DNA of 63,477 nt, counting the filler, from Dugesia japonica (taxonomy: Eukaryota), in NCBI GenBank assembly GCA_001938525.1. It is 6 parts of 6 records of this genome, joined end to end, with 100 filler letters (N's around TTAATTAATTAA, not from the genome) between each part and the next. Parts side by side here need not be neighbours in the genome. Positions count along the whole stretch, not along the records: positions 12,732 to 24,902 come from MQRL01201313.1; 5 more parts are not named here. One strand, given 5' to 3'. This document shows positions 1-63,477 of this stretch, one piece after another. A program made the translations under genes and the position numbers. The number at the start of each line of letters is the position of its first letter. Positions within the stretch are counted from its first letter, which is position 1. The notes beneath the pieces are model-generated. The model was not told the DNA's origin and made no database searches. It saw nothing but the letters and a program-made list of their open reading frames with translations.

Positions 1-1329
1 CGTAATACGATGAAATTGTAAAGTACTGAAAAAAATTAAACGGTAATCCCCACTAAGATACTTCGGTTAAGACAAAATCTGATGTAATGTATCAATTTTT
101 TTGTAAAATTGTTCTTTTCTGCAAGTTGTTTACCTTTTTATTATGAGCAAACTCATTATAACTTAATCCTTTCAAAGCAAATTTACCATATAATTTTCAA
201 GTTTTTTAGTAAATTGCAATTTTCTGTGCTTAGCGGTTTTAAAATATGGTTTACAATCTTTTTTTACAGATACACTTTATTCTAACGATCACAGACAAAT
301 AAACAATAAAGCAATCAGCTATGAATTTCTTTTTCATATGTACATAAATATGATCAACATTTTATCTTTCAAACTTAACCCAATATATGCTTTTCGCGTC
401 CATAGCGTAATAGCTTAAAAATAGTGCCCTCTCCTTAAGACGAAATTTGCGTTATACTTAGTAATTGTAAAGTACCAAAAAAATTATACGATAGTTCCCA
501 CAAAGACACTTCAGTTAAGACGAAATTTTGTTTATTATGAACAAAGGGTAATACACTAAGGGTCACTTAACAATTTTTATAATGAATTATTTATGACTCT
601 TAAATATGAATAGCATAGGAAGATCGTGCGTATGCATAACTTTGTTTATAGTCTTTGTGCAATATAATTATTTGTAGGGCTGTAAAGAAAATCGGCTGGA
701 AAATACGTTAATTTTTTTTTATAAATTTGGTTTTGAACAATATTATTATATTTCGCTAAAAATATGTATTTATTTAGATTTTACTTTAAGATTTTTATTA
801 AATAAATATTCGCATTTCATTTAAATGAACAGGTTTTAAACCAAAGCTGTGTATGTACGCAAGGAAATCTATAGCATTTAACAGGTTACGAGTTATGAAA
901 ATGTGACTTTTTTACGAATGTGATATATTAGCGGTTCTTAAATTTTTTATGGATTTCTAGCGTTGCGGTCTTTCATGTATTTTATTCATGTCTCCAAAAT
1001 CCTTTAAATTTTAATTTAAAGTCAGAAATTGCTGGCTTTGTGCAGTAAAATTCTATGTTGATGGAATGGCCCTGTTATATAATATTATAATGTACATCAC
1101 TACGACTAGTCCACCAAACAGAAAGTATGAGCTTCTTTCGATGAATTTTCAGCTTAGAACTATGTTTCTTAGGTTAAATCATACGCTTCTTATTGTTGCT
1201 TCTTATTGGATACACATTTCATCACACTGTAAAAATGGTGCTAATTGTTACACTAAAGCAGAGAAACACGATTATTGAATTGCTTTTCATCTGATCTTTA
1301 TTAAAATTATATGAAATTCCATTCCTCAA

Positions 1330-1990
1330 TAAAAACATCATAAGCCGCTGCTTATTCGCACGTAAGTTGAGAAGTGTCAATTTTAAATCGAGTTTTCATT
1401 TCGTCGTTATTTACTTTGATCTCATATTTTTCGCGAGGCTCATTTTCGATATTGAAATCTCTATTCATATTCGAAAACAATGCGAATATTTGATTTTTTT
1501 ATTACATAATAATATTTAATTATATTATTTATAATTTCTTCTTCTGGAGAAAGGAATACCTCTTTTTTTTTATTCTCTTGGCATTTTTCTTCATCTTTTT
1601 ATTTGTGTTTGAATGTCAATAATCTAAATTTTGCAGATTATTTCCCCAGTTTTGATTGCATTTTCACAAGCGTCATCTCAAATTTCAGCTAGACTGCTCG
1701 CTAATAATTCTAAATCATAACAAGTGTCTTTTAAATTCATTTTTGGATCTGGGGTTCATCTTTGAACACGATCAAAATTGCGTTTTGAAAATGAATCAGA
1801 TTTAAGAAATTGAAATCAGAATGCTTTGCAACAATATTATTGTATCATTTCTAATATTTTCTTATATCATCCGTGTCTTATGACAATTTTTCTAATAATA
1901 AATTATATCTTTGAAATTACACGCAGAAAACTTCGTTATATACTGTATTGTGAGTGAATTCTCGGCCGTCTTTCTGCAACTGGTCTTGAC
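1330..1990 (-). pseudogene. Degraded hAT-type transposase remnant
   Basis: Fragmented minus-strand translation ...DRVQR*TPDPKMNLKDTCYDLELLASSLAEI*DDACENAIKTGEIICK... resembles the hAT region upstream of the dimerisation domain. Many stops and frameshifts; boundaries approximate. Confidence 0.35.
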
Positions 1991-2255
1991 CATTTTTATT
2001 AAATTTTTCAAATTTTTATATCTTTAATAAATTTTCAATAAAACCAAACAAACTGCCAAAATATACACCACTGGGATTTTAATATAATATCTGAAAATTT
2101 TAAATTCTCTAATTAAAATTCACAATTTTGGAGAATTTTTCGAAATAATATTAGGCGTCACAAAAACAAAAGAAAATATATACAAACAAACATAAAAAAC
2201 TGGGTTTTTATATAATAATGATGAATGCGTATTCCTTTCAAACATCGCCAACACC

Positions 2256-2669
2256 ATGCCAAACTTGTGGGATTCAATCGGTGAATACGGAACCGCTTTT
2301 GATCAGTGGTGGATGACACAGGATCGACTTCGACAAAAAGATGTTCAATTGATAACCATGAAAGAGAAAATCAACCAGCAGGAGGAAACTCTTCGACAAC
2401 AAGTAATAACATTGGAGCAGCTTCACCAAATGGTCGGACAACAAGAACAGGATTACAATCAACGGTTACTTGAGGTAACTAACAGGCAGCAGACGCGCGA
2501 AAAAGAATTGGTCTCTTTACTGATTCGGACAACAGAGCTAGCACAACAACATCAACATTTAATTCGAATAATGCAGACAACAAAAACCGAGGCCGTAGAG
2601 TTTACAAAGCTGATGAAAGGTTATCGACTAGAGTGGAAACGACTTTATCGCAAATTCTCGCACCGTTAG
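2256..2669 (+). CDS. 137-aa Q/E-rich coiled-coil protein, probably LTR-borne
   Basis: Intact ATG ORF with coiled-coil-like composition and AATAAA about 110 nt downstream. Lies inside copy G. Confidence 0.5.
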   Translation: MPNLWDSIGEYGTAFDQWWMTQDRLRQKDVQLITMKEKINQQEETLRQQVITLEQLHQMVGQQEQDYNQRLLEVTNRQQTREKELVSLLIRTTELAQQHQHLIRIMQTTKTEAVEFTKLMKGYRLEWKRLYRKFSHR

Positions 2670-2924
2670 ATGAAACTGACAATGTGTGAATAACCGAGGT
2701 TTAATCTATTCACAATATAGTTTTAGTTTGATCATTGTTTTGTCTTTGATTTTCATTCATGTGTGACAATAGCAATATAAATAAATGACGCGATTAGGGA
2801 GATTTAAGGATAAATTCAGTACCAAATTACATTGATATCGACTTCTAAATAATATTGTTAAATAATATGATGCATAATTTTNNATTTGCAAAAAATAGTT
2901 GAATTTATAAAATATTAATTACAG

Positions 2925-3252
2925 TGACTAATGCAAGGAAACTCACTGATACATCAATGATCGAAATCAGAGCAAAATGGTTCTCCATACAGAAGAAGTT
3001 AAAAGTGAAATCACGGATCTGCAACAAAGGAATGCACAAATCAGAAGTAAAGTCGATAAGATGAAGGAAAGGGAACTGGCGCTATCACAAACATGTCGAG
3101 CCATGGCAGATATTATTAAGACTTACGGGAATCGGGAAGGAGTACTGATTTCCCCAGTTCGTACACTTACCCAGGTGTCAACACCAACCAAGAAGATCCA
3201 AAAGAAAAAGAAATCATTAATATGGATGAGTAAACGCCGGTATCTAAAATAA
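2925..3252 (+). pseudogene. LTR exon c homologue (frameshifted)
   Basis: Acceptor TTACAG|TG (phase 1). ARKLTDTS...RELALSQTCRAMADIIKTYGNRE aligns with KKIRDTS...QERVWKSQVETFATIIKSYQERE of the other copies. Stop overlaps AATAAA. Confidence 0.55.
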
Positions 3253-3551
3253 AGTTTCTTTATAAATTGTTGGATTGAAAGATTTATTGTTAATAACAAC
3301 AAATAATATCGATAGATTGGGAGCCGGATTAAATAGAAATTGCATATCTAAGACGGGATACAGCATAGTCCCGCTAAATCCGGGGGAAAAGGAGGATCGT
3401 GTTACTAGAGAGAGTAATATAAATTTCTGTGGTTGCTGGGTATCATCCCCCAGACAGAAAAAATATATGAAAGAAGAAACAGTGGAGATTAAGAGTGATA
3501 ATGAAGATCAATATAAATCCAAACAACATCAAAAAGCCTAGTAACCCAACA

Positions 3552-4500
3552 ATTTCTTTAAATTTTATGAATAATATTGAGTATCACTCACAAACAAATA
3601 AACATAATAGATTTGGATTGATACAGCAATCAATGATATAAGATTGGTTGCCTCGTGATACGACAGCAACGTTTGACAACCATCGCCTGCAACAATAAGC
3701 TTCTTATCCTCAAATGCTCGACCGTTCTGCAATATCTCGTGAAGCAAGAGATCGATGCATCTAAAACCTTCCTTAGGCAACATCGTGATTTCATAGTAAT
3801 CATTGGAACGATTAGCGTGGCATCACGTAAAAATAAAGCATTTGGTGCTAAAGGCATCGACAAAAAAGAAGTGTCCAGAAGAAGAACGGGGAGTTTGAAA
3901 CTATTATGAACTATTCTGATGCCTTTCAATAGTGCCACTGCATTGCTGTCTTTTGCAAATGGAAGTGAAATTTGATCACAAAGCCGTACGAATTACAAAA
4001 GCATCGTATGCAAGAAAGTTTTCAGTGATCTACTTAGGCCATTGAGATAAAAACAGTAAACTGGTTGACGGTCAAACTTAAGAGCATATCAAATCGTGTG
4101 GAAAGCTTGATTTTGCCTGTCGCTTAGTTTATTGCTGTTAATTGTTGCAATGCATGCCTTTTATACAGTGTCGTAAGATGCATGCCAACTAGAGCATTTC
4201 TTTGAAAAGTGTGTGCACCAAAAATTTCGCAATTCCAGTTATGCTGTTTGACAGTACTTTTGATAGCGTGCAATGCATGATTTGAAGCCATCTCATCTGA
4301 AATTCATCGCGAAAAGTCGAGTGTAAAGTCATCTTTGAACTGGTCCCACAGATCAATTGAACTTGCAAGGTGACCGAAACAATAAAATAGGATTTAATGC
4401 AACTGTGCTTTAGTTGCAATGTTGGAAGCCCAAATGACTCTTATCCAACGTTAAGAGTGCTTGAGCGCAACATCTCCATGTTATTTGTGTTCTTCTTAAA
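3552..4500 (-). mobile_element. Helitron RepHel remnant (Pif1 helicase region)
   Basis: ALLKGIRIVHNSFKLPV and FRCIDLLLHEILQNGRAFEDKKLIVAGDGCQTL are degenerate Pif1 motifs. Upstream LWDQFKDDFTLDF...NHALHAI resembles the Rep-helicase linker. Confidence 0.8.
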
Positions 4501-5047
4501 ATGGGACAGAAGCAATATTGATAAAATAGGTTAAGAAAAAATTATCATATCTTTTAGACAAATATACAAATCATTGTTGACTATGACAATTTTCTTCTGT
4601 ACACAGATCAATTGGGATCTTTCAAATTTTTTTCTGTGGAGGAATTGTTATAGCTGAAATATTCAATTGCAGTCGGTTTTCTCACGTTTGACACCAACAA
4701 CGCCAATATAGCGATTTGTTTCTTGAAAGGATTGACAGGTATGTGCCAAATTTGTGATGATTGGTAGCTGTCCGTCCATGCTAGCTGATAGTTGGGTCAG
4801 CTGTTGAAAAGTTGTTGGTCTCGAAAGAGTTGAATGGTGTTTTTGTCCATGTCTAAATGTATCAGATTAATTCATTCGTTATTTGAATTTCCTATTTCGA
4901 ATATGACATGTTGCGAGGGAATCTAATGAAAACCCAACAGTAATACTAATCGCGACAGTTTTTATGAAACAATTTTATGGCGTTAGCAGTTCAGGACAAA
5001 AATCTTATGGTGAAGTAGATCATAATAATTAAACAGCAGCACTATAA

Positions 5048-8000
5048 TTAGATTTGAAGACGATCTTGACTCTTTAACACATAACGTCTTTCATAGATCA
5101 GTTTCACCCCCTCATACGGTCCTTCGTACCGGCCTTGTCCTTTGTCTCGTGTCTCATTTTTTACTAACACATCATACCCTAACTGAAATTGCCTCTTCGT
5201 TTTTATCTCTATTCTTTTCTTTGTTACCTGATCTGTAGTTGTTCTCCCTTTGCTCCACTCCCCTTCTTGACTAATCTGTCGACCAAACACCCTTTCCGCT
5301 GGACTCTTCTGCGTCGTCTTTTGTTTAGTTGGATTCATCGCAAATTCGATTTCCGGGACCAATGTTGTCCAATTGGTTGTTCCCATCTCTCGCATTGTAG
5401 CATTCATAAAATCTCTTACTGTACGGAAATGTCTTTCAATTTTTCCATTACTTTTGTGATGGTATGGGCTCACCATTTGCAAGACGATATTAAACTTTTT
5501 GACCAGCAGATGACCTCTGTCGTATCCGTCGTGTCAACTTTTATCTTTTGGCACCACATACATGTCCGTATTAACTTCCTCGTTTGTTCTCTCAATTGGT
5601 ATCCGCATATGTAGTGTAGTCTTCTGCTTTTTCTGCCCCCGCATGTCATTGAAATTTGTGAATCTCCCATAATTTTTTATCCATCTCATTTAGGTTTAGC
5701 CAAGTTTTTATTTTTCCATCTGTATCTTTTTCAATCTCTTTCTCCCCCACTGTGATATGTGCTACATTACATTTTAATAATTTAGTTTTGGGTTTCTCTG
5801 ATTTCGGATCTGTATGCTCCATCTGATAATGAGTGCATCTATCACACTGAAATCTGCTTAATGTGTCTGTGTTCCCATGCCTTATACCTTTTCTGTATTC
5901 TAACTGGATGTCTAGACTGCTTAAGAAGTCAATACACGTTTGAAATTGTCCTGTTATTGGTTTTTATTGTATTCAACATGAATGTGATAGCCTTATGGTC
6001 TGTTATTTGCGTAAATCGTTTCCAATATAAATGATGCTTGAAATTTAAGCAAAAATTATAAACCGCTAGTAGCTCCTTTCTCATTGTACAGTATCCTTGT
6101 TAATGTCTAGACATTGCATGTGATCCCTAAAAAATTAGCTTTTTCCCCGCGCGCTCATCTTCCTGTGATAATACTGCGCAGATTGTATTGAAACTCGCAT
6201 CCGTATTCAGGATGAATTCTCTCCTCATATCTAAAGGCACCAACACTAGTTCTGTGTCAGTGCTATTTTCAACCCTATGAACGTTTCTTATAGTTCTGTG
6301 GACAACACCAACTTCGTATTTCCTGGACCATTACATAGCTTCTCTAATTTCCTCACCTTTATCGCATAATCTTTTATGTTTTTCCTGTAATAGTTACAGA
6401 TGCCCAAGAAGCTGGTAACTTCCTAACGCACTTCTGTTCCCAAAATGACTTAATGGCCTCAATATTAATTGGGTCAGTTTGTATTCCCATCTCCCCAATT
6501 ATGTGACCCAAATATTTTATCTCTCTTTTCAAAAAATTACATTTTTCCAGATTAATTTTCAAATTCGTTTCTAAGATCATATCCAGGATGTTTCCTATTG
6601 TCCCGTAATGTTCCACTTTAGTTTCCGAAAAGATCAATATATCGTCCAGATAAACCATCGTTTCTATTACTCCTTTCGTCACTTTTTCCATCATTTCCTG
6701 GAATGTCCCTGGTGCTGCTGCTATACCGAATGGTATTCTTATAAAACAGTATTGCTATTGATTTGAAGAAAATGCCATTTTCTCCTGTTAATCTTCTTCT
6801 AATTTCACTTTATAATATGCATTCCTCAGATCAATTGCGCTAAAATATGTTGCTTTGCTTAAGGCATCCAGCATTACTCCAATATTTGGCATTGAGAAGG
6901 CTTGTCTTTCTGTGACTGAATTTAGCTTTCTGAAATCTAAACATAGCCTGAAATCTTTTTTTCTCTTTTTTCCACATGCATACCAAAGGAGTGTTCCACG
7001 ATGAGTTATATTTCTTTTTTATCCCATTCTCGAATAATTTTTTTGTGGCCTCATTTATTTTTTCTTCTAGATTCATTAGTTGTCTGTATGGCTTCACGTT
7101 TATATGTCCTGCTGTCGTATTTATTTTGTGTTTAATGAGATGTGTCTTACCTACGTCCCATTTATTCGCATGGAATGCTTCTCATCTATTTCTACAAACT
7201 TTCCTTAACCGCACATCCTACCCACAATCGATGACGCTCTTCGCTTTTTGCCAGCGTTCTCCTTCCCCAACTTGTCTTCCAAAGTTTGCTTTTAAGTTAC
7301 AAATGTAGGTATTTTTCTTAGTCATTTCTCCCTTATCGATTAGTCTAAACCCAAACATATTTAAAAACTCCATACCAAAAATAATCTCTGCTATTACCTC
7401 TTTAAATATTATAAAAGTTACTTGTTTTGTCCTTTCTCCTAATTTTACTTCCAAGATTACTTTGCCCTTCGTTTCCAGCATGCTATTATTCGCGCAACGC
7501 AATTTTAACTAACTCTTTTCCATCCGTTTCTTGCCTAATCTTCGCTCAAAATATTCATTCCTGCTCCAGCATTCAACAAACAATGCATCATTTCCCCCAC
7601 AACCTGTATACCAACACTCGGTCTACCTTGGAATCTGTGATATTTAACTGTCACCTCTCGAACACGCCCGATCGGTTCCGCTCTAATTTTTCCTACAAAA
7701 TGTCTCTTTGCGCAAGAACTTAAAAAAAATTCGCCCCTATCCTCACCGCGTCTTCCCATCTCTCTACGCCCCGAGGATATTCCGCCACCGGACCTTTTAG
7801 TAAATGTCTCTGACCGGCTTCCTTACTGTCGAAGCCCTCTCTTTTGGGTAATCTATCTTGTGTTCCATAATTTCTAAAATTTCCTCTTTCTCATGACTAT
7901 TCTCCTCAACTAATGCATTCCCATTTCTATATTTGTTATCTCGTTTCTTTTTTTGGGAGTCCCTTCTTGTACCCTCTGATCGTACGTGCTTCTCTTCATT

Positions 8001-8816
8001 TCCCTGTTGTATGATTCATTGTTTCCGTATCTACCTCTTAGTCGTTGAAAGTCTTGACTGATGTGACCCTTTGTTCCTCATCTAAAACATTGAATTCTCT
8101 GTTTCTCCAGGCATTCTCTGCTGACATGTCCCTCTGTTACACACGTCCAGCATTTCATTCTTTGTCCTAATCAACAGTCTCGTTTCCTGTGACCTTCCTT
8201 TTTGCATTCCCAACATACTATTTCTCGGTTTCTTATCATCCAAATTCCTTGTCCTCCTTCTCACTGATTCCGATTTCCTCCATATCTGCCGTCATTCTGC
8301 ATCGTCTCTCGTTTCTCTACTCTATGTAATAATATTAATGTCTTCTACCTTTTCGATTTTGGGTAGCAGTACCTCTACTTCTGCTTTTCTATTTCCTGCA
8401 CCTTTGACCAAAGGTTTTGCTAATAATTTTTTTGTGAATAACTTTTCTACTAACTCTTCCATTTTCTTTATATACACCATATCCTCCGCCTACCTTTGGT
8501 AATCCAGCACTTCTCGTAAATCTTTCACTACGTCCCTCTCTTTACTAAATCCTTTCCGCAATCGACATTGAAACCCTTCTGTTTCCACGAATGTCTCGAC
8601 ATATTTCCCCAATAATCCTTCATCTATCATACAAGTGACTAGTCTTTCCTGTTCTCTTTTGTTTACTATTCCTTTCACTTCAAAATATAATTCACATTTT
8701 CGTATAAATTTTTCTACATCGTCCTGTCTTTTGAATATTTTCGGCATCAGTTGGTCTGTTATAGCGTCTGTGTTGACCGCCGCCATCATGTTAGGAGATA
8801 ATGAATTTTCTAACAT
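5048..8816 (-). mobile_element. Ty3/Gypsy retrotransposon internal region (gag-PR-RT-RH-IN), decayed
   Basis: Gag MPKIF...EKFIRKCELYF; three CCHC knuckles (about 8040-8220, third degenerate); protease LLNAGAGMN; RT WNTPLVC, IPFGIA, YLDDILIFS, YLGHII; RNase H DASFN and KELLA; integrase HHKSNGKIER...GRYEGPY. Gypsy domain order. Confidence 0.95.
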
Positions 8817-9289
8817 AAAGAATGGATTAATAATAACAATAATACTTAATATTAGGATTAATAACGTACTAGTTGATTTATTAATATTTAATGTAATATT
8901 TATATTTAATGTTTAAATAATAGCTAACTATTAGTTAGTCAGAGTAATTATTACGAATGATTTAAGAATGATTTATGTAGATAAAATTTATTAACAAAAA
9001 TTATTAAACAGTTACAATTATATATAATAATATGATTAATGTAAAATAATAACAATAATACTCAGAGACCAAATATATCAGTATATCACAAATATTGCTT
9101 TCTAAGTTAGTATTTCTAATTATCCACAACCACAACTGATAATACAAGAATAATAATCACTCCTAAATTATTGTTGAATTTTAATACTTATTTTTAAAAT
9201 TACTACCCCGACGGTAATTTATTATTAATCTTTAACCGATTATTAAAACAATTGATATTAATACCACTATTATTATTAATCCCTTTTCA

Positions 9290-9327
9290 CAATAATAATG
9301 ATAATAATAATAATAATGATAATAATC

Positions 9328-9360
<33 letters not shown>

Positions 9361-9400
9361 TTAATAATGGTGATAATAATAAATAAGTATAATAATAGTA
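9290..9400. repeat. (AAT)n microsatellite within a ~1.7 kb triplet-rich AT leader upstream of gag
   Basis: Direct AAT/GAT/CAT triplet repeats. The surrounding 8820-9630 is rich in AAT/AGT triplets. Confidence 0.9.
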
Positions 9401-10649
9401 AAAATACTATTTATTCATAGTGACAATAGTCAATAGTAATGTTAGTAGTAGTCCTAATATCATTTGAAGTAACAAGGATAACATATTAGTAATGACAACA
9501 ATAATCACGTAACGCTAATTAATACGATACTGTTTAACAGCAGTAATAATAGAAACAGGAATAACATTAGTAAAGAATATGTTAGCGATAAGGATAGTAA
9601 TGATGATAATGTCACTAATGCATGGTGTAAGGTAATTTTGAAAATTATAAATATTTTTAAAATTTTATTCAATAATGTTTTTATTAAATCAATATTTAAT
9701 AGTTAAAATTTTTTAATGTAAATTGGAAAATCAATATTTATTAGTTGTAAAATATATTTTTGATAAATATAATAAATTTGTTTAAATTTATTATTATTTA
9801 AAAACATAAATTGGGAAAGGCAAGTTTTGAAAGAAGNNTTCAAAAAGAAAGAAGAATTTCAAAGAAGAATTAATTGTAATTGAAATAAAGTATTGAATTA
9901 AAAATCTTGTTTTAGTTTATTTAAATGAAGAAGAAAACTAATAAAACTAACACATGGTAATAACAATAACATTCGTTAAAAGGTGCAATAATAATTAATC
10001 AATTAATAATCACAACTCTGGTAATAATACTAGATGTACTCATCATAATAATAGTAAGTTGATAATATTCAATAAAATAATTTTAAGTTGATCAGAATTT
10101 ACCAAGATTGACTTCGAGACCAAGACTTTTCAAAATAATGAGCAAATAGTCGGCAAGATTGTCCATACCAAGAAAATTCCAGACCAAAATTAAAATGATT
10201 CGACCTCTGAATAAATAATTTACCAAGATTCCCAATACAAAGAAAATTCCAGATCAAATTTCTATAAAACAGAGAAAATTCCAAACCAAAATTAACCAGA
10301 TTTGACCTTACTGAGTAAATCATCAACTAAAAAGATTGAACTCACTAAACCGGCTTCATCAAATTCCAAACATTTGATAAACTTAATAATTTAAAATTCA
10401 ATCTCAAAAACTAATACCACGTTTAAAAATTAAAAAAAAATTTAACCCCACTTCAAAAAATTTTACAATTAACCATTTTTAAACATTTAAAATTAAAAAA
10501 ACAAATTTACAAAATTTTAGATTTAGCCTAAAAAACTAACCCTACTTTTAAAAATTTTCCCACCGAGCGGAGAGAAAGATGTAGTTAGGTTATCCGTTGC
10601 TATCTATTTACTAGATACCGCACGGCGTTTAGTACAAAAGAGAGTCCAT

Positions 10650-12455
10650 TTAGGTTCAATCGAATCCCATTCGGATTAGCAACGCACCGACAAGATTTCA
10701 AAAGTTGATGCTGGTAGGGTTAATTTGTAAAGGTGTCATAGTGTATCTAAATGATATATTGGTGTATGGAAGGACGGTCGAAGATCATAATAAAACTTGG
10801 AAAGAAGTTTTTAAAATAATTAGAAAATCAGGATTGAAGATAAATCCAGAACAATGTATAATTAAGTGGTCTTTCAAAAAAAAATAATAATAATTCAAAT
10901 GGTCTTTCTCGGACATACGATAAGTGCAGAAGGAATAAAAACAAATGAAATTAAGATTAAGGCAATAAAACTGCTGGATAATCAAAATACTCATTTATAC
11001 TCAAGTCTTTTCTTAGCTTCACGAGTTATTACATGCGTTTTATTAAAGATTACGCGAGATTTGCAATATACTTGCATAAAACTATCTTAGGATGTGACTA
11101 ACCTTAATGTGGACAGATGTCTGCAGAATAAATTTTGAAAACCTAAAAGATTAGTTATGTAATTCACAAATTCTTGATTACGCAAGAAAAAATACAATGT
11201 ATATCTTAGATAATGATGCAAGTTTCTAAGCCATCAGTGCATTGTTGAGCCAGAGAACGGAATTTGACGAAATGGTGATGATTACATTTAGATCCAGGCA
11301 CTTCATTGCTCATAAAAATGGCTTCTGCGTAACAAAAAAAGAATTGCTGGCAAATCATAAATATGTGGTACATTTCAAGCAGTATCTATATAAAAGAGAT
11401 ACTTAACAAGTACAGACTACAAAGCACTGATATTTATGAATAGCACAAAAACCGATCAACCCACAATTTTAAACGTTGATGACAATTCTAGGAGCATATG
11501 ACTTTGAGTTATAATATTGAAAAGCGAGAGAATACAACAATGCTGATGAGAGTTTATGCTCACAATGCTAAACAGTAGATTTGGAGTCCAAGAAAGAAAA
11601 TCAATAGTAAAATATAAAAGCATCATAAAAAAATTCAAAGTGCACAGAAACATGATCCAATAATACAACGAAGAATTGAAATAATGTAAAACGAAGTACA
11701 GATAGCAAAAAAGATCATTCAAGGCAATTATATAGATAAACTTGAAAGCAAGTTAAAATTTGAAGATGGATTATTGGTCGGAGAAAGAGAAAATAAGAAT
11801 TTTATAATAGCATCAACGAGTATAATCAATAACAAATCTCAGACATATTTATAAATAATTATGTCATTTAGGAATAAAGTAAATATTTTCATATTTAGAG
11901 AATAATTATTACTGGCCTACAATGATGAAGACTATTAAATATATTTTGAATACATGTGTGATTTGTGCAAAAAGAAAAATTGATCAAGGAAAAACGAAAG
12001 AACTGATGTTACCGAGAAAATGTCAAGATTTTTTAGAACCAATTTTGATAGATATTGCACATATGAAAACAGTGGCATCAGGAAAAAATTATGGTTGTGA
12101 TTATCGATCGGTTTAGTAAACTAGTAAGTATATCAGCGGTATCAAAGGTAGATGAAGAAACAATTTTCGTAATAATTTTGAACAAAGGTATATATCGTTT
12201 CGGCAAATCAAAGAGCGTATTAGTCAACAGAGAAAGAGTGTTTGAAAATAAATTTATGTCAGCAAAGTTAGGGAAGTTTAATATTAAACAAGAGTTCAGC
12301 TCTCCGTATCAACAATTTAATGGGCTAGCAAAAAGAATAATTCGGACCATAAAAGATGAACACAATATCACTTAAAGAAAAGCGCTGCGAGTAAAACTAG
12401 AATGTATTAGTTCCAAAACTTGAAATCAGTATAAACGGTAATGTATAAGAGTCGA
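10650..12455 (+). mobile_element. Ty3/Gypsy pol fragment (RT-RH-IN), decayed
   Basis: IPFGL; IVYLNDILVYG; FLGHTISAEGIK; DNDASF*AI; KKELLA; integrase zinc finger HLGI..YYWPTM..CVIC; VVIIDRFSKLV. Confidence 0.9.
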
Positions 12456-12459
12456 CAAA

Positions 12460-12631
12460 AGTAGATAGATAGTAGCAGGGATAGCCACCTGTGTGCGAAC
12501 CCCCACCCCGCCGTGACGTAACGAAACGAAACATAATCCTAATGTATTTAGTCGACAATTTGAAATTGCACACTTATTAAGTAATATTACATAAGTGGCT
12601 ATCAATTTTTCCTGTGTATTTAGTTGGGAAA
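12460..12631 (+). mobile_element. Polinton/Maverick-type terminus
   Basis: Starts AGTAGATAGATAGTAGC, then a C-run and the ATTACATAAGTGG motif shared with the 24784 terminus (similar motif at 33370). Runs into a gap. Confidence 0.65.
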
Positions 12632-13089
12632 NNNNNNNNNNNNNNNNNNNNNNNNNNNNNNNNNNNNNNNNNNNNTTAATTAATTAANNNNNNNNNNNNN
12701 NNNNNNNNNNNNNNNNNNNNNNNNNNNNNNNTTATAATTACTTTTCTTTTTTTTCAGCGTCTTTTACCAATCTTTGCATCCTTTATTATTTTACCATTTT
12801 TGGTGTTCTAGCCCAACATATTATTAGTAATATTGTCTGAGAAGCATTTAATATTAATATTTCTCAAAGCGATTAATATTGATGTTCATATTGGTCGTAG
12901 GAAAATTCACTTAAAAATTTGAAAATTTAAACAAAATAAGTGTTATTATCGATTTTCTTTGAAAAAATGCATAAAAATCAATAATTTCCTAATTTTAAAA
13001 TAAATCTGAAAAATCAGTAAATTTAAACAAATCATAAAAATCAATTAATTTAAAGAAAAAAAATTAAACATTAAAACAAAAAATATTAT

Positions 13090-13342
13090 GTCCGCGCGGG
13101 AAATTCAAATATGAAGTCTGCCAGGATGATAGTTGTCATGGAAATAACCTTGACCTACATTTACTCGACCTTGAAATATTACACCAATCAGAACTGAGTT
13201 AACTAAATCAATCTGACCTTAAAAATTTGACATTGAATTATTTTAGCAAATAAGAATGATCTATACTAGAACACTGACCTTGAAAAAATTTGAACTTGAC
13301 GGGGAGGGGAGGTTTGTTTCAGTGCGCCACTATCTATCTACT
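13090..13342 (-). mobile_element. Polinton/Maverick-type terminus
   Basis: Reverse complement begins AGTAGATAGATAGTGGCG. Repeated (T)GACCTT motifs at 13150-13285. Confidence 0.6.
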
Positions 13343-13990
13343 TACATCTGTACATTAATGCTTGGATTATGAAATCATTAACGCCTCATACAAAACTCTC
13401 CCAAACAATAAAGAAAACTTGAAATTTCTAAATTCACATTACATTTACTTTTATTTTTATTCTCAGCAATATTACTACCACCACCAAAACAATTATGCTC
13501 ATGAACACTTATACAGAGATGACGGGTAGTCTCTTCAATGCACGTGGCATCACACCCATTAAATTTAAATTGATAAACAAGGTTAGAACACAAACCAATT
13601 GGTGCATGGGATTTCTTAACAAATCTATTAACAAACCTATGGGATGTAGAAAAACTTTTCAAAAAAGGGAGATCCTTAGCCCCTTTCAGAATCGAAATCT
13701 TAAATTCGTTTAAAGCCTTAAGAATAATAATTCGATAACACAAATGGCCCAACACAATTTGACAATGTGTTGTCAGGATCAGAAATATTTAATGCAGTTT
13801 TAATCTTTTTATTGAATTACAATTGCAATTATTACGAGAATAATTGCTGGACATAATCATTGATAGTTTTTCAGAATTCATTTAAAATAAAAGCTTCTAT
13901 CAAAATTTTTGATTTTTTTTGGTTTTTGATAAAAATTCGACATTTAGACTTTGTCTTCTTCAGGACTTTACTTTTTAATTTATTCAATAC
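13343..13990 (-). mobile_element. Penelope-like element fragment (GIY-YIG endonuclease plus pLTR hammerhead relic)
   Basis: SNLVYQFKFNGCDATCIEETTRHLCISVHEH is a degenerate GIY-YIG domain, followed by HNPSINVQ. Hammerhead-like motif at 13938-13966. Confidence 0.85.
13938..13966 (-). ncRNA. Degenerate minimal hammerhead ribozyme
   Basis: Reverse complement: GTC-CTGAAGA-A-GAC-AAA-GTC-(T)AAA-TGTC-GAATTT, with G12 mutated. Confidence 0.55.
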
Positions 13991-14805
13991 TTATTCTTAT
14001 AATAGTGTTGGGTGCAATAACTGGTTTAAAAAGAAATTATAACCAGGGGCATAAATCAGAAACAATAAAGTGAAGAAAAGGAAATCAGAGAAACTAATTA
14101 GGAATATTTGTCATTTTGATAAAATTATAATGATTATATCAATAAAAATCGGAAGTAAATGCAAAATGAAGAAAGAAAATATCGGGTGGATATAAAATTA
14201 GCCCTAATCAATTCTAATAATTAAAGGAAGTATAATTTATTACCTAAAAACAAGGAAACTATCATTAAAATAATGATTAATTAACAAGTAAAAAATTAAT
14301 TAATTTTGGAATAAAAAGAAATGAAATTAAGCAAAAATCTGTTTTTTAAAGATATATTTGCTCTAGAAGACCACAGAAAACCCCAACAAGAAAATTCGGA
14401 AAGAGATAGTACCTGTCAGACAAAGTAACGGGCAATTGAGTTTTCTAACGAAAAAGCCCTAACATTATCAGGAGGGTCTAGAAAAGGGGTTGAAGAATAG
14501 GCCAATAAGGGGCCAGAAAAACAACGAAAAACAAAGACACGAAAATCAGCCGGTGTCCTAAAAATAGGCACTAATAGTGCGGTTGAAAATTGTCAAAAAG
14601 TTTGGAGTTTTAGAGATATTACCAATGAGAAAAAAATGGCAAAACAAAAATAGTAAGCAAACAGGAAAGTAGTCGGGGTGCACATAAAAACCTATAAAAG
14701 CTCCACAAAATTTAATTGAAAAAATATAGATAACAAGACAACTTTTTTCATAAAATTAACTACGTTGAATTTATTCCCAAAAGGTTTTTACCTAATAAAC
14801 CCAAT

Positions 14806-14990
14806 TGTTGGGGTCCCACCTGAGTTGGATCAAAATATTTGTGGCTGGGGAAAAACAGCCCTCAAGGGACCCCTTTCAAGAATTTAACCTAACGTCCCTA
14901 GGTTAAGTATTCAGCTTATGGTGGTTGACCTCTCTCTTAATGGAAGGTTCACGCCCATAAGCTTTTTATTTGGGTTCAATATTTTCCCTT
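14806..14990 (-). ncRNA. Conserved structured terminal (U5-like) RNA domain, copy A
   Basis: Stems AGCTTATGG/CCATAAGCT, GGCTG/CAGCC and GGGGTCCC/GGGACCCC covary with copies B, C and D. Confidence 0.75.
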
Positions 14991-15033
14991 AAATTACACA
15001 AAAATTTCAAGTCAATGATACTCGAAACATTTA

Positions 15034-15428
15034 TTAGTATGACATTTCTAATTCGTCTAGCGCGCCAGGGTCTAGCCACTGGTCCGGATTAGTTCCTATA
15101 AAACCAAAGGCAGCAACATCATCGTTGTCGTCCCAAGGGACCCAATCTGGGTTGCCAATCTGGCGAGAAAGATCGACGATATATGGTTTTAAAAATTCTA
15201 TATTCCTCAGTAGCAGTTGCTTGGTTTCTGCTTCCAATGCCTTGGATTGGACGACTAGATTGCTCTGCTTCTTTACTATTAAATCCAACCTCTTTATCAA
15301 TCTATCCCTCTGGGCCAAATGCTTAAGTAGAGCCCGGTCTGTCTTACGCTTTAAGTGTCTTTCGGCCAGAAGGCAACGCATGATGCGATGGCACCCTCGC
15401 AGGCTATTTGGGAAGTCGATCCGTGGCC
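15034..15428 (-). CDS. LTR exon d (basic helical protein with W-D-D-N-D-D...WLDPGAL tail)
   Basis: Acceptor TCTAG|GG (phase 1), open to TAA overlapping AATAAA. Homologues at 27651-28024 and 51083-51435. Confidence 0.75.
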
Positions 15429-15570
15429 CTAGACAATTAAATGTTAATAAAAAGATATAATTAATTGATTTTAATCACAACCAAAACCCATTTCAATTAA
15501 ATCAGAGTAACACGTGTGAGGTAAAAGAATTTTTATTAGCAAATCCTTTAGTTACATATACATAAAGAAG

Positions 15571-15938
15571 CTAGCCAGAGGATGCCGATTTGGTTTGGGT
15601 ACTTTTACTGACCACAAGAGGTTCTAAGTAAGACTTTTCTCTAAGTAACAACACGTCGGCAACCAGTTCATTTTCACGGACATGGCTGGACCGGATTATC
15701 TCGGCAAATGACTCAATCTGTTTCTTCCACACTCGTTCTTGTGTGTCGGAGGCTTCGGCTTCTTTCCTAAACATGGCACGTTTTTTCTTATAACTGGATA
15801 CTTTACTGTTGGCCGCAGCTACTTCAGCCTTCCAACGACGTTTTGCTAGCCAATACAAATCGCTAGTGAGTTTGAGGTTCTCACTGGTATCTCGGATTTT
15901 CTTAGTAAGAGCTGTAGGACGGTTTAACGAGGAATGCA
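15571..15938 (-). CDS. LTR exon c (coiled-coil, HSSLNR...LAKRRW...QERVWK...TQT)
   Basis: Acceptor TTTAG|TG (phase 1), open to TAG, AATAAA about 35 nt later. Homologues at 27141-27499, 50803-50964 and 2925-3252. Confidence 0.75.
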
Positions 15939-16103
15939 CTAAATAAAAATAATAATAAATTTTTTCTCAAAGTATTAACATCCGAATTACTGACGCCTAT
16001 GTGATTTTACTTAAGGCATGAAAATTAACAAACCGTCTGTGTATTAATATTAAAGAAACCTTTATCTATAACATTACAACTGGAGAAAGTAGATTAAGAC
16101 TAA

Positions 16104-16469
16104 TTAAAACACATACCTAATAATCAATTTCGATAACAACAAATGAACAATAAGAGTCAGGGGTTGAGTTTTCGGGAGGAGCGGTGTTTTCGGCATCCTC
16201 TGACCCGGCGGGCTCCCTAGTTCCCCAGAGCATGTTGTTGATAAACGCCTGTACCACTGGTGGGGGTGCTGGAGGTTGATAACGAAACGAGGTAGCGAGT
16301 ACAATCGCTCCCCAAAACTCTGGATACGCGCTACCGCGGCCTCGACGGGAGGTAAATTTGACCTATCACACAGAATTCCCGCGTCACGATGATGGGGGTT
16401 GTGATGTCGTCGGAAAATCACGCGATGATTCCCTCGATCTATTATACGTTCCCATATAGATTCCATCAC
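16104..16469 (-). CDS. LTR exon b (WERIIDR...IFRR..NP..RDAG...SNL)
   Basis: Acceptor AATTAG|GTG. N-terminal half homologous to about 26553-26670; the C-terminus may be frameshifted. Confidence 0.6.
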   Translation of the reverse strand: MMESIWERIIDRGNHRVIFRRHHNPHHRDAGILCDRSNLPPVEAAVARIQSFGERLYSLPRFVINLQHPHQWYRRLSTTCSGELGSPPGQRMPKTPLLPKTQPLTLIVHLLLSKLIIRYVF

Positions 16470-16568
16470 CTAATTAAAGAATGAGAATGATTAATACGAA
16501 TAATATAAAAAAGAAAAAGTTTATAAGTAACTATAAAAACGCCAATAAAGTTGTGCATATATTTCATT

Positions 16569-16781
16569 TCATGGTAGCAATGCTGACAAAAGGAATCTTT
16601 CTGCGTCTAAGTCGACTCATGTAATTAAGGGGAACATTTCTGCAAAGCAACACAGATTCGTTTCGTCTGGATGCTCAATTCTCTCTTTAGTCAATAGATG
16701 AGCTATGAATTGCCTCATTCTAGCGGCCCGTCGCTGTCGTCGGATCCACTGTAAGGTATGGCGCAGTTCTGACGGCAATAA
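16569..16781 (-). pseudogene. LTR exon a (TLQWIRRQRR...EHPDETNLCCFAEMFPL)
   Basis: Acceptor TTTTTAG|TTA, one internal TGA. Homologous to 26194-26382. Not in the ORF track. Confidence 0.65.
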
Positions 16782-17586
16782 CTAAAAAGATGATAAATAA
16801 CTAGAAGCTGTAATTAGAATTGAGGTTCTCTCAGTCTGTCTAAAGATATGCAATAGGTATGTCTAACAGTGCGAACTGTAATGCTAGTTCCAACACCGAA
16901 ATCCCATTAACGGTATTCAGGAGAACTAGAAAAGAAAAATTACTGTTAACAGTATATCTATTATCAAAGACTGCTCATAAAGTGATTGTTAATCATGGCC
17001 CTGAAAGTAAATATAATACTAATGATGATAGCACTGACGCCACTCATCTCATCTTAATGATTGGAATGGTCATCATCAGCCATAAAATAGAAAAAATATT
17101 TATTGACCATAGTAGCCATGAGCTCGATTATTAACCGTGATTTTGACCCGCTACTAGGATTAATTACAGTATCGTTAATAAGGAGACTTATCACGATCAA
17201 GGACAACAGTCCACTGAATAATATTAATTAACATTGGCGATCATTTTCTAGAATCTGACGTATTCTACTAACTGGCTCATCGATTCCTATGATTGCATTG
17301 TAAATCGTTTATCACTACAACTTCATTATTGATTTATCGATGACGTATTGGAAGCAGGAAAAATGATTTATGTCTAGAGTCGACTTAAATTCATCAGATC
17401 TTTTGATTCGTAGACCATATGATCAGGATCATGCTACCCAAATACATAGGTTCGATTACAAATTGAAAAACAAAAAAAACGTGTTAGATGTTATGGAATA
17501 TAACTGTATATTAAAATGTTATTAAAGTATAAAATTGCATCATATTCAACTTGTAAGTTATATTAAATCCAAGTTACATGACAAAC

Positions 17587-18070
17587 ACTTACTATAAAAT
17601 TTTTCAACAGGAATTTCTGCAACAGTTGTGAACCACAGGGGTCAAATGAATTATTTCCTTGGACAGTTGATAACGAGAGTTATGTTTTCTGGTTTTCCGA
17701 TGCGCGATAACTGATGATAGCAACTTTTAATATTTTCTACTTTGCTGTAAAAATTCTGCTGTCGTTCTCCTTTTGAATTATAATAAATATTAAACGGTGT
17801 TCCTTGTAAAGGCTTAGTAAAATTTATTTTTGATGATCCCTTTCTGTTAATTTCATGATTCCTTATAAATGAATTTTCCTTACACCCCAACTTCTTACAG
17901 ATTCGCTGGTTATTTTTAACTGGAGTTTTAGGCTTACTATTGGTTCTAGTGCCAATTCTCTAAAATATGTTCAGAGTTTTGGAGCCGCAATTGGTGGTTA
18001 TTTTTGGAATGACACATGATAATTGTGTCTTTGTTTTATTTTTATTTTTAGGTTTCTTATTGGTCCGATC
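17587..18070 (-). promoter_or_regulatory. LTR promoter and leader exon donor (copy A)
   Basis: Repeated CCAAT, AACAAAG, TTAAAAATAA, then GGGGTGTAAG and a TATA-like box near 17865; donor GTAAGT at 17592. Colinear with 42891-43460. Confidence 0.6.
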
Positions 18071-19271
18071 AAGGAAACCCTGCAGCAACCTTCCGGATGG
18101 TGGTAGGATTTTCTTTTTAACAAATTCTAATGCTTCTTACAATTTTCTTTCTGGATTTTCTTACCAGAATTCTCTTTGATTTTCCTGAACGGAGTTATTC
18201 GGGTAAAACGGATATTGACTAATTTTACTTCTTTTTATTTTCAAATTAATTAATATTTTTTCTGTTAATTAATTATTCTCCCATAATGATTTTCTTGATT
18301 TTTATTATGAATTAGATAATTTCTTCTAATTCCCAATACTAATGTATGTTAGTTTTATGTTATCCGGTTCTTCTTATCCATCTCCAAGTTTATTTCGTTC
18401 TTTTTCCAATGGTTATTTCACGCTTTATTTTCTGCATTTCATTATTGGTAACTATAATGGTCCTGTTGTTCTTTTGTTGATTTGGGTTTTTTGGCCTTAT
18501 TTCCTTTTTTTAACGGGCGTTTCACCCCAACACTAATATTTGATATAAAAAACAATTTTAACCATTTCTGCACTGTATTACAAAATCTTTACAAGGTAAA
18601 TTGCCTCACTAATTAGACAAAGAAGAGAAATAAGAAGTTAAAGTAGTACCGTTTGAAAATAGAATTGAATAAATTTTGTATTAAAGGAAAGAAATTAGCT
18701 ATCAATTAATTCAGAGACAGTACGTCATTTAAGGAAAACCCCAAAATACCCTGTTGCAGGAATCTAAAATATAAAAGTAAGTAATGTATGTTTTATCTAG
18801 TATTAAATGTTTATTGATTTCATTTATAATAAAATGAATTAAATTGATTTTCTCCTTGACCCTAAATTTTAAAATTTTTTAACTCACCAAGTTCTCAATC
18901 ACCTGCTATCATCCAATGTTCTAATTGCTGTTAAAAATTCAAACCCGTTAAATTAAAAAACCTTTTTTAATATATTCAAAACCAAATTTGACATACAGTA
19001 ATAAATATTTATACAATTTAAAAGTTATTATAAATTCAATCATATCACAACGTTTGTTTTGTAATATTACATGTATCAGAAAAACAATAACTACAATCTG
19101 ATTTAAATACAAATAAGTGCAGTTTTGAATAACTTTTATAAATAATGATTCCAAATATATACATGTTTACTAAAAGTGAATTATTATTATAATTTTAAAA
19201 GTCAGGCTTAATACAGAAAAATAAGTTGAATTTTGCAAAAGAACAAATAATGTGATTTTAAAATATTAAAA

Positions 19272-19853
19272 TTATATTAATGGTGAAAGATCTGATACAG
19301 TTATGGATTTTTTAATATACAGCCGAGAAAACAACAGAACAATTATGATGAAAAATAATATCAGAAAAATAATTATTGCGATAAGAAGGATGACTTGAAA
19401 ATTGTATAATTTTTTTCTGCTATGACATTTGTCATTAGAATGAATAAGACCGCGTTTGTCGTAATTTTCATCATAACCTATACAAGATTTATTTCCAAAT
19501 AAATATCCTTTACTTGTAAAACTGCTTTTGCAATATTCATCACATTGTTGATTATCATCCAATCTAAAACTCAATTTATATTTGTATATAGATTTGCACT
19601 GGACACGATGAACATAGAAAACAGAATTTCGATTATTTGGAATACAATCCTTTAGTTCTATTGTATCTTCGACAAATTCATTCCCAATGAATTTTATTAA
19701 AGTTATTTCCATAATTCGCTTAAATGGGAAATTCGGACAGTTGGCAATCCAAATAACATGGTTGCAATCAATAAGTTCGAAACGAAAATTTAAATTGAAC
19801 ATATGACTTCTTTCTGATAATAAAATAATAAAGAAACAAATAGTCCAATCCAT
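19272..19853 (-). CDS. Orphan type-I membrane protein (signal peptide, Cys-rich ectodomain, TM helix, short tail)
   Basis: Intact 193-codon ATG ORF in AT-rich DNA. Hydrophobic N-terminus, 8 ectodomain Cys, long hydrophobic segment followed by basic residues. Confidence 0.7.
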   Translation of the reverse strand: MDWTICFFIILLSERSHMFNLNFRFELIDCNHVIWIANCPNFPFKRIMEITLIKFIGNEFVEDTIELKDCIPNNRNSVFYVHRVQCKSIYKYKLSFRLDDNQQCDEYCKSSFTSKGYLFGNKSCIGYDENYDKRGLIHSNDKCHSRKKLYNFQVILLIAIIIFLILFFIIIVLLFSRLYIKKSITVSDLSPLI

Positions 19854-21036
19854 TAAAAAATGTAAAACGTCTACAAATTATAATGAGTAAATAAAATGAC
19901 CAATCAGATATTTGTTACCATAGTTTCATTTCTTATTGGTGAGCTATTGATTAAATCATACATTTTTATGCAAATTATCAAACTTTATAATTAATTCAAA
20001 GTAGGTATCGAAATATTATTCATTAATAAGTATAATAATTTTCACTAGATTAAGAAAATGTCTGTAAAATCAAAATTTGTATCTAGAGTTGGCTAGCATT
20101 CAAAAAATTTCTTTGTTGTTAGTTAATTTTAGAAACAGTGATATTAATGCCAAATAGTGAGAACCAATATATAGTTAAAATATTGATTACATTAAAGAAA
20201 AAAATTCTTCGACATACTGTTTGTTATTTATAAAAGAGTAACATAAATTGCCTTAACTCTTGTAAATTAATTTAATCCTTTTAATTTTAATTTCTGCATT
20301 TTAATTTATTTTTCGAATATTTATTTAATTCTTATTCTTATTTTATCCATAAATTAACAAATAACTGCGACTAAGAATTTTAAAAATATTTTAGAATCCT
20401 GTTGGATTCTTAAGGATTTGAATGTAAAAGTTTATTTTATTCATTATGTTTTCTTATGGCTTATGGATTCATTTCTAAATAATATTGGCTTTGTCTAACA
20501 GGTTCGTGACAAAATAGTTATTTAAACATATTATGACGCATATTACAATTTTGGTTGTTAATATCCCCAAGTACTACTCTATATGGTTTCCGGACTCGAG
20601 ATTGACAAAAGAGAGGATGACTATGAACGATTTTGTTCATTCTCGCTCGTCCGCCTCTGGACTAATTGTTTTCCTTTAATTTTTAATTACACTACTTATA
20701 ATTTAATGAATTTCTTTACTAAATAAATAACTAAAATTAAATTTACCATCAACTAAAATGTATTTAACGCTTATAAAATTATCATTTAATTAAAATTACA
20801 AAAGTCAACTTTTAATAATAATATTAATAATAATAAAAGAACAAATAATGGCATTGAGTGAATTATTTGCCATCGATAATTTGATCGAGCTTTTAAAATC
20901 ACCTTTAAATATGATATACTTAGTGAAAAACGTCTCAAATGATGAGTTGATTTGCCACCACGATTTTGTTAAATGACATCTTTTTAAAATCTATTCATTT
21001 CTTGTTTTTTAATTTGTTTTTACTAAATGTATTTAA

Positions 21037-22700
21037 AACTCGATTTACCAAACCCGTCAAATTGACCGGTTTCGTAAATTCAGAGTTGATAAATCTATAA
21101 ACAAATATTTTATAGTAGAAATATATATGGAATATTAAGCATATATAAAAAGGTGTAATTATCTGAATTTGTTTTTTTCTAATAACCTCAAATTACGAGT
21201 GTTGGTATGTAGTATCCCTATTTTTTACCGATACCCGTCAAATTGACAGTTTCATTATACTAGTAGTTTTTGCTCTGAAATACACAGTTTTCCTTTCCTA
21301 TCTTTATCAAACTAGTTTATGAGTGTAGACAATAATTTTGCGTAGGAGGATACCTGTAGTATGCAAATGATATTATATGTATATAAGTCCCGCACATGTA
21401 TGACATATAAAAATCATGTAAACAGCAAAATTGTTAAAGGCGTCATATTTATGGTTAAAAAATGGGCCCAAACCTTTTCTCCCAAACAATGAATAGAAAT
21501 AAATTTATGGAAATCCTTAGATTTATACGATTTGATAATAAAGATGAGAGAAATTAACGTTTAAAAACAGATAAATTTGCACTAATTTCTAAAATGTGGA
21601 ATACATTTATAGACAATAGTCAGAACTGCTTTAAACCTAACGCGTACACAATTGATGCACAAATATTCCCAACCAAGGCCAGGTGACGATTCACATAATA
21701 TATGCCCCGGAAGCCCGACGAATTTGGCATAAAACTTTGGTTAGCATCGGATATAAGAAGTAAATATCTCATAACTGGATTTCCATATTTAGGCAAAGAT
21801 AACACACAAGTGTTGGACATACCTCTAATTGAATTTGTCGTCCTCAAACGAATGGATCCTTATTTAAGCTGCTGGTGAAATGTAACAAAAATACAATTTG
21901 TTTACAAGCCTTCCACTTGCGAAAAAAACAACTCTAGTTGGTACTATACGTGCAAATAAAAAAGAATTGCCAGCAGCCGCAAAAGCAAAAAAGGACAGTA
22001 TGCAAAATTTTCTTCAATACATCATAAATTAGAAAACCGTATCCTAACCATTTATAAAAGCCAACCAAAGAAGAAGGTGCATCTGCTCAGTTCAAAACAT
22101 AAGTTTGTAAAAATTGAAGAAAATTCAAAACGCGTCTCAGAGATAACTACATTTTATAATCAAACAAAATATGGAGTCGATGTTATTGACCAAATCGCAC
22201 GAAAGTACAGTGTGAAAGCCAGTTCCCGTAGATGGCTACTTCAAGTCTTCTACTACATACTATATTTAGCCGCTATTAACGCGTGGATATTGTATAAGGA
22301 GACTTCCAGAGTAAAGAAAACAAGGAAAAACTTCATTTTTCAATTAGCTGACGAATTGTCAGGTGATGATGAAGGTACATCAACAATGATTTCAATATAC
22401 AGTCAGACAAACAGACACACACTAATAGGAAATCCTGTCAAAATGGATTTTGCCAAAAAAATAATAATATGATATTTGCTCGAAATGCATCTAATATGTT
22501 TGTGGTAAATGTACCTTAAAAACATCATATATATGCAAAAATTGTTGTGAATAAATGTTAATACATTAATTAAATATTTGTTTTTATGTTAAAAGTTAAA
22601 AAATGAATAATATTTACCAAAAATCTTAATTTACTGAAAGCCGTCAAAATGGCGGGTTTCGGTAAATCTAGGTATACGATCAATCGCGGTAAAACTAGTG
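21037..22700 (+). mobile_element. piggyBac transposon, decayed
   Basis: Transposase motifs MNRNKFMEILRFIRFD, YMPRKPDEFGIK, FYNQTKYGVDVIDQ, SRRWLLQVF and C-terminal Cys. Imperfect TIRs (TTAA-AACTCGATTTACC ... GGTAAAACTAGTG-TTAG) and repeated CCGTCAAA motifs. Confidence 0.9.
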
Positions 22701-22789
22701 TTAGCCGGTTATTTCTTGCTTATTGAATATATCGGTTTTTACTAGTTCATCATCAGGAAATTGTGAAGAATCAATAAACAGATAACTGT

Positions 22790-23285
22790 GTGCTTATGTG
22801 GGAGCATCGTTGAATGCATTAAATACAAATACTTTATTGTGAGTAAATGCTTAACGAGAAAAGTTTGATCTCAAAAATTCTTAAATAAAATTAAAAAAAT
22901 GTACATTTAAATTACGAGTACGATTCATTTCACCTTCATAGAAAAGTTTCTGGGTGATGATGGTGACAGTTGTATTACTATGACGACCAGTTTTGGTAAA
23001 GAGATGATTAAAACCGACTTTTTCATTTACCTCTTTATTCAAATCATTTATTACAATAACATCATCAGGCTGCAATCGCTTGTTCTAATCATCATCGAAT
23101 CCGTTAATTATTGGCATGTTTTTTAATTTACAAAATTTTTTATCAGTCAACACGGTTTTATCTCCACCACCTTGATCCCAATAAATGTGTTTGAACTTAA
23201 TCTGAAACAATTTGACTTTGCAGTAATTTGCAAACAAAATATCTTTTACTGCTTATGCTTGGACCAATTTTTTGATAAACCACAT
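22790..23285 (-). pseudogene. Polinton/Maverick packaging ATPase remnant
   Basis: Degenerate Walker A (IGPSISSK), Walker B (VIVINDL) and LFTKTGRHSNTTVTIITQKLF...RTRNLNVH, typical of A32-like ATPases. Confidence 0.75.
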
Positions 23286-24546
23286 TGCTTTGTTGTATCA
23301 TTTTCGTAAATAATCATGAAGAATTATTTTGTTTTGATGAAGCACGCAAGAGTATAAAAGCTTGTAATCATTGTTATACAAACATTCAAACAATTATATC
23401 AAATATTAATTACAGGCCTCATCTTCTAAGATTCAATACTTGGAAAAACTTCGCCAATGTGTGTTGAAGGCAAAAGATCATACAGTAATTATACGTGAAT
23501 TGGGTAAATGTCGAATCATATGTTGTAAGAAACCGATTATGGACCAACAAATTACTTATAAAAATCTCAAATTTCCAATAGACAGTATTCAAGCCATTAC
23601 TGTACCATATAATCTTGAAAACCACTGAATTTATATAAATTAATTGATAATGATGTTTGTTGGTTTGAACCAGAATTATTTTCTACATTACGTACTAGTA
23701 AGTACAAAGCATTATTTGTTAAGTATTTTGATAGTAGAAAAATTGTAAATCTAGGACTAAAGTCTTTAGATTATCATGAAATCACCAAAGCAATTACAAA
23801 ATATGTATTGGAATATTGATTAAATCAAATCAATTAATCATCAACAAAAATCCTGTATATAAATGTATAATGTAATTATTTATTTATGATGGATTTCACA
23901 TTATAAAAAAGCAACAACAATAAACAAACATTCCAAATTCAACCGAAGTCACACAAAAGCACAAGTTGAACAGTTTATATCATCATCAGCAATAACAATT
24001 GGATCGACTTCATAATTCGACTATACGGACATATAATATTTATTGTGTCTACATGTTGGATGAACCGATTATTGTAAATCTTGAAGATTGTATAAATATA
24101 GAAAAATCCAAACATTTTTGTATAAATAAAAATATGAGTGAATGCAATAATGATAAAACGAATAAAGCAATGAAATAGTTGGATGTGGATATAGACTTTG
24201 ATGTATAATCTATTGATTAGATACAAAATCATCTTTACTTACCAGATTATAAAGTAGCAATTTTGGATGTTATTGATTAAGAATTAAAAAGGTTGCCCAA
24301 GTCAATAAAATGTCGACTCGAAATTCATTAAAATAATTTCCAACAAATGAATAATTAAAAAAAAGTTGCCTTGTAATATATCAAATAAATAGTGAATAAT
24401 AATCAATAAATTGTATATGTGGATACTTTAAATATAGTTTGTTTTTGTTTCAAAATTTGTCATTGATTTTCAAAAAAATTTTAATCTTTAGTAATAATTT
24501 ATAATTATTACCATTTATTTTAATATTATTATATTTATTAATATAC

Positions 24547-24780
24547 TACGCTGTCTGGAAAATTCCTGGGATATTTAAGAAAGAATAAAATCAAACAAAA
24601 TAATTTCTTCAATTCAACATAAGACCCTTATAGCTCAATACAACGATTCCAGCGATTCTCAAGTTTTTTGATGCCTTCTAACAATAATTTGACTGTAATC
24701 CATTAAAAGATGGTTCCGTTTCCCGTTTTCCTTCCTCCTTTAAATTAAAACCATTGCCGGAAAAGAATCTTTTAAAATAT
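24547..24780. mobile_element. Mariner-like terminal remnant
   Basis: TA-CG start and subterminal CCAGCGATTCTCAAGTTTTTTGATGCC, reminiscent of mariner ends. Confidence 0.4.
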
Positions 24781-24783
24781 TGG

Positions 24784-24902
24784 AGTAGATGGATAGTAGC
24801 GCAGAACACCACGCATACGTTCAGTAGACCCCCCGCCCCCTATACGTAATCGGATTATTACATAAGTGGTTTTGAATTTTTCTAATGTAAATAGGCGGCG
24901 GC
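24784..24902 (+). mobile_element. Polinton/Maverick-type terminus
   Basis: AGTAGATGGATAGTAGCG...ACGTAATCGGATTATTACATAA...TTTTTCTAATGTAAATAGGCG, an inverted near-copy of 33263-33370. Confidence 0.7.
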
Positions 24903-25149
24903 NNNNNNNNNNNNNNNNNNNNNNNNNNNNNNNNNNNNNNNNNNNNTTAATTAATTAANNNNNNNNNNNNNNNNNNNNNNNNNNNNNNNNNNNNNNNNNN
25001 NNAAATTATGAACATATACTCGCATATCGTAAATCTGTGAAAAAACAACAAACTCATAAGCAAGTAGGTGTGTACCCAGGGAATGAGTCACACTAAATAA
25101 GCCAATATAACAGTATGCATACACACGTATGAATAACAGGTTACAACGG

Positions 25150-28100
25150 GACAATCGTTAGTCTAGTTGATTACATCCATCACTCATTCGTAATCTGAAC
25201 CCGTAATTCAAAATGTCTCAATTCCAATGGAGTATCCTTTGTCAATTAAGCGTAAAACGAACTCTATCTAATCTCGATATGACATTTTCTAGAATAACGA
25301 TGTGCCTCTTCACTACTAATGCTACTACATTTACTCTCAGCAAAATACTCTATGCCACAAACTATCTACTAGTGCAGGCTGCAATTTCCAAATCGATGTT
25401 TATGGAATCATCTGTAGTCCTTAATAAAAATTTTGTCCAATGTAGTACAAATTGTATTTGTTTTCGTTTGAAACTATTACCATTAATTATTTGTTTTTGT
25501 TTTAAGACATTGTTTGACATATTTGGGTAATCCAACGAAAACTACCATCAATCCGAAAATTTGTATCAAGGTTTATCACGTTCAATTCAGGTAGTGAAAA
25601 CAACAGCATTACTTCATGTTTTTTTTCTACAGTGACAAGTATGATAGCTAAGTATTCAGTAAATCAATATGATGATCAAGTCCTTTTGAATATCTCGATT
25701 TAATATGATCTTTTTGTTTGGGTCAGCCTTATTATTATAAGAATCGGCGGTTTTTCTTTCTCAAGATTAACTGGATTAAGATTACTGCGATGGTAATTTT
25801 TATTTTTTGTTGCGACACTGATAAGGTGGTTCTATGAACTACTATACTCACAACATCTGTCGCGTAGAGTATAATAACTACCCGGTTAATGCAAGTAGAG
25901 TTAACCGTAATATTATTACTATTAAATTTACCACACAATTATAGTTAGCACTATTAGTATTATTATTACCCTAAGTGTATTAAAAGGATTAATGTTAGTA
26001 CCATTAACAGTGTTATTATTATTTTTTAAATATTTATTACTAGTAGCGGAGTTAGTATGATTATTGGTCATATGTGTTACAATGATATATAAGCATTAGG
26101 ATGATTTGACCTTGTTAATTCCATTTGCAAAGGTAAAGCTGTGACAGGTCAGAATATATCACAGTAGATCACTCCAATATTGATTTTATTTAGAGCATGT
26201 CAACTTAGTTGAGTGATACACTCCGTTTGATTCGAAAACAGCGTAAGATGGCTCGGACCAAAAAACTTATTGGGAACTTATTGTTTCCTCATCTGGTGGA
26301 ACATCCTGACAAAACTGACTTGCGCTGTTTCGTTGAGATGTTCCCATTGAACCTCAATGTAGACATTGATGAAGCAATCTAATCATCTATGAAATTGAAC
26401 TCTGCTAGTCATTATAATTTTTACTAAAAATAAATATTACTTCAATTGTTTTGGTGTAGCTTTGCCATTAGATTTCTTTTATTTAATTTTCTCTTACACC
26501 ATTTTAATGTAATTTCAATTTTATCATTATTAGAGACCGAAATAATTCTAAGATCGAACATAAATGGGAGATCGTCTTAGATCGTACATCTGGCAAGACC
26601 ATATTTAAGCGATTTAAAAACCCTATAATAGGGATGCAGGAGTGTTTGTAGATCACTCCAATTTGCACGACGGAGTAGCAAATAAAGAGAGACAGATGGA
26701 CGATGCTGATCGACTAGATGTTTATTATTGGAAAAGGCCCAATCATGCTCGTACCGTCTACCATGCAGTCACGTCCACACACATAGACGTTAACGGCGAA
26801 ACACAAACCATACGGACGTGGCAGGAAGGCCTATCGGTCGTCGGTCTTACTATCAATCAGCTGCTATTTTTTTCAACCTTGCCGCCTTTGTACATGAATA
26901 TCTGTGGAATATTTGTAATTCCAAAGAGAACCTTAATATTGAAAACTCTGGTTGTGATACCAATAATGGCCCCATTTGATTCTTTAGCTGGGTGTCCTTT
27001 TGTCGTTCGTAATAAAATTATGCTAGTTAATTAATGTCTACTTGTCATCTTACTTGATCTTAATAAAAATCATCTTTAAATAATAAGTGTTTTCGGAACT
27101 GTGAGTTTCCGTAATTATTAATGATATTTTTTGTTTATAGTACACTCGTCCTTAAACCGATCATCCGCACCTGTCAAAAAGATAAGAGAATCAAGTGAAG
27201 ATCTGAAGATGACATGGGACTTATATCGTCTCGCGAAACGACGTTGGGAAGCAAATACTGCAACCGCGGACAGTAAGGTAAAAAGATATAAGGCTAAGTG
27301 CATTACCTCTCGTAAAGAAGCCGAGGCTTTTCATGCACAGGAGCGTTTGTGGAAAAAACTAGTCGACTCTTTTGCCAAAATTATCCGGTCCCTTCATGAC
27401 CGTGAAAATAAACTGGTGAACAATATCCTGGAGTTAAAGAAGAAAATGCCATTTGAACCGCTAATGACAGATAAGGCAACACAAACCCCGCACTCATGAG
27501 CTTTGGCATTTCTTTGTTGTAAATTTATAAATAAAAAATTAATATTATCAAACAATATAGTTCTTGTTAATCTATTTATTTATCTACATCTTAAGCTATT
27601 AATTAATCAATCAAACCATCTTAAATTTGAATTAATGTTAATTGTTTCAGTGTCACGAATCCAACTTCCAAAAAGCTTACGCCGATGCCATCGTTTGATA
27701 CAAAAACTACTGCTTGAGAGGCATATCAAACGCCAGAACAAACGTGCCCTTTTAAAGCTCCTCACTTAAAGGAATCGACTCATTAAGAAACTAGATACTA
27801 TAGTGAAAAAACAGGGTGAGTTAGCCGAACATGCAAAGAAATTGTTACAACATAAAATTGATTTCCTGAAACACTACATAGCAGATCTATCTAGACAATT
27901 AGTAAACAAGGCGTGGATTTGTTGGAATGACAACGACGATGAAGCGGCTTTCGGCTTTTTAGATTATGAGCCAACCCAGTGGTTAGACCCGGGCGCTCTT
28001 ACTATATGTAATGTCAACAAATAAATCTAAATTTTTTAACAATTTATTAATTGATTTTTGTTAATTTTAAATAAGGGAAAATTTTGAACCCGAACTAAAG

Positions 28101-28258
28101 GTATACGTGTGTGCACCTCAAATCAGTGTTAAAGGTCAGCCACTCTATGCCGAAAATCTAAGTAGGAACTTTAGATTAAATTCTTGAACGGCTCTCCTGA
28201 GGGCTGTCTTTTCCCCGGCCAAGTTTTTTCTACCCCAAACTCAGGTGGAACCCCAACA
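25150..28258 (+). mobile_element. Coding-LTR 3' portion (copy B) with exons a-d and terminal RNA domain
   Basis: Exon a 26194-26382, b about 26553-27034, c 27141-27499, d 27651-28024, colinear with copy A. Ends CTCAGGTGGAACCCCAACA. 5' end lost near the gap. Confidence 0.85.
27141..27499 (+). CDS. LTR exon c (copy B), intact
   Basis: TTATAG|TA acceptor; HSSLNRSSAPVKKIRESSEDLKMTWDLYRLAKRRW...KATQTPHS*; AATAAA near 27530. Confidence 0.75.
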
Positions 28259-29197
28259 CTTGATAACAATAATCTTGTTAGGCATGTATGTTGATTTTGA
28301 AAACCTATTAAACAGTGATGACAATATTTATTTGATTGTAAGAATGCGGATATTTTAGAAATAGCACTGAAATGATTATTCTCTAAATATATAAATATTT
28401 GTTTTTCGAATAAATCATTTCCCTTGAATATGATTGATTTGTGATTATTGTGAGTATAAACTATTACTCTTACATTTAAAAACAATTCAAATTGTTTTAA
28501 ATCATTAATATACGGTTTGAATAGGATCACCACGCCTAATATATCGTTTTCTATTATATTTCAGTTCGAAATCAAAATAATTTTTATAAGTGTTATTATC
28601 ATAAGTTAAAGCTACTACTATTGCTATAGCCAAATATATAGTACCTGTATTATCAATCATATTAACTGAATTTGTGGCAAAGTTTTTCAATATTTGATTA
28701 GTTGAATTAATACCGCTATAGCGCAGATCTATTTGTCCTGACCAACTTAGTATTGGTATAAGTAGAAATTCAAATTTTATTGTATCAATATCTATTTTCT
28801 CTGCTGATTGTAAAACATGGTTTAATTTTTAAAAGAATTCAATTACTATATTCTCTCTTCGTCCTGTATGAAAATAACTTTTAGGGTTTAATCTAATTAA
28901 AGTACGGTAAGCAGTTATCTTTACAGTGTAATTAGGATTATTACTTGTAATGTCATCTAATATGAATTCTAAACAATTTTTAATATTTACTTCAGTCATT
29001 GTATAAGGAGAAATCGTATATGTGTGAAGAATACCTCTATATTGTCTTTAATAATGTGAGCCAAGGTGGTTGACTCGGTTGAAATCGTCTATATGTGTTT
29101 CAGCAAATAAATCGTCTCTAAATTCATGTTCCTCGAATGATAGTGTATTATTGATAGCTCTCCATTCGTCTAAATGAGAATTAGAGTTCGCTGACAT
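28259..29197 (-). pseudogene. Polinton protein-primed DNA polymerase B, N-terminal remnant
   Basis: YLAIAIVVAL...LKQFELFLNVRVIVY...IFIYLENNHFSAISKISAFL..KYCHHCLIGF resembles the Maverick pPolB N-terminal region. Cut off by the end of LTR copy B. Confidence 0.7.
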
Positions 29198-29284
29198 TTT
29201 TTTAAAGCCAAAATAATATTTCTGTTTAGAATTATTGAATTAATTTATTAATAAATTATATCTCCATTAAATTTTAAAATCGCT

Positions 29285-29497
29285 ACATAAGGTGGCCTCC
29301 GGCTGTCCCTCGTGTTTAAAAAATGTAAAGCTCGTATTAAATTTTTAAAATCTATTTATTTCATTAATAATATTTTTCACCATTTTTCCCAAGCCGATAT
29401 TATTTTGGTGAAGCTAAATGATTCCCTAGGCCTGATAAAGGCCTATTTGAACTTTACAATTTTTAAATATGGGGGACCAACGGGGGCCACCTTGTGT
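29285..29497. mobile_element. Fold-back MITE
   Basis: TIRs ACATAAGGTGGCC / GGCCACCTTGTGT with extended internal inverted similarity. Confidence 0.7.
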
Positions 29498-30531
29498 TAT
29501 GTTAAATGTCTGAGTTTGACAATTTTAAAGAAAAGCTGTTTAATTCAGTTTGTTGAATTCAGATATTTACCTTCCATATGAATATTAGAAACCTAATGCA
29601 ACTCAAATTCTGAAGGAAAATAGTTCAATTTTTATAGCTAAATTTAAATAGTTTTAATGAATTTTAACTGCAAACAAATTAATTTAAGTTTAATGTCACG
29701 CGAATTTTTGAAAACTTTTCTAATAATTTGGAAAGCAATAAAATTTTATTTGTTTAAATAAAAAATGGATATCAATTATGAAATATCAATTTTTCATAAA
29801 ACATATATGCATATGTTATTATACACACATCAACAATGTGTGTAAGAAATAATAATGACAAAAATTAGTTTTAGATATTTTGTGATCTTATCTTAAAGAA
29901 AACATTTTTCATTGACTTTTCCAATGAATGTTTCTGCATTCAATAACGTTTGCATTAATAACGTTTGTTGTTATTTGTCTATTTAATGAAAATAAAAATT
30001 TAATTAACATTACACTGTTTAATCTTAAATACAAAAATGTAAGCTGAAAATAATTATTTATGAAACAATTAAAATAATCTCCAATTAATTAAATTAAAGC
30101 TTGAAAGAAGCAAAGGAATAATTTATCTTATAAAAATAAAAACTAATGTTGTACTTTTCTGTTACAATTAAAGTAGCTCAACTATAACTCAACTTCGTTT
30201 GTAAACATTTCATACGTCAAAAGTTAATTTCGAGTAAAATTTGGTCATTTTAAATGCTTCAGAAATCTGAAACAGATGTAAATATATATTAATACATTAC
30301 ATTATGTGTTTCAAAAATGGTCATGTACTTAGCTTTTGAAAATTGAAAAATAATAAACAATTCATTTCATTAATATAAAAAAATAATTAGAAAATAATTT
30401 AAAAAAATTTAATACATTTTGTTTGCATTTAATGAAAAAAAGTTTTTCTACTCTTAGTGTGTGTTTAATAGCATATTGATTTTTGGTATATTAATGAAAT
30501 TTTTAAATTTTCGTACATTTTAAATTAAGAT

Positions 30532-31113
30532 ATGATGGCTGAAATTGGTGACAGTAATTGTGCTTCAACCGAAGCTGAAAAAAAAATTAGAAATGCGAAA
30601 AGAGAACGATCAAACAGAATATCGTCTATTATGGGTCAGTATTTATTAAAGAGCTATACAATGTTAAATGAAACATGCGAGTCTTGTGATGTATTACTTT
30701 AAGTATTTAAATTGATTTAATATAATTCCTAGACAATTCTTCTTCGCAATCGTCAAGGGGAATATCACTGTGTAGGTTGTATTGATATAGACAATGATAC
30801 ATCTAAAGATGATCCTGCAGTCAATACACAAGCAGCAATTTCTCATTTGCAAGAACAGTCATGTTCTAAAGTTCATGTGGTTATTAATGAAAGTGTAAGC
30901 TTAAAATGCTTTCGTGAATTTATCTAAATTTATTTTTAGGAAAGCTCTACAATAGCAGATTTTGATAATGTGGAAAAGATTTTAAGAACCAAGCTACTTT
31001 CCACTTCTAATTTGCTAATTCAATCCATGGATGTTGAACTGAGCATTAAATTAACTAAATTAATACAAATATTAAGTGAAACTATTAATACTATAATGAA
31101 AATGAAAGGTTAA
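30532..31113 (+). CDS. SSSCA1/ZNRD2: Sjogren syndrome/scleroderma autoantigen 1 (zinc-ribbon protein), 3 exons, 164 aa
   Basis: Exons 30532-30690, 30733-30894 and 30940-31113; GT-AG introns of 42 and 45 nt. Product RERSNRISSIMGQYLLKSYTMLNETCESCD|TILLRNRQGEYHCVGC...KDDPAVNTQAA matches the Auto_anti-p27 signature. Confidence 0.92.
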
Positions 31114-32344
31114 ATATTGTCAGAGATTCCATTTTGTTAATAAATTTGTTGAAGTTCGTTTTTTGTGAGCTTAATCAGAAAACTAAGTCAAAATTTCGGA
31201 TTTGTAATAATAAAACCAAACCAGATTTTTATATATGGGCTGTCCATTAATTACATTAGCAATTTTCAAAACCCCCGTCATTATTTCAGTGACCCCTTAA
31301 TAAAATTATGTGAACAATTTTTTTAATTGATTAAATATATCGTAAAAATAGCGGTGACATCCTCCTTGTCAACAATTGACAATCTACAAACCCGTTCCCA
31401 TTGGATTTGTTAACATAATTAACAGTTTTTCCTATCACTCCGTTCTTTTTCGTAAATCATATATAATTATATTCTTGAATTACTATTCGTCTATAAATTT
31501 TCAAAAGCGTTTTTTGTTATGTGGTTTAAATTTCATGAAAATATTTATTTTTTGTCATGAAATAAACTATTTTGTGGACTACTTTTTTTGAAAAGCTTAG
31601 ATTTGACAATTATTTCTAATGTTACCTTTTTCCATTTTAAAAGTAAGTTAAAAATGAAAAACTGGAATAAAACTATTTCTTAAATTATAATATTAAACGC
31701 ACATAATGTTTTCTTTTATTGTTCTAAACCAAATTCTTTATTTACACGATTTGATGTATATATTTTGAACCGCGTAAAAAAACTAGGTGTATTTATAATT
31801 TATAAAATTTCTTTAATGTTTACTTAACGCAAAAAGTGTCACATTAAATAATTGTCTGAACTTTAATTTTTCAACACGTTTGTTACCAACGTCACATGTA
31901 TGTGATGTTCATTTCTTTGTGTATATTATATCAGATTATGAAAATATGTTGCACTCATAAGTACAATGTTAGAAAACCATATGCCAATTGATGTCATATT
32001 ATAAGAGAAATTTTACTTGGTTGTGGTACAAGATTTTCTTTTAAAATACAGCAGTCTACAAAATAATCAAATAACAATAGATAAATAATTTAATGAAATT
32101 AAATCATACGACAAACACAATTGTTGAGTAAAAATAACCTTTGAAGATTTAATAGACATTGAATTTACTCAGCAAGATTTTTCCTAAAATCTGAAATTTC
32201 TAGAAATATTTAAAAGCAATATAATACCAATCATTGAACAGTTAACTGTAGAAGGCACATTTTAGTATTTTCAATGATATTTTAACATGAATTTTTACTT
32301 CGGCCAATTCACCTGACATCTTTTTATGTTTATATTTACTTTTT

Positions 32345-32861
32345 ATTTGTTTGAAATGCATGCGGAAATGATAGACAGCCAATAATTCCTTTCGTGTAAT
32401 GTAATATCCCTTTCCATGACTCTTCATTGAGTGGGATCCATAGGCAAAAACTCTTTCTCTTCCTTCTTTATCTCTCTGTGACAATACTGCTCCAATTATA
32501 TCAAAACTGGCATCTGTATCTAATATAAATTCTCTGTTTATGTCTAGAAAACACAAAATTTGTGCATTCATTTAAGATTTCTTTAAACTTTCAAAAGTAT
32601 CGTTTATTTCATCTGTCCATTCTAATTTCTTGTAGCTTGGTCCGCTACACAACTGCTCAAAGATCCTTGATTTTCTTGCGTAGTTTTCTATAAACATTTT
32701 CTGATAATTACATATTCCTAAGAAGCTTCGTAACTTCTTCACACAGTGAGGTTTTAAAAAATGTTCTTATTGGTTATATTTTAGACGAATCAGTTGTGAC
32801 ACTATCCCTGCTAATTATGTGTCCAAGAAATTTGATTTTTGCTTTGAAGAAACTGAAACTT
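32345..32861 (-). mobile_element. Ty3/Gypsy RT-RNase H fragment
   Basis: KIKFLGHII, LRSFLGICNY, FILDTDASFDIIGAVLSQ, TRKELLAV. Interrupted by LTR copy C. Confidence 0.9.
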
Positions 32862-33162
32862 TGTTGGGGTTCCACCTGAGTTGGAAAAATTGTGACTGGG
32901 GAAAAAACAGTCCTCAGGGGAACCCTTTCAAGAATTTAAACCCTACCGTCCCTATGGTAGGTTTTCGGTTTATTGCGGTTGACCTTACCCTTGATGGAAG
33001 GTGCTCACCAATAAACCTTTCGTTCGGGTTCTATAAGTTCCCATTAATCTTTGAACTATTTTTAGGAATTAATATTTAATATTACAAGAAGAATTAACTC
33101 ATTTTGATGAAGTAGACATTTATTATTAAGTAACAATTACATAAGGTTCACAGCGTCCGGAT
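32862..33162 (-). mobile_element. Coding-LTR 3' tip (copy C)
   Basis: TGTTGGGGTTCCACCTGAG terminus, full terminal RNA domain and end of exon d (DPDAVNLM*). Truncated by a gap. Confidence 0.85.
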
Positions 33163-33262
33163 NNNNNNNNNNNNNNNNNNNNNNNNNNNNNNNNNNNNNN
33201 NNNNNNTTAATTAATTAANNNNNNNNNNNNNNNNNNNNNNNNNNNNNNNNNNNNNNNNNNNN

Positions 33263-33370
33263 CGCCTATTTACATTAGAAAAATACAACCTCAGTTATGT
33301 AATAATCCGATTACGTCGGGGGGGGGGATACTGCATGTGTGCAGAGGTTGACCGCTACTATCTATCTACT
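33263..33370 (-). mobile_element. Polinton/Maverick-type terminus
   Basis: Reverse complement begins AGTAGATAGATAGTAGCG; homologous to the 24784 terminus. Confidence 0.7.
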
Positions 33371-33599
33371 ATTTTTTATTAATTATTTTATTTAAAATAT
33401 ACTATAACTCAAAATAATTTTAAATTTGTTTTTCAAAAATATTTTTTTTCATATTTAAATTTAAATGTGTCGAAACACCGGTCTAGAATCCAAGACTAGA
33501 GCGTCATAGGATTGCTAAAAGAAGAGAAACAACAAGAGTGAAAGAGTAAGAGTTATAAAAATAAACATAAAATTAATCACAAATCAATTCTCTTTCTTT

Positions 33600-36130
33600 G
33601 CTCCCAAATAATTCTTATTTCATCTTTGGAATCAATAAGACTATTGGACTGAAAGAAGAGCCAATAGTTCTCCTTTCTTTCTGAAAGCAAGCTCTTGAAA
33701 ATTAGGTAGTTCTGTGCAGCTTGGGTGATTGTCCGCTGCAGTTTATTGGTTGTGAATTCTCCAGGTAATGCATCTGTACTTTAGAGACTTGATTAAGAGT
33801 GTCGAAATGTTGATGGAGCCATTTTAAGGCCTTCAACTGACCAAACCGCTAACAGTCTAGTATAATTCTTTATATTAGAAGAAGGACATGGAATTAGTCT
33901 TTAAGAGAGTTATATTTTTTCCAAATTTGCTTTTTGAATATCTTCCTTTAAACTTGGAAAGTAAGAGGGTATTTTTAAATGAAGTAAAGCTCGCCTTTCT
34001 TTACTATTTCAGCTTGAAGGTCTATGTGTAGTTGATTGGTCGATAGTTCAGACCATCTTTCTTTCAATATAAACCAATTCGGATTTGCAGAGCTTGTGGT
34101 TTGAAATAGTAGCTGGAAAATGATATTGTGACGATTTGTAATTGAGGCACAATTTACTGGATAGTAACATAAGACATAGCAATTTGTTTCAATGTCAGTC
34201 AGGCATTTACGGCACCATTGTCCGGAGTTGTGAAACTGTTGTTGTGATCGAACTGGACACATCTTAGTTCTGTCCATGTGAACAAAGAACCAGTTAGAAA
34301 CATTGATGTGACCATTTTGAATTGAATTAAAAGTGGGAAGATCTTTGAAAATTGAGATTGCGCATTTTCTGGTTTTAATTTTGTTTGTCCGTAATATGAA
34401 TTGAGTAATATGGTACATCTTGTGGAAATGGAAGCAGAACATCCCTTTCTTTATTTTGTTGAAGAGTTTGTTATCAGAGCTGCAATTGACTTTTAGGTAG
34501 ATTTCCATTTAATTATGTGTGAATTGAATATTGAGATTGTAGTCTTTTTGTAGGTGGTTCAAGCTGTTGCGTATTTTGTTCCACCAGGAAAGTGATTCAT
34601 CTTCGTGCCTTCCACTATTTCACCATTCAAGGATTATCTTAGTTGTTGGAAGTTAGGCTGATTATCTATAAGTCTGTGCAGCCTTCTTGATGCTGTAGAT
34701 AGAGATGTCAATTATTACTTGGTCGGAGCAGTAAAAGCTCTGAAATATGCACACAATAGTTTAGATTTTATATTCAAATCTTGTAGCAATCAGGCCTAAA
34801 TCGTTAAGTATTAATTCCAAAGGGATATGTGAAAGAGGGAAGTCTGTATATTTTCTGAATAGCTGATTTCCGGATAGAAGCCCAGTCTGAAGACTGAGAT
34901 CAATAGCTTTTGACTGTAATGGTTCTTGAACATTCAATAAGTGACATTGAAATTGCATAATAAAAGGTGAGTCTAGTTGAAAAAGGTCTGATAAGCGCGG
35001 ATTTTCGGTCACAGGAGAAGAATTTAACTGTGCATCTTCTTAAGATCGTGGATGATAAATTTGAATTCCTGAAGAAGACAATAGTAAAGAATTCAGATAA
35101 CTACCAATAAAGAAATAAAAAAAACAAAACAAAATTTTGATCGAAGACTTTAATTTAATGAAATTTGAAATAAGATGTTTAGAATGGCTTGGTTAAAGAT
35201 GAGATGAAGTTGTTTCCGATGTTTTTGGATGTCTGGTATCTGTATCTGCTGGTATTGAAGTTTAAATCACTACAGGTAGCTCAGCAAGTAGTTACATTAC
35301 TTATCTTTTTGAGCATTTGATTAAAGCTGGCGATGAGTAATGTGTCATCAGCATAGGTTAGCATTGAGATTCAGTGCAAAGCAATTTTCACTCCAGCATC
35401 TTTTATTGTGCTGCATTTTTCAAGAATAATATTCAAACCTATATTAAAAATAATTATAGAAAGAGGATATAAGAGCATGAATCGTAGAGTGCTTTGACAA
35501 GCTTTCTTGATGATTTAGCCATTTACATTTGATGTATGATATGAAAGGATATGAACGATTGGAATAGAGCCAAAGAAATATGTGATGTCAAGATATGCCA
35601 GATGAATATTCTTGGATTCCTAGCCATATTTGTCTTCCAAAAGCGCTCTAATAATGTTCTATCCTTAGTTAAATGTTTGAAAGATGATTGCTATTAGTGA
35701 AGAATTGCGATTAATGAGCTTCTTTTGTTGGATGTTTCTATTTTTGTGAATGAAGCTTGTAAAGGCTATCTCGAAACTGACAGGATTTTCATATTATAAT
35801 TTATTGTGTAACTCTGCTGCGTTATATAAACGAGAGTATATATATGACATAACCTTATCGTCGCTGTTGTTTATGTCCGGCATCGCTCCCATAAAATATT
35901 AAGAGAGTTATGTGATTTTCTTACAAGTAGAAATATTAAGAAGAGTTTTCCAAGAGAGCAGATTTTGATGAATTCACATAGCATGATTTTGCTGAAATTA
36001 ACATTGTTGTTGACGTCATGAATTGGTGGCTCATATTGGACTTTGATGTAATCAGCTTTTGTGATTTGGGAAAGGGTATTTAGGTGTTCGGTAAAGATTT
36101 AAGTTTGAAGAATGCTTTCTTTGGTGCTTG
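33600..36130 (-). mobile_element. Decayed RLE-class non-LTR retrotransposon (R2/NeSL-like)
   Basis: YLDIT, MLTYADDT (about 35340-35365), degenerate zinc knuckle CRKC..ET....LC, RHN and HIDL motifs. Boundaries approximate. Confidence 0.75.
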
Positions 36131-38299
36131 ACAATTCATTATAAATCAACAATGCGTGAGTTTATATAATTGATTTTAGGAAGAAACTTATGATAATCCC
36201 AATAATATAGTATCGTTATATTTTTGCTCCTATATGCCTTAATATAGTTAATATAGATAAAATGATATATATATATTCGTCCTTATTTAATGAAATTTTA
36301 AAAAATTACTTCTTTAAGAATTATAATTGAATAACAATTAACAATAAAATTTATCCAGTAAGTATTGATTAACAGTTAACCGTAAAAATTTATCCAGTTA
36401 ATATTTTAAGCTTTTTGGTTGTAGATTTCAAAAGGTCCAAACACTTTTTCATCTTTTTCATAGGGTGATCAACTAAACTTTCGGTCACTATTTAAACTAG
36501 TTACCGTTATTAATTTGCATGCAATAATCATCAATATTTTGAAAAATTATATTATAAAATATAATAAAAATTAAAATTTTCCATAAAATATAAAACTTAC
36601 AATAAATACTCCATTAATAAAAATCCAATTTACATAAATAATTAAAATCCGTTTATTTATATAAACAATTTTTGTAAGTTTAAAATTAATATACAACTAA
36701 TAATATTATGGATCAACAAAATAAATTTTAATATTAAAAATTGATTGAAAAATTGATGAAAACTTATTGTAGAAATTTACACACCCGAAACACATTCATC
36801 ATAAAAATTATAAAAATTTGTACAGAATTATAAATAAAAATTTGTATGCTGCACAATTACAATTATGATCGATAAATAGAGTCAGATAATTAATCAGATA
36901 ATATAATGTTAAAAGACCGAATCAGATCAATTAATAAATAGTGTCAAATAATATAAAGATCAAATCGGATTAATGTCAATCGTTGCTTTGGTTGTGGCTC
37001 GATTGTTGATCATTGATTTGGTTGACTTGGTTGCATTGTTCGTTAGGTTCAATATTGTTTGAGGTTGAATGTATCTGTGTAATAGTGAATGTTTTTGTGA
37101 ATGTATGAGTGCGTGTGTATTCAGCTTAAATTTAAGGTTGGTTTTCCCCAACAATTAATTAATTCAATGAAAATATTTAATTAAAAATTTTAATTTGATA
37201 AAATATTTAATTTATGAAAATTTGAAATGATTTTTTAACAATTAAATATTTAATTCTAAACAATTTTTTAGACCGATGTGAGTATCTTCTTCACCTGCCT
37301 GCATGCTCGGACTACGCACCCATTATTTTTCGATGTTTCATTGCTAGTTATCAACTTATCATAATCAAAGGTTTTCAGTATGCAAAATAATAAAATAATA
37401 GAAATTAGAAAATAAATCAATTAACAAATTAACATAACTAGTAATTGCAAAATTAATTTCGAGTATTTCTGTTTAAGTTTAAATTGTTTAATTTTAAGAC
37501 TTTTCTAAATGAATGTAGTAATTAGATTACCAGAATCCCGCTTATGCTGGTCCAGTCAATACTTTGCATAATATGAAACTCAAGTTAAAATTTTAAATCC
37601 GCCTAAAATATCTAGCAAATCTCTTTACTACAGCGCTATACGTGCTCATTTTTATTTTGACAAACACAAGTGATCAATTAATTCTCTCGTAATTCTAATC
37701 AGAAAATATCGATTTATTCAACATATACTTTCTCTTTTAACTGAATATTTTTATCGAAATGAAAATTTAAATTTCAAAAAATAATTTAAAAAGGTTATTT
37801 TATTTTCAATGAATATTTTTTACGGGTCTCATCACTTTTACACATATAGTTACAATATAGTAACTGGGTTACAATATAGTCAATACGTGATTTTCTATAA
37901 TTAAATGCCATATGTTCATTGCCAAATAAATTAGTGGAAAATATTTCTCGTTAAAATTCCAAAATTGAGGATTGTGGAATTATTATTCGTTTCATTACAG
38001 ATTTTAGACAGTCTAACATGATTCGGATCTTTACAATCACGAAGTTGAATTTACAGTTTCATTCCATCCTGATTAATTTTTCCTCTGAATACTATGTAAA
38101 AAATAGCTTCAAATGATAAATAAATAGTTTTGATTTTTCTTAATAATTTTTTACAATTTTATTTAGTTTCCATAAATAAATGAAACAGAAAGAATTTACA
38201 ACAAAAATTTTATTATAATATTTATCATCTAAGAGCTCTTAAGAAATAGAAAGTACAACAGTTCTTTATTTGATAAATACAAATCAATGGTTAACCAGT

Positions 38300-39930
38300 G
38301 CAAACATTTATTTTAATGCTTCTGCAAATTAATTCAATTTATTTCATACTGTAAATGTTTGACCAATATAAATTGATTTCAATAGAAATAATTTGTATTA
38401 GTTACTCTCCATAATTTTATGTCCAGAATTTAACAATTCGTTTAGATGGAGACTATTTTGAAATATTGAACAATCTAGTAAAATTTTGATCTTTCTTTTT
38501 TGAAAATTTTAATATTGAAATTCCTGAAGATATTTTGATACTTGGTTCACAGCAGTGAATAAATTACACATGGAACACCAGTCGCATAACATAGCATGCC
38601 CCAATTACATTTTCATATAACATATATTACATACAAATATAGCACATTACAAATAACAGGCTGCAAAATTTAACAATTAAATTCCCGAACAAATTCCTTA
38701 TTTCATCTATTTTAAATCTTATTTTATAACTTTTTTTGTTTTCAATCGTGTGATTATAATTTTATTCTTTCTTTGATCAACTAATTATCAATTATTAATT
38801 TATGATTATTAATTATCAATTATTTATTATAAATTATTAATTATTATCACGCCTCTAAATCCAAGTAAACATAACTATTAATGTTTTTCATACATGATAT
38901 ATTCGAGTTGCAACATGAGCTGTATTAAAAACATATCTCAAACAGAAAGTCCTTCGTAATCCCTTTTCTCCACAGAATCTTTTATTCTAAGTTTTCTATA
39001 CTTAATTTTTAGTCTAAAGTGAGGGAAGCAATTATTTCTATAAATTGGTTATCAAAGTAAAATACGAGAAAATCTAACCTCAATACAAATATCAATCATT
39101 GTTAATAAGGTTTGGTAAAACGCAGTGGCGTAGTGAGAGGAGAATGGGGTCTATCATATCCTGGGCATCAGTTGCAGCGGTGCGCTTAATGGTCGTTAAG
39201 ACAAACAAGATTTTCTGTGTCAAAAATATTTAGTTCTTTTGGCGAAGAATACGCGAGCGATAAAGTTTGGGATTCAATGCTATATATTATATTACTATTA
39301 TATTATATTTTTTCAGGAGTGGGGCGCCAAAACTGTATTGTGCTCGCGCACCTGTTATGCTTGCTATGCCACTCGTAAAATGATAACAAAATTATAATAA
39401 TTATGCAACAATAATTTCATAAAAATAATTTAGAATTAAAAAATGTTAGATTATTGAGCCTTATAAATACTTTCCATTTTCTTTTGTTATCTAACATAAC
39501 GTTCAATTGTCAAATATATAAAACAAATAAATTTTCATGAAAAGTTTGCTAATTTCATGTAATGTGCAAGAACCAGACCCCGATTAAAACATTGAGAGGT
39601 CCTAAGAACTTACAAAATTTCAAATTTTCTTCAGATTTGGCAAAATGAATGTCAGTTACAATAGAGATATTAATACCATTATAATTTACAGACAAAGTGA
39701 AATCACTCATATTATTTGATTCTAGAAGTATTTGAGGTATTTGNNNNNNNNNNNNNNNNNNNNNNNNNNNNNNNNNNNNNNNNNNNNNNNNNNNNNNNNN
39801 NNGTTGATATTGTGGACTTTTTGTGAAGAAACTAATCAACTTTACAGTCTTGCTCTCTAATTCTAAATGTTTCTTGATTGCTAATTTTCGTTTTTGATGA
39901 CCACTTAATGAAAATTCAGAAATTAAATTG
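38300..39930 (-). pseudogene. Degraded hAT transposase remnant
   Basis: N-terminal LSGHQKRK...KLISFF (about 39830-39910) and VNQVSKYLQ (about 38530). Heavily decayed and interrupted by the MITE. Confidence 0.35.
39123..39374. mobile_element. hAT MITE
   Basis: TIRs CAGTGGCGTAG / CTATGCCACTC; 8-bp TSD GTAAAACG / GTAAAATG. Confidence 0.85.
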
Positions 39931-40283
39931 TAATGCCAATTAATAATATTAATTTAATATACTTAAACATATAATAATCATACAAAATAAAAATATTTAA
40001 TATTTGTATAACTCCAATTCAGTGTTTAGTTTTCTATATAGAAAAGCTGAATCTATAATTTAGAGAGAAAATTTGTGTGTGAATATGTTCTAAATTGTAA
40101 AGTTGTAATTATTTTTATAATGTAATGTGAATTTAATTCAAAACATTGATTAATAAAGGTTTCAATTAAATCAATTTGTTAAAATTATATCTAGCATATA
40201 ATTTTTCAAATCTTACAATAACCTAAAAAAGTAAATTAGATCTATAATTATAATTTATGATAAATTTTTATACCTATAGAAAT

Positions 40284-40510
40284 GATGGATAAATTTATAA
40301 AAAGGAAACTTAATCTCGAACTTACTTGAATCTTGACAACTTAATTAAAGGAAGTTGAATAAGGGATATTTTTTACAGTTGTTTAAATTTTAAATATTAA
40401 TTGGTCAATTAAGTGCGAAATTTATTTGTTAGCAATAATATTTTAAACCTTAAATAAAAATGCAATAAGAAATGGCAATTGTAGCAAAAAATTAGTGTGC
40501 CATGAAAAAC
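40284..40510. mobile_element. hAT-Charlie-like fragment
   Basis: Inverted homologue of 63090-63262, preceded by an MDKFIKRK-type start. Confidence 0.65.
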
Positions 40511-40799
40511 AATAGTACTAATATCAATGAAAAGATTGCAAAAAATACGATTTTATGTGGCATTGGCTGAAATATTATTAGGCCTTAGTTACTCAGTTAA
40601 TTTAATTAACCAGTCAAATGATGTCAAATTTATTTATATAAATTTGTTATTTTATGGAGTTTATTATTATTCTCTTGATTTCGAGAAAAGTTAGAATTTA
40701 AGGATAAAGGCACCAATACTAGAATTGATGAGAATCGAATCGGAATCTTTGAATTCGGAAAAATTGTCAACCAATTCGAGTTAATGTTTGTAGAGTAGC

Positions 40800-42245
40800 A
40801 TACATATTTATATATACATATCAGTCATATGAGATTCAACACGGAGGTATTTTAATAAATTTGTTCCTTGAAAACGACCAAAATTTACGGTGGCGTCTAC
40901 ATTAGCCGGGACCGTATTTCATTTCGTGATAACCATGATATTAGATGATAAAATTTAACAATTCCGTAGTTTTGATAACAACAGGGTAATTATAGGGAAG
41001 ATAATAATAATGATAAGTGGAATTTTATTAACAGCGATAATGGTTATACGGGAAATATTGTTAAAAATGTAGTATCGATAACAGCAGTAACGATAAATTA
41101 TGTTGATAATGCGTGTGTAGTGGATTGGCAGAGTTTTGGGAGTGATAATGTGTCAGTGTAATCATGTTTATAACAAGCTTCAATACTGTTGCTGGAAAGA
41201 TCTATAAATTCATGAGTTGATTTAGCAGAGTTGTTGAGTGTTAATCCAAGTGCAATTATTTGCCCGATAAGTAGCCGTGTTGTTAAATCGGCTTATTATG
41301 GCTCATTATGAGGAAAAATGGGAAGGAATTCTCTTCTAATATTTACAGCTAGTGATGACAAGATCAGGAATGACGGCAATGAATATATTTGTTTCGATGT
41401 GATACACTGAATTTTATAAGGGAGAAAACGACGTATAGATAAAACACTTCTATTTTAGACAGCATTAATTGTACAACTACAATAACAGCAAAGCATTCTT
41501 ACTTGTTGAATAAACATATCTGCAACGGGTATCCAAAAATAATAAATAAACAATGGTTGGAAATTTTCTGTAATTGTAATGAAGCTATGAAACTCGTTCT
41601 GTTTTTATAGGGGTGGTTTTACACTTACTTCTTTTAATTGTACCTTATGATTCATTTTTCGCCGTTTTATTGTGGGGGTATTTTTAACTTCTATATTTTC
41701 TTGTTCTTTATTGGTGGGTATTTTAAGCAATCACCTGATTTTTTTATGCTTTGTTCTGATTCCTTTTTGTGGTCCCTTATTGGCCTATCCTCAGTACTCC
41801 TTTTCTTGTCTTCCTGAGGGTTTTTTGTTTTTGAAATTAACAAAATCGAATTCCCATCTTCAAATTCTATTCAATTTTCTTTAACCCTATATTTTCTAAT
41901 TATTCTGAACAAATTTATTCGACTTTTCTTCTTTTCTCCTCAATCAACTCTTGTTTTATACGAACTAATTAATTAATAATTTCCTTATTTTTTCTATTCT
42001 ATTTTTATTAAATTTAATTCGATTTTTACTGAACTTTAATTATAACTGATCGGGTTTCCTCGTCTTTCATATTCTAATTATTATCTTTATTTATTTTATT
42101 ATTTTCTTGATTAATTCCTAATTATTTCTAAATTAATTTACCAGAAGTTTGATTCCTTTTATATTATTCTTAATTGATTAAAACTTCACTTGTTTGGGGT
42201 CTCCACTTTTTCATCGTATCTTTTTCTTGGTGTTTCACCTTAACA
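40800..42245 (-). mobile_element. Coding-LTR 5' portion (copy F)
   Basis: Reverse complement begins TGTTAAGGTGAAACACC. CCAAT boxes, CCTATAAAA near 41610, CCGTTGCAG...GTAAG leader donor near 41500. Left boundary approximate. Confidence 0.7.
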
Positions 42246-42890
42246 ATAATAAAAATAACAAATAATAATAATAGTAATTATTATAATCATTATTATTGTT
42301 GGTGTAGAACACCTGATATAATAAATAATAATGGCGATAGATAAGGTCGAATTCGAAGAGAAATACAAAAGAAAGGGGAAGAAAGAATCTAGAAAATGAA
42401 AGATCAAAGACCAGTTAACGAAAGGGACAATCAAAGAAAAAACCAAGATTAGGGAACTAAAGATAGGAAATGATCAAAAAATTCCTGAGACATTAATGAA
42501 GAAAAGAAATGATGGAAGATACAAACAGACTGAGAAAACTAAGAAATGACAATTCATTACACGTAAGAAAAAAAATCGAATGAAATTAATAATTAACATA
42601 CATGAAAAAAATTAATTATTGAAGAAAATTAAAATTAGATTAAACTTCGGCTTAGAAATGAAAAATGTCAATTTAATTAATAAATTAAGAAAAAAAATAA
42701 ATCAGACGAATGAAAAAAATAAAATTAAATTTATATGAAAAATACGAAAAAACGAGGACTTCTCAGTAAGAAAAAATTAATGGTTAAGAANNNNNNNNNN
42801 NNNNNNNNNNNNNNNNNNNNNNNNNNNNNNNNNNTTAATTAATTAANNNNNNNNNNNNNNNNNNNNNNNNNNNNNNNNNNNNNNNNNNNN

Positions 42891-43110
42891 AATAAAAATA
42901 GAACAAAGACACAATGGTCAGGTGTCATGATAAAAATAGCTACCAATTGCAGCACCAAAACTTGAAGAAAATTTTGGAGAATGGGCATTGGAGCCAATAG
43001 AATCAGAAAAAGGCCGATCTAAAAATAATTAGCAAATCTAGAAGAAGTTGGGGTGTAAGGCAAACCCTATAAAAGGACCCCTAACTTTAGCAGAAAACAG
43101 TCAGTTATTT
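42891..43110 (+). promoter_or_regulatory. LTR core promoter (CCAAT, MEF2-like, TATA, Inr)
   Basis: Two CCAAT boxes, CTAAAAATAA at 43019, TATAAAA at 43068 and TCAGTT at 43101. Confidence 0.6.
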
Positions 43111-45289
43111 TTTAAAACAAAACATTAAATTTTGTACTGTCATATACGCAAAAGGAATTTTCTGTGTAAACCTGATTGTGGACTGCATTAACCTACGGAT
43201 ATTCTGAGAAAAAATTAACTAGTTAACATCCAAACAAAATTCATTCAGTAGTTATCGTGCGTCAACAGTATCGTGCTATAACAGAAAAATAGTAAATTAA
43301 ATTTCTATTTACCTTGCGGATAAATTTCTTTATTTCAAAAAAAGGAAAGTAAAAAAATTCCAGACCCCAGATTCAATTCCAGGAACTGCCAAATTAGTAG
43401 TATTTGTTCACGAAAGGAAACCCGTTGCAGGAATCCTTTAGTTCGAACGAAAAGTAAATTATTATTTTAATTATGTTAGACGGATATAATATAAAAAATG
43501 GAATATAATTTATTTTAATAAAATTAGCTATGTTATAATTTTAATTGCTATTTTATTTATATAAATACTCATCGCTTTTGATAGGCTATAGAAAGTTCCT
43601 AAAATAACGAAGTTTTACTTTTTGTACTAAAAAAAACATTATATGAAAATAGATGTAGTTTTCACTTTAATCCCTCATCCCTTTGAATATGTCAACCTCA
43701 GGAAAATCATTTGATCAGACTAGATTCTATTCAAGTTAAGTTAGCAACGTCGGTGCTTAAGACGAAAGTCGGGTCAGTTCGTTTTCTTTGGTTATGGCAA
43801 TGAATTTAAAAAACAGATAAATTCACACGATAATCTATAGTACTAAAATTGTAAAAAATACCACTGTAATTACAACCGTTTATTTAAAACGAGCACAAAC
43901 AAAAATATCTAAAAAAATACCTCGATGAATCCAAATTTTAAGTAATTCCAGGCATGTCTGTAAGGAGAAGATCACTTATTATGTTAACTAAAGTCTACCA
44001 ATAACGAATTCGATAAATCCACTCAGGATAGAATGAATTTCACTACCGGAATGTTTTTCAGAAAATCGAGATTCAGAATAATGAGATGTAGTTAGCATGT
44101 TAGTGATAAGTATTGACACTGATAAATATGTCATCACATAGAGATGATGCCGTTGTTCAATCGATATATCCACTAAGCAGACCTACAACCAACTGAGCAG
44201 GCACACATAGCCTAATGAAGACCGCCGTAATTATGCACACCCTGAGTTATTTCTAAGCAACGATAACGCGCAAAGAATTAGATCACAGAAATTCCGGAAG
44301 AAATGACTTTTGTTTAAAACGAATGGTATTTTTGTTAATTTCATTATTGTCACTACTAACGTTCTTGAAATTGCTGATAATATTCTTATAGAGATAAATA
44401 CCGATTTTATGGCTACGGGTGACAATTAGTAACAATTAGTAATGTCATTTTAGTTAACAGCAAACCTGGAAATAATTCGACTATAAATTCTATTATTTCT
44501 TTTTTATAATTATTATTAGTATTATTATCGTTATTATCATTATTATTATTATTATTATTAATATTGTGAGGTAAATTTAATAGACAGGTTGATTCGGGGA
44601 ATTTTTTGTGGCAAATCAATAAAAGAATAATAATTTNNNNNNNNNNNNNNNNNNNNNNNNNNNNNNNNNNNNNNNNNNNNNNNNNNNNNNNNNNNNNNNN
44701 NNNNNNNNNNNNNNNNNNNNNNNNNNNNNNNNNNNNNNNNNNNNNNNNNNNNNNNNNNNNNNNNNNNNNNNNNNNNNNNNNNNNNNNNNNNNNNNNNNNN
44801 NNNNNNNNNNNNNNNNNNNNNNNNNNNNNNNGAAATAAAATTTTAATAGAAGTATAAGAATATTTTGAAATTTTAAAATGAAGTATAAAATTAATAAAAT
44901 TAAAAGTAGAATAAATATTTTAATAAAAAATTTGAAATTGCCAGAAATAAATTCCTTGTCAAATTTGTTTGTTTAATCTCCTTTTGTTATGAGATATATT
45001 ATTTACAACTCAAGTGTTAATTTGAATGGAACCAAATAACAAAATAGAAGATTCTGAGGAAACTACTTACAAATATTATGATTATTATCTCGCTATCAGT
45101 GTTCCAACTATCAATATTATTATACCAAGAACTCCTTTAGCATTATTGTTATAGTATTAAACGTACAATTAATATTGTAATTATAATTATTACTATCATC
45201 ATTAAACTATTACAGATATTACTAGTAATTTTGAAATAAACAATTAATTTATTGATATTGAATTTATCCCCAGTATTACTTGCTCATGA

Positions 45290-48200
45290 TTTCATGCTCA
45301 TGATTTTCTGAAAAGTCAAGATGGTAACAAATTCAAACCTTGGGAAATTAACATCCTGCTTCACCTACTGGACTTAGAATACCTTCTGGACACAACTCTC
45401 TTTGAAAAAGCAAGATACTCTTTCACTCAAAGAATTGCTTCAATTAACAAATCTGACAACTTAACAGTTGAAAGTTCCTACATCCACCTCAAATCGAAAA
45501 TTATCTCTCATGCAGAAAAAACCTTTAAACTAAAAACAAAGAATCCACTTAATAAAGGACATCCTATCTCTGAGGAATACATTCTCAAAACTACTAATGA
45601 AATCATCAGTAGAATACAACGCTTCTCTAATGATTTTGCTAATTTTGCAAGGTATGAAATTGACAATGTTGTTACTTATTTTAGCTCAAATGCAAGCCTT
45701 TCTGATAAAACTGAGACTATTAGCCTCTTTTACATCTTTCTTAACCATGTAGAGAATATTGACCGACTCAAGTTTCTGCCCAAAGAGGATATCAAACTTA
45801 TCAGAGAACGTTGTCAAGTTCACTCCATTTTTATTAAGAAAAAAACATCAGGAAAGTTATCATTGGCACCAGAAATGGTGACGAAAGTGGTGATGAGTCA
45901 TCATATGAAACTCAAATGGATTACCCCAGTAACTCTGATACCAACAGATATAAATTATTAGCTTCCCAAGATATTGATGACATAGACGACATCAAATTAT
46001 CAGATTCTGAAGACAATACCGAAGTTTCAGGTGGTGCTAGTTCTAAAAGCAAAATCCATGGAACAATCACAAGCTCTCCTAACAGATCTCAAAAGGACGG
46101 AAATTCCTCTTCACAATCTCCTCCGAATAAATCTGATCCAACTCATCATTCCAAAACTGCTTCTACTTAATTATCACCTACCAAAAACACTGAATCAGTT
46201 GACCTTGATGCGGAACTAATATCTACTGGTCTCTTCACTGGTCTCAGTAAAATTTCTGCGTCTTCGCACTCATCTATGCATGAAGAAGATAGTCCCATCT
46301 TCTCTACCACTGAACATGAAGATACAGATAATGAAGATCAAAATCATTCAGACAGCTTGTCTGACAATATCAAACAAAAGAATCTTCTCAACGTGATAAA
46401 CACAGTACAGAAGGTTCTTGTGGAAAGACTAGAAGATCATTTTAATCCAAAGAAAATCAGCAGACAATCGCCGGACTCTGAGAGCAGTGATAAAAGAGAC
46501 CCGACCACTGATGTACTTCAAAATATCCTTTTTACAGATGAAGCAAATAAAATTATTACAAGTGAAAGCCTACCTAGCAACAAAGAAAAAATTACTCCGA
46601 AAAAAGCAAGAAAGCCTACTTCCAGAGACACTAAAACTCTTGGCAATACTTACCCTAACAAATTCACTGCCTATCGACTCAACATCGAAAAGCAACTGAA
46701 ATGCACCCATCCTGCACAGTGCAGTGTAGGGAAGAAGGCTTCATATGTTATGGACAGCAAATATCTTCACGACTACTACTCTATGATCCACAAAATAAAA
46801 CTTAATCAAGATTTCATTGTCCAATATGACATATGTCCTGCCACTCTTGAAAACAAACGAAACTTCTACTATTCAGATCTAAAACTCCACGATGATACCT
46901 TACATAGCTAACTTCCTTCCAAAATGCAAGTTAGAAACGAGAAAAGTAAGATCCTTCTCGGCTCAGGTAAAAATGATCCTCATCTCCTTGATGTCGACTG
47001 CTCTTCTGGTAATGCTTAATGCAAATACGCTTCTAAAAATGGGAAAATTTGTGGTACACTCTTCAATAGTCCTGTAAACACCATAAAAATAAAGGAACAA
47101 ATCAACTTACATCTACTAAAGAAATCGAAGATAACGATAATGTCATCCTTTGCAATTGTGGTCATAGTGCAAACCTGGAAAACTTAATCCAGCATATGAA
47201 TTATTGTAAACAAAACAAAGAAAAAGTTACACCGTTTCAAGCCACTGACGATATTCTACTTGTTGAATCAGATGCCTCACAACTATGACTAAGCAACCAT
47301 GTCATTGAAGATTACCTAAAAAAATTTATTCTGAATGACAAATCACTCTTTATTGATCCACACATCAGTAATGCTCTTATTCACAATAACTGGGGTGAGT
47401 TCTACAGAAACTTTCCATTTAACAATATCCATTTGGCTGATTTTCTTATTTTTCCCTACAATTGGAACAACAATCACTGGATTTTTTACTTTGCTGATAT
47501 TAAGAAAAACAAATCTATCTATTTGGATCCTAGTAATGCTTACCTCTCCTTTGAGCAAACTCAACTTCAGGTTAAACTGAACAAGATTTTCTCCAACTAT
47601 TATTACCCAAAAGAAGAAATCTCTTTCAGCTCCGAAACATCATTTAGCCATCCTCTCTAGATCAATGGTAATGACTGTGGAATTTTTATCATGCATTACT
47701 CTAAATGTCTCCTTAACAACAACTGTTTATCAGTTGCAAATGTTAAGGAGTATTGGAAAAACATCAGAAAAATGGTCCACAATCACATCAAAGCGATTAC
47801 CAAAAATCCTCACAAAGAAAGCAACCGAGATAACATATCTCAAATTACACAAAAACTTGCAAATGGTTCAATCACAACTTCGGAATCTCTTCTTGAAATC
47901 CAGCAGAAACTGGCCAAAATTTCACCAAACAAATTTAGAGACAGAAATCCCAAGCAGTCGTATCACCATAAGAGAAACAACCTTATGGAGTCCAGATACA
48001 AACTTCAAACAAGATACCTTAGGAATCCTTCTGCGGTTTTCAATGATATCATTGGCTCCTCCTCTCCAGATTCGTGCCCTTCTAAAGAAGACATAATCAA
48101 AGAATTTACGCAGGCTAAACCTAAGGATCTTGACTTTAGCCTGATCAACAATTTTATTCTGCCAACTTCAGAAGATTTCCATACTCATAATGAAATCACT

Positions 48201-50802
48201 ATTCAAGAAATTGAGTATGCTTTTAGCTAAACAGACAAATCTTCTCCAGGCCTTGACAAGATCAGCTACTCAGACTGGGTCAGACTTGATAGCAGCCATT
48301 GTTATCTAAAAGAACTTTTCAACAGAGTCCTTAAACATAAGGACATACCGAATCAATGGAAAAGATTTCACACAACCTTGATCCTCAAACCTGTAAAAGA
48401 AGACGCTTCTCACTCTGTCTCTTCTTGGAGGCCAATAGCTGTTTTGGACACTTCCTACAGAATTTTCACAATCATAATAAACTATCGGCTCTTTCAATGG
48501 ATTAAAAATGGCTGTCTTCTCTCCATCACTCAAAATGCGGTCAATGTGTCTGATGGTTGTTCACAACACAATGCCACAATCCAAATAATTAAAGAAAAAG
48601 CTGAAAGAGAAAAAACAAACCTTAACCTTACTTGGTTGGATCTCGCTGATGCTTTCGGTAGTCTTCCTCATGAATTTCTATGGAATACCCTGAAAAAAAT
48701 GGGTCTCCACAATGATACAATTCACCTTCTCTGAGACCTTTACACCAATATCTATACCAGCTACAGCTGCCTCGACATCAACACAGGTGATATTGCTATC
48801 CAAAAAGGAGTTAAACAAGGCTGTCCGATGTCAATGACTCTTTTCAGCCTCGCTATTGACTTCTTGATCAAGGATACAGCAACCAGATTTCCTTTTATAA
48901 ACTCTGGCTTCAATACACCCATCCTGGCGTATGCTGTCGATCTCGTTCTGATGACAAACAACAAACGTAAAAGTGCTGCCATGATCAATCACATTGTTGG
49001 TCTCGCTGATCTCTGCCATCTTAAATTCAGACCCAGCAAATGTGGTTACTTCACTTCTAACAAACAATTGACCTCCAATGAGATCCAGATTTATGGTGAA
49101 AAACTCCTTATCATAGACGAGGAGAACGTCTACAATTACCTTGGTGTGCCGTTTGGCGAAAAGAAAAAGTGCAATCTTGAAAAAATTATCTCAAAGGCCT
49201 TTATTGACTTCACCAAGCTTGCTGCTTCTGATCTCCATCCAACTCAGAAAATTCAGGCCTACAAAATATTTATTCATTCAAGGCTTATTTACTCAATGCG
49301 AAATAGAAATATTCTGTGTATGAAGCTCAACAACCGTCATCATAAGCCTCTTAATGGCTCCGCTGATCAACCAGGCTATGACCAAGTTATCAAAAAAATT
49401 GTTAAAGAAATCATTGAAGCTCCTAATACTAGTCAAAACAATGCCTTTCTTTATGCTCCATCAGATCTTGGGGGACTTGGTCTAATACCGCCTATTGATG
49501 AATATTATATTCAAATCATTGTCCATGTTCTACGAACGCTTAACTCTGATACCGAAATCTTCAGAGAATTTGCCACTCGCGAATTAGAGCTCACTGGTAA
49601 ACATTGATACCGTAAACTGACCAACTTCTCTCTAGACAAGTGCTTGGATTGGGTAAACAACACTATTACCCCACTAGACAAAGCCGATGTAGTCGTCTCC
49701 TGGTGGACTAGAGTTCGATTCGCCATCAACAGACTCAATGAAGCTCACAAGTTAAAACTCAATTTTTATAGGGATGATAACCTTATCTCCCTACGTATTA
49801 CCGGACTAGCTGACTACAATCTTCAGACTAATATCATTTTTAATAATGATTCCAAATCTAAAATATGCAAGGCACTTCACAAAGAGATTGGGTACACTTA
49901 TTATCAGCAATGGTGTAGTCTGACTACTCAAGGCTTCCTCGCAAATGCCATTGCTGCTTCCGACTACAGTAGCAAATTTATGAAAAAGATCAATNNNNNN
50001 NNNNNNGACTATTTATTTATTGTCAGAGCAAGAAATAACCTTCTCAGAACCAACTACAATCCATACAGACTCAAAATGAACATGCCAACTCACTGCAGGC
50101 AATGTGGTTCTCATGCGGAAACACAAACGCATATTTTTAATCACTGCCCGGTCATGAAAAATCAGAAATACAACAAGCACAACAGATTTGTGGAAAAGAC
50201 TGCTTCAATCTCCAGGAAGTGGGACTTTGACGTTCAATATGATTGCTCACCCCAGGGCCTTGACACAAAGTTGAGACCGGATCTGATTATAACTAGTAAC
50301 AGAAATAACAAGATCCACATATTGGATGTCAAAGTACCTTACGACTCCTTAGAAGGATTCAAAAAAGTTAGAACAGACAATAAAAGCAAATATGAGCAAG
50401 TTCGAAAGGATCTCGGGGCCAAGTATCACAAAGAAGTTACCCTTGATGCTTTAATTCTTGGTACCCTGGGATCGAGGGATCCTGCTAATCAAAGATCCCT
50501 CAAAGCAATTGGGCTTAACAACAAGGAAAACAAACACATTTCGCAGGCTCTCATTGAAAAGGTGATCAAGACCTCTAACAGAATTTTCCTAGATCATATG
50601 ATCAACGAGGCCAGGTTCAATACAATTGATTCAACTCCTCTTTTGTGATTCTTAAGCAAAGTTTAATTTAGAACTTTGCTGCCTACTAAAAGTTTGAACT
50701 GTTACAAAGAAAAAGTTTAGGTTATGGACTCGTCTATTCCTACATTGACTTAATACCGGGACTAGTTATCCTAAATATTTTGTTAAATAAAGTTTTTTTT
50801 TT
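45290..50802 (+). mobile_element. NeSL/R5-type non-LTR retrotransposon (Ulp1-like protease, RT, CCHC, restriction-like endonuclease)
   Basis: One disrupted ORF from at least 45302 to 50648. C48 triad NHW...YLDP...(*)INGNDCG (47280-47710); RT WRPIAVL, WLDLADAFGSLPH, GVKQGCPMS, YAVDL; CRQC...ETQTHIFNHC; KHN, RPDL...LDVK, KSKY. 3' end AATAAA then T10. Confidence 0.93.
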
Positions 50803-51082
50803 CAAGAGAGGGTGTGGAAGTCCCAAGTCGAAACCTTTGCCACGATTATCAAATCCTACCAAGAGCGTGAAAATCAACTCTTAGATAATATATTGAATTT
50901 GAGGACCACTATCCCATTAACTCCCCTCTTGATTGATAAAGGTACTCAGACTAACCGTTCCTGAGTTATCATATCTACTATTTGGTTGCTTTTAATAAAT
51001 TATTGTATTTGTATCTTTTTTTTAATTTGTTTCACTAATTTCAAACCTAACTCTTGTCAACTTAACTATAATTTTTATTTAG

Positions 51083-51435
51083 TGACACGAATTAATTTCC
51101 CCAACAGCATCCGAAGGTGCCACCGTATTATGCGACGCCTCCTTATTGAGAGACACTTAAAACGCAAGGCGGATAGGGCCATCTTAAAACATTTAGCCCT
51201 ATGGAACCAACTTATAAAAAGATTGGATTTAGTAGTTCACAAACAGAACGACTTGGCGATCCAAACCAAAGCCCTAGAGGCAGAAAACAGGAAGTTACTG
51301 TTACGAAAAATAGACTTCCTGAACCAATATATCGCCGATCTCTCCCGCCAAATAAGCAATCCAACTGTAATTCAATGGGACGATAATGATGATATCGCCG
51401 CCTTTAACTTTTCGGTGACCGATCCGGACCAGTGA
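51083..51435 (+). pseudogene. LTR exon d (copy D)
   Basis: TTTAG|TG acceptor; RINFPNSIRRCHRIMRRLLIERHLKRK...WDDNDDIAAF; TGG>TGA near the end. Confidence 0.75.
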
Positions 51436-53192
51436 TTAGATCTAGGGGCCTGGAACTGCTATTAATAATTATTGTTTGTCTATGAAATAAAATGTATATA
51501 ATTAATATCGTACTTTCTTTCTTTTGCTGATAATATTAGGGAAAAGAATGAACCCGAATACAAAGGTTTATGGGTGTGTACCTCCCATTGCGAGAGAGGT
51601 CAACCACCCTGAAATGAATACCTACCCTAGAGGCGGTAGGATAAATTCTTGAACGGGTTCCCCTGAGGGCTGTTTTTCCCTAAGCCGCAATTTGACTATC
51701 AACTCAGGTNNNNNNNNNNNNNNNNNNNNNNNNNNNNNNNNNNNNNNNNNNNNNNNNNNNNNNNNNNNNNNNNNNNNNNNNNNNNNNNNNNNNNNNNNNN
51801 NNNNNNNNNNNNNNNNNNNNNNNNNNNNNNNNNNNNNNNNNNNNNNNNNNNNNNNNNNNNNNNNNNNNNNNNNNNNNNNNNNNNNNNNATAATATATAAT
51901 TAATTATAAATTATAATTATAATCAAAATAATAATTTGTAAAATCTTTTNNNNNNNNNNNNNNNNNNNNNNNNNNNNNNNNNNNNNNNNNNNNTTAATTA
52001 ATTAANNNNNNNNNNNNNNNNNNNNNNNNNNNNNNNNNNNNNNNNNNNNAATTATTCAATTATTAAAATAATTGTTTTTCTTAATATCTCAATTAAAACA
52101 AAGAATTTTAAATTAAAAATATTTAAAAAAATGGAAAATTTCTCAATAAATTCTGCATTTGAACCATGAATTGAGATAATTTTTCATGTTCAGCATTAGA
52201 ATTGAATAAAACTTTATCATTACTATTGAATAGAATACAAATGATTTATACTAACAATAAAGAATAAATATTGTAATTCCATAGTGATTAATAGAGAGGA
52301 GTGATTGATGAAGTCAAATACCAGATAATAATTGTTTTTTCAAGACAATTCTCTATATCATGGATCAAAGTTTATATATGATTGTATAATGAATAAACTT
52401 TCTGAATATTTGGATCATAATTATACAATAAAAATTATATAGTATGAAAAATCTAAAATTATTAATAAAAAAATAAATTCAAGTGAAAAAAACTGAGTTA
52501 TAAGTAAATATTTCTTCCCCGCCATATCTAATTGCAATTTAGTTAGGCTCAATGAATGAATGTTTTTAATAGTTATTATGCAAATATATAGTTAAGTATT
52601 TAGCTTATTTTTCTTTTGAAGATTTTCGCTAACCAGTAATTATCTAATAATATTTATTTGTTTATATTAGTAGTTTCTGGATTTTTAGGGGGCCTATAAT
52701 GATTGTTGGGTCGACTGAGAGCCTATGATCCATTATTAATCAGTTAATTCTACATATTTTCAACATTATAATTGCCTTTGTAAAACAAAGAAACGAATTT
52801 AACTCAAACTAACACATTATTACATTTATATCAAATGTATTCCTGATGCTCTTTTGATATCCATCCTTCAAATTTAAAGTGTGGAACTTTTTTCAATAAA
52901 CTATTGTATTATATTCGCGGTTAAATTATTAATTTTATAGATTTAAAATATTAAACTCTTAGTCTAAGTTAGTTATGAACCCATAAAACCCGATTTGTTC
53001 GTTTTTAACTAGTCAGGTAAATTTTTATTTGCGGTATTTATCGATTTTCAATACGAAACCTGAAAGATTTTATCTGAGGTCATTTTAGAAATGATTGCAG
53101 AATTAGGAATTTATGTATAATATTATTTTTAATTCAAAACATATTCAAACAGGGTAATTAAACCCAATTATATACTTCATAAAAGTATACAC

Positions 53193-53270
53193 CAGTGTTT
53201 CCCAAATGGTTTGTCGCGACACAGAAGTGCGTCATGAAAAATTTACAAGTGTGTAGCGAAATCTCAAAAA
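53193..53270 (+). mobile_element. hAT-Charlie-like left end
   Basis: CAGTGTTTCCCAAA...TGTCGCGACACA terminus; no partner end found. Confidence 0.5.
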
Positions 53271-54983
53271 CTGAAAATCTAAACATCTCAAAATTAATGA
53301 TGAAATGCGAATTTGATTGTCGACTTTTGAACATCAATGGAATTTAATTTGTTCTCTTAATCAAACTTATTTGTCACACTGAATAAATTTAATTAAAATA
53401 AATACTTGTTTCGGAAACACTTGGAAAAAAATTTTGAAATTAAGTAGCAATAATTTATTAATTCGAAATTTGTTTTAATTGTTAATAATATCAATTAATC
53501 GTTCTCATTTTACATGTTATTTTGGAAAGCTCATGATAATTATTGAAAAATCTAAATTACAAGTATTTCTAAAACACTCAAAAGAAAACTTTATCCATTT
53601 ATCGCGTTTATTTCATTTTAGAAAATTCAAACTTTCTTTATCTAATCTGAATTTCAAAATAAAAGTGTAATTTGATAAATATAATTATTGATAGAAAATT
53701 AAAACAATTCAAATTNATAATTAGACCTTATTAATAAATAGATTTAAACAAAAATTAAAAATTGATTTACTTTAATTTAATTTTAAAAGTTTTTTAAAGT
53801 AAAATACTCAATTTACGAGTTTACTCAAAATGGAAGTAAAAAATGAAAAAGTACAAATAAAAATATTATTAAAATATAATCTAAAATCTAAGAAAATAAT
53901 CTATTTAAAGACAACCGAAAAAAATTTATTTGAAATTTGGAAATAAATTCATTAATAATCTTATCTAGGAAATATAATTCAATCAACTGTCAGATAATTA
54001 GAGTAATTACTATTAAATAATAAAAAAGATTTTTTCATTGGAACTTCAAATTATTTAACAGAAGAATTAATTTTCTACTAAACACAATTAAAGATAAATA
54101 AAAAATATTTTATTTAATCCTACAATAGGCTTTTTTATTTTTATTTTAATTGGGCTAAATGAAATTCCAAATAAATATTAATATTAAATAATTTTTCAAT
54201 AGAATAGTAAAACAAAACCTCAAATTTTTTACTGTAATAAAATAGATTANATTTAAAAGAATAATAAGATTCCAAAAGCTCTGTAAACTGTTAACCGTTG
54301 TCATGTCTAATATTTATTTCTCTAAAATTAATGAACTTTCTTCTAACATTAATTCAGACTACACGCTATTATCGTTACCTAATTTTTTAACTCTTAATTG
54401 TTCAAAAAAAATATATTTGGTAAAACACATTTTGTTTTTTAATTTTCAAAAAATAAATTAGAAATATAAAATAAATTTCTTAATTTAAAATATGAAAATT
54501 CTTTTACAATTTCGATTTTTGCGAGAAAAATTGTTGGATTTAATCTTGTTTGAGATTTTATTAAATTGAAAGCCTCAATCGAAATGATATTTTTTTTTAA
54601 AAATTTTTATAATTTTTTAGTTGTTGTTAGTATTTTGAATATTTGACCTTTGTCTTCAGGATTTAGCTTGTTGATTGATTTTAACAATATTAGATAATTT
54701 TTTTGCATTTTATTGAAATTTAATTGGATAATTTTAATTTAATTTAAATTAAATTTTTAAAATTCTTTTAAAACTTAAATTATTTTTTTAACCATTGATC
54801 TGTCAATAAATACATTCTTTTTTAACAACAAAAATCTTTTATTTAAAATAATTTTTAACAAGCAAAGATCAAAGCATTATAATAAATCTATTTTTAAAAC
54901 TTTTTTTAATTTTTTAATTTTTTTTAGATTTGTATAAAATCTGTCTTTATGTCAAAATTTGTAATAAGAATTTATTGAATAAT

Positions 54984-55015
54984 AGTTCCTGAAAAAGGCT
55001 ATGTCGAAATATTGA
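54984..55015 (+). ncRNA. Degenerate minimal hammerhead
   Basis: GTTC-CTGAA(A)A-A-GGC-TAT-GTC-GAAA-TATT; same family as 57031. Confidence 0.5.
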
Positions 55016-55179
55016 AAATAGAAGAACAGCAACTTTGATCTTTGCTTGTTAAAAACTTTTTTAAAAAAATGTTTTGTTGGTAAAAAATAAATTAAATTAT
55101 TTAAGTTAATTTTAATTATTATAATTATTATAAACTACATCCATTTTAGATTTATCCTTTTATTATATGGTTTATAATA

Positions 55180-55322
55180 ATAAAAGATTGGACGACTTGG
55201 TTAAGGTAGATCTGTGCATAATTATTCAACAGCTTGATCGAGAGTTAAATATAGTCAGTCATGTAGCAATATTGAATAATCTTGAACAATTGGGCAAGGT
55301 GAAGAAGAATGATAAATGGGTG
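55180..55322 (+). pseudogene. Mariner transposase fragment
   Basis: LDRELNI..SHVAILNNLEQLGKVKKNDKWV precedes the mariner WVPHEL motif. Confidence 0.65.
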
Positions 55323-56599
55323 ACAATTAAATAGTTTTCATTTTAAATATAATCACCATGGTAATTAAATTAATTTATCATTTAAATTATACAGAATCTC
55401 GTTATAGATAAAAATCCCACACTGATATGGCTAGTTATTTAAGAATTTCAAATAAAAAAATACAAATGTGAAGAAATTAAAATAAAAAATTTCAAAGTAA
55501 AATACAAAATTGTAATGAAAAGTAAATTTATTTTTTCCAGCTCATTATTAATTGACAGTTTGCGAAGAGTTTAATTAGTAATTTAAAGCAATTTTTAAGG
55601 GGTCTTCATATTTGTTTGATATTTCGCCTCTTGAAGAAACAGAAACGCTGGAACAAAGAATAAAAGAATTAAAAGTTCAGTGGAGTCCATTAAATGTAGA
55701 AATTTGCAATTAAATGTGGATATAGTTGACAAATTGAGCATAACAGAAGATCTTGACAAATTATTTATTAAAAGTTAATGAAAATTAATATTATATTTAG
55801 TACAATAAATTATGTGGCCCAATTTTAGTTTCTGTGCGGGATTTTCGGAAATATGCGCTATTTATTATCTATAGTAATCGTGTAATCTGTGAAATGAACC
55901 AAATTATTTTAATACGCTCATCATACACCTAAACAAATCTCATTTCAAAAGTAAACAGTCCAAATTTTCTTTCATTTTTTTCTGTTAAAATATTGGGGAA
56001 ATGTCGAAACAGATATGTTTTCATTTGTTTTATTAAATAATTAAAAGGCTCCGAATATACAAAAATAGACTAAAGAATAATTATTATTCTCATGTACTCC
56101 ATAGGATAAACAATATCAATAAGAAAATTGAAAATAGTGATGACCAATTCAATTTTTTATGTGGATTAGTTGCTCTGAGACTTGGACGTAAAAAATTTAC
56201 TCAAGTAACTAATTACTTAAAGATATTATAGACTCATATTACTCCAGTGATCTCTTACTTTTAGAAGAAACCGCAGCAATATGTGAAGCAGCAACATGAA
56301 ATATATCACTTTGAATTATTTATATAACCTCATGAAATTCAATAAGGCCAATTTAATTAAGTTATGCGAAAGAAAATTCTATTACAATTGCAAGAATTAT
56401 TGCGAGAATAATTGTTGGACATAACCATTGATCGTTTTATAGAATTCATTTAATATAAAAGCTTTGATCATAATTTTGGTTTTTTTTATTGATATTGGAT
56501 AACAATTCGATATTTCGACCTTGTCTTGCCATTTAATTATATATTTTCATATTACATATTTCGACAGAATATCTGTAATTTTAGGATACAATAATTTAA

Positions 56600-57110
56600 T
56601 TCTACAAATATTTAAAAAATTTATTTTCAATTGCAAAGATCAAAACGATGTTTTTTCTATATTTATAGATGGTCCAATATATCGGCTATGCCTTCTCCGG
56701 GAACTACTTCTCAATTCATTCTGGTAATAAATGTTTGAATAGAAACACAATTGATTTTAAGCTGATTAAAATTAATTTTCATTGGTCACTAATTATAACA
56801 TTAAATTTCAAATTTATTGATCATAATTTCGGTAAAATTATGCAAACCATTAAAAAATTTCTTTTTATAAATTTTAATCTAAAAACTTTTGTTTTAAAAT
56901 TGAATTTCATAAAAATTAACTTTACCATTGATCTGTCTTTTAAACAAATATTTTGAAAAGGAAATTTAAATAAAATTTATTTTCAATCGCAAAAATCAAA
57001 ACGATTTTTTTCTATTTTCACAGATGGTTAAATATTTCGGCTACGCCTTCTTCAGGAACTACTGCTCAATTTATTCTGGTTATAAATATTTAAATAGAAA
57101 CACAATTTAA
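56600..57110 (-). repeat. ~355-bp tandem repeat with minimal hammerhead ribozymes (Penelope pLTR or retrozyme-like)
   Basis: Two colinear units 355 nt apart. 57031-57060 reverse complement = AGTTC-CTGAAGA-A-GGC-GTA-GCC-GAAA-TATT; 56676-56706 is a mutated copy. Confidence 0.75.
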
Positions 57111-59607
57111 ATTAATAATTTGATTCTTTTTTGAAAATTCTTTATTGAAACAATATTTATTCCATTTTTTATTTTATTAAAAATTGCTTATATATAAAAA
57201 GTTCTGATTATGTAAGCAATTATGTAAATATTATCTTCAATAAATCCAATTAATTAAAAGTTAATGAAATTAATAAATTATTACAATTAAAAATTTAATA
57301 AAATGCTTTATAAATAAAAAATTATATTAGAAATTATTGAAATTTTTTTACTAAAAATACTATTAAAAAACTTTCCATTTCTTGAAATTTCCATCAAGAA
57401 AAGTTTGCCAATGATCTTTATTTTAAAACTGTTTTCAAACTAAATTATTTCGGAAGTTGGACTTTGTTAGTAATAAATCGGTTAAAATTTAATTAGATAA
57501 ATTGAAATATTCCGTTTTTTTCTGTTAATTTTGTTACAATGTTTAATTATTCAGCTGTTTTCCTGGAAAGGATAAAATTTATTTATTTTTAAAATATTTC
57601 TTTTTTTTCTTTCTTTCAATTGTAGAAAAATATCGATTATAATGACTAAATGTCCTCCATTTTTATTCGTCGACAAATAAATTAATTTTGGATTTCCCAA
57701 TATTTATTTCTTTCATTATATATAAATTTCATAGGTATTTATTATCATGCAATATATTTATTTAATATGATATTTAAACAGAGTGTAGCTAAGCTGGAAC
57801 TCCACTAAATTTGGAAAGAAATTAAAACATTAAAAAATCGTGAATGAAAAGAAATTTATAGATTCCTAAAAATCTTCTTTATATGACTATTTTCGTTACT
57901 GTAGACACTTCAATAGGACTGAAAATATAATAATACAAAACAAAAAAATATTTATTACAATTTCGTCTTGAAATTTTTCAACACAACTTTATGAATTTGC
58001 ATTGAGAAGCAATTTTTTTTGACGAAAAAGTAATTGAAAATTACGCCAAACGTCGGTAAAAATAGAATAATAGATTTAATATTATGAGGTATAATAGTGA
58101 AAAGAATAAATTATCAGTTTTAAGTTTAATTTTTAAGTAGGTACGTAATTTTTCATAAAACGCACTGGACCATACCCCCTTTTGGGGAGAGAAAACTTTT
58201 AATGGTATATAAATTTTACAAATTTTTTTTTGTATTTGTAGATGTTCATTTGATTATGAAATAGTAGTATAAGAATTTTACATGTATTTAGCGAGAATGA
58301 CTTGATTAGGTAACTTCTGCTCGTATTTTTTTGTATATATCTTGTTAAATATTTTTTTAATTAATTAATTTTATTTATTTTGATTTAATTTTCACAGAAT
58401 TTTTAATTATAATTTATTTTTGTGTTACTATTTCAATTTTATTTAATTTTATGGTGTAATTTAAATAAACGTAACCATAGCATAATCACCGGAAATTAAA
58501 TTTTTTGTTCCAGTTAACTAAAATCTTCAAATTTGTAAGTAGTTAAGCAAATTTCTACCAAGCAACATTTAGACGCTGGTGATATTAATATTAAATGCTC
58601 CCAGGACAGTATTAACATTAACTTTATTATCCCCCAAGCAGTCCTAAAATTATTGTTAATATCTCCCTGGCAATATTAACATTAATAATAATAATAATTG
58701 TTTAAATCATTCAACGATAACAAATCAAGAATATTATCTAATAAATTATTGAAATTAGACTTAATCAAATTAATTGAAAAGTATTTTTAGAAATTTTTTG
58801 AAATTCATAAGATTTTCAATAAACAATAAATAAAGAAAGTTAACTAAATAATTGAAAATATTTTAATTAAACAAATAGAAATAAATTTGAGCCATTTTGT
58901 TTGAATCTTTCGATTGTATTGGTATCAATATCATTGGAATTTTGACATCATTTTAAATCTGTAATTCAGTTTAATAGAAAATAATTTTTTCTCCCTAAAA
59001 TTAAAATCAATAATCTAAAAAATTCCTGCTTCTATTGTTTGAACTTATCGGAAAATGAGATTTTTTGCATTGAAATCATCTTCATAAGTAATCATTTTTA
59101 AACCATATTTCATATTTAACAAGACTGCAAATCTTCTTTTTATCATCTTCATCGGAAAATCATTATTTACAAAACCTATTTCTTCACAATGAAACCACTA
59201 AGCAAATTTATTCAAAATGAGTTTCGAAAAACCACAGTTTATTAATGAAAATTTTCAACTTTCTACTTTTAAATCTTTTTTTAAGAAGCTTATCCATATC
59301 TATTTTATAACAGAATGATCCCATCTAATTACACAATTAGTACAATGAAGGAGAATTTAAATTAATTATTTCAAAATGCATTTAAAAATATTTATTAAAA
59401 ATTTTTAAAAAAAAATTTAAAGATTGAATAAAATGTGTCTCCAAAAAATATTTTTAAAATTTTAAAATATAACAATTAACAGCAGATAATTAATTAATTA
59501 ATGATTATTAATTAATAATACTAATAAATTATTAATTATTCAATAAATTAATTCATAGAAGACTATTAGCAGATAGTACAAACTACACTTATTAAACACG
59601 TCGCGAT

Positions 59608-59955
59608 TAGGGTTTCCATTTTCGGTAAACCGTAATTATCGGTTTTACCGGAAATTTTGATTTTTTTACGGTAAACGGTATTACCGATTACCGCATAATT
59701 ATTTTACTTACAAATTTTATACAGCTTCTTAAAAGATTATTTTAAGGAAAAGAATATAAATAAATAATGGTTAATTAATATTGTGGAGCTTGAGATTTTT
59801 GTAAAAATAAAATTCATTGTTATTGAATTGTTTATTTATAATCGTTTATTATCATTGCTTATATCTAATAAATATTTTAATTAAGTTTTCTTAATTGTTA
59901 AATCCATATATATTTATGTCATTTACCGTCGGTAAAAACCGTTTTTTACCGACTC
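59608..59955. mobile_element. hAT(Ac)-like MITE remnant
   Basis: TAGGGTTTCCA start with clustered CGGTAAA/TTTACCG subterminal motifs at both ends. Confidence 0.5.
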
Positions 59956-60271
59956 GCGATAAACAGCCTGAAAAAACCACATTTCTGGGCTGCATAAATG
60001 TGTTGTCTAAGGTATGACATAACAGGACAAAGTCTGTTATTAATTTTCAGCTGCTAGGATTAGCATATTGTATAACTGAAATGAGGATACCTTAACGATC
60101 TTATGCTGAAAGCTTCAAATAATAATTAAGGCATAGAGAGAAGTTTATAAGATTAACACGTTTCGTAATAATTCATCTTCGTGGTGGTGGACTCTTTATT
60201 GCACTGGAAATTTTTAAGGTTATCCCTAACAAAAACACGAACCAGACTCAATCGACGCTGCCCACAATTAT

Positions 60272-60349
60272 AGTACTAACGAGGCTTAATTCTGCTTAAT
60301 TTCAGAGATCGAAAGAGATTAGGTGTACTCAACTTAGTTTTCGGAAGAT
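60272..60349 (-). pseudogene. 5S rRNA-derived relic (pseudogene or SINE3 head)
   Basis: Reverse complement ...ACACCTAATCTCTTTCGATCTCTGAAATTAAGCAG...GCCTCGTTAGTACT matches 5S (CCCGATCTCGTCTGATCTCGGAAGCTAAGCAG...GCCTGGTTAGTACT). Confidence 0.7.
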
Positions 60350-60881
60350 ATAACCTCTTATTATGTTGCATTTAATATTTTTTATCATATTAGGCTATGT
60401 GATGAACAACTTTAGTTAATAAATTTTTTTAAAAACCAAATTTTCTATATGGCAGTGATAAACTACGTATGTTTCTTTTAACATTAATTCTTATGTTTAT
60501 TATGTATTTCGATGTTCATTAATAGAAGAAATAATAATAATAAAAAAATAATTTTTGCTTTTTACTACAATTATTAAAATTTCTTTTCTGGTTCAATTTT
60601 ATAGAGGTTGCTTTTAACTATTAACAGTTAAAAAAACAGATTTGTAACATTTCAATGTTTAAATCTGATTTGTGAATTAAAATTTTAATTTATAATAGAA
60701 ATTAAATTAATAAATAAAATTAATTCATATTTTTGAATTTAGTTAATTTCTTATCTCTAAGATTTTCACGGAAACACTTAGAGTTCTATCGGTTTTTTTG
60801 TTTTAATGCAATATGTTGAACACTAACAGTACTAATTTGAAATAATCAGTCATTTTTACAAATATATTAAAAATAACAAAC

Positions 60882-61134
60882 CACAAAGTAATGGAAATGA
60901 GACTTGTAATGCACCAATCCAATTAATTGCAAATGATGCTGACTCCATTGGTGGTAAATACTCCTTCAATAAAGGCCTTATGAATCCAAATGAAAAAAAC
61001 ATTCCATCGATTAATGCAGAGTTCATAAAAGCTGCAAAAACCGTCCACCAGCCATAGCCCCCATCGGGAATAATAAATTTAAGATTAGATTTTTTAAAAT
61101 AAACAATTTCTAAATCTTCAGTACTATCTATCAT
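60882..61134 (-). CDS. Monocarboxylate transporter (SLC16/MCT family), first coding exon
   Basis: PDGGYGWWTVFAAF...GMFFSFG...WIGAL...LLCG is the MCT TM1-2 signature. Donor G|GTTTGT after 60882. Start codon uncertain. Confidence 0.85.
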
Positions 61135-62026
61135 ACGTTCGAAATATGTAGCTTTGAGATATCGGTTAGTAAAATGCTGTTTAAGTATCAATTAACTGAT
61201 GTATTTATTGTTTATACAATGATGATCAATAATTATAGATGCATGATATGCATTGTTTGAGTCAGAAAGTGGGAGAAGCTGCAAATAAGGTCAAAGACAG
61301 CATAAAAACTATCTCTTCAGTTATTTGTCTGTATGTAGTTAACCAAACATTCTGGTGTTTTCTGTCTCCACTTACTTTACACACAGACACTAACATAACA
61401 CGACAGTTTCTGTAGCCAATGTTAAGTCGCCTATCCAATTATTATATTGATTTTAAAACAACTCTTAAGTCAATTTATCATAAATAATACGCTCAAAATT
61501 CTAACAACAAAAATTGTTCGATTTATTTATTGATAATTGAAATCGAATATTTTAATTCATTTGATTTATTAAAATTATTATGGATTTTTAAACTTACGTT
61601 TCAAGGAAATGTAATTCTTGTAACAGATTAAATTAATGTAATTTCGTGGATTTAAAAAACGAAGAATTTTGTCTGAATATGATAATGAATAAATAATTTT
61701 TTTCCTCAAATATTAGATAATCGTGTTGATAAATATAATGCAATTTAGTACTATCACTACGTTTTAACGGTGTTACAATATTTTCGATGTCGATGTAATT
61801 ATCAAAGAAGTAATAATAATTCTTATCAATTAGTTGTATTATATTGGATAATTTCAAAATGAACCATTTTTCATGGACTTATTACAGGTTGATTTTTTCT
61901 TAGCATCAGAATTATCAGTAAGGTTAAAACAGAATTTTCTTATTAAATATCCAATTACAACACTAGAGTAAAAAATAACGAAATCAACCGAAATGAAGAT
62001 TTTAATATTAAATAAGTTGGAGCAAT

Positions 62027-62060
62027 AGTTCCTGAAGAAGGTATNGCCGAAATATTAAAC
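62027..62060 (+). ncRNA. Minimal hammerhead ribozyme
   Basis: GTTC-CTGAAGA-A-GGT-ATn-GCC-GAAA-TATT-AAACCATC; flanks homologous to the 56.6-57.1 kb repeat. Confidence 0.65.
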
Positions 62061-63036
62061 CATCTATGAAAAGAGAACAAAATCATTTTGATCTTTGCAT
62101 TTGAAAATAAATTTTAAATAACGGAATTTGTTTTTCAAAATATTTGTTTAAATAAGTTGGTATTAGAAAAATCATAGTCAATTTTTTAGAAGTTCTCGTG
62201 AATAAATCAACAGGTTTGACTAGTGAAAGTATTTACTAATGAATTATAAACACATTATTTAACACTTATCAAAATTACACTAAGACTGATGATTGGCCAC
62301 AGGCCGAAGAAACCGTTAACCATATTTAAATCTTGTTCAATGATAAATCAGTATATATTTTATCTTCAGTTATTAACAGGAAATGATCGAATATTACAAG
62401 CCACATTTTCCATTAGTGTTGACTAATGATGGAGGTGAAGGGACGCTCTGGATCCCGTGGATATATGCAGTCGAATTACTGGAGGAACAGAAGGAGTCTC
62501 ACGAAAAGGACAAGCGAGCGATAAAATTGGGCCAACAAGAATTAATAAAATGTAATCTTGAATTGAGACAGCAGTTGAGAACAGTTCGAGATAAAAAGGA
62601 GTAATTAGAGATCCAGTGGCGTTTAGAATTGCAATCGACATTTTAGAGAAATAAGGAAAAAGAATTTTCTCAGCAACACACCAATCGCCTGATAGTAAAG
62701 GTCNTAAAAACTTATACCGATCGATAAGACACAATGTTTATCCCACTCCGACGTTGTGGCTAAATTATCGGTCGTCAGAGACAAACGCGGGCAGTTCAGA
62801 CAAACCTGTATATTTTGATGAGTAGTGGCGATGTTGCTGGTGTGGTAAATTGTAGTAGTTGACAAATAAATTTTAGAACCATGCATTTCTGAATTAACTC
62901 GTTCAACAACAGAAATTAATAAGCACGAAAAATCATGCAGGATCAATACTGAGTTAGGCACTAAGTTATGAACAATGAATGAAACTGATTCAATAATTAA
63001 ATATGATGCAATCGATGGGATATTGAGTGTTTACGT

Positions 63037-63320
63037 CAGTGTTGTCCAAACTTTTTTGAGCCACGGCACATTTGTCTGAATTAAAAATTTTCACGGCACA
63101 CTAATTTTTTGCTTCAATTGTAATTTCTTATTGCACTTTTATTAAAGGTTTAAAATATTATTGTCAACAAATAAATTTCGCACTTAATTGACCAATTAAT
63201 ATTTAAAATTTAAACAACCGTCAAAATATCCCTTATTCAACTTCCTTTAATTAAGTTGTCAAAAAAACAGGGTATTTTTGACTTTATTTGAAACCACGGC
63301 ACACGGTTTGGACAAGACTG
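63037..63320. mobile_element. hAT-Charlie-like MITE
   Basis: TIRs CAGTGTTGTCCAAAC / GTTTGGACAAGACTG; perfect 8-bp TSD GTTTACGT. Confidence 0.92.
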
Positions 63321-63477
63321 GTTTACGTGAATATAAACAATAGAAATATTATATTGAAAAATAAGTACATATGTTTTGAGTATCCCCGAGAAAATAATGA
63401 ATTTTGAAAGAGTAACTCGAATTTGAACATCAAACCGTCTATTCAATAGCGACTTTTATGTTCATTATGAATAACAC

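Follow-up and report, generated by a model that had tools for sequence, protein, structure and literature searches.

A 3.7-kb LTR-like unit of the planarian Dugesia japonica with four small coding blocks and start codons predicted to be completed by splicing

Regulators encoded in or beside the LTR, and made from spliced RNA or from a second promoter, are known from complex retroviruses, as in tax and the tas-type transactivators. The planarian element GLT2 of S. mediterranea is labelled Gypsy in Repbase. SMEDWI-2 keeps GLT2 silent, and neurons express GLT2 once SMEDWI-2 is lost (PMC8532177). Burro (GYPSM1) is a giant Ty3/Gypsy element of Schmidtea, with an internal region of up to 25 kb and a total length of over 30 kb (PMC6431247). 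In the MDG1 group of Drosophila, the small accessory ORFs sORF1 and sORF2 are located upstream of gag, and a short RNA is ended after sORF1 by alternative polyadenylation (PMC11952523). The start codon of env in the springer subclade is completed by splicing (10.1101/2023.08.03.551782). The genes of the MMTV regulatory proteins Sag and Naf lie in the LTR or adjoin it, and are expressed through spliced RNA or a second promoter (PMC9412291). Features of this kind are predicted for a unit of Dugesia japonica.

The window, a stretch of 63,477 nucleotides including filler (assembly GCA_001938525.1), contains one complete unit, copy A, nested in an older copy D, and pieces of seven further copies were found in total.

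14806..18532, minus strand: copy A, complete unit of 3727 bp with 9-bp TGTTGGGGT inverted ends; boundaries seen in DNA contigs
18533..18537, minus strand: 5' flank ATTAG, first half of the target duplication
14801..14805, minus strand: 3' flank ATTGG, target duplication, four of five letters matching
14006..14805, plus strand: copy D, 5' part with the promoter and the first stretch of the leader; insertion A lies in this copy
18533..18782, plus strand: copy D, continuation with leader donor at 18777
25003..28258, plus strand: copy B, blocks a, b, c, d and 3' end; gap upstream, 5' end not seen
50803..51709, plus strand: copy E, end of c, d, then the terminal segment running into a gap
42297..43459, plus strand: copy C, 5' end, promoter, leader, donor at 43454
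41497..42245, minus strand: copy H, 5' end with promoter and a short leader (donor at 41502), placed head-to-head with C at a distance of 51 bp
32862..33162, minus strand: copy G, last 300 nt only, within an older Gypsy pol remnant
12732..12818, minus strand: copy F, 5' end meeting a gap, assigned by terminal likeness only

Read on the minus strand, copy A starts with TGTTGGGGT at 18532 and ends with ACCCCAACA at 14806. The TG..CA 9-bp inverted termini claimed in an earlier note on this DNA were confirmed. The repeat is perfect in copy A and alike at five starts and three ends in the window, and an imperfect likeness of the two ends of the unit reaches about 20 bp. Confirmation was likewise obtained for the 5-bp target duplication with one mismatch (ATTAG and ATTGG), which was seen in one complete copy and is backed by the continuity of host copy D. 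In public DNA contigs from two runs, the summed depth, which is no measure of copy number, was about 3,300-3,700 inside the 3' end and 9-10 on the flank. A host exon is 95% identical to S. mediterranea slc16a-17.

Promoter and leader motifs were found in the following positions of copy A:

18056..18066, minus strand: CCAAT box; its distance to the 5' end is 463-497 nt in A, D and H
17861..17888, minus strand: GGGGTG box and TATA-like site, CCTATAAAA in copies C, D and H, weaker in A
17593..17840, minus strand: predicted leader exon without ATG, ending in A; its 5' edge was deduced from the position of the TATA site
17587..17592, minus strand: predicted leader donor GTAAGT, with a GTTGCAG motif before it that is common to C and D (H by eye)

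The TATA-like site of copy A is at 17861-17869. The claimed promoter and leader donor are supported by sequence, the motifs being found in the same order in three more copies (starts 14006, 42297 and 42245). The positions of the candidate promoter and poly(A) motifs are conserved in three to four copies. A single leader ATG, in copy H, was observed against 12.0 expected, and none of 5000 shuffles was as low. The introns, unlike the leaders, carry 6-12 ATG each. The base before the leader donor is A in all four copies, compared to a background of 52/137.

The coding blocks are GC-rich (0.45-0.50), with AT-rich spacers (0.20-0.25) between them:

16570..16781, minus strand: block a, about 60 aa, basic N-terminal half
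16104..16469, minus strand: block b, 120-aa frame, ATG at 16466; only the first ~55 aa match copy B
15571..15938, minus strand: block c, 121 codons after TG, predicted A-TG start, predicted helix 10-102; looks intact in A
15592..15612, minus strand: VSKSTQT, LC8-type motif (DKATQT in B, DKGTQT in E)
15532..15537, minus strand: AATAAA downstream of the c stop, at 34 nt (B, 31 nt; E, 30 nt)
15034..15428, minus strand: block d, 130 codons with basic region, heptad run and acidic-aromatic tail; acceptor in A without TG after it
15030..15035, minus strand: AATAAA overlapping the d stop, likewise in B, 20 nt later in E
14806..14990, minus strand: conserved terminal segment with covarying helices, U5-like

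The blocks had been said to recur in the order a-d in copy B and partly in D, C and G. This stands for copy B; D, C and G are without a coding block in tblastn. Copies in the window other than A, B and E had only promoter and leader or only a 3' end by the same search, and promoter and leader occur together with exons in copy A only. Copy E provides a third copy of c (in part) and d (50803-51456). Most blocks of the window's copies are damaged by stops, a frameshift or a missing start. In copy A, the aligned start of block a is without an ATG and an in-frame stop is present at 16617-16619. Block a of copy B has an ATG at 26197 and a stop at 26206, its block d has a stop at 27767, and its block b has a frameshift near 26620, which is spanned by the ~55 residues that can be aligned with b of copy A; in copy E, d has a stop at 51433. 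The description of each block as ending in its own stop, mostly followed by AATAAA, was correct for the conserved stops and for the signal after c (3/3 copies) and d (3/3); after a and b the signal is present in B and absent in A, and 19% of AT-rich 45-mers contain AATAAA by chance. Shared decayed exons in the first intron were dropped as a candidate, as no homology was found in this intron among the five copies compared.

Blocks a, c and d are clearly under purifying selection. The codon test covered these three blocks, and pN/pS was 0.20-0.47 in 7/7 pairs, which are not independent, with pS values of 0.74-0.96. Only pN/pS is reported because dS was saturated in six of the seven pairs. Amino-acid identity between copies was 49-67%, at saturated synonymous sites. 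Gap-free stretches of a, c and d were open in both copies solely in the proposed frame, one of six. Coding blocks with retained residues, as earlier proposed, are borne out by the codon test and the single open frame, and the ratio for a, c and d is not near 1, the value expected there if the proposal were wrong. Selection on block b is weakly supported.

The lack of an N-terminal ATG in c and d was confirmed. The first Met of block c is residue 55 in A and residue 23 in B, block d of B has none, and the residues upstream are conserved. As neither block has a conserved Met, splicing would be needed for the start. The earlier phase labels, phase 0 for a in both copies and for b in A, turned out to be a wrong description; an ATG is located 3-4 nt past the acceptor, for a in B and for b in A. 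TG directly follows the acceptors of c and d in three of five cases, the other two being without TG. Acceptor-like sites followed by TG amounted to 4/14 in the element and 5/130 elsewhere (p=0.005, post-hoc test). Since the leader ends in A in 4/4 copies and TG follows three of the five c and d acceptors, splicing would build an A-TG start codon. With such a start for c and d and their own ATG for a and b, mixed-phase exons from one donor are no longer a problem. A split start codon has a precedent in env of errantivirus/Gypsy elements of the springer subclade (10.1101/2023.08.03.551782).

In the proposed mechanism, one promoter would give an ATG-free leader, which would be spliced to any of four terminal exons, and polyadenylation of each RNA would take place at the signal 3' of its exon; we infer both the splicing and the poly(A) use. 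Blocks a and b would be translated from their own ATG just past the acceptor. In blocks c and d, the last base A of the leader and the first two bases TG of the exon would form the start codon, and because this codon is completed by the splice, protein would be made solely from correctly spliced RNA. A splice from b to c via the donor-like site at 16116 was rejected; the phase is wrong and the position is not conserved in B.

The earlier proposal of one promoter with alternative 3' exons fits the conserved blocks, promoter and donor; no joint was found among 95 reads taken from three RNA runs, of which 6-25% each was covered. All of these reads aligned in part only, none to 99% or more, and depth in the three runs was zero over b, c and d of copy A. 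Contigs of run X8 covered 27/30 bins including introns and gave five joints, 0 with splice-type ends; because this run may be DNA, it was counted neither for nor against. The suggestion that solo copies still express the proteins is not supported, considering the zero RNA depth over b, c and d of A and the damage to most blocks. The inserted copies in the window are decaying and appear silent. Selection would have acted during replication of the lineage.

Blocks c and d were predicted as long helices. The KxTQT tail of block c is kept in 3/3 copies, and [D/S]-K-x-T-Q-T was found five times in 126,950 translated positions, three of these being the copies of block c. The tail fits the definition of an LC8-type motif (PMC3078936) and is located beyond the predicted helix, which ends at 102; many TQT peptides fail to bind LC8 (PMC6607443). 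Block c is predicted to be a long helix with an LC8-type tail and a putative partner of LC8 (DYNLL), and the layout of block d is predicted to be that of a basic-zipper activator with an acidic tail. The products would likely be the element's own regulators. A profile of block d against 5.8 billion proteins gave 0/1482 accepted candidates, phmmer against 1.84 billion proteins gave one match only, a tandem-repeat artefact, and no homologue of d was found in viral and metagenome contigs. For block c, 0/80 candidates were accepted in the protein search, and viral contigs were likewise blank. Nothing above cut-off was obtained in Pfam, PHROGs and PDB sequence searches; the Pfam search of all blocks and frames tested hence gave no Gypsy-type integrase. 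Foldseek with a single-helix model of d gave 0 matches. Atlas matches of 0.90-0.92 had low recognition and were uninformative, and language-model recognition scores were low. The terminal motif had 0 matches in metagenome contigs. Judged by sequence, the four small genes seem to belong to no known family, and no host homologue was found.

In the 3' terminal segment, 9/38 pairs were changed on both sides, a result reached in 1/500 shuffles and compared to 0-2 pairs when slid, based on four sequences and a structure derived from the same four. Folding z-scores were equally strong on the antisense strand and not significant for copy B. Rfam gave three matches to the segment (E 1.2-3.1), far below the gathering score and none a ribozyme, and a hammerhead or retrozyme was rejected.

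The unit is probably a solo LTR of a giant Ty3/Gypsy-type retrotransposon with an accessory-gene array. LTR-like traits are the short inverted ends, the 5-bp duplication, the unlike ends, the promoter near one end and the structured 3' segment, and the size of 3.7 kb fits the LTR length implied for Burro in PMC6431247. In an LTR of such layout, full-length RNA must pass up to four poly(A) signals and about 3 kb must be copied as first-strand DNA. This read-through problem is avoided if the unit is a stand-alone passenger that was never joined to gag-pol, uses the retroviral-type integrase, and perhaps the reverse transcriptase, of a helper, and has its small genes for its own benefit under the same exon model; such a passenger is possible, at rather low probability. 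Among the eight ends in the window, none of the five starts is preceded by a purine tract and neither B nor G is followed by a primer site, and no clear primer site was found among the flank rows listed (11 rows, 22 contigs), as would suit a passenger. TGG at +3 of the 3' flank of A was rejected as primer site, being the leader of host copy D, and the remnant of a Gypsy element at 5048-8912 was rejected as internal region, as it is 3.5 kb away from the closest copy and has no linking signal; Gypsy remnants near copies are insertion targets or unlinked. A primer-site blank is what solo copies should give. It is weak evidence, since solo LTRs are commonly more numerous than full elements and collapsed contigs hide a shared internal region. 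The imperfect end likeness to ~20 bp also suits a passenger; integrase-type DNA transposons, however, are described with inverted repeats of 40-270 bp and, in animals, 4-bp duplications (PMC2836005). In one contig, a 3' end is followed after 11 AT-rich letters by a 5' start, as in a circle or tandem, but two insertions in one AT-rich target, compare C and H, would also explain the joint. Somewhat less probable again is the specific form of a self-contained virus-like unit of 3.7 kb that has neither gag nor pol and moves as a passenger with giant Gypsy elements. Its one ATG-free leader would be spliced to a choice of terminal exons, the start codon would be written by the splice, and the products, predicted as a zipper activator and a helix that binds LC8, would steer the helper element or the host cell.

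It is improbable that the unit is an LTR in which the exons sit within a long U3 and are supplied from another site, with the N-terminus of c and d supplied by an internal phase-1 coding exon, or with the genomic RNA starting near 14990. Early polyadenylation would be avoided, two of five c and d acceptors are without TG, and MMTV Sag is encoded in U3 under a second promoter (PMC9412291); against this, inspection of four copies by eye gave no conserved promoter motif upstream of 14990, and a local leader is suited by the TG enrichment and by a leader sequence that is ATG-free and has A as its last base. Captured host exons or chance frames in neutral decay would agree with the damage to most blocks, the nil RNA coverage and the low language-model recognition. 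Saturated synonymous sites at 49-67% amino-acid identity, conserved stops, the KxTQT motif and the failure to find a host homologue make this explanation very improbable, and for a, c and d it is largely refuted.

The likeness of the probable solo LTR to Burro consists of the planarian host, the implied few-kb LTR, the accessory ORFs and the proposed provirus-like nature; by its description, Burro differs in that the additions are domains of the internal polyprotein and an ORF upstream, while no genes in the LTR are described (PMC6431247). In the GLT2 probe, inspection of the reverse strand by eye gave an AT-rich spacer followed by a T-rich AG acceptor. After the acceptor come TG and an open frame, which spans at least 78 codons and is without ATG in the first 30 (PMC8532177). 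The single GLT2 qPCR primer had no match in the window at three mismatches, and six terminal motifs were absent from the first 400 letters of the GLT and GLT2 sequences (PMC8532177). The MDG1 group, as reported, has two ORFs between LTR and gag and unspliced RNAs, whereas the unit has four blocks inside a terminal unit and is predicted to be spliced (PMC11952523). The springer leader gives AU to one env exon, in contrast to the A given here to at least two target exons (10.1101/2023.08.03.551782). MMTV is described with one LTR ORF, in U3, without an array of terminal exons with their own poly(A) signals (PMC9412291). Ginger1 and Ginger2-Tdd have inverted repeats of 40-297 bp and an integrase; the unit has 9 bp perfect and ~20 bp imperfect, and no integrase. 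The TGTNR termini, the AT-rich target preference of Ginger2, the 5-bp duplications of TDD-4/5 and the occurrence of introns are points of likeness (PMC2836005). Classification as a Ginger DNA transposon was rejected, as both an inverted repeat of at least 40 bp and an integrase are missing. No account of such an exon layout was found in the literature searched; Repbase or Grohme 2018 may already list the repeat.

If the LTR reading is true, an accessory-gene set like that of complex retroviruses would have evolved independently inside a terminal repeat, with translation gated by splicing, and each solo copy would amount to a portable set of several genes under a promoter of its own. No known family is matched by the proteins, and what the motifs predict, LC8 binding and a zipper activator, is open to direct test. 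Upon PIWI loss in planarians, Gypsy-related repeats are activated tissue by tissue, and the resulting harm is unexplained by DNA damage (PMC8532177). Proteins from abundant terminal repeats would be a testable contributor to this harm.

The minus-strand termini of the 3727-bp unit, here copy A, were TGTTGGGGT at 18532 and ACCCCAACA at 14806, flanked by ATTAG and ATTGG. The earlier note had read these flanks as a 5-bp target duplication with one mismatch, and this is credible because the insertion splits an older, opposite-strand copy, D, which is continuous on both sides. Within the window, 5' ends were recognised for five copies (A, C, D, F, H) and 3' ends for three (A, B, G), and a further piece, E, also bears exons:

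14806-18532 (-), copy A
25003-28258 (+), copy B
42297-43459 (+), copy C
14006-14805 and 18533-18782 (+), copy D: start at 14006, TATA box at 14691, interrupted by A, continuing at 18533, donor at 18777
50803-51709 (+), copy E
12732-12818 (-), copy F
32862-33162 (-), copy G
41497-42245 (-), copy H

Summed contig depth in three DNA runs, which does not equal copy number, rose from 9-10 in the flank (0 in run X5) to about 3,300-3,700 within the 3' end; the repeat is abundant and has a sharp boundary. All five 5' ends lie in (ATA)n-like AT-rich tracts (ATTAG, AATAG, ATTAT, ATTAT and TAATA; 42245, 42297, 14006, 12818 and 18532) and DNA-contig flanks end in similar sequence, pointing to a target preference for AT-rich sites. 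A contig of depth 35 in run X8, which may be DNA, joins position 18537 to 14804 and so links a 3' terminus with a 5' terminus, with 11 AT-rich letters between. The joint may reflect a pair of neighbouring insertions, a tandem or the junction of a circle, and the AT-rich preference explains it without a circle. Runs X1 and X3 contained a contig that spans the A insertion (14775-14805) and X5 did not, possibly through polymorphism or a filter hole. C and H stand head-to-head, 51 bp apart (42297, 42245). C (42297-45289) and E lie in one orientation on either side of a non-LTR retrotransposon (45290-50780; reverse transcriptase match, weak Ulp1 match), and may be a single interrupted copy that lacks a, b and half of c.

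The four small coding blocks, a to d, had a GC content of 0.45-0.50 versus 0.20-0.25 in the spacers of A, and B showed the same pattern. Blocks a, c and d are genes; the case for b is weaker. For a, c and d, seven pairs of copies were compared, and all gave pS of 0.74-0.96, pN of 0.18-0.36 and pN/pS of 0.20-0.47 (bootstrap upper limits at most 0.67), with a third-position excess (p from 0.017 to 2e-8). The selection check suggested for each exon in the earlier note indicates purifying selection on these three. As the alignments were protein-guided, the test was redone on gap-free nucleotide stretches, in which the proposed frame alone was open in both copies and had the highest identity of the six frames. 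For b, A and B could be aligned at 41% identity over about 55 residues, a stretch that includes a frameshift of B; the remainder gave no A-B alignment. The window copies are decaying: in-frame stops occur in a of A and B and in d of B and E, b of B is frameshifted, a of A lacks an ATG at the aligned start, and the acceptors of d in A and c in B lack an adjacent TG. Selection must accordingly have operated while the lineage replicated rather than on the insertions seen here; neutral debris, which would suit the damage, is a highly improbable account of blocks so conserved. An 81-aa second frame at 16117-16362 (-) overlaps the end of b and stops just 5' of a donor-like GTATGT at 16116; it was not found in copy B. 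Acceptor-like sites with TG in the first intron, at 17214 (-) and 25632 (+), lead into frames of 4 and 22 codons and may mark additional genes that have decayed.

A, C, D and H show the same succession of CCAAT box, GGGGTG box, TATA box and GTTGCAG..GT donor, the GTTGCAG motif of H being judged by eye and the CCAAT position of C lying in a gap. The N-terminal residues of c and d are conserved and no Met is, so these blocks need an upstream exon. The predicted first exon, or leader, ended in A in four of four cases (background 52/137). The four leaders contained one ATG, versus 12.0 expected from dinucleotide shuffles (0/5000 as low); four control introns had 6-12 each, and two upstream controls were also low (1 and 2). 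TG directly followed three of five c/d acceptors, and 4/14 acceptor-like sites within the element versus 5/130 elsewhere (p=0.005, post hoc). An ATG lies 3-4 nt past the acceptor of a in B and of b in A. On splicing, the final A of the leader would join the exon TG to give the start codon of c and d, and a and b would start at their own ATG shortly after the acceptor. A split start codon completed by splicing is known in Gypsy env, according to the accessible part of 10.1101/2023.08.03.551782. The conflict among the exon phases noted earlier would disappear with these two modes of initiation. In 3/3 copies AATAAA was located 30-34 nt beyond the c stop, and 3/3 copies had one coinciding with the d stop or close to it; after a and b it was present in copy B only. 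Splicing and poly(A) use of the unit are predicted from these signals.

Three raw RNA runs, scanned to 6%, 25% and 25%, gave 4, 82 and 9 reads to the unit, every one partly aligned, with none at 99% or above and four at 95-99%. In these portions depth over b, c and d of copy A was zero, three diverged reads touched a, and no read held a splice joint; the leader-to-block junctions that had been proposed did not appear. The majority of reads matched 14847-14905 and stemmed from diverged relatives, whose transcription extends across this stretch of the 3' segment. The subfamily of copy A looks silent in the sampled runs, which fits the PIWI silencing of Gypsy-related repeats described in the accessible part of PMC8532177. 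Poly(A) reads from runs X11 and X14 match 14847-14905 only, followed, by eye, by a hairpin that occupies the position of helix 3 and differs from it in sequence.

No homologue of the block proteins was found in protein profile and sequence, viral and metagenome contig, Pfam, PHROGs, PDB or Foldseek searches. Models built from 3-4-row alignments were single long helices for c (residues 10-102, mean pLDDT 86) and d (residues 8-92, mean pLDDT 80). Block d in three copies combines a basic N-half with heptad-spaced L/I residues and with a tail that is acidic and contains 4-5 aromatics, a composition suggestive of a basic-zipper activator. The C-terminal tails of c (VSKSTQT, DKATQT, DKGTQT) together with its coiled coil match the context of the LC8 motif, which occurs beside coiled coils (PMC3078936, in part), and binding is predicted; TQT peptides are often non-binders (PMC6607443, in part).

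The feature itself is real, and it is probably a giant LTR that stands alone and carries an array of accessory genes expressed by splicing. The short TG..CA ends, 5-bp duplication, unlike ends, promoter and structured 3' segment argue for an LTR, as does a size consistent with the Burro LTRs implied by the accessible part of PMC6431247. The 3' segment of about 185 nt is 78% identical between A and B, and both sides had changed in 9 of 38 predicted pairs (1/500 shuffles; 0-2 when slid), a covariation based on four sequences in which folding strength favours neither strand. It matched no Rfam family. Several points may count against this reading. An LTR would require the full-length RNA to get past the poly(A) signals. 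A purine tract was absent at 5/5 starts in the window, and no clear primer site was seen in the 11 flank rows listed, from 22 DNA contigs (13 other rows exist, and multi-contig rows can mask such a site). Beyond the 3' ends, B and G run into older mobile-element remnants and A into copy D. A stand-alone passenger element, which would accord with these absences, is possible and clearly the less likely reading. An LTR with exons fed from elsewhere would also supply c and d with an upstream exon; given the leader and donor within the unit, it is unlikely. A Ginger-type transposon was rejected on repeat length and integrase, as described in the accessible part of PMC2836005.

Other features in the window were as follows:

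5048-8912 (-), decayed Gypsy gag-pol
21960-22472 (+), piggyBac-type transposase remnant, PF13843
32200-32861 (-), second Gypsy pol remnant
60856-61191 (-), host-gene exon, matching S. mediterranea slc16a-17 at 95% identity

A short repeat of another kind is found next to assembly gaps near B, G and F (24784-24897, 33263-33370, ~12470-12630). The 3' flank of B at 28171-28828 (-) resembles the N-terminal region of a Polinton-type polymerase; it drew blanks in Pfam, in PHROGs and among viral contigs. A 201-codon open frame at 19272-19877 (-) contains several cysteines, has a hydrophobic segment at its C-terminal end and matches no family. The CCCCAACA end at 37146-37153 (+) is accompanied by a few motifs reminiscent of the 3' segment and perhaps belongs to a distant family; the region had no BLAST match to A.

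The accessible parts of the sources show likeness to MDG1 sORFs in accessory genes and alternative poly(A) (PMC11952523), to springer env in the split start codon (10.1101/2023.08.03.551782) and to MMTV Sag in a gene within the LTR (PMC9412291), whereas none of these has an array of terminal exons inside the repeat. The portions available of PMC13524379, PMC11410931, PMC13238120 and PMC10954484 had nothing on LTR-borne genes, and no description of the exon layout was found in the literature, Grohme 2018 with its supplements and Repbase being outside the scope. No sequence link to GLT2 was found with one qPCR primer or with six terminal motifs against the first 400 letters of the GLT/GLT2 probes. 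By eye, the GLT2 probe in the accessible part of PMC8532177 has the acceptor-TG-open-frame pattern of the unit, and a catalogued planarian repeat may share its layout.

What the first reader, a model, noticed from the sequence alone, without database searches (positions are those of the whole stretch)
28073..28258. Covarying ~185-nt structured RNA with a putative pseudoknot at the unit's 3' terminus
Four copies (14806-14990 minus, 28073-28258, 32862-33045 minus, 51538-51709) differ in sequence but keep pairing. Stem 1: AGCTTATGG/CCATAAGCT vs GGTTTATTG/CAATAAACC vs GGTATA/TATGCC. Inner stem: ACCTT/AAGGT vs ACCTC/GAGGT. Hairpin: CCTACC/GGTAGG vs AATCTAA/TTAGATT. Further stems: GGCTG/CAGCC vs GACTG/CAGTC, CCTGAG/CTCAGG, and terminal GGGGTCCC/GGGACCCC vs GGGTTCC/GGAACCC. 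The loop TTTTCCC is complementary to a conserved GGGAA(AA) about 140 nt upstream, suggesting a pseudoknot. TAAATTCTTGAA is invariant. GAACCC could compete for GGGTTC, suggesting a conformational switch. I do not recognise it as a known ribozyme; candidate roles are packaging, dimerisation, priming or poly(A) control.
Basis: partly seen in the sequence, partly recalled or inferred. Interest (0 to 1): 0.8.

Follow-up and report, generated by a model that had tools for sequence, protein, structure and literature searches.

The report
Structured RNA end of mobile unit
A 184-base stretch present twice in this piece keeps the same RNA helices although a quarter of its letters differ, and it forms the exact end of an unclassified mobile genetic unit; it is most likely the handle that the unit's copying machinery recognises, and it matches no catalogued RNA family.

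Summary
The repeat is real. Copy A is at 28075-28258 (+) and copy B at 33042-32862 (-). They are 73-76% alike (BLAST E 1e-23) and share an identical last 21 bases ending CCAACA, after which similarity stops.

The helices are kept by compensatory change. The consensus fold has 40 pairs: 6 changed on both sides, 5 changed only to G.U, none broken. In a non-circular test, B's own fold mapped onto A gives 7 compensatory pairs against 1.0 expected (0 of 5000 simulations reach 7). The G.U pairs put the RNA on the strand of an upstream decayed ORF of about 470 codons that has no detectable relatives.

The 3' end of each copy cuts into a fragment of another mobile element. For B, a related uninterrupted gypsy copy shows that the break lies inside pol.

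Rfam gives no match, even with lax filters. The pseudoknot (GGGAA with UUCCC) is possible in both copies but invariant, so it is untested. Copy A does not support the proposed switch.

Best reading: the 3'-terminal cis-acting RNA of a retroelement-like unit. It could be a non-LTR-type 3' UTR handle or the R-U5 part of an LTR; the class is unresolved. No further copies could be reached. It is a new RNA family of a known kind.

The parts
28075..28258 (+). Copy A of the structured RNA module (184 nt)
   Evidence: Aligns end to end with copy B. Covariance model R1 scores it 217.7 bits.
32862..33042 (-). Copy B of the structured RNA module (181 nt)
   Evidence: R1 scores it 216.2 bits.
28075..28081 (+). 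A: 5' GGGAAAA, proposed pseudoknot strand (B: 33036-33042, GGGAACT)
   Evidence: The first 5 bases are identical in both copies. Duplex with the P3b loop is -8.7 kcal/mol in A. There is no covariation.
28086..28101 (+). A: conserved unpaired stretch GAACCCGAAC.AAAGG (B: 33016-33031)
   Evidence: 15 of 16 bases are identical.
28100..28151 (+). A: domain P1, a long stem enclosing an inner hairpin (B: 32967-33017)
   Evidence: 16 consensus pairs: 3 compensatory, 3 one-sided G.U, none broken.
28157..28175 (+). A: hairpin P2 (B: 32942-32961)
   Evidence: 5 consensus pairs, 2 of them compensatory. The loops share UAGG.AC.
28176..28188 (+). A: invariant unpaired linker TTAAATTCTTGAA (B: within 32926-32941)
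   Evidence: Identical in both copies.
28190..28252 (+). A: domain P3, the terminal long stem, with inner hairpin P3b (28202-28220), its 9-nt pyrimidine loop (28207-28215) and a U-rich internal loop (B: 32868-32924)
   Evidence: 16 consensus pairs: 1 compensatory, 2 one-sided G.U, none broken.
28238..28258 (+). A: the last 21 nt, identical in B (32862-32882), ending in a 6-nt unpaired tail CCAACA
   Evidence: 100% match between the arms (I8). Similarity ends here.
26618..28024 (+). Decayed ORF of the unit upstream of copy A (one frame, 469 codons; 6 internal stops, no frameshift seen)
   Evidence: 6 internal stops against roughly 7-11 per 100 codons in the other frames. No relatives found.
28025..28074 (+). 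AT-rich spacer between the ORF's stop and module A. An AATAAA overlaps the stop and aligns with one upstream of B.
   Evidence: AATAAA occurs 2.6 times per strand-kb in this piece, so this may be chance.
27920..27925 (+). TGTTGG, an inverted match to the terminal CCAACA; candidate start of a 339-bp LTR (27920-28258)
   Evidence: This hexamer occurs only three times on either strand of the piece; the other two are the module ends themselves.
32242..32861 (-). Fragment of a gypsy-type pol gene (end of RT plus RNase H), directly 3' of module B on the same strand. It is cut at both ends, uses two reading frames (at least one frameshift) and has about four in-frame stops.
   Evidence: Pfam RT_RNaseH_2, E 9e-18. 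82-86% nt identity to ENA contigs L098 and L099. tblastn bounds and break counts.
28261..29239 (-). Decayed ORF series of unknown family on the opposite strand, ending exactly at module A's 3' end (two in-frame stops, at least one frameshift)
   Evidence: No Pfam or PDB match.

Best explanation
The 184 nt are a cis-acting structured RNA that forms the 3' end of the sense transcript of an unclassified retroelement-like mobile unit.

The fold has three helical domains: P1, P2 and P3. They are joined by strictly conserved unpaired stretches and followed by a 6-nt free tail (CCAACA). I take this fold to be the handle by which the unit's reverse-transcription and integration machinery picks out its own RNA and starts DNA synthesis at the very end. 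This is how R2 and other 'stringent' non-LTR elements use their 3' UTRs in target-primed reverse transcription.

Shown here:
- The repeat exists.
- The fold is conserved through compensatory change.
- The RNA strand.
- The sharp 3' boundary.
- Both 3' ends interrupt other mobile elements.

Inferred:
- That the unit moves through RNA.
- That the module is bound by a reverse transcriptase.
- That the free tail pairs with the target.
For: - Two copies differ at 40 of 177 aligned positions. All 40 consensus pairs are kept: 6 are compensatory and 5 are G.U changes.
- In a non-circular test, compensatory pairs exceed every one of 5000 simulations.
- The unpaired linkers and the last 21 nt are better conserved than the stems. 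This is the pattern of a protein-bound RNA.
- All five one-sided changes are G.U on this strand and would be A.C on the other. On the reverse strand the consensus fold loses P1. The RNA strand is the strand of the upstream ORF.
- Similarity ends exactly after CCAACA in both copies.
- In B the next base starts a gypsy pol fragment. The related contig L098 continues that pol for about 130 nt more, and this continuation is absent on the other side of B. B's 3' end is therefore an insertion or break junction, and it carries microhomology (CCAA.AAA).
- In A the 3' end truncates a decayed ORF on the opposite strand.
- The ORF of unit A opens without a start context, and there is no coding signal upstream. 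This is what a 5'-truncated copy would look like.
- R2 3' UTRs have a pseudoknot-hinge-stem-loop next to a short single-stranded 3' tail. They diverge in sequence while keeping this architecture (PMC11601368).
Against: - No reverse transcriptase or endonuclease domain lies within 3.2 kb upstream of A.
- The ORF has no relatives, so nothing ties the unit to retroelements except its behaviour.
- There is no A-tail or microsatellite at the 3' end, which most non-LTR elements have.
- The end is ...CA, and a matching TGTTGG lies 339 nt upstream. This fits an LTR.
- There are only two copies, so the covariation is one pairwise comparison.
- Copy A alone does not fold better than shuffled sequence.
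- Upstream homology between the copies is weak.
Confidence: 0.45

Rival explanations
1. The module is the R-U5 part of a long terminal repeat, with an LTR of about 339 bp at 27920-28258 in A. In that case the fold acts in the 5' leader of the genomic RNA, next to the primer-binding site (initiation of reverse transcription, strand transfer, packaging). The conserved terminal bases are the integrase recognition end.
For: - The unit ends in CA in both copies with no tail.
- TGTTGG, the inverted match of the terminal CCAACA, occurs only once elsewhere in 16 kb of both strands, and that one site is 155 nt upstream of module A in the right orientation. I estimate the chance of this at about 0.04-0.09.
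- The stretch upstream of the module is far less conserved than the module, as U3 is against R-U5.
- From established knowledge: LTRs are bounded by TG...CA with short inverted repeats.
Against: - There is no second copy in direct orientation within 2.9 kb upstream.
- There is no integrase, RNase H or RT domain upstream of the ORF.
- The bases just before 27920 are a poor polypurine tract.
- The ORF shows neither a signal-peptide-like start nor an envelope family match.
- The matching 5' end of B lies beyond the piece's edge, so the inverted repeat is seen only once.
Confidence: 0.25
2. The module is a free-standing short element of about 184 nt, either a SINE-like retroposon or a dispersed small RNA gene. 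The ORF next to A and the sequence next to B are then unrelated neighbours.
For: - Conservation jumps at the same point (GGGAA) in both copies.
- The upstream similarity is weak, and unrelated AT-rich windows of the piece score as high.
Against: - If B were a simple 184-nt insertion in gypsy pol, the pol sequence should resume upstream of it. It does not.
- There is no tRNA-like head and no Rfam small-RNA match.
- The module holds internal T runs that would stop RNA polymerase III.
- The a-priori collinear upstream alignment still ranks in the top 3% of windows.
Confidence: 0.1
3. The module is the end of a DNA transposon. Its most interesting form would be the scaffold of a guide RNA of a transposon-borne RNA-guided nuclease (TnpB/Fanzor-type omega RNA), which also sits after the ORF at the transposon's right end.
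For: - The layout is the same: an ORF of about 470 codons, then a structured RNA of about 180 nt with a possible pseudoknot that ends exactly at the unit's boundary.
- The terminal 21 nt are perfectly conserved.
Against: - No ORF piece matches a TnpB, Fanzor, RuvC or zinc-ribbon family in Pfam, even at E up to 1.
- Exhaustive phmmer of the C-terminal 84 residues against 1.84 billion proteins finds nothing.
- There are no PDB relatives.
- No inverted terminal partner is seen.
Confidence: 0.07
4. The module is a regulatory 3' UTR element of a multi-copy host gene family, with no role in mobility.
For: It lies 50 nt after a stop codon on the coding strand.
Against: - The ORF carries 6 internal stops.
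- Both 3' ends cut other mobile elements.
- The ORF has no homologue among 1.84 billion proteins.
Confidence: 0.05
5. The module is repeated DNA with no RNA function, and the pairing is incidental.
For: - Copy A's folding energy is ordinary (z = -0.55).
- Only two sequences are available.
Against: - 7 compensatory pairs against 1.0 expected; 0 of 5000 simulations reach 7.
- No consensus pair is broken.
- The G.U changes are all on one strand.
Confidence: 0.03

Closest known systems
R2 retrotransposon 3' UTR RNA (template handle for target-primed reverse transcription)
   Same: A structured RNA of 200-300 nt at the exact 3' end of the element. The sequence diverges while the architecture is kept. 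A pseudoknot and a terminal stem-loop are followed by a few unpaired bases next to the priming site (PMC11601368). Many R2 copies have no long A-tail.
   Different: R2 sits in 28S rDNA and encodes RT and a restriction-like endonuclease just upstream. Here the targets are other mobile elements and no RT is seen. There is no match to the Rfam R2 element or to any other family. The pseudoknot here is unproven and has a different topology: the 5' end pairs with the loop of the terminal domain.
Shared 3' tails of 'stringent' LINE/SINE pairs (for example the eel L2-clade pair; from established knowledge)
   Same: A conserved 3'-terminal stem-loop is recognised by the partner's reverse transcriptase. 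Non-autonomous units carry only the tail.
   Different: Those tails are about 60 nt and end in short tandem repeats. Here there are three domains over 184 nt and no terminal repeat.
R-U5 leader structures of LTR retroelements and retroviruses (from established knowledge)
   Same: About 180 nt of stem-loops ending at the LTR's terminal CA. R-U5 is better conserved than U3. A possible TGTTGG...CCAACA inverted pair is present.
   Different: No paired LTR, no primer-binding site and no pol gene can be seen in this piece.
C-module of Dictyostelium TRE5-A (from established knowledge)
   Same: A structured module of somewhat over 100 nt at the 3' end of a non-LTR element, needed in cis.
   Different: TRE5-A ends in oligo(A), targets tRNA genes and has recognisable ORF2 domains.
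Omega RNA of TnpB/Fanzor transposons
   Same: Same position (after the ORF, ending at the transposon boundary), similar size, and a pseudoknotted scaffold.
   Different: No RuvC-type protein is detectable.

Membership tests
Any Rfam 15 family (including hammerhead, HDV-like, twister, pistol, hatchet and the R2 element) | Covariance-model score at or near the family's gathering threshold | tested here: not met
   The whole piece at E up to 1 gives only a chance miRNA hit elsewhere. Each copy scanned alone at E up to 10 gives best scores of 9-14 bits against thresholds of 45-270.
Hammerhead ribozyme | CUGANGA and GAA cores flanking helix II, with a cleavage triplet | tested here: not met
   Read directly. 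B has CUGAGGA and A has CUGAGGG, but no GAA core follows the next helix in either copy. No Rfam hit.
HDV-like ribozyme | Nested double pseudoknot in which the 3' strand of P1 follows P3, outside its loop | tested here: not met
   Here the partner of the 5' GGGAA lies inside the loop of hairpin P3b. The sharp boundary is the 3' end, not the 5' end.
Non-LTR retrotransposon (target-primed reverse transcription) | ORF with RT, and an endonuclease, upstream of the 3' UTR | tested here: not met
   No RVT or endonuclease family in any ORF piece in 25003-28024. This copy may be 5'-truncated or non-autonomous.
Non-LTR retrotransposon (target-primed reverse transcription) | Precise 3' end, variable 5' truncation, target duplication | tested here: inconclusive
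   The 3' end is precise in both copies, with microhomology at B's junction. No 5' end or duplication is visible in the piece.
Non-LTR retrotransposon (target-primed reverse transcription) | A-rich or simple-repeat 3' tail (most clades) | tested here: not met
   Both copies end ...CCAACA and flanking DNA follows directly.
LTR retroelement | Two direct LTRs bounded by TG...CA with short inverted repeats | tested here: inconclusive
   CA end and a TGTTGG 339 nt upstream in A. No second LTR in the piece. B's would-be LTR start lies off the edge.
LTR retroelement | Polypurine tract before the 3' LTR, primer-binding site after the 5' LTR, pol with integrase | tested here: not met
   The purine tract before 27920 is poor. 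No rve, RT or RNase H domain upstream. The primer-binding site cannot be tested.
SINE | Pol III head derived from tRNA, 7SL or 5S | tested here: not met
   ARAGORN finds none. No Rfam tRNA, 7SL or 5S hit. Internal T runs are present.
TnpB/Fanzor omega RNA | Adjacent RuvC-type nuclease ORF | tested here: not met
   Pfam at E up to 1, phmmer against 1.84 billion proteins and the PDB give nothing.
Conserved structured RNA (generic) | Base pairs kept by compensatory substitutions beyond expectation | tested here: met
   Only one pairwise comparison.
Pseudoknotted RNA | Covariation in the pseudoknot helix | tested here: inconclusive
   GGGAA/UUCCC is invariant in both copies: 7 bp in A, 5 bp in B.

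The most novel reading that the evidence does not exclude
The unit is a so-far undescribed kind of mobile element. Its single ORF of about 470 codons has no relative among 1.84 billion proteins. Its terminal 184-nt RNA would be either the recognition module of a new retrotransposition system borrowed in trans, or the scaffold of an RNA that works with the ORF's product.
Probability: 0.1. Interest if true: 0.75.

Novelty: new member of a known kind. Interest (0 to 1): 0.4.

Why it matters
Structured terminal RNAs are how 'stringent' retroelements pick their own template. They also explain which non-autonomous elements a given reverse transcriptase can carry along. Few such RNAs have been defined outside R2 and a handful of LINE/SINE pairs.

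This candidate is clean: three covarying helices, invariant linkers and an exact terminus, attached to an orphan ORF. With the whole genome in hand it could define a new RNA family. It could also help classify a repeat family that protein searches cannot place.

Tried and rejected
**Looking for more copies**
- Exact-pattern scans found only chance hits: viral contigs, metagenome contigs and prokaryote genome contigs. The hits were checked by BLAST.
- A protein search with the reverse-strand ORF over copy B, used as an index into assemblies, found nothing.
- Exact look-ups of window ORFs found none in the collection.
- Contigs carrying the closest gypsy relatives (L098-L103) hold no module.

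**Placing the unit's ORF**
- Nothing came from Pfam, the word search, exhaustive phmmer of the last 84 residues or the PDB.
- The AlphaFold2 model of the first piece has pLDDT 36 and is unusable, so I ran no fold search.

**Readings rejected**
- Hammerhead and HDV-like ribozymes: core or topology not met.
- tRNA-derived SINE.
- A and B as the inverted ends of one transposon: the sharp ends face inward, and the 4.6 kb between them holds a host gene and other fragments.
- B's upstream flank as a copy of the region left of the ORF in A: only AT-rich resemblance.
- An in-frame TAA in the gypsy fragment made me consider a ciliate genetic code. The p27 gene's first intron is read out by ordinary GT-AG splicing, and nothing requires that code.

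- My scripts printed stop-to-stop segments with coordinates. These segments turned out to be decayed genes of mobile elements, so the places of their breaks can be read from those outputs. I give only counts here.
Full report
**Setting**

The piece (25003-33162) is AT-rich eukaryotic DNA, with 20-30% GC between genes. It holds a host gene for a p27/SSSCA1-type zinc-ribbon protein. Exon 1 is at 30532-30690 (Pfam PF06677, E 1e-6). Two further exons can be read by eye from GT-AG sites.

Around this gene lie fragments of several mobile elements. I could not identify the organism. The closest relatives of the gypsy fragment are unnamed metagenome contigs at 81-85% amino-acid identity. The nearest named relatives come from spiders at about 50%.

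Yes, for the two copies I may look at.
- Copy A is at 28075-28258 (+) and copy B at 33042-32862 (-).
- They align from GGGAA to CCAACA: 188 columns, 72.9% identity including gaps, 40 substitutions in 177 aligned columns, BLAST E 1e-23.
- The last 21 nt are identical (I8).
- Downstream of CCAACA there is no similarity.
- BLAST, nhmmer and a covariance model built from the pair (R1) find no third copy in the piece.

**Is the structure conserved?**

RNAalifold gives three domains.
- P1 is a long stem with an inner hairpin (A 28100-28151).
- P2 is a hairpin (A 28157-28175).
- P3 is a long terminal stem carrying an inner hairpin P3b, a 9-nt pyrimidine loop and a U-rich internal loop (A 28190-28252).

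The unpaired stretches between the domains are almost invariant (GAACCCGAAC.AAAGG, CCGAAAA, TTAAATTCTTGAA). A 6-nt tail, CCAACA, follows P3.

Of the 40 consensus pairs, 29 never vary, 6 changed on both sides and still pair, 5 changed on one side to G.U, and none is broken. Only 9 of 500 column shuffles do as well. Sliding the partners by one to three columns drops pairing to 23-48%.

That structure was derived from both sequences, so I repeated the test with B's own minimum-energy fold mapped onto A. Of its 45 pairs, 27 are unchanged, 3 are one-sided, 7 are compensatory and 7 are broken. Relocating the same 40 substitutions at random gives 1.04 compensatory pairs (none of 5000 runs reaches 7) and 13.2 broken pairs (P = 0.007). 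The converse test, A's fold mapped onto B, gives P = 0.002 and 0.018.

So the helices are maintained by selection. The evidence is one pairwise comparison. Folding energy alone is not unusual: z = -0.55 for A and -2.35 for B.

**Which strand?**

All five one-sided changes are G.U on the strand given (+ for A). They would be A.C on the other strand. The consensus fold of the reverse strand loses P1 and scores worse, -30.95 against -34.65 kcal/mol. The RNA is therefore read in the sense of the ORF that lies upstream of A.

**Pseudoknot and switch**

The 5' GGGAAAA of A can pair with UUUUCCC in the P3b loop (7 bp, -8.7 kcal/mol). B has GGGAAC and forms 5 bp. Both strands are invariant, so this says nothing either way.

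The pyrimidine loop could also kiss the purine loop of P2. The 5' G-run could also pair with the U-rich internal loop. In B, but not in A, it could pair with the 5' strand of P3.

**What is it part of?**

*Upstream of A.* One reading frame stays nearly open for 469 codons (26618-28024). It has 6 internal stops, where the other frames have about 7-11 per 100 codons. This is a decayed ORF, and it ends 50 nt before the module.

It has no detectable relatives:
- Pfam.
- Word search of the 124-residue piece.
- Exhaustive phmmer of the last 84 residues against 1.84 billion representatives, with 0 hits.
- PDB.
- A single-sequence fold prediction was useless.

Nothing recognisable lies further upstream.

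*Upstream of B.* Only 120 nt are left before the piece's edge. They align collinearly with the end of A's ORF and its spacer, but only weakly: 18 of 500 shuffles do as well, and the alignment ranks in the top 3% of real windows.

**The 3' ends are junctions**

Directly after B's CCAACA, on the same strand, a gypsy-type pol fragment begins (RT end plus RNase H; Pfam E 9e-18). It is cut at both ends, uses two frames and has about four in-frame stops.

A related contig, L098 (82% nt identity), carries the same pol uninterrupted for about 130 nt beyond that point. That continuation is not found on the far side of B. The junction shows a few bases of microhomology between the module's tail and the pol sequence.

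After A's CCAACA, a decayed ORF series of unknown family on the opposite strand (28261-29239) ends exactly at the boundary.

Two independent ends cutting into two different mobile elements is the behaviour of something that inserts.

**Which kind of element?**

Two readings remain, and I cannot separate them with this piece.

(a) *A non-LTR-type unit whose 3' UTR is the template handle for target-primed reverse transcription.* This is how R2 works. Its 3' UTRs diverge in sequence but keep a pseudoknot-hinge-stem-loop next to a short free tail (PMC11601368).
- For: RNA-level selection right up to the terminus, the free tail with target microhomology, and an ORF that looks 5'-truncated.
- Against: no RT, no A-tail and no terminal repeat.

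(b) *The R-U5 part of an LTR.*
- For: the unit ends in CA. TGTTGG, the inverted match of the terminal CCAACA, occurs only once elsewhere in the piece. That one site is 155 nt upstream of module A in the right orientation, giving a 339-bp LTR.
- Against: no second LTR within 2.9 kb, no pol domains, and a poor purine tract.

I put (a) at 0.45 and (b) at 0.25. The other readings are less likely, for the reasons given under the rival explanations:
- A free-standing SINE-like or small-RNA element.
- A DNA-transposon end, including an omega-RNA-like scaffold.
- A host 3' UTR element.
- Chance.

**Comparison with what is known**

No Rfam 15 family matches, even when each copy is scanned alone with lax filters at E up to 10. 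The hammerhead cores and the HDV-like topology are not met.

In kind, this is a terminal cis-acting RNA of a mobile element, which is a known category. In sequence and architecture, it is a family not yet catalogued.

**Limits**

I could not reach other copies. Pattern scans of the viral, metagenome and prokaryote collections gave only chance hits. The source genome's ORFs are not in the protein collections. Contigs fetched through gypsy relatives hold no module.

Two slips are declared under 'tried and rejected': my scripts printed segment coordinates of decayed element genes, and I recalled short motifs from memory in my reasoning, which were never used in a tool.

Noticed in passing
window 30532-31113 (+): A small host gene for a p27/SSSCA1-type zinc-ribbon protein. 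Exon 1 is at 30532-30690 (Pfam PF06677). Two more exons can be read by eye from GT-AG sites, with introns of about 42-45 nt. It sits between the two inward-facing module ends.
   Followed up: partly
window 29285-29497: A GC-rich inverted repeat in very AT-rich DNA: 49-nt arms, 80% complementary, 115 nt apart. It looks like a miniature foldback or MITE-like element (I2).
   Followed up: no
window 28261-29239 (-): A decayed ORF series of about 325 codons with no Pfam or PDB match, truncated exactly at module A's 3' end. From memory its C-terminal part resembles N-terminal regions seen in some large transposon proteins. This was not tested.
   Followed up: partly
window 32242-32861 (-); L098, L099, L102: The gypsy pol fragment has relatives at 81-85% amino-acid identity on short AT-rich contigs of three ENA metagenome assemblies (ERZ27292660, ERZ27272684, ERZ27235085). 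A close relative of the source organism is therefore present in those samples.
   Followed up: partly
window 32855-32870 against L098 about 110-135: At B's junction the module's tail (CCAACAAAG) and the uninterrupted pol sequence (CCAAAAAATG) overlap by microhomology. The breakpoint can be placed only to within about 8 nt.
   Followed up: partly
window 28019-28026, and upstream of B: An AATAAA overlapping the ORF's stop codon aligns with an AATAAA upstream of B, about 50-70 nt before the module. If it were used as a poly(A) signal, the module would lie beyond the cleavage site. The hexamer is common in this DNA (2.6 per strand-kb).
   Followed up: partly
window 26298-26346 (+): A 49-nt hairpin with a weak Rfam hit to mir-7640 (21.7 bits against a threshold of 90, E 0.5). 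Probably chance.
   Followed up: no
window 28075-28258 and 32862-33042: The substitutions between the copies fall more often in stems than in linkers when B's own fold is used (26 of 40 lie in paired columns). The unpaired linkers and the terminal 21 nt are the best conserved parts.
   Followed up: yes
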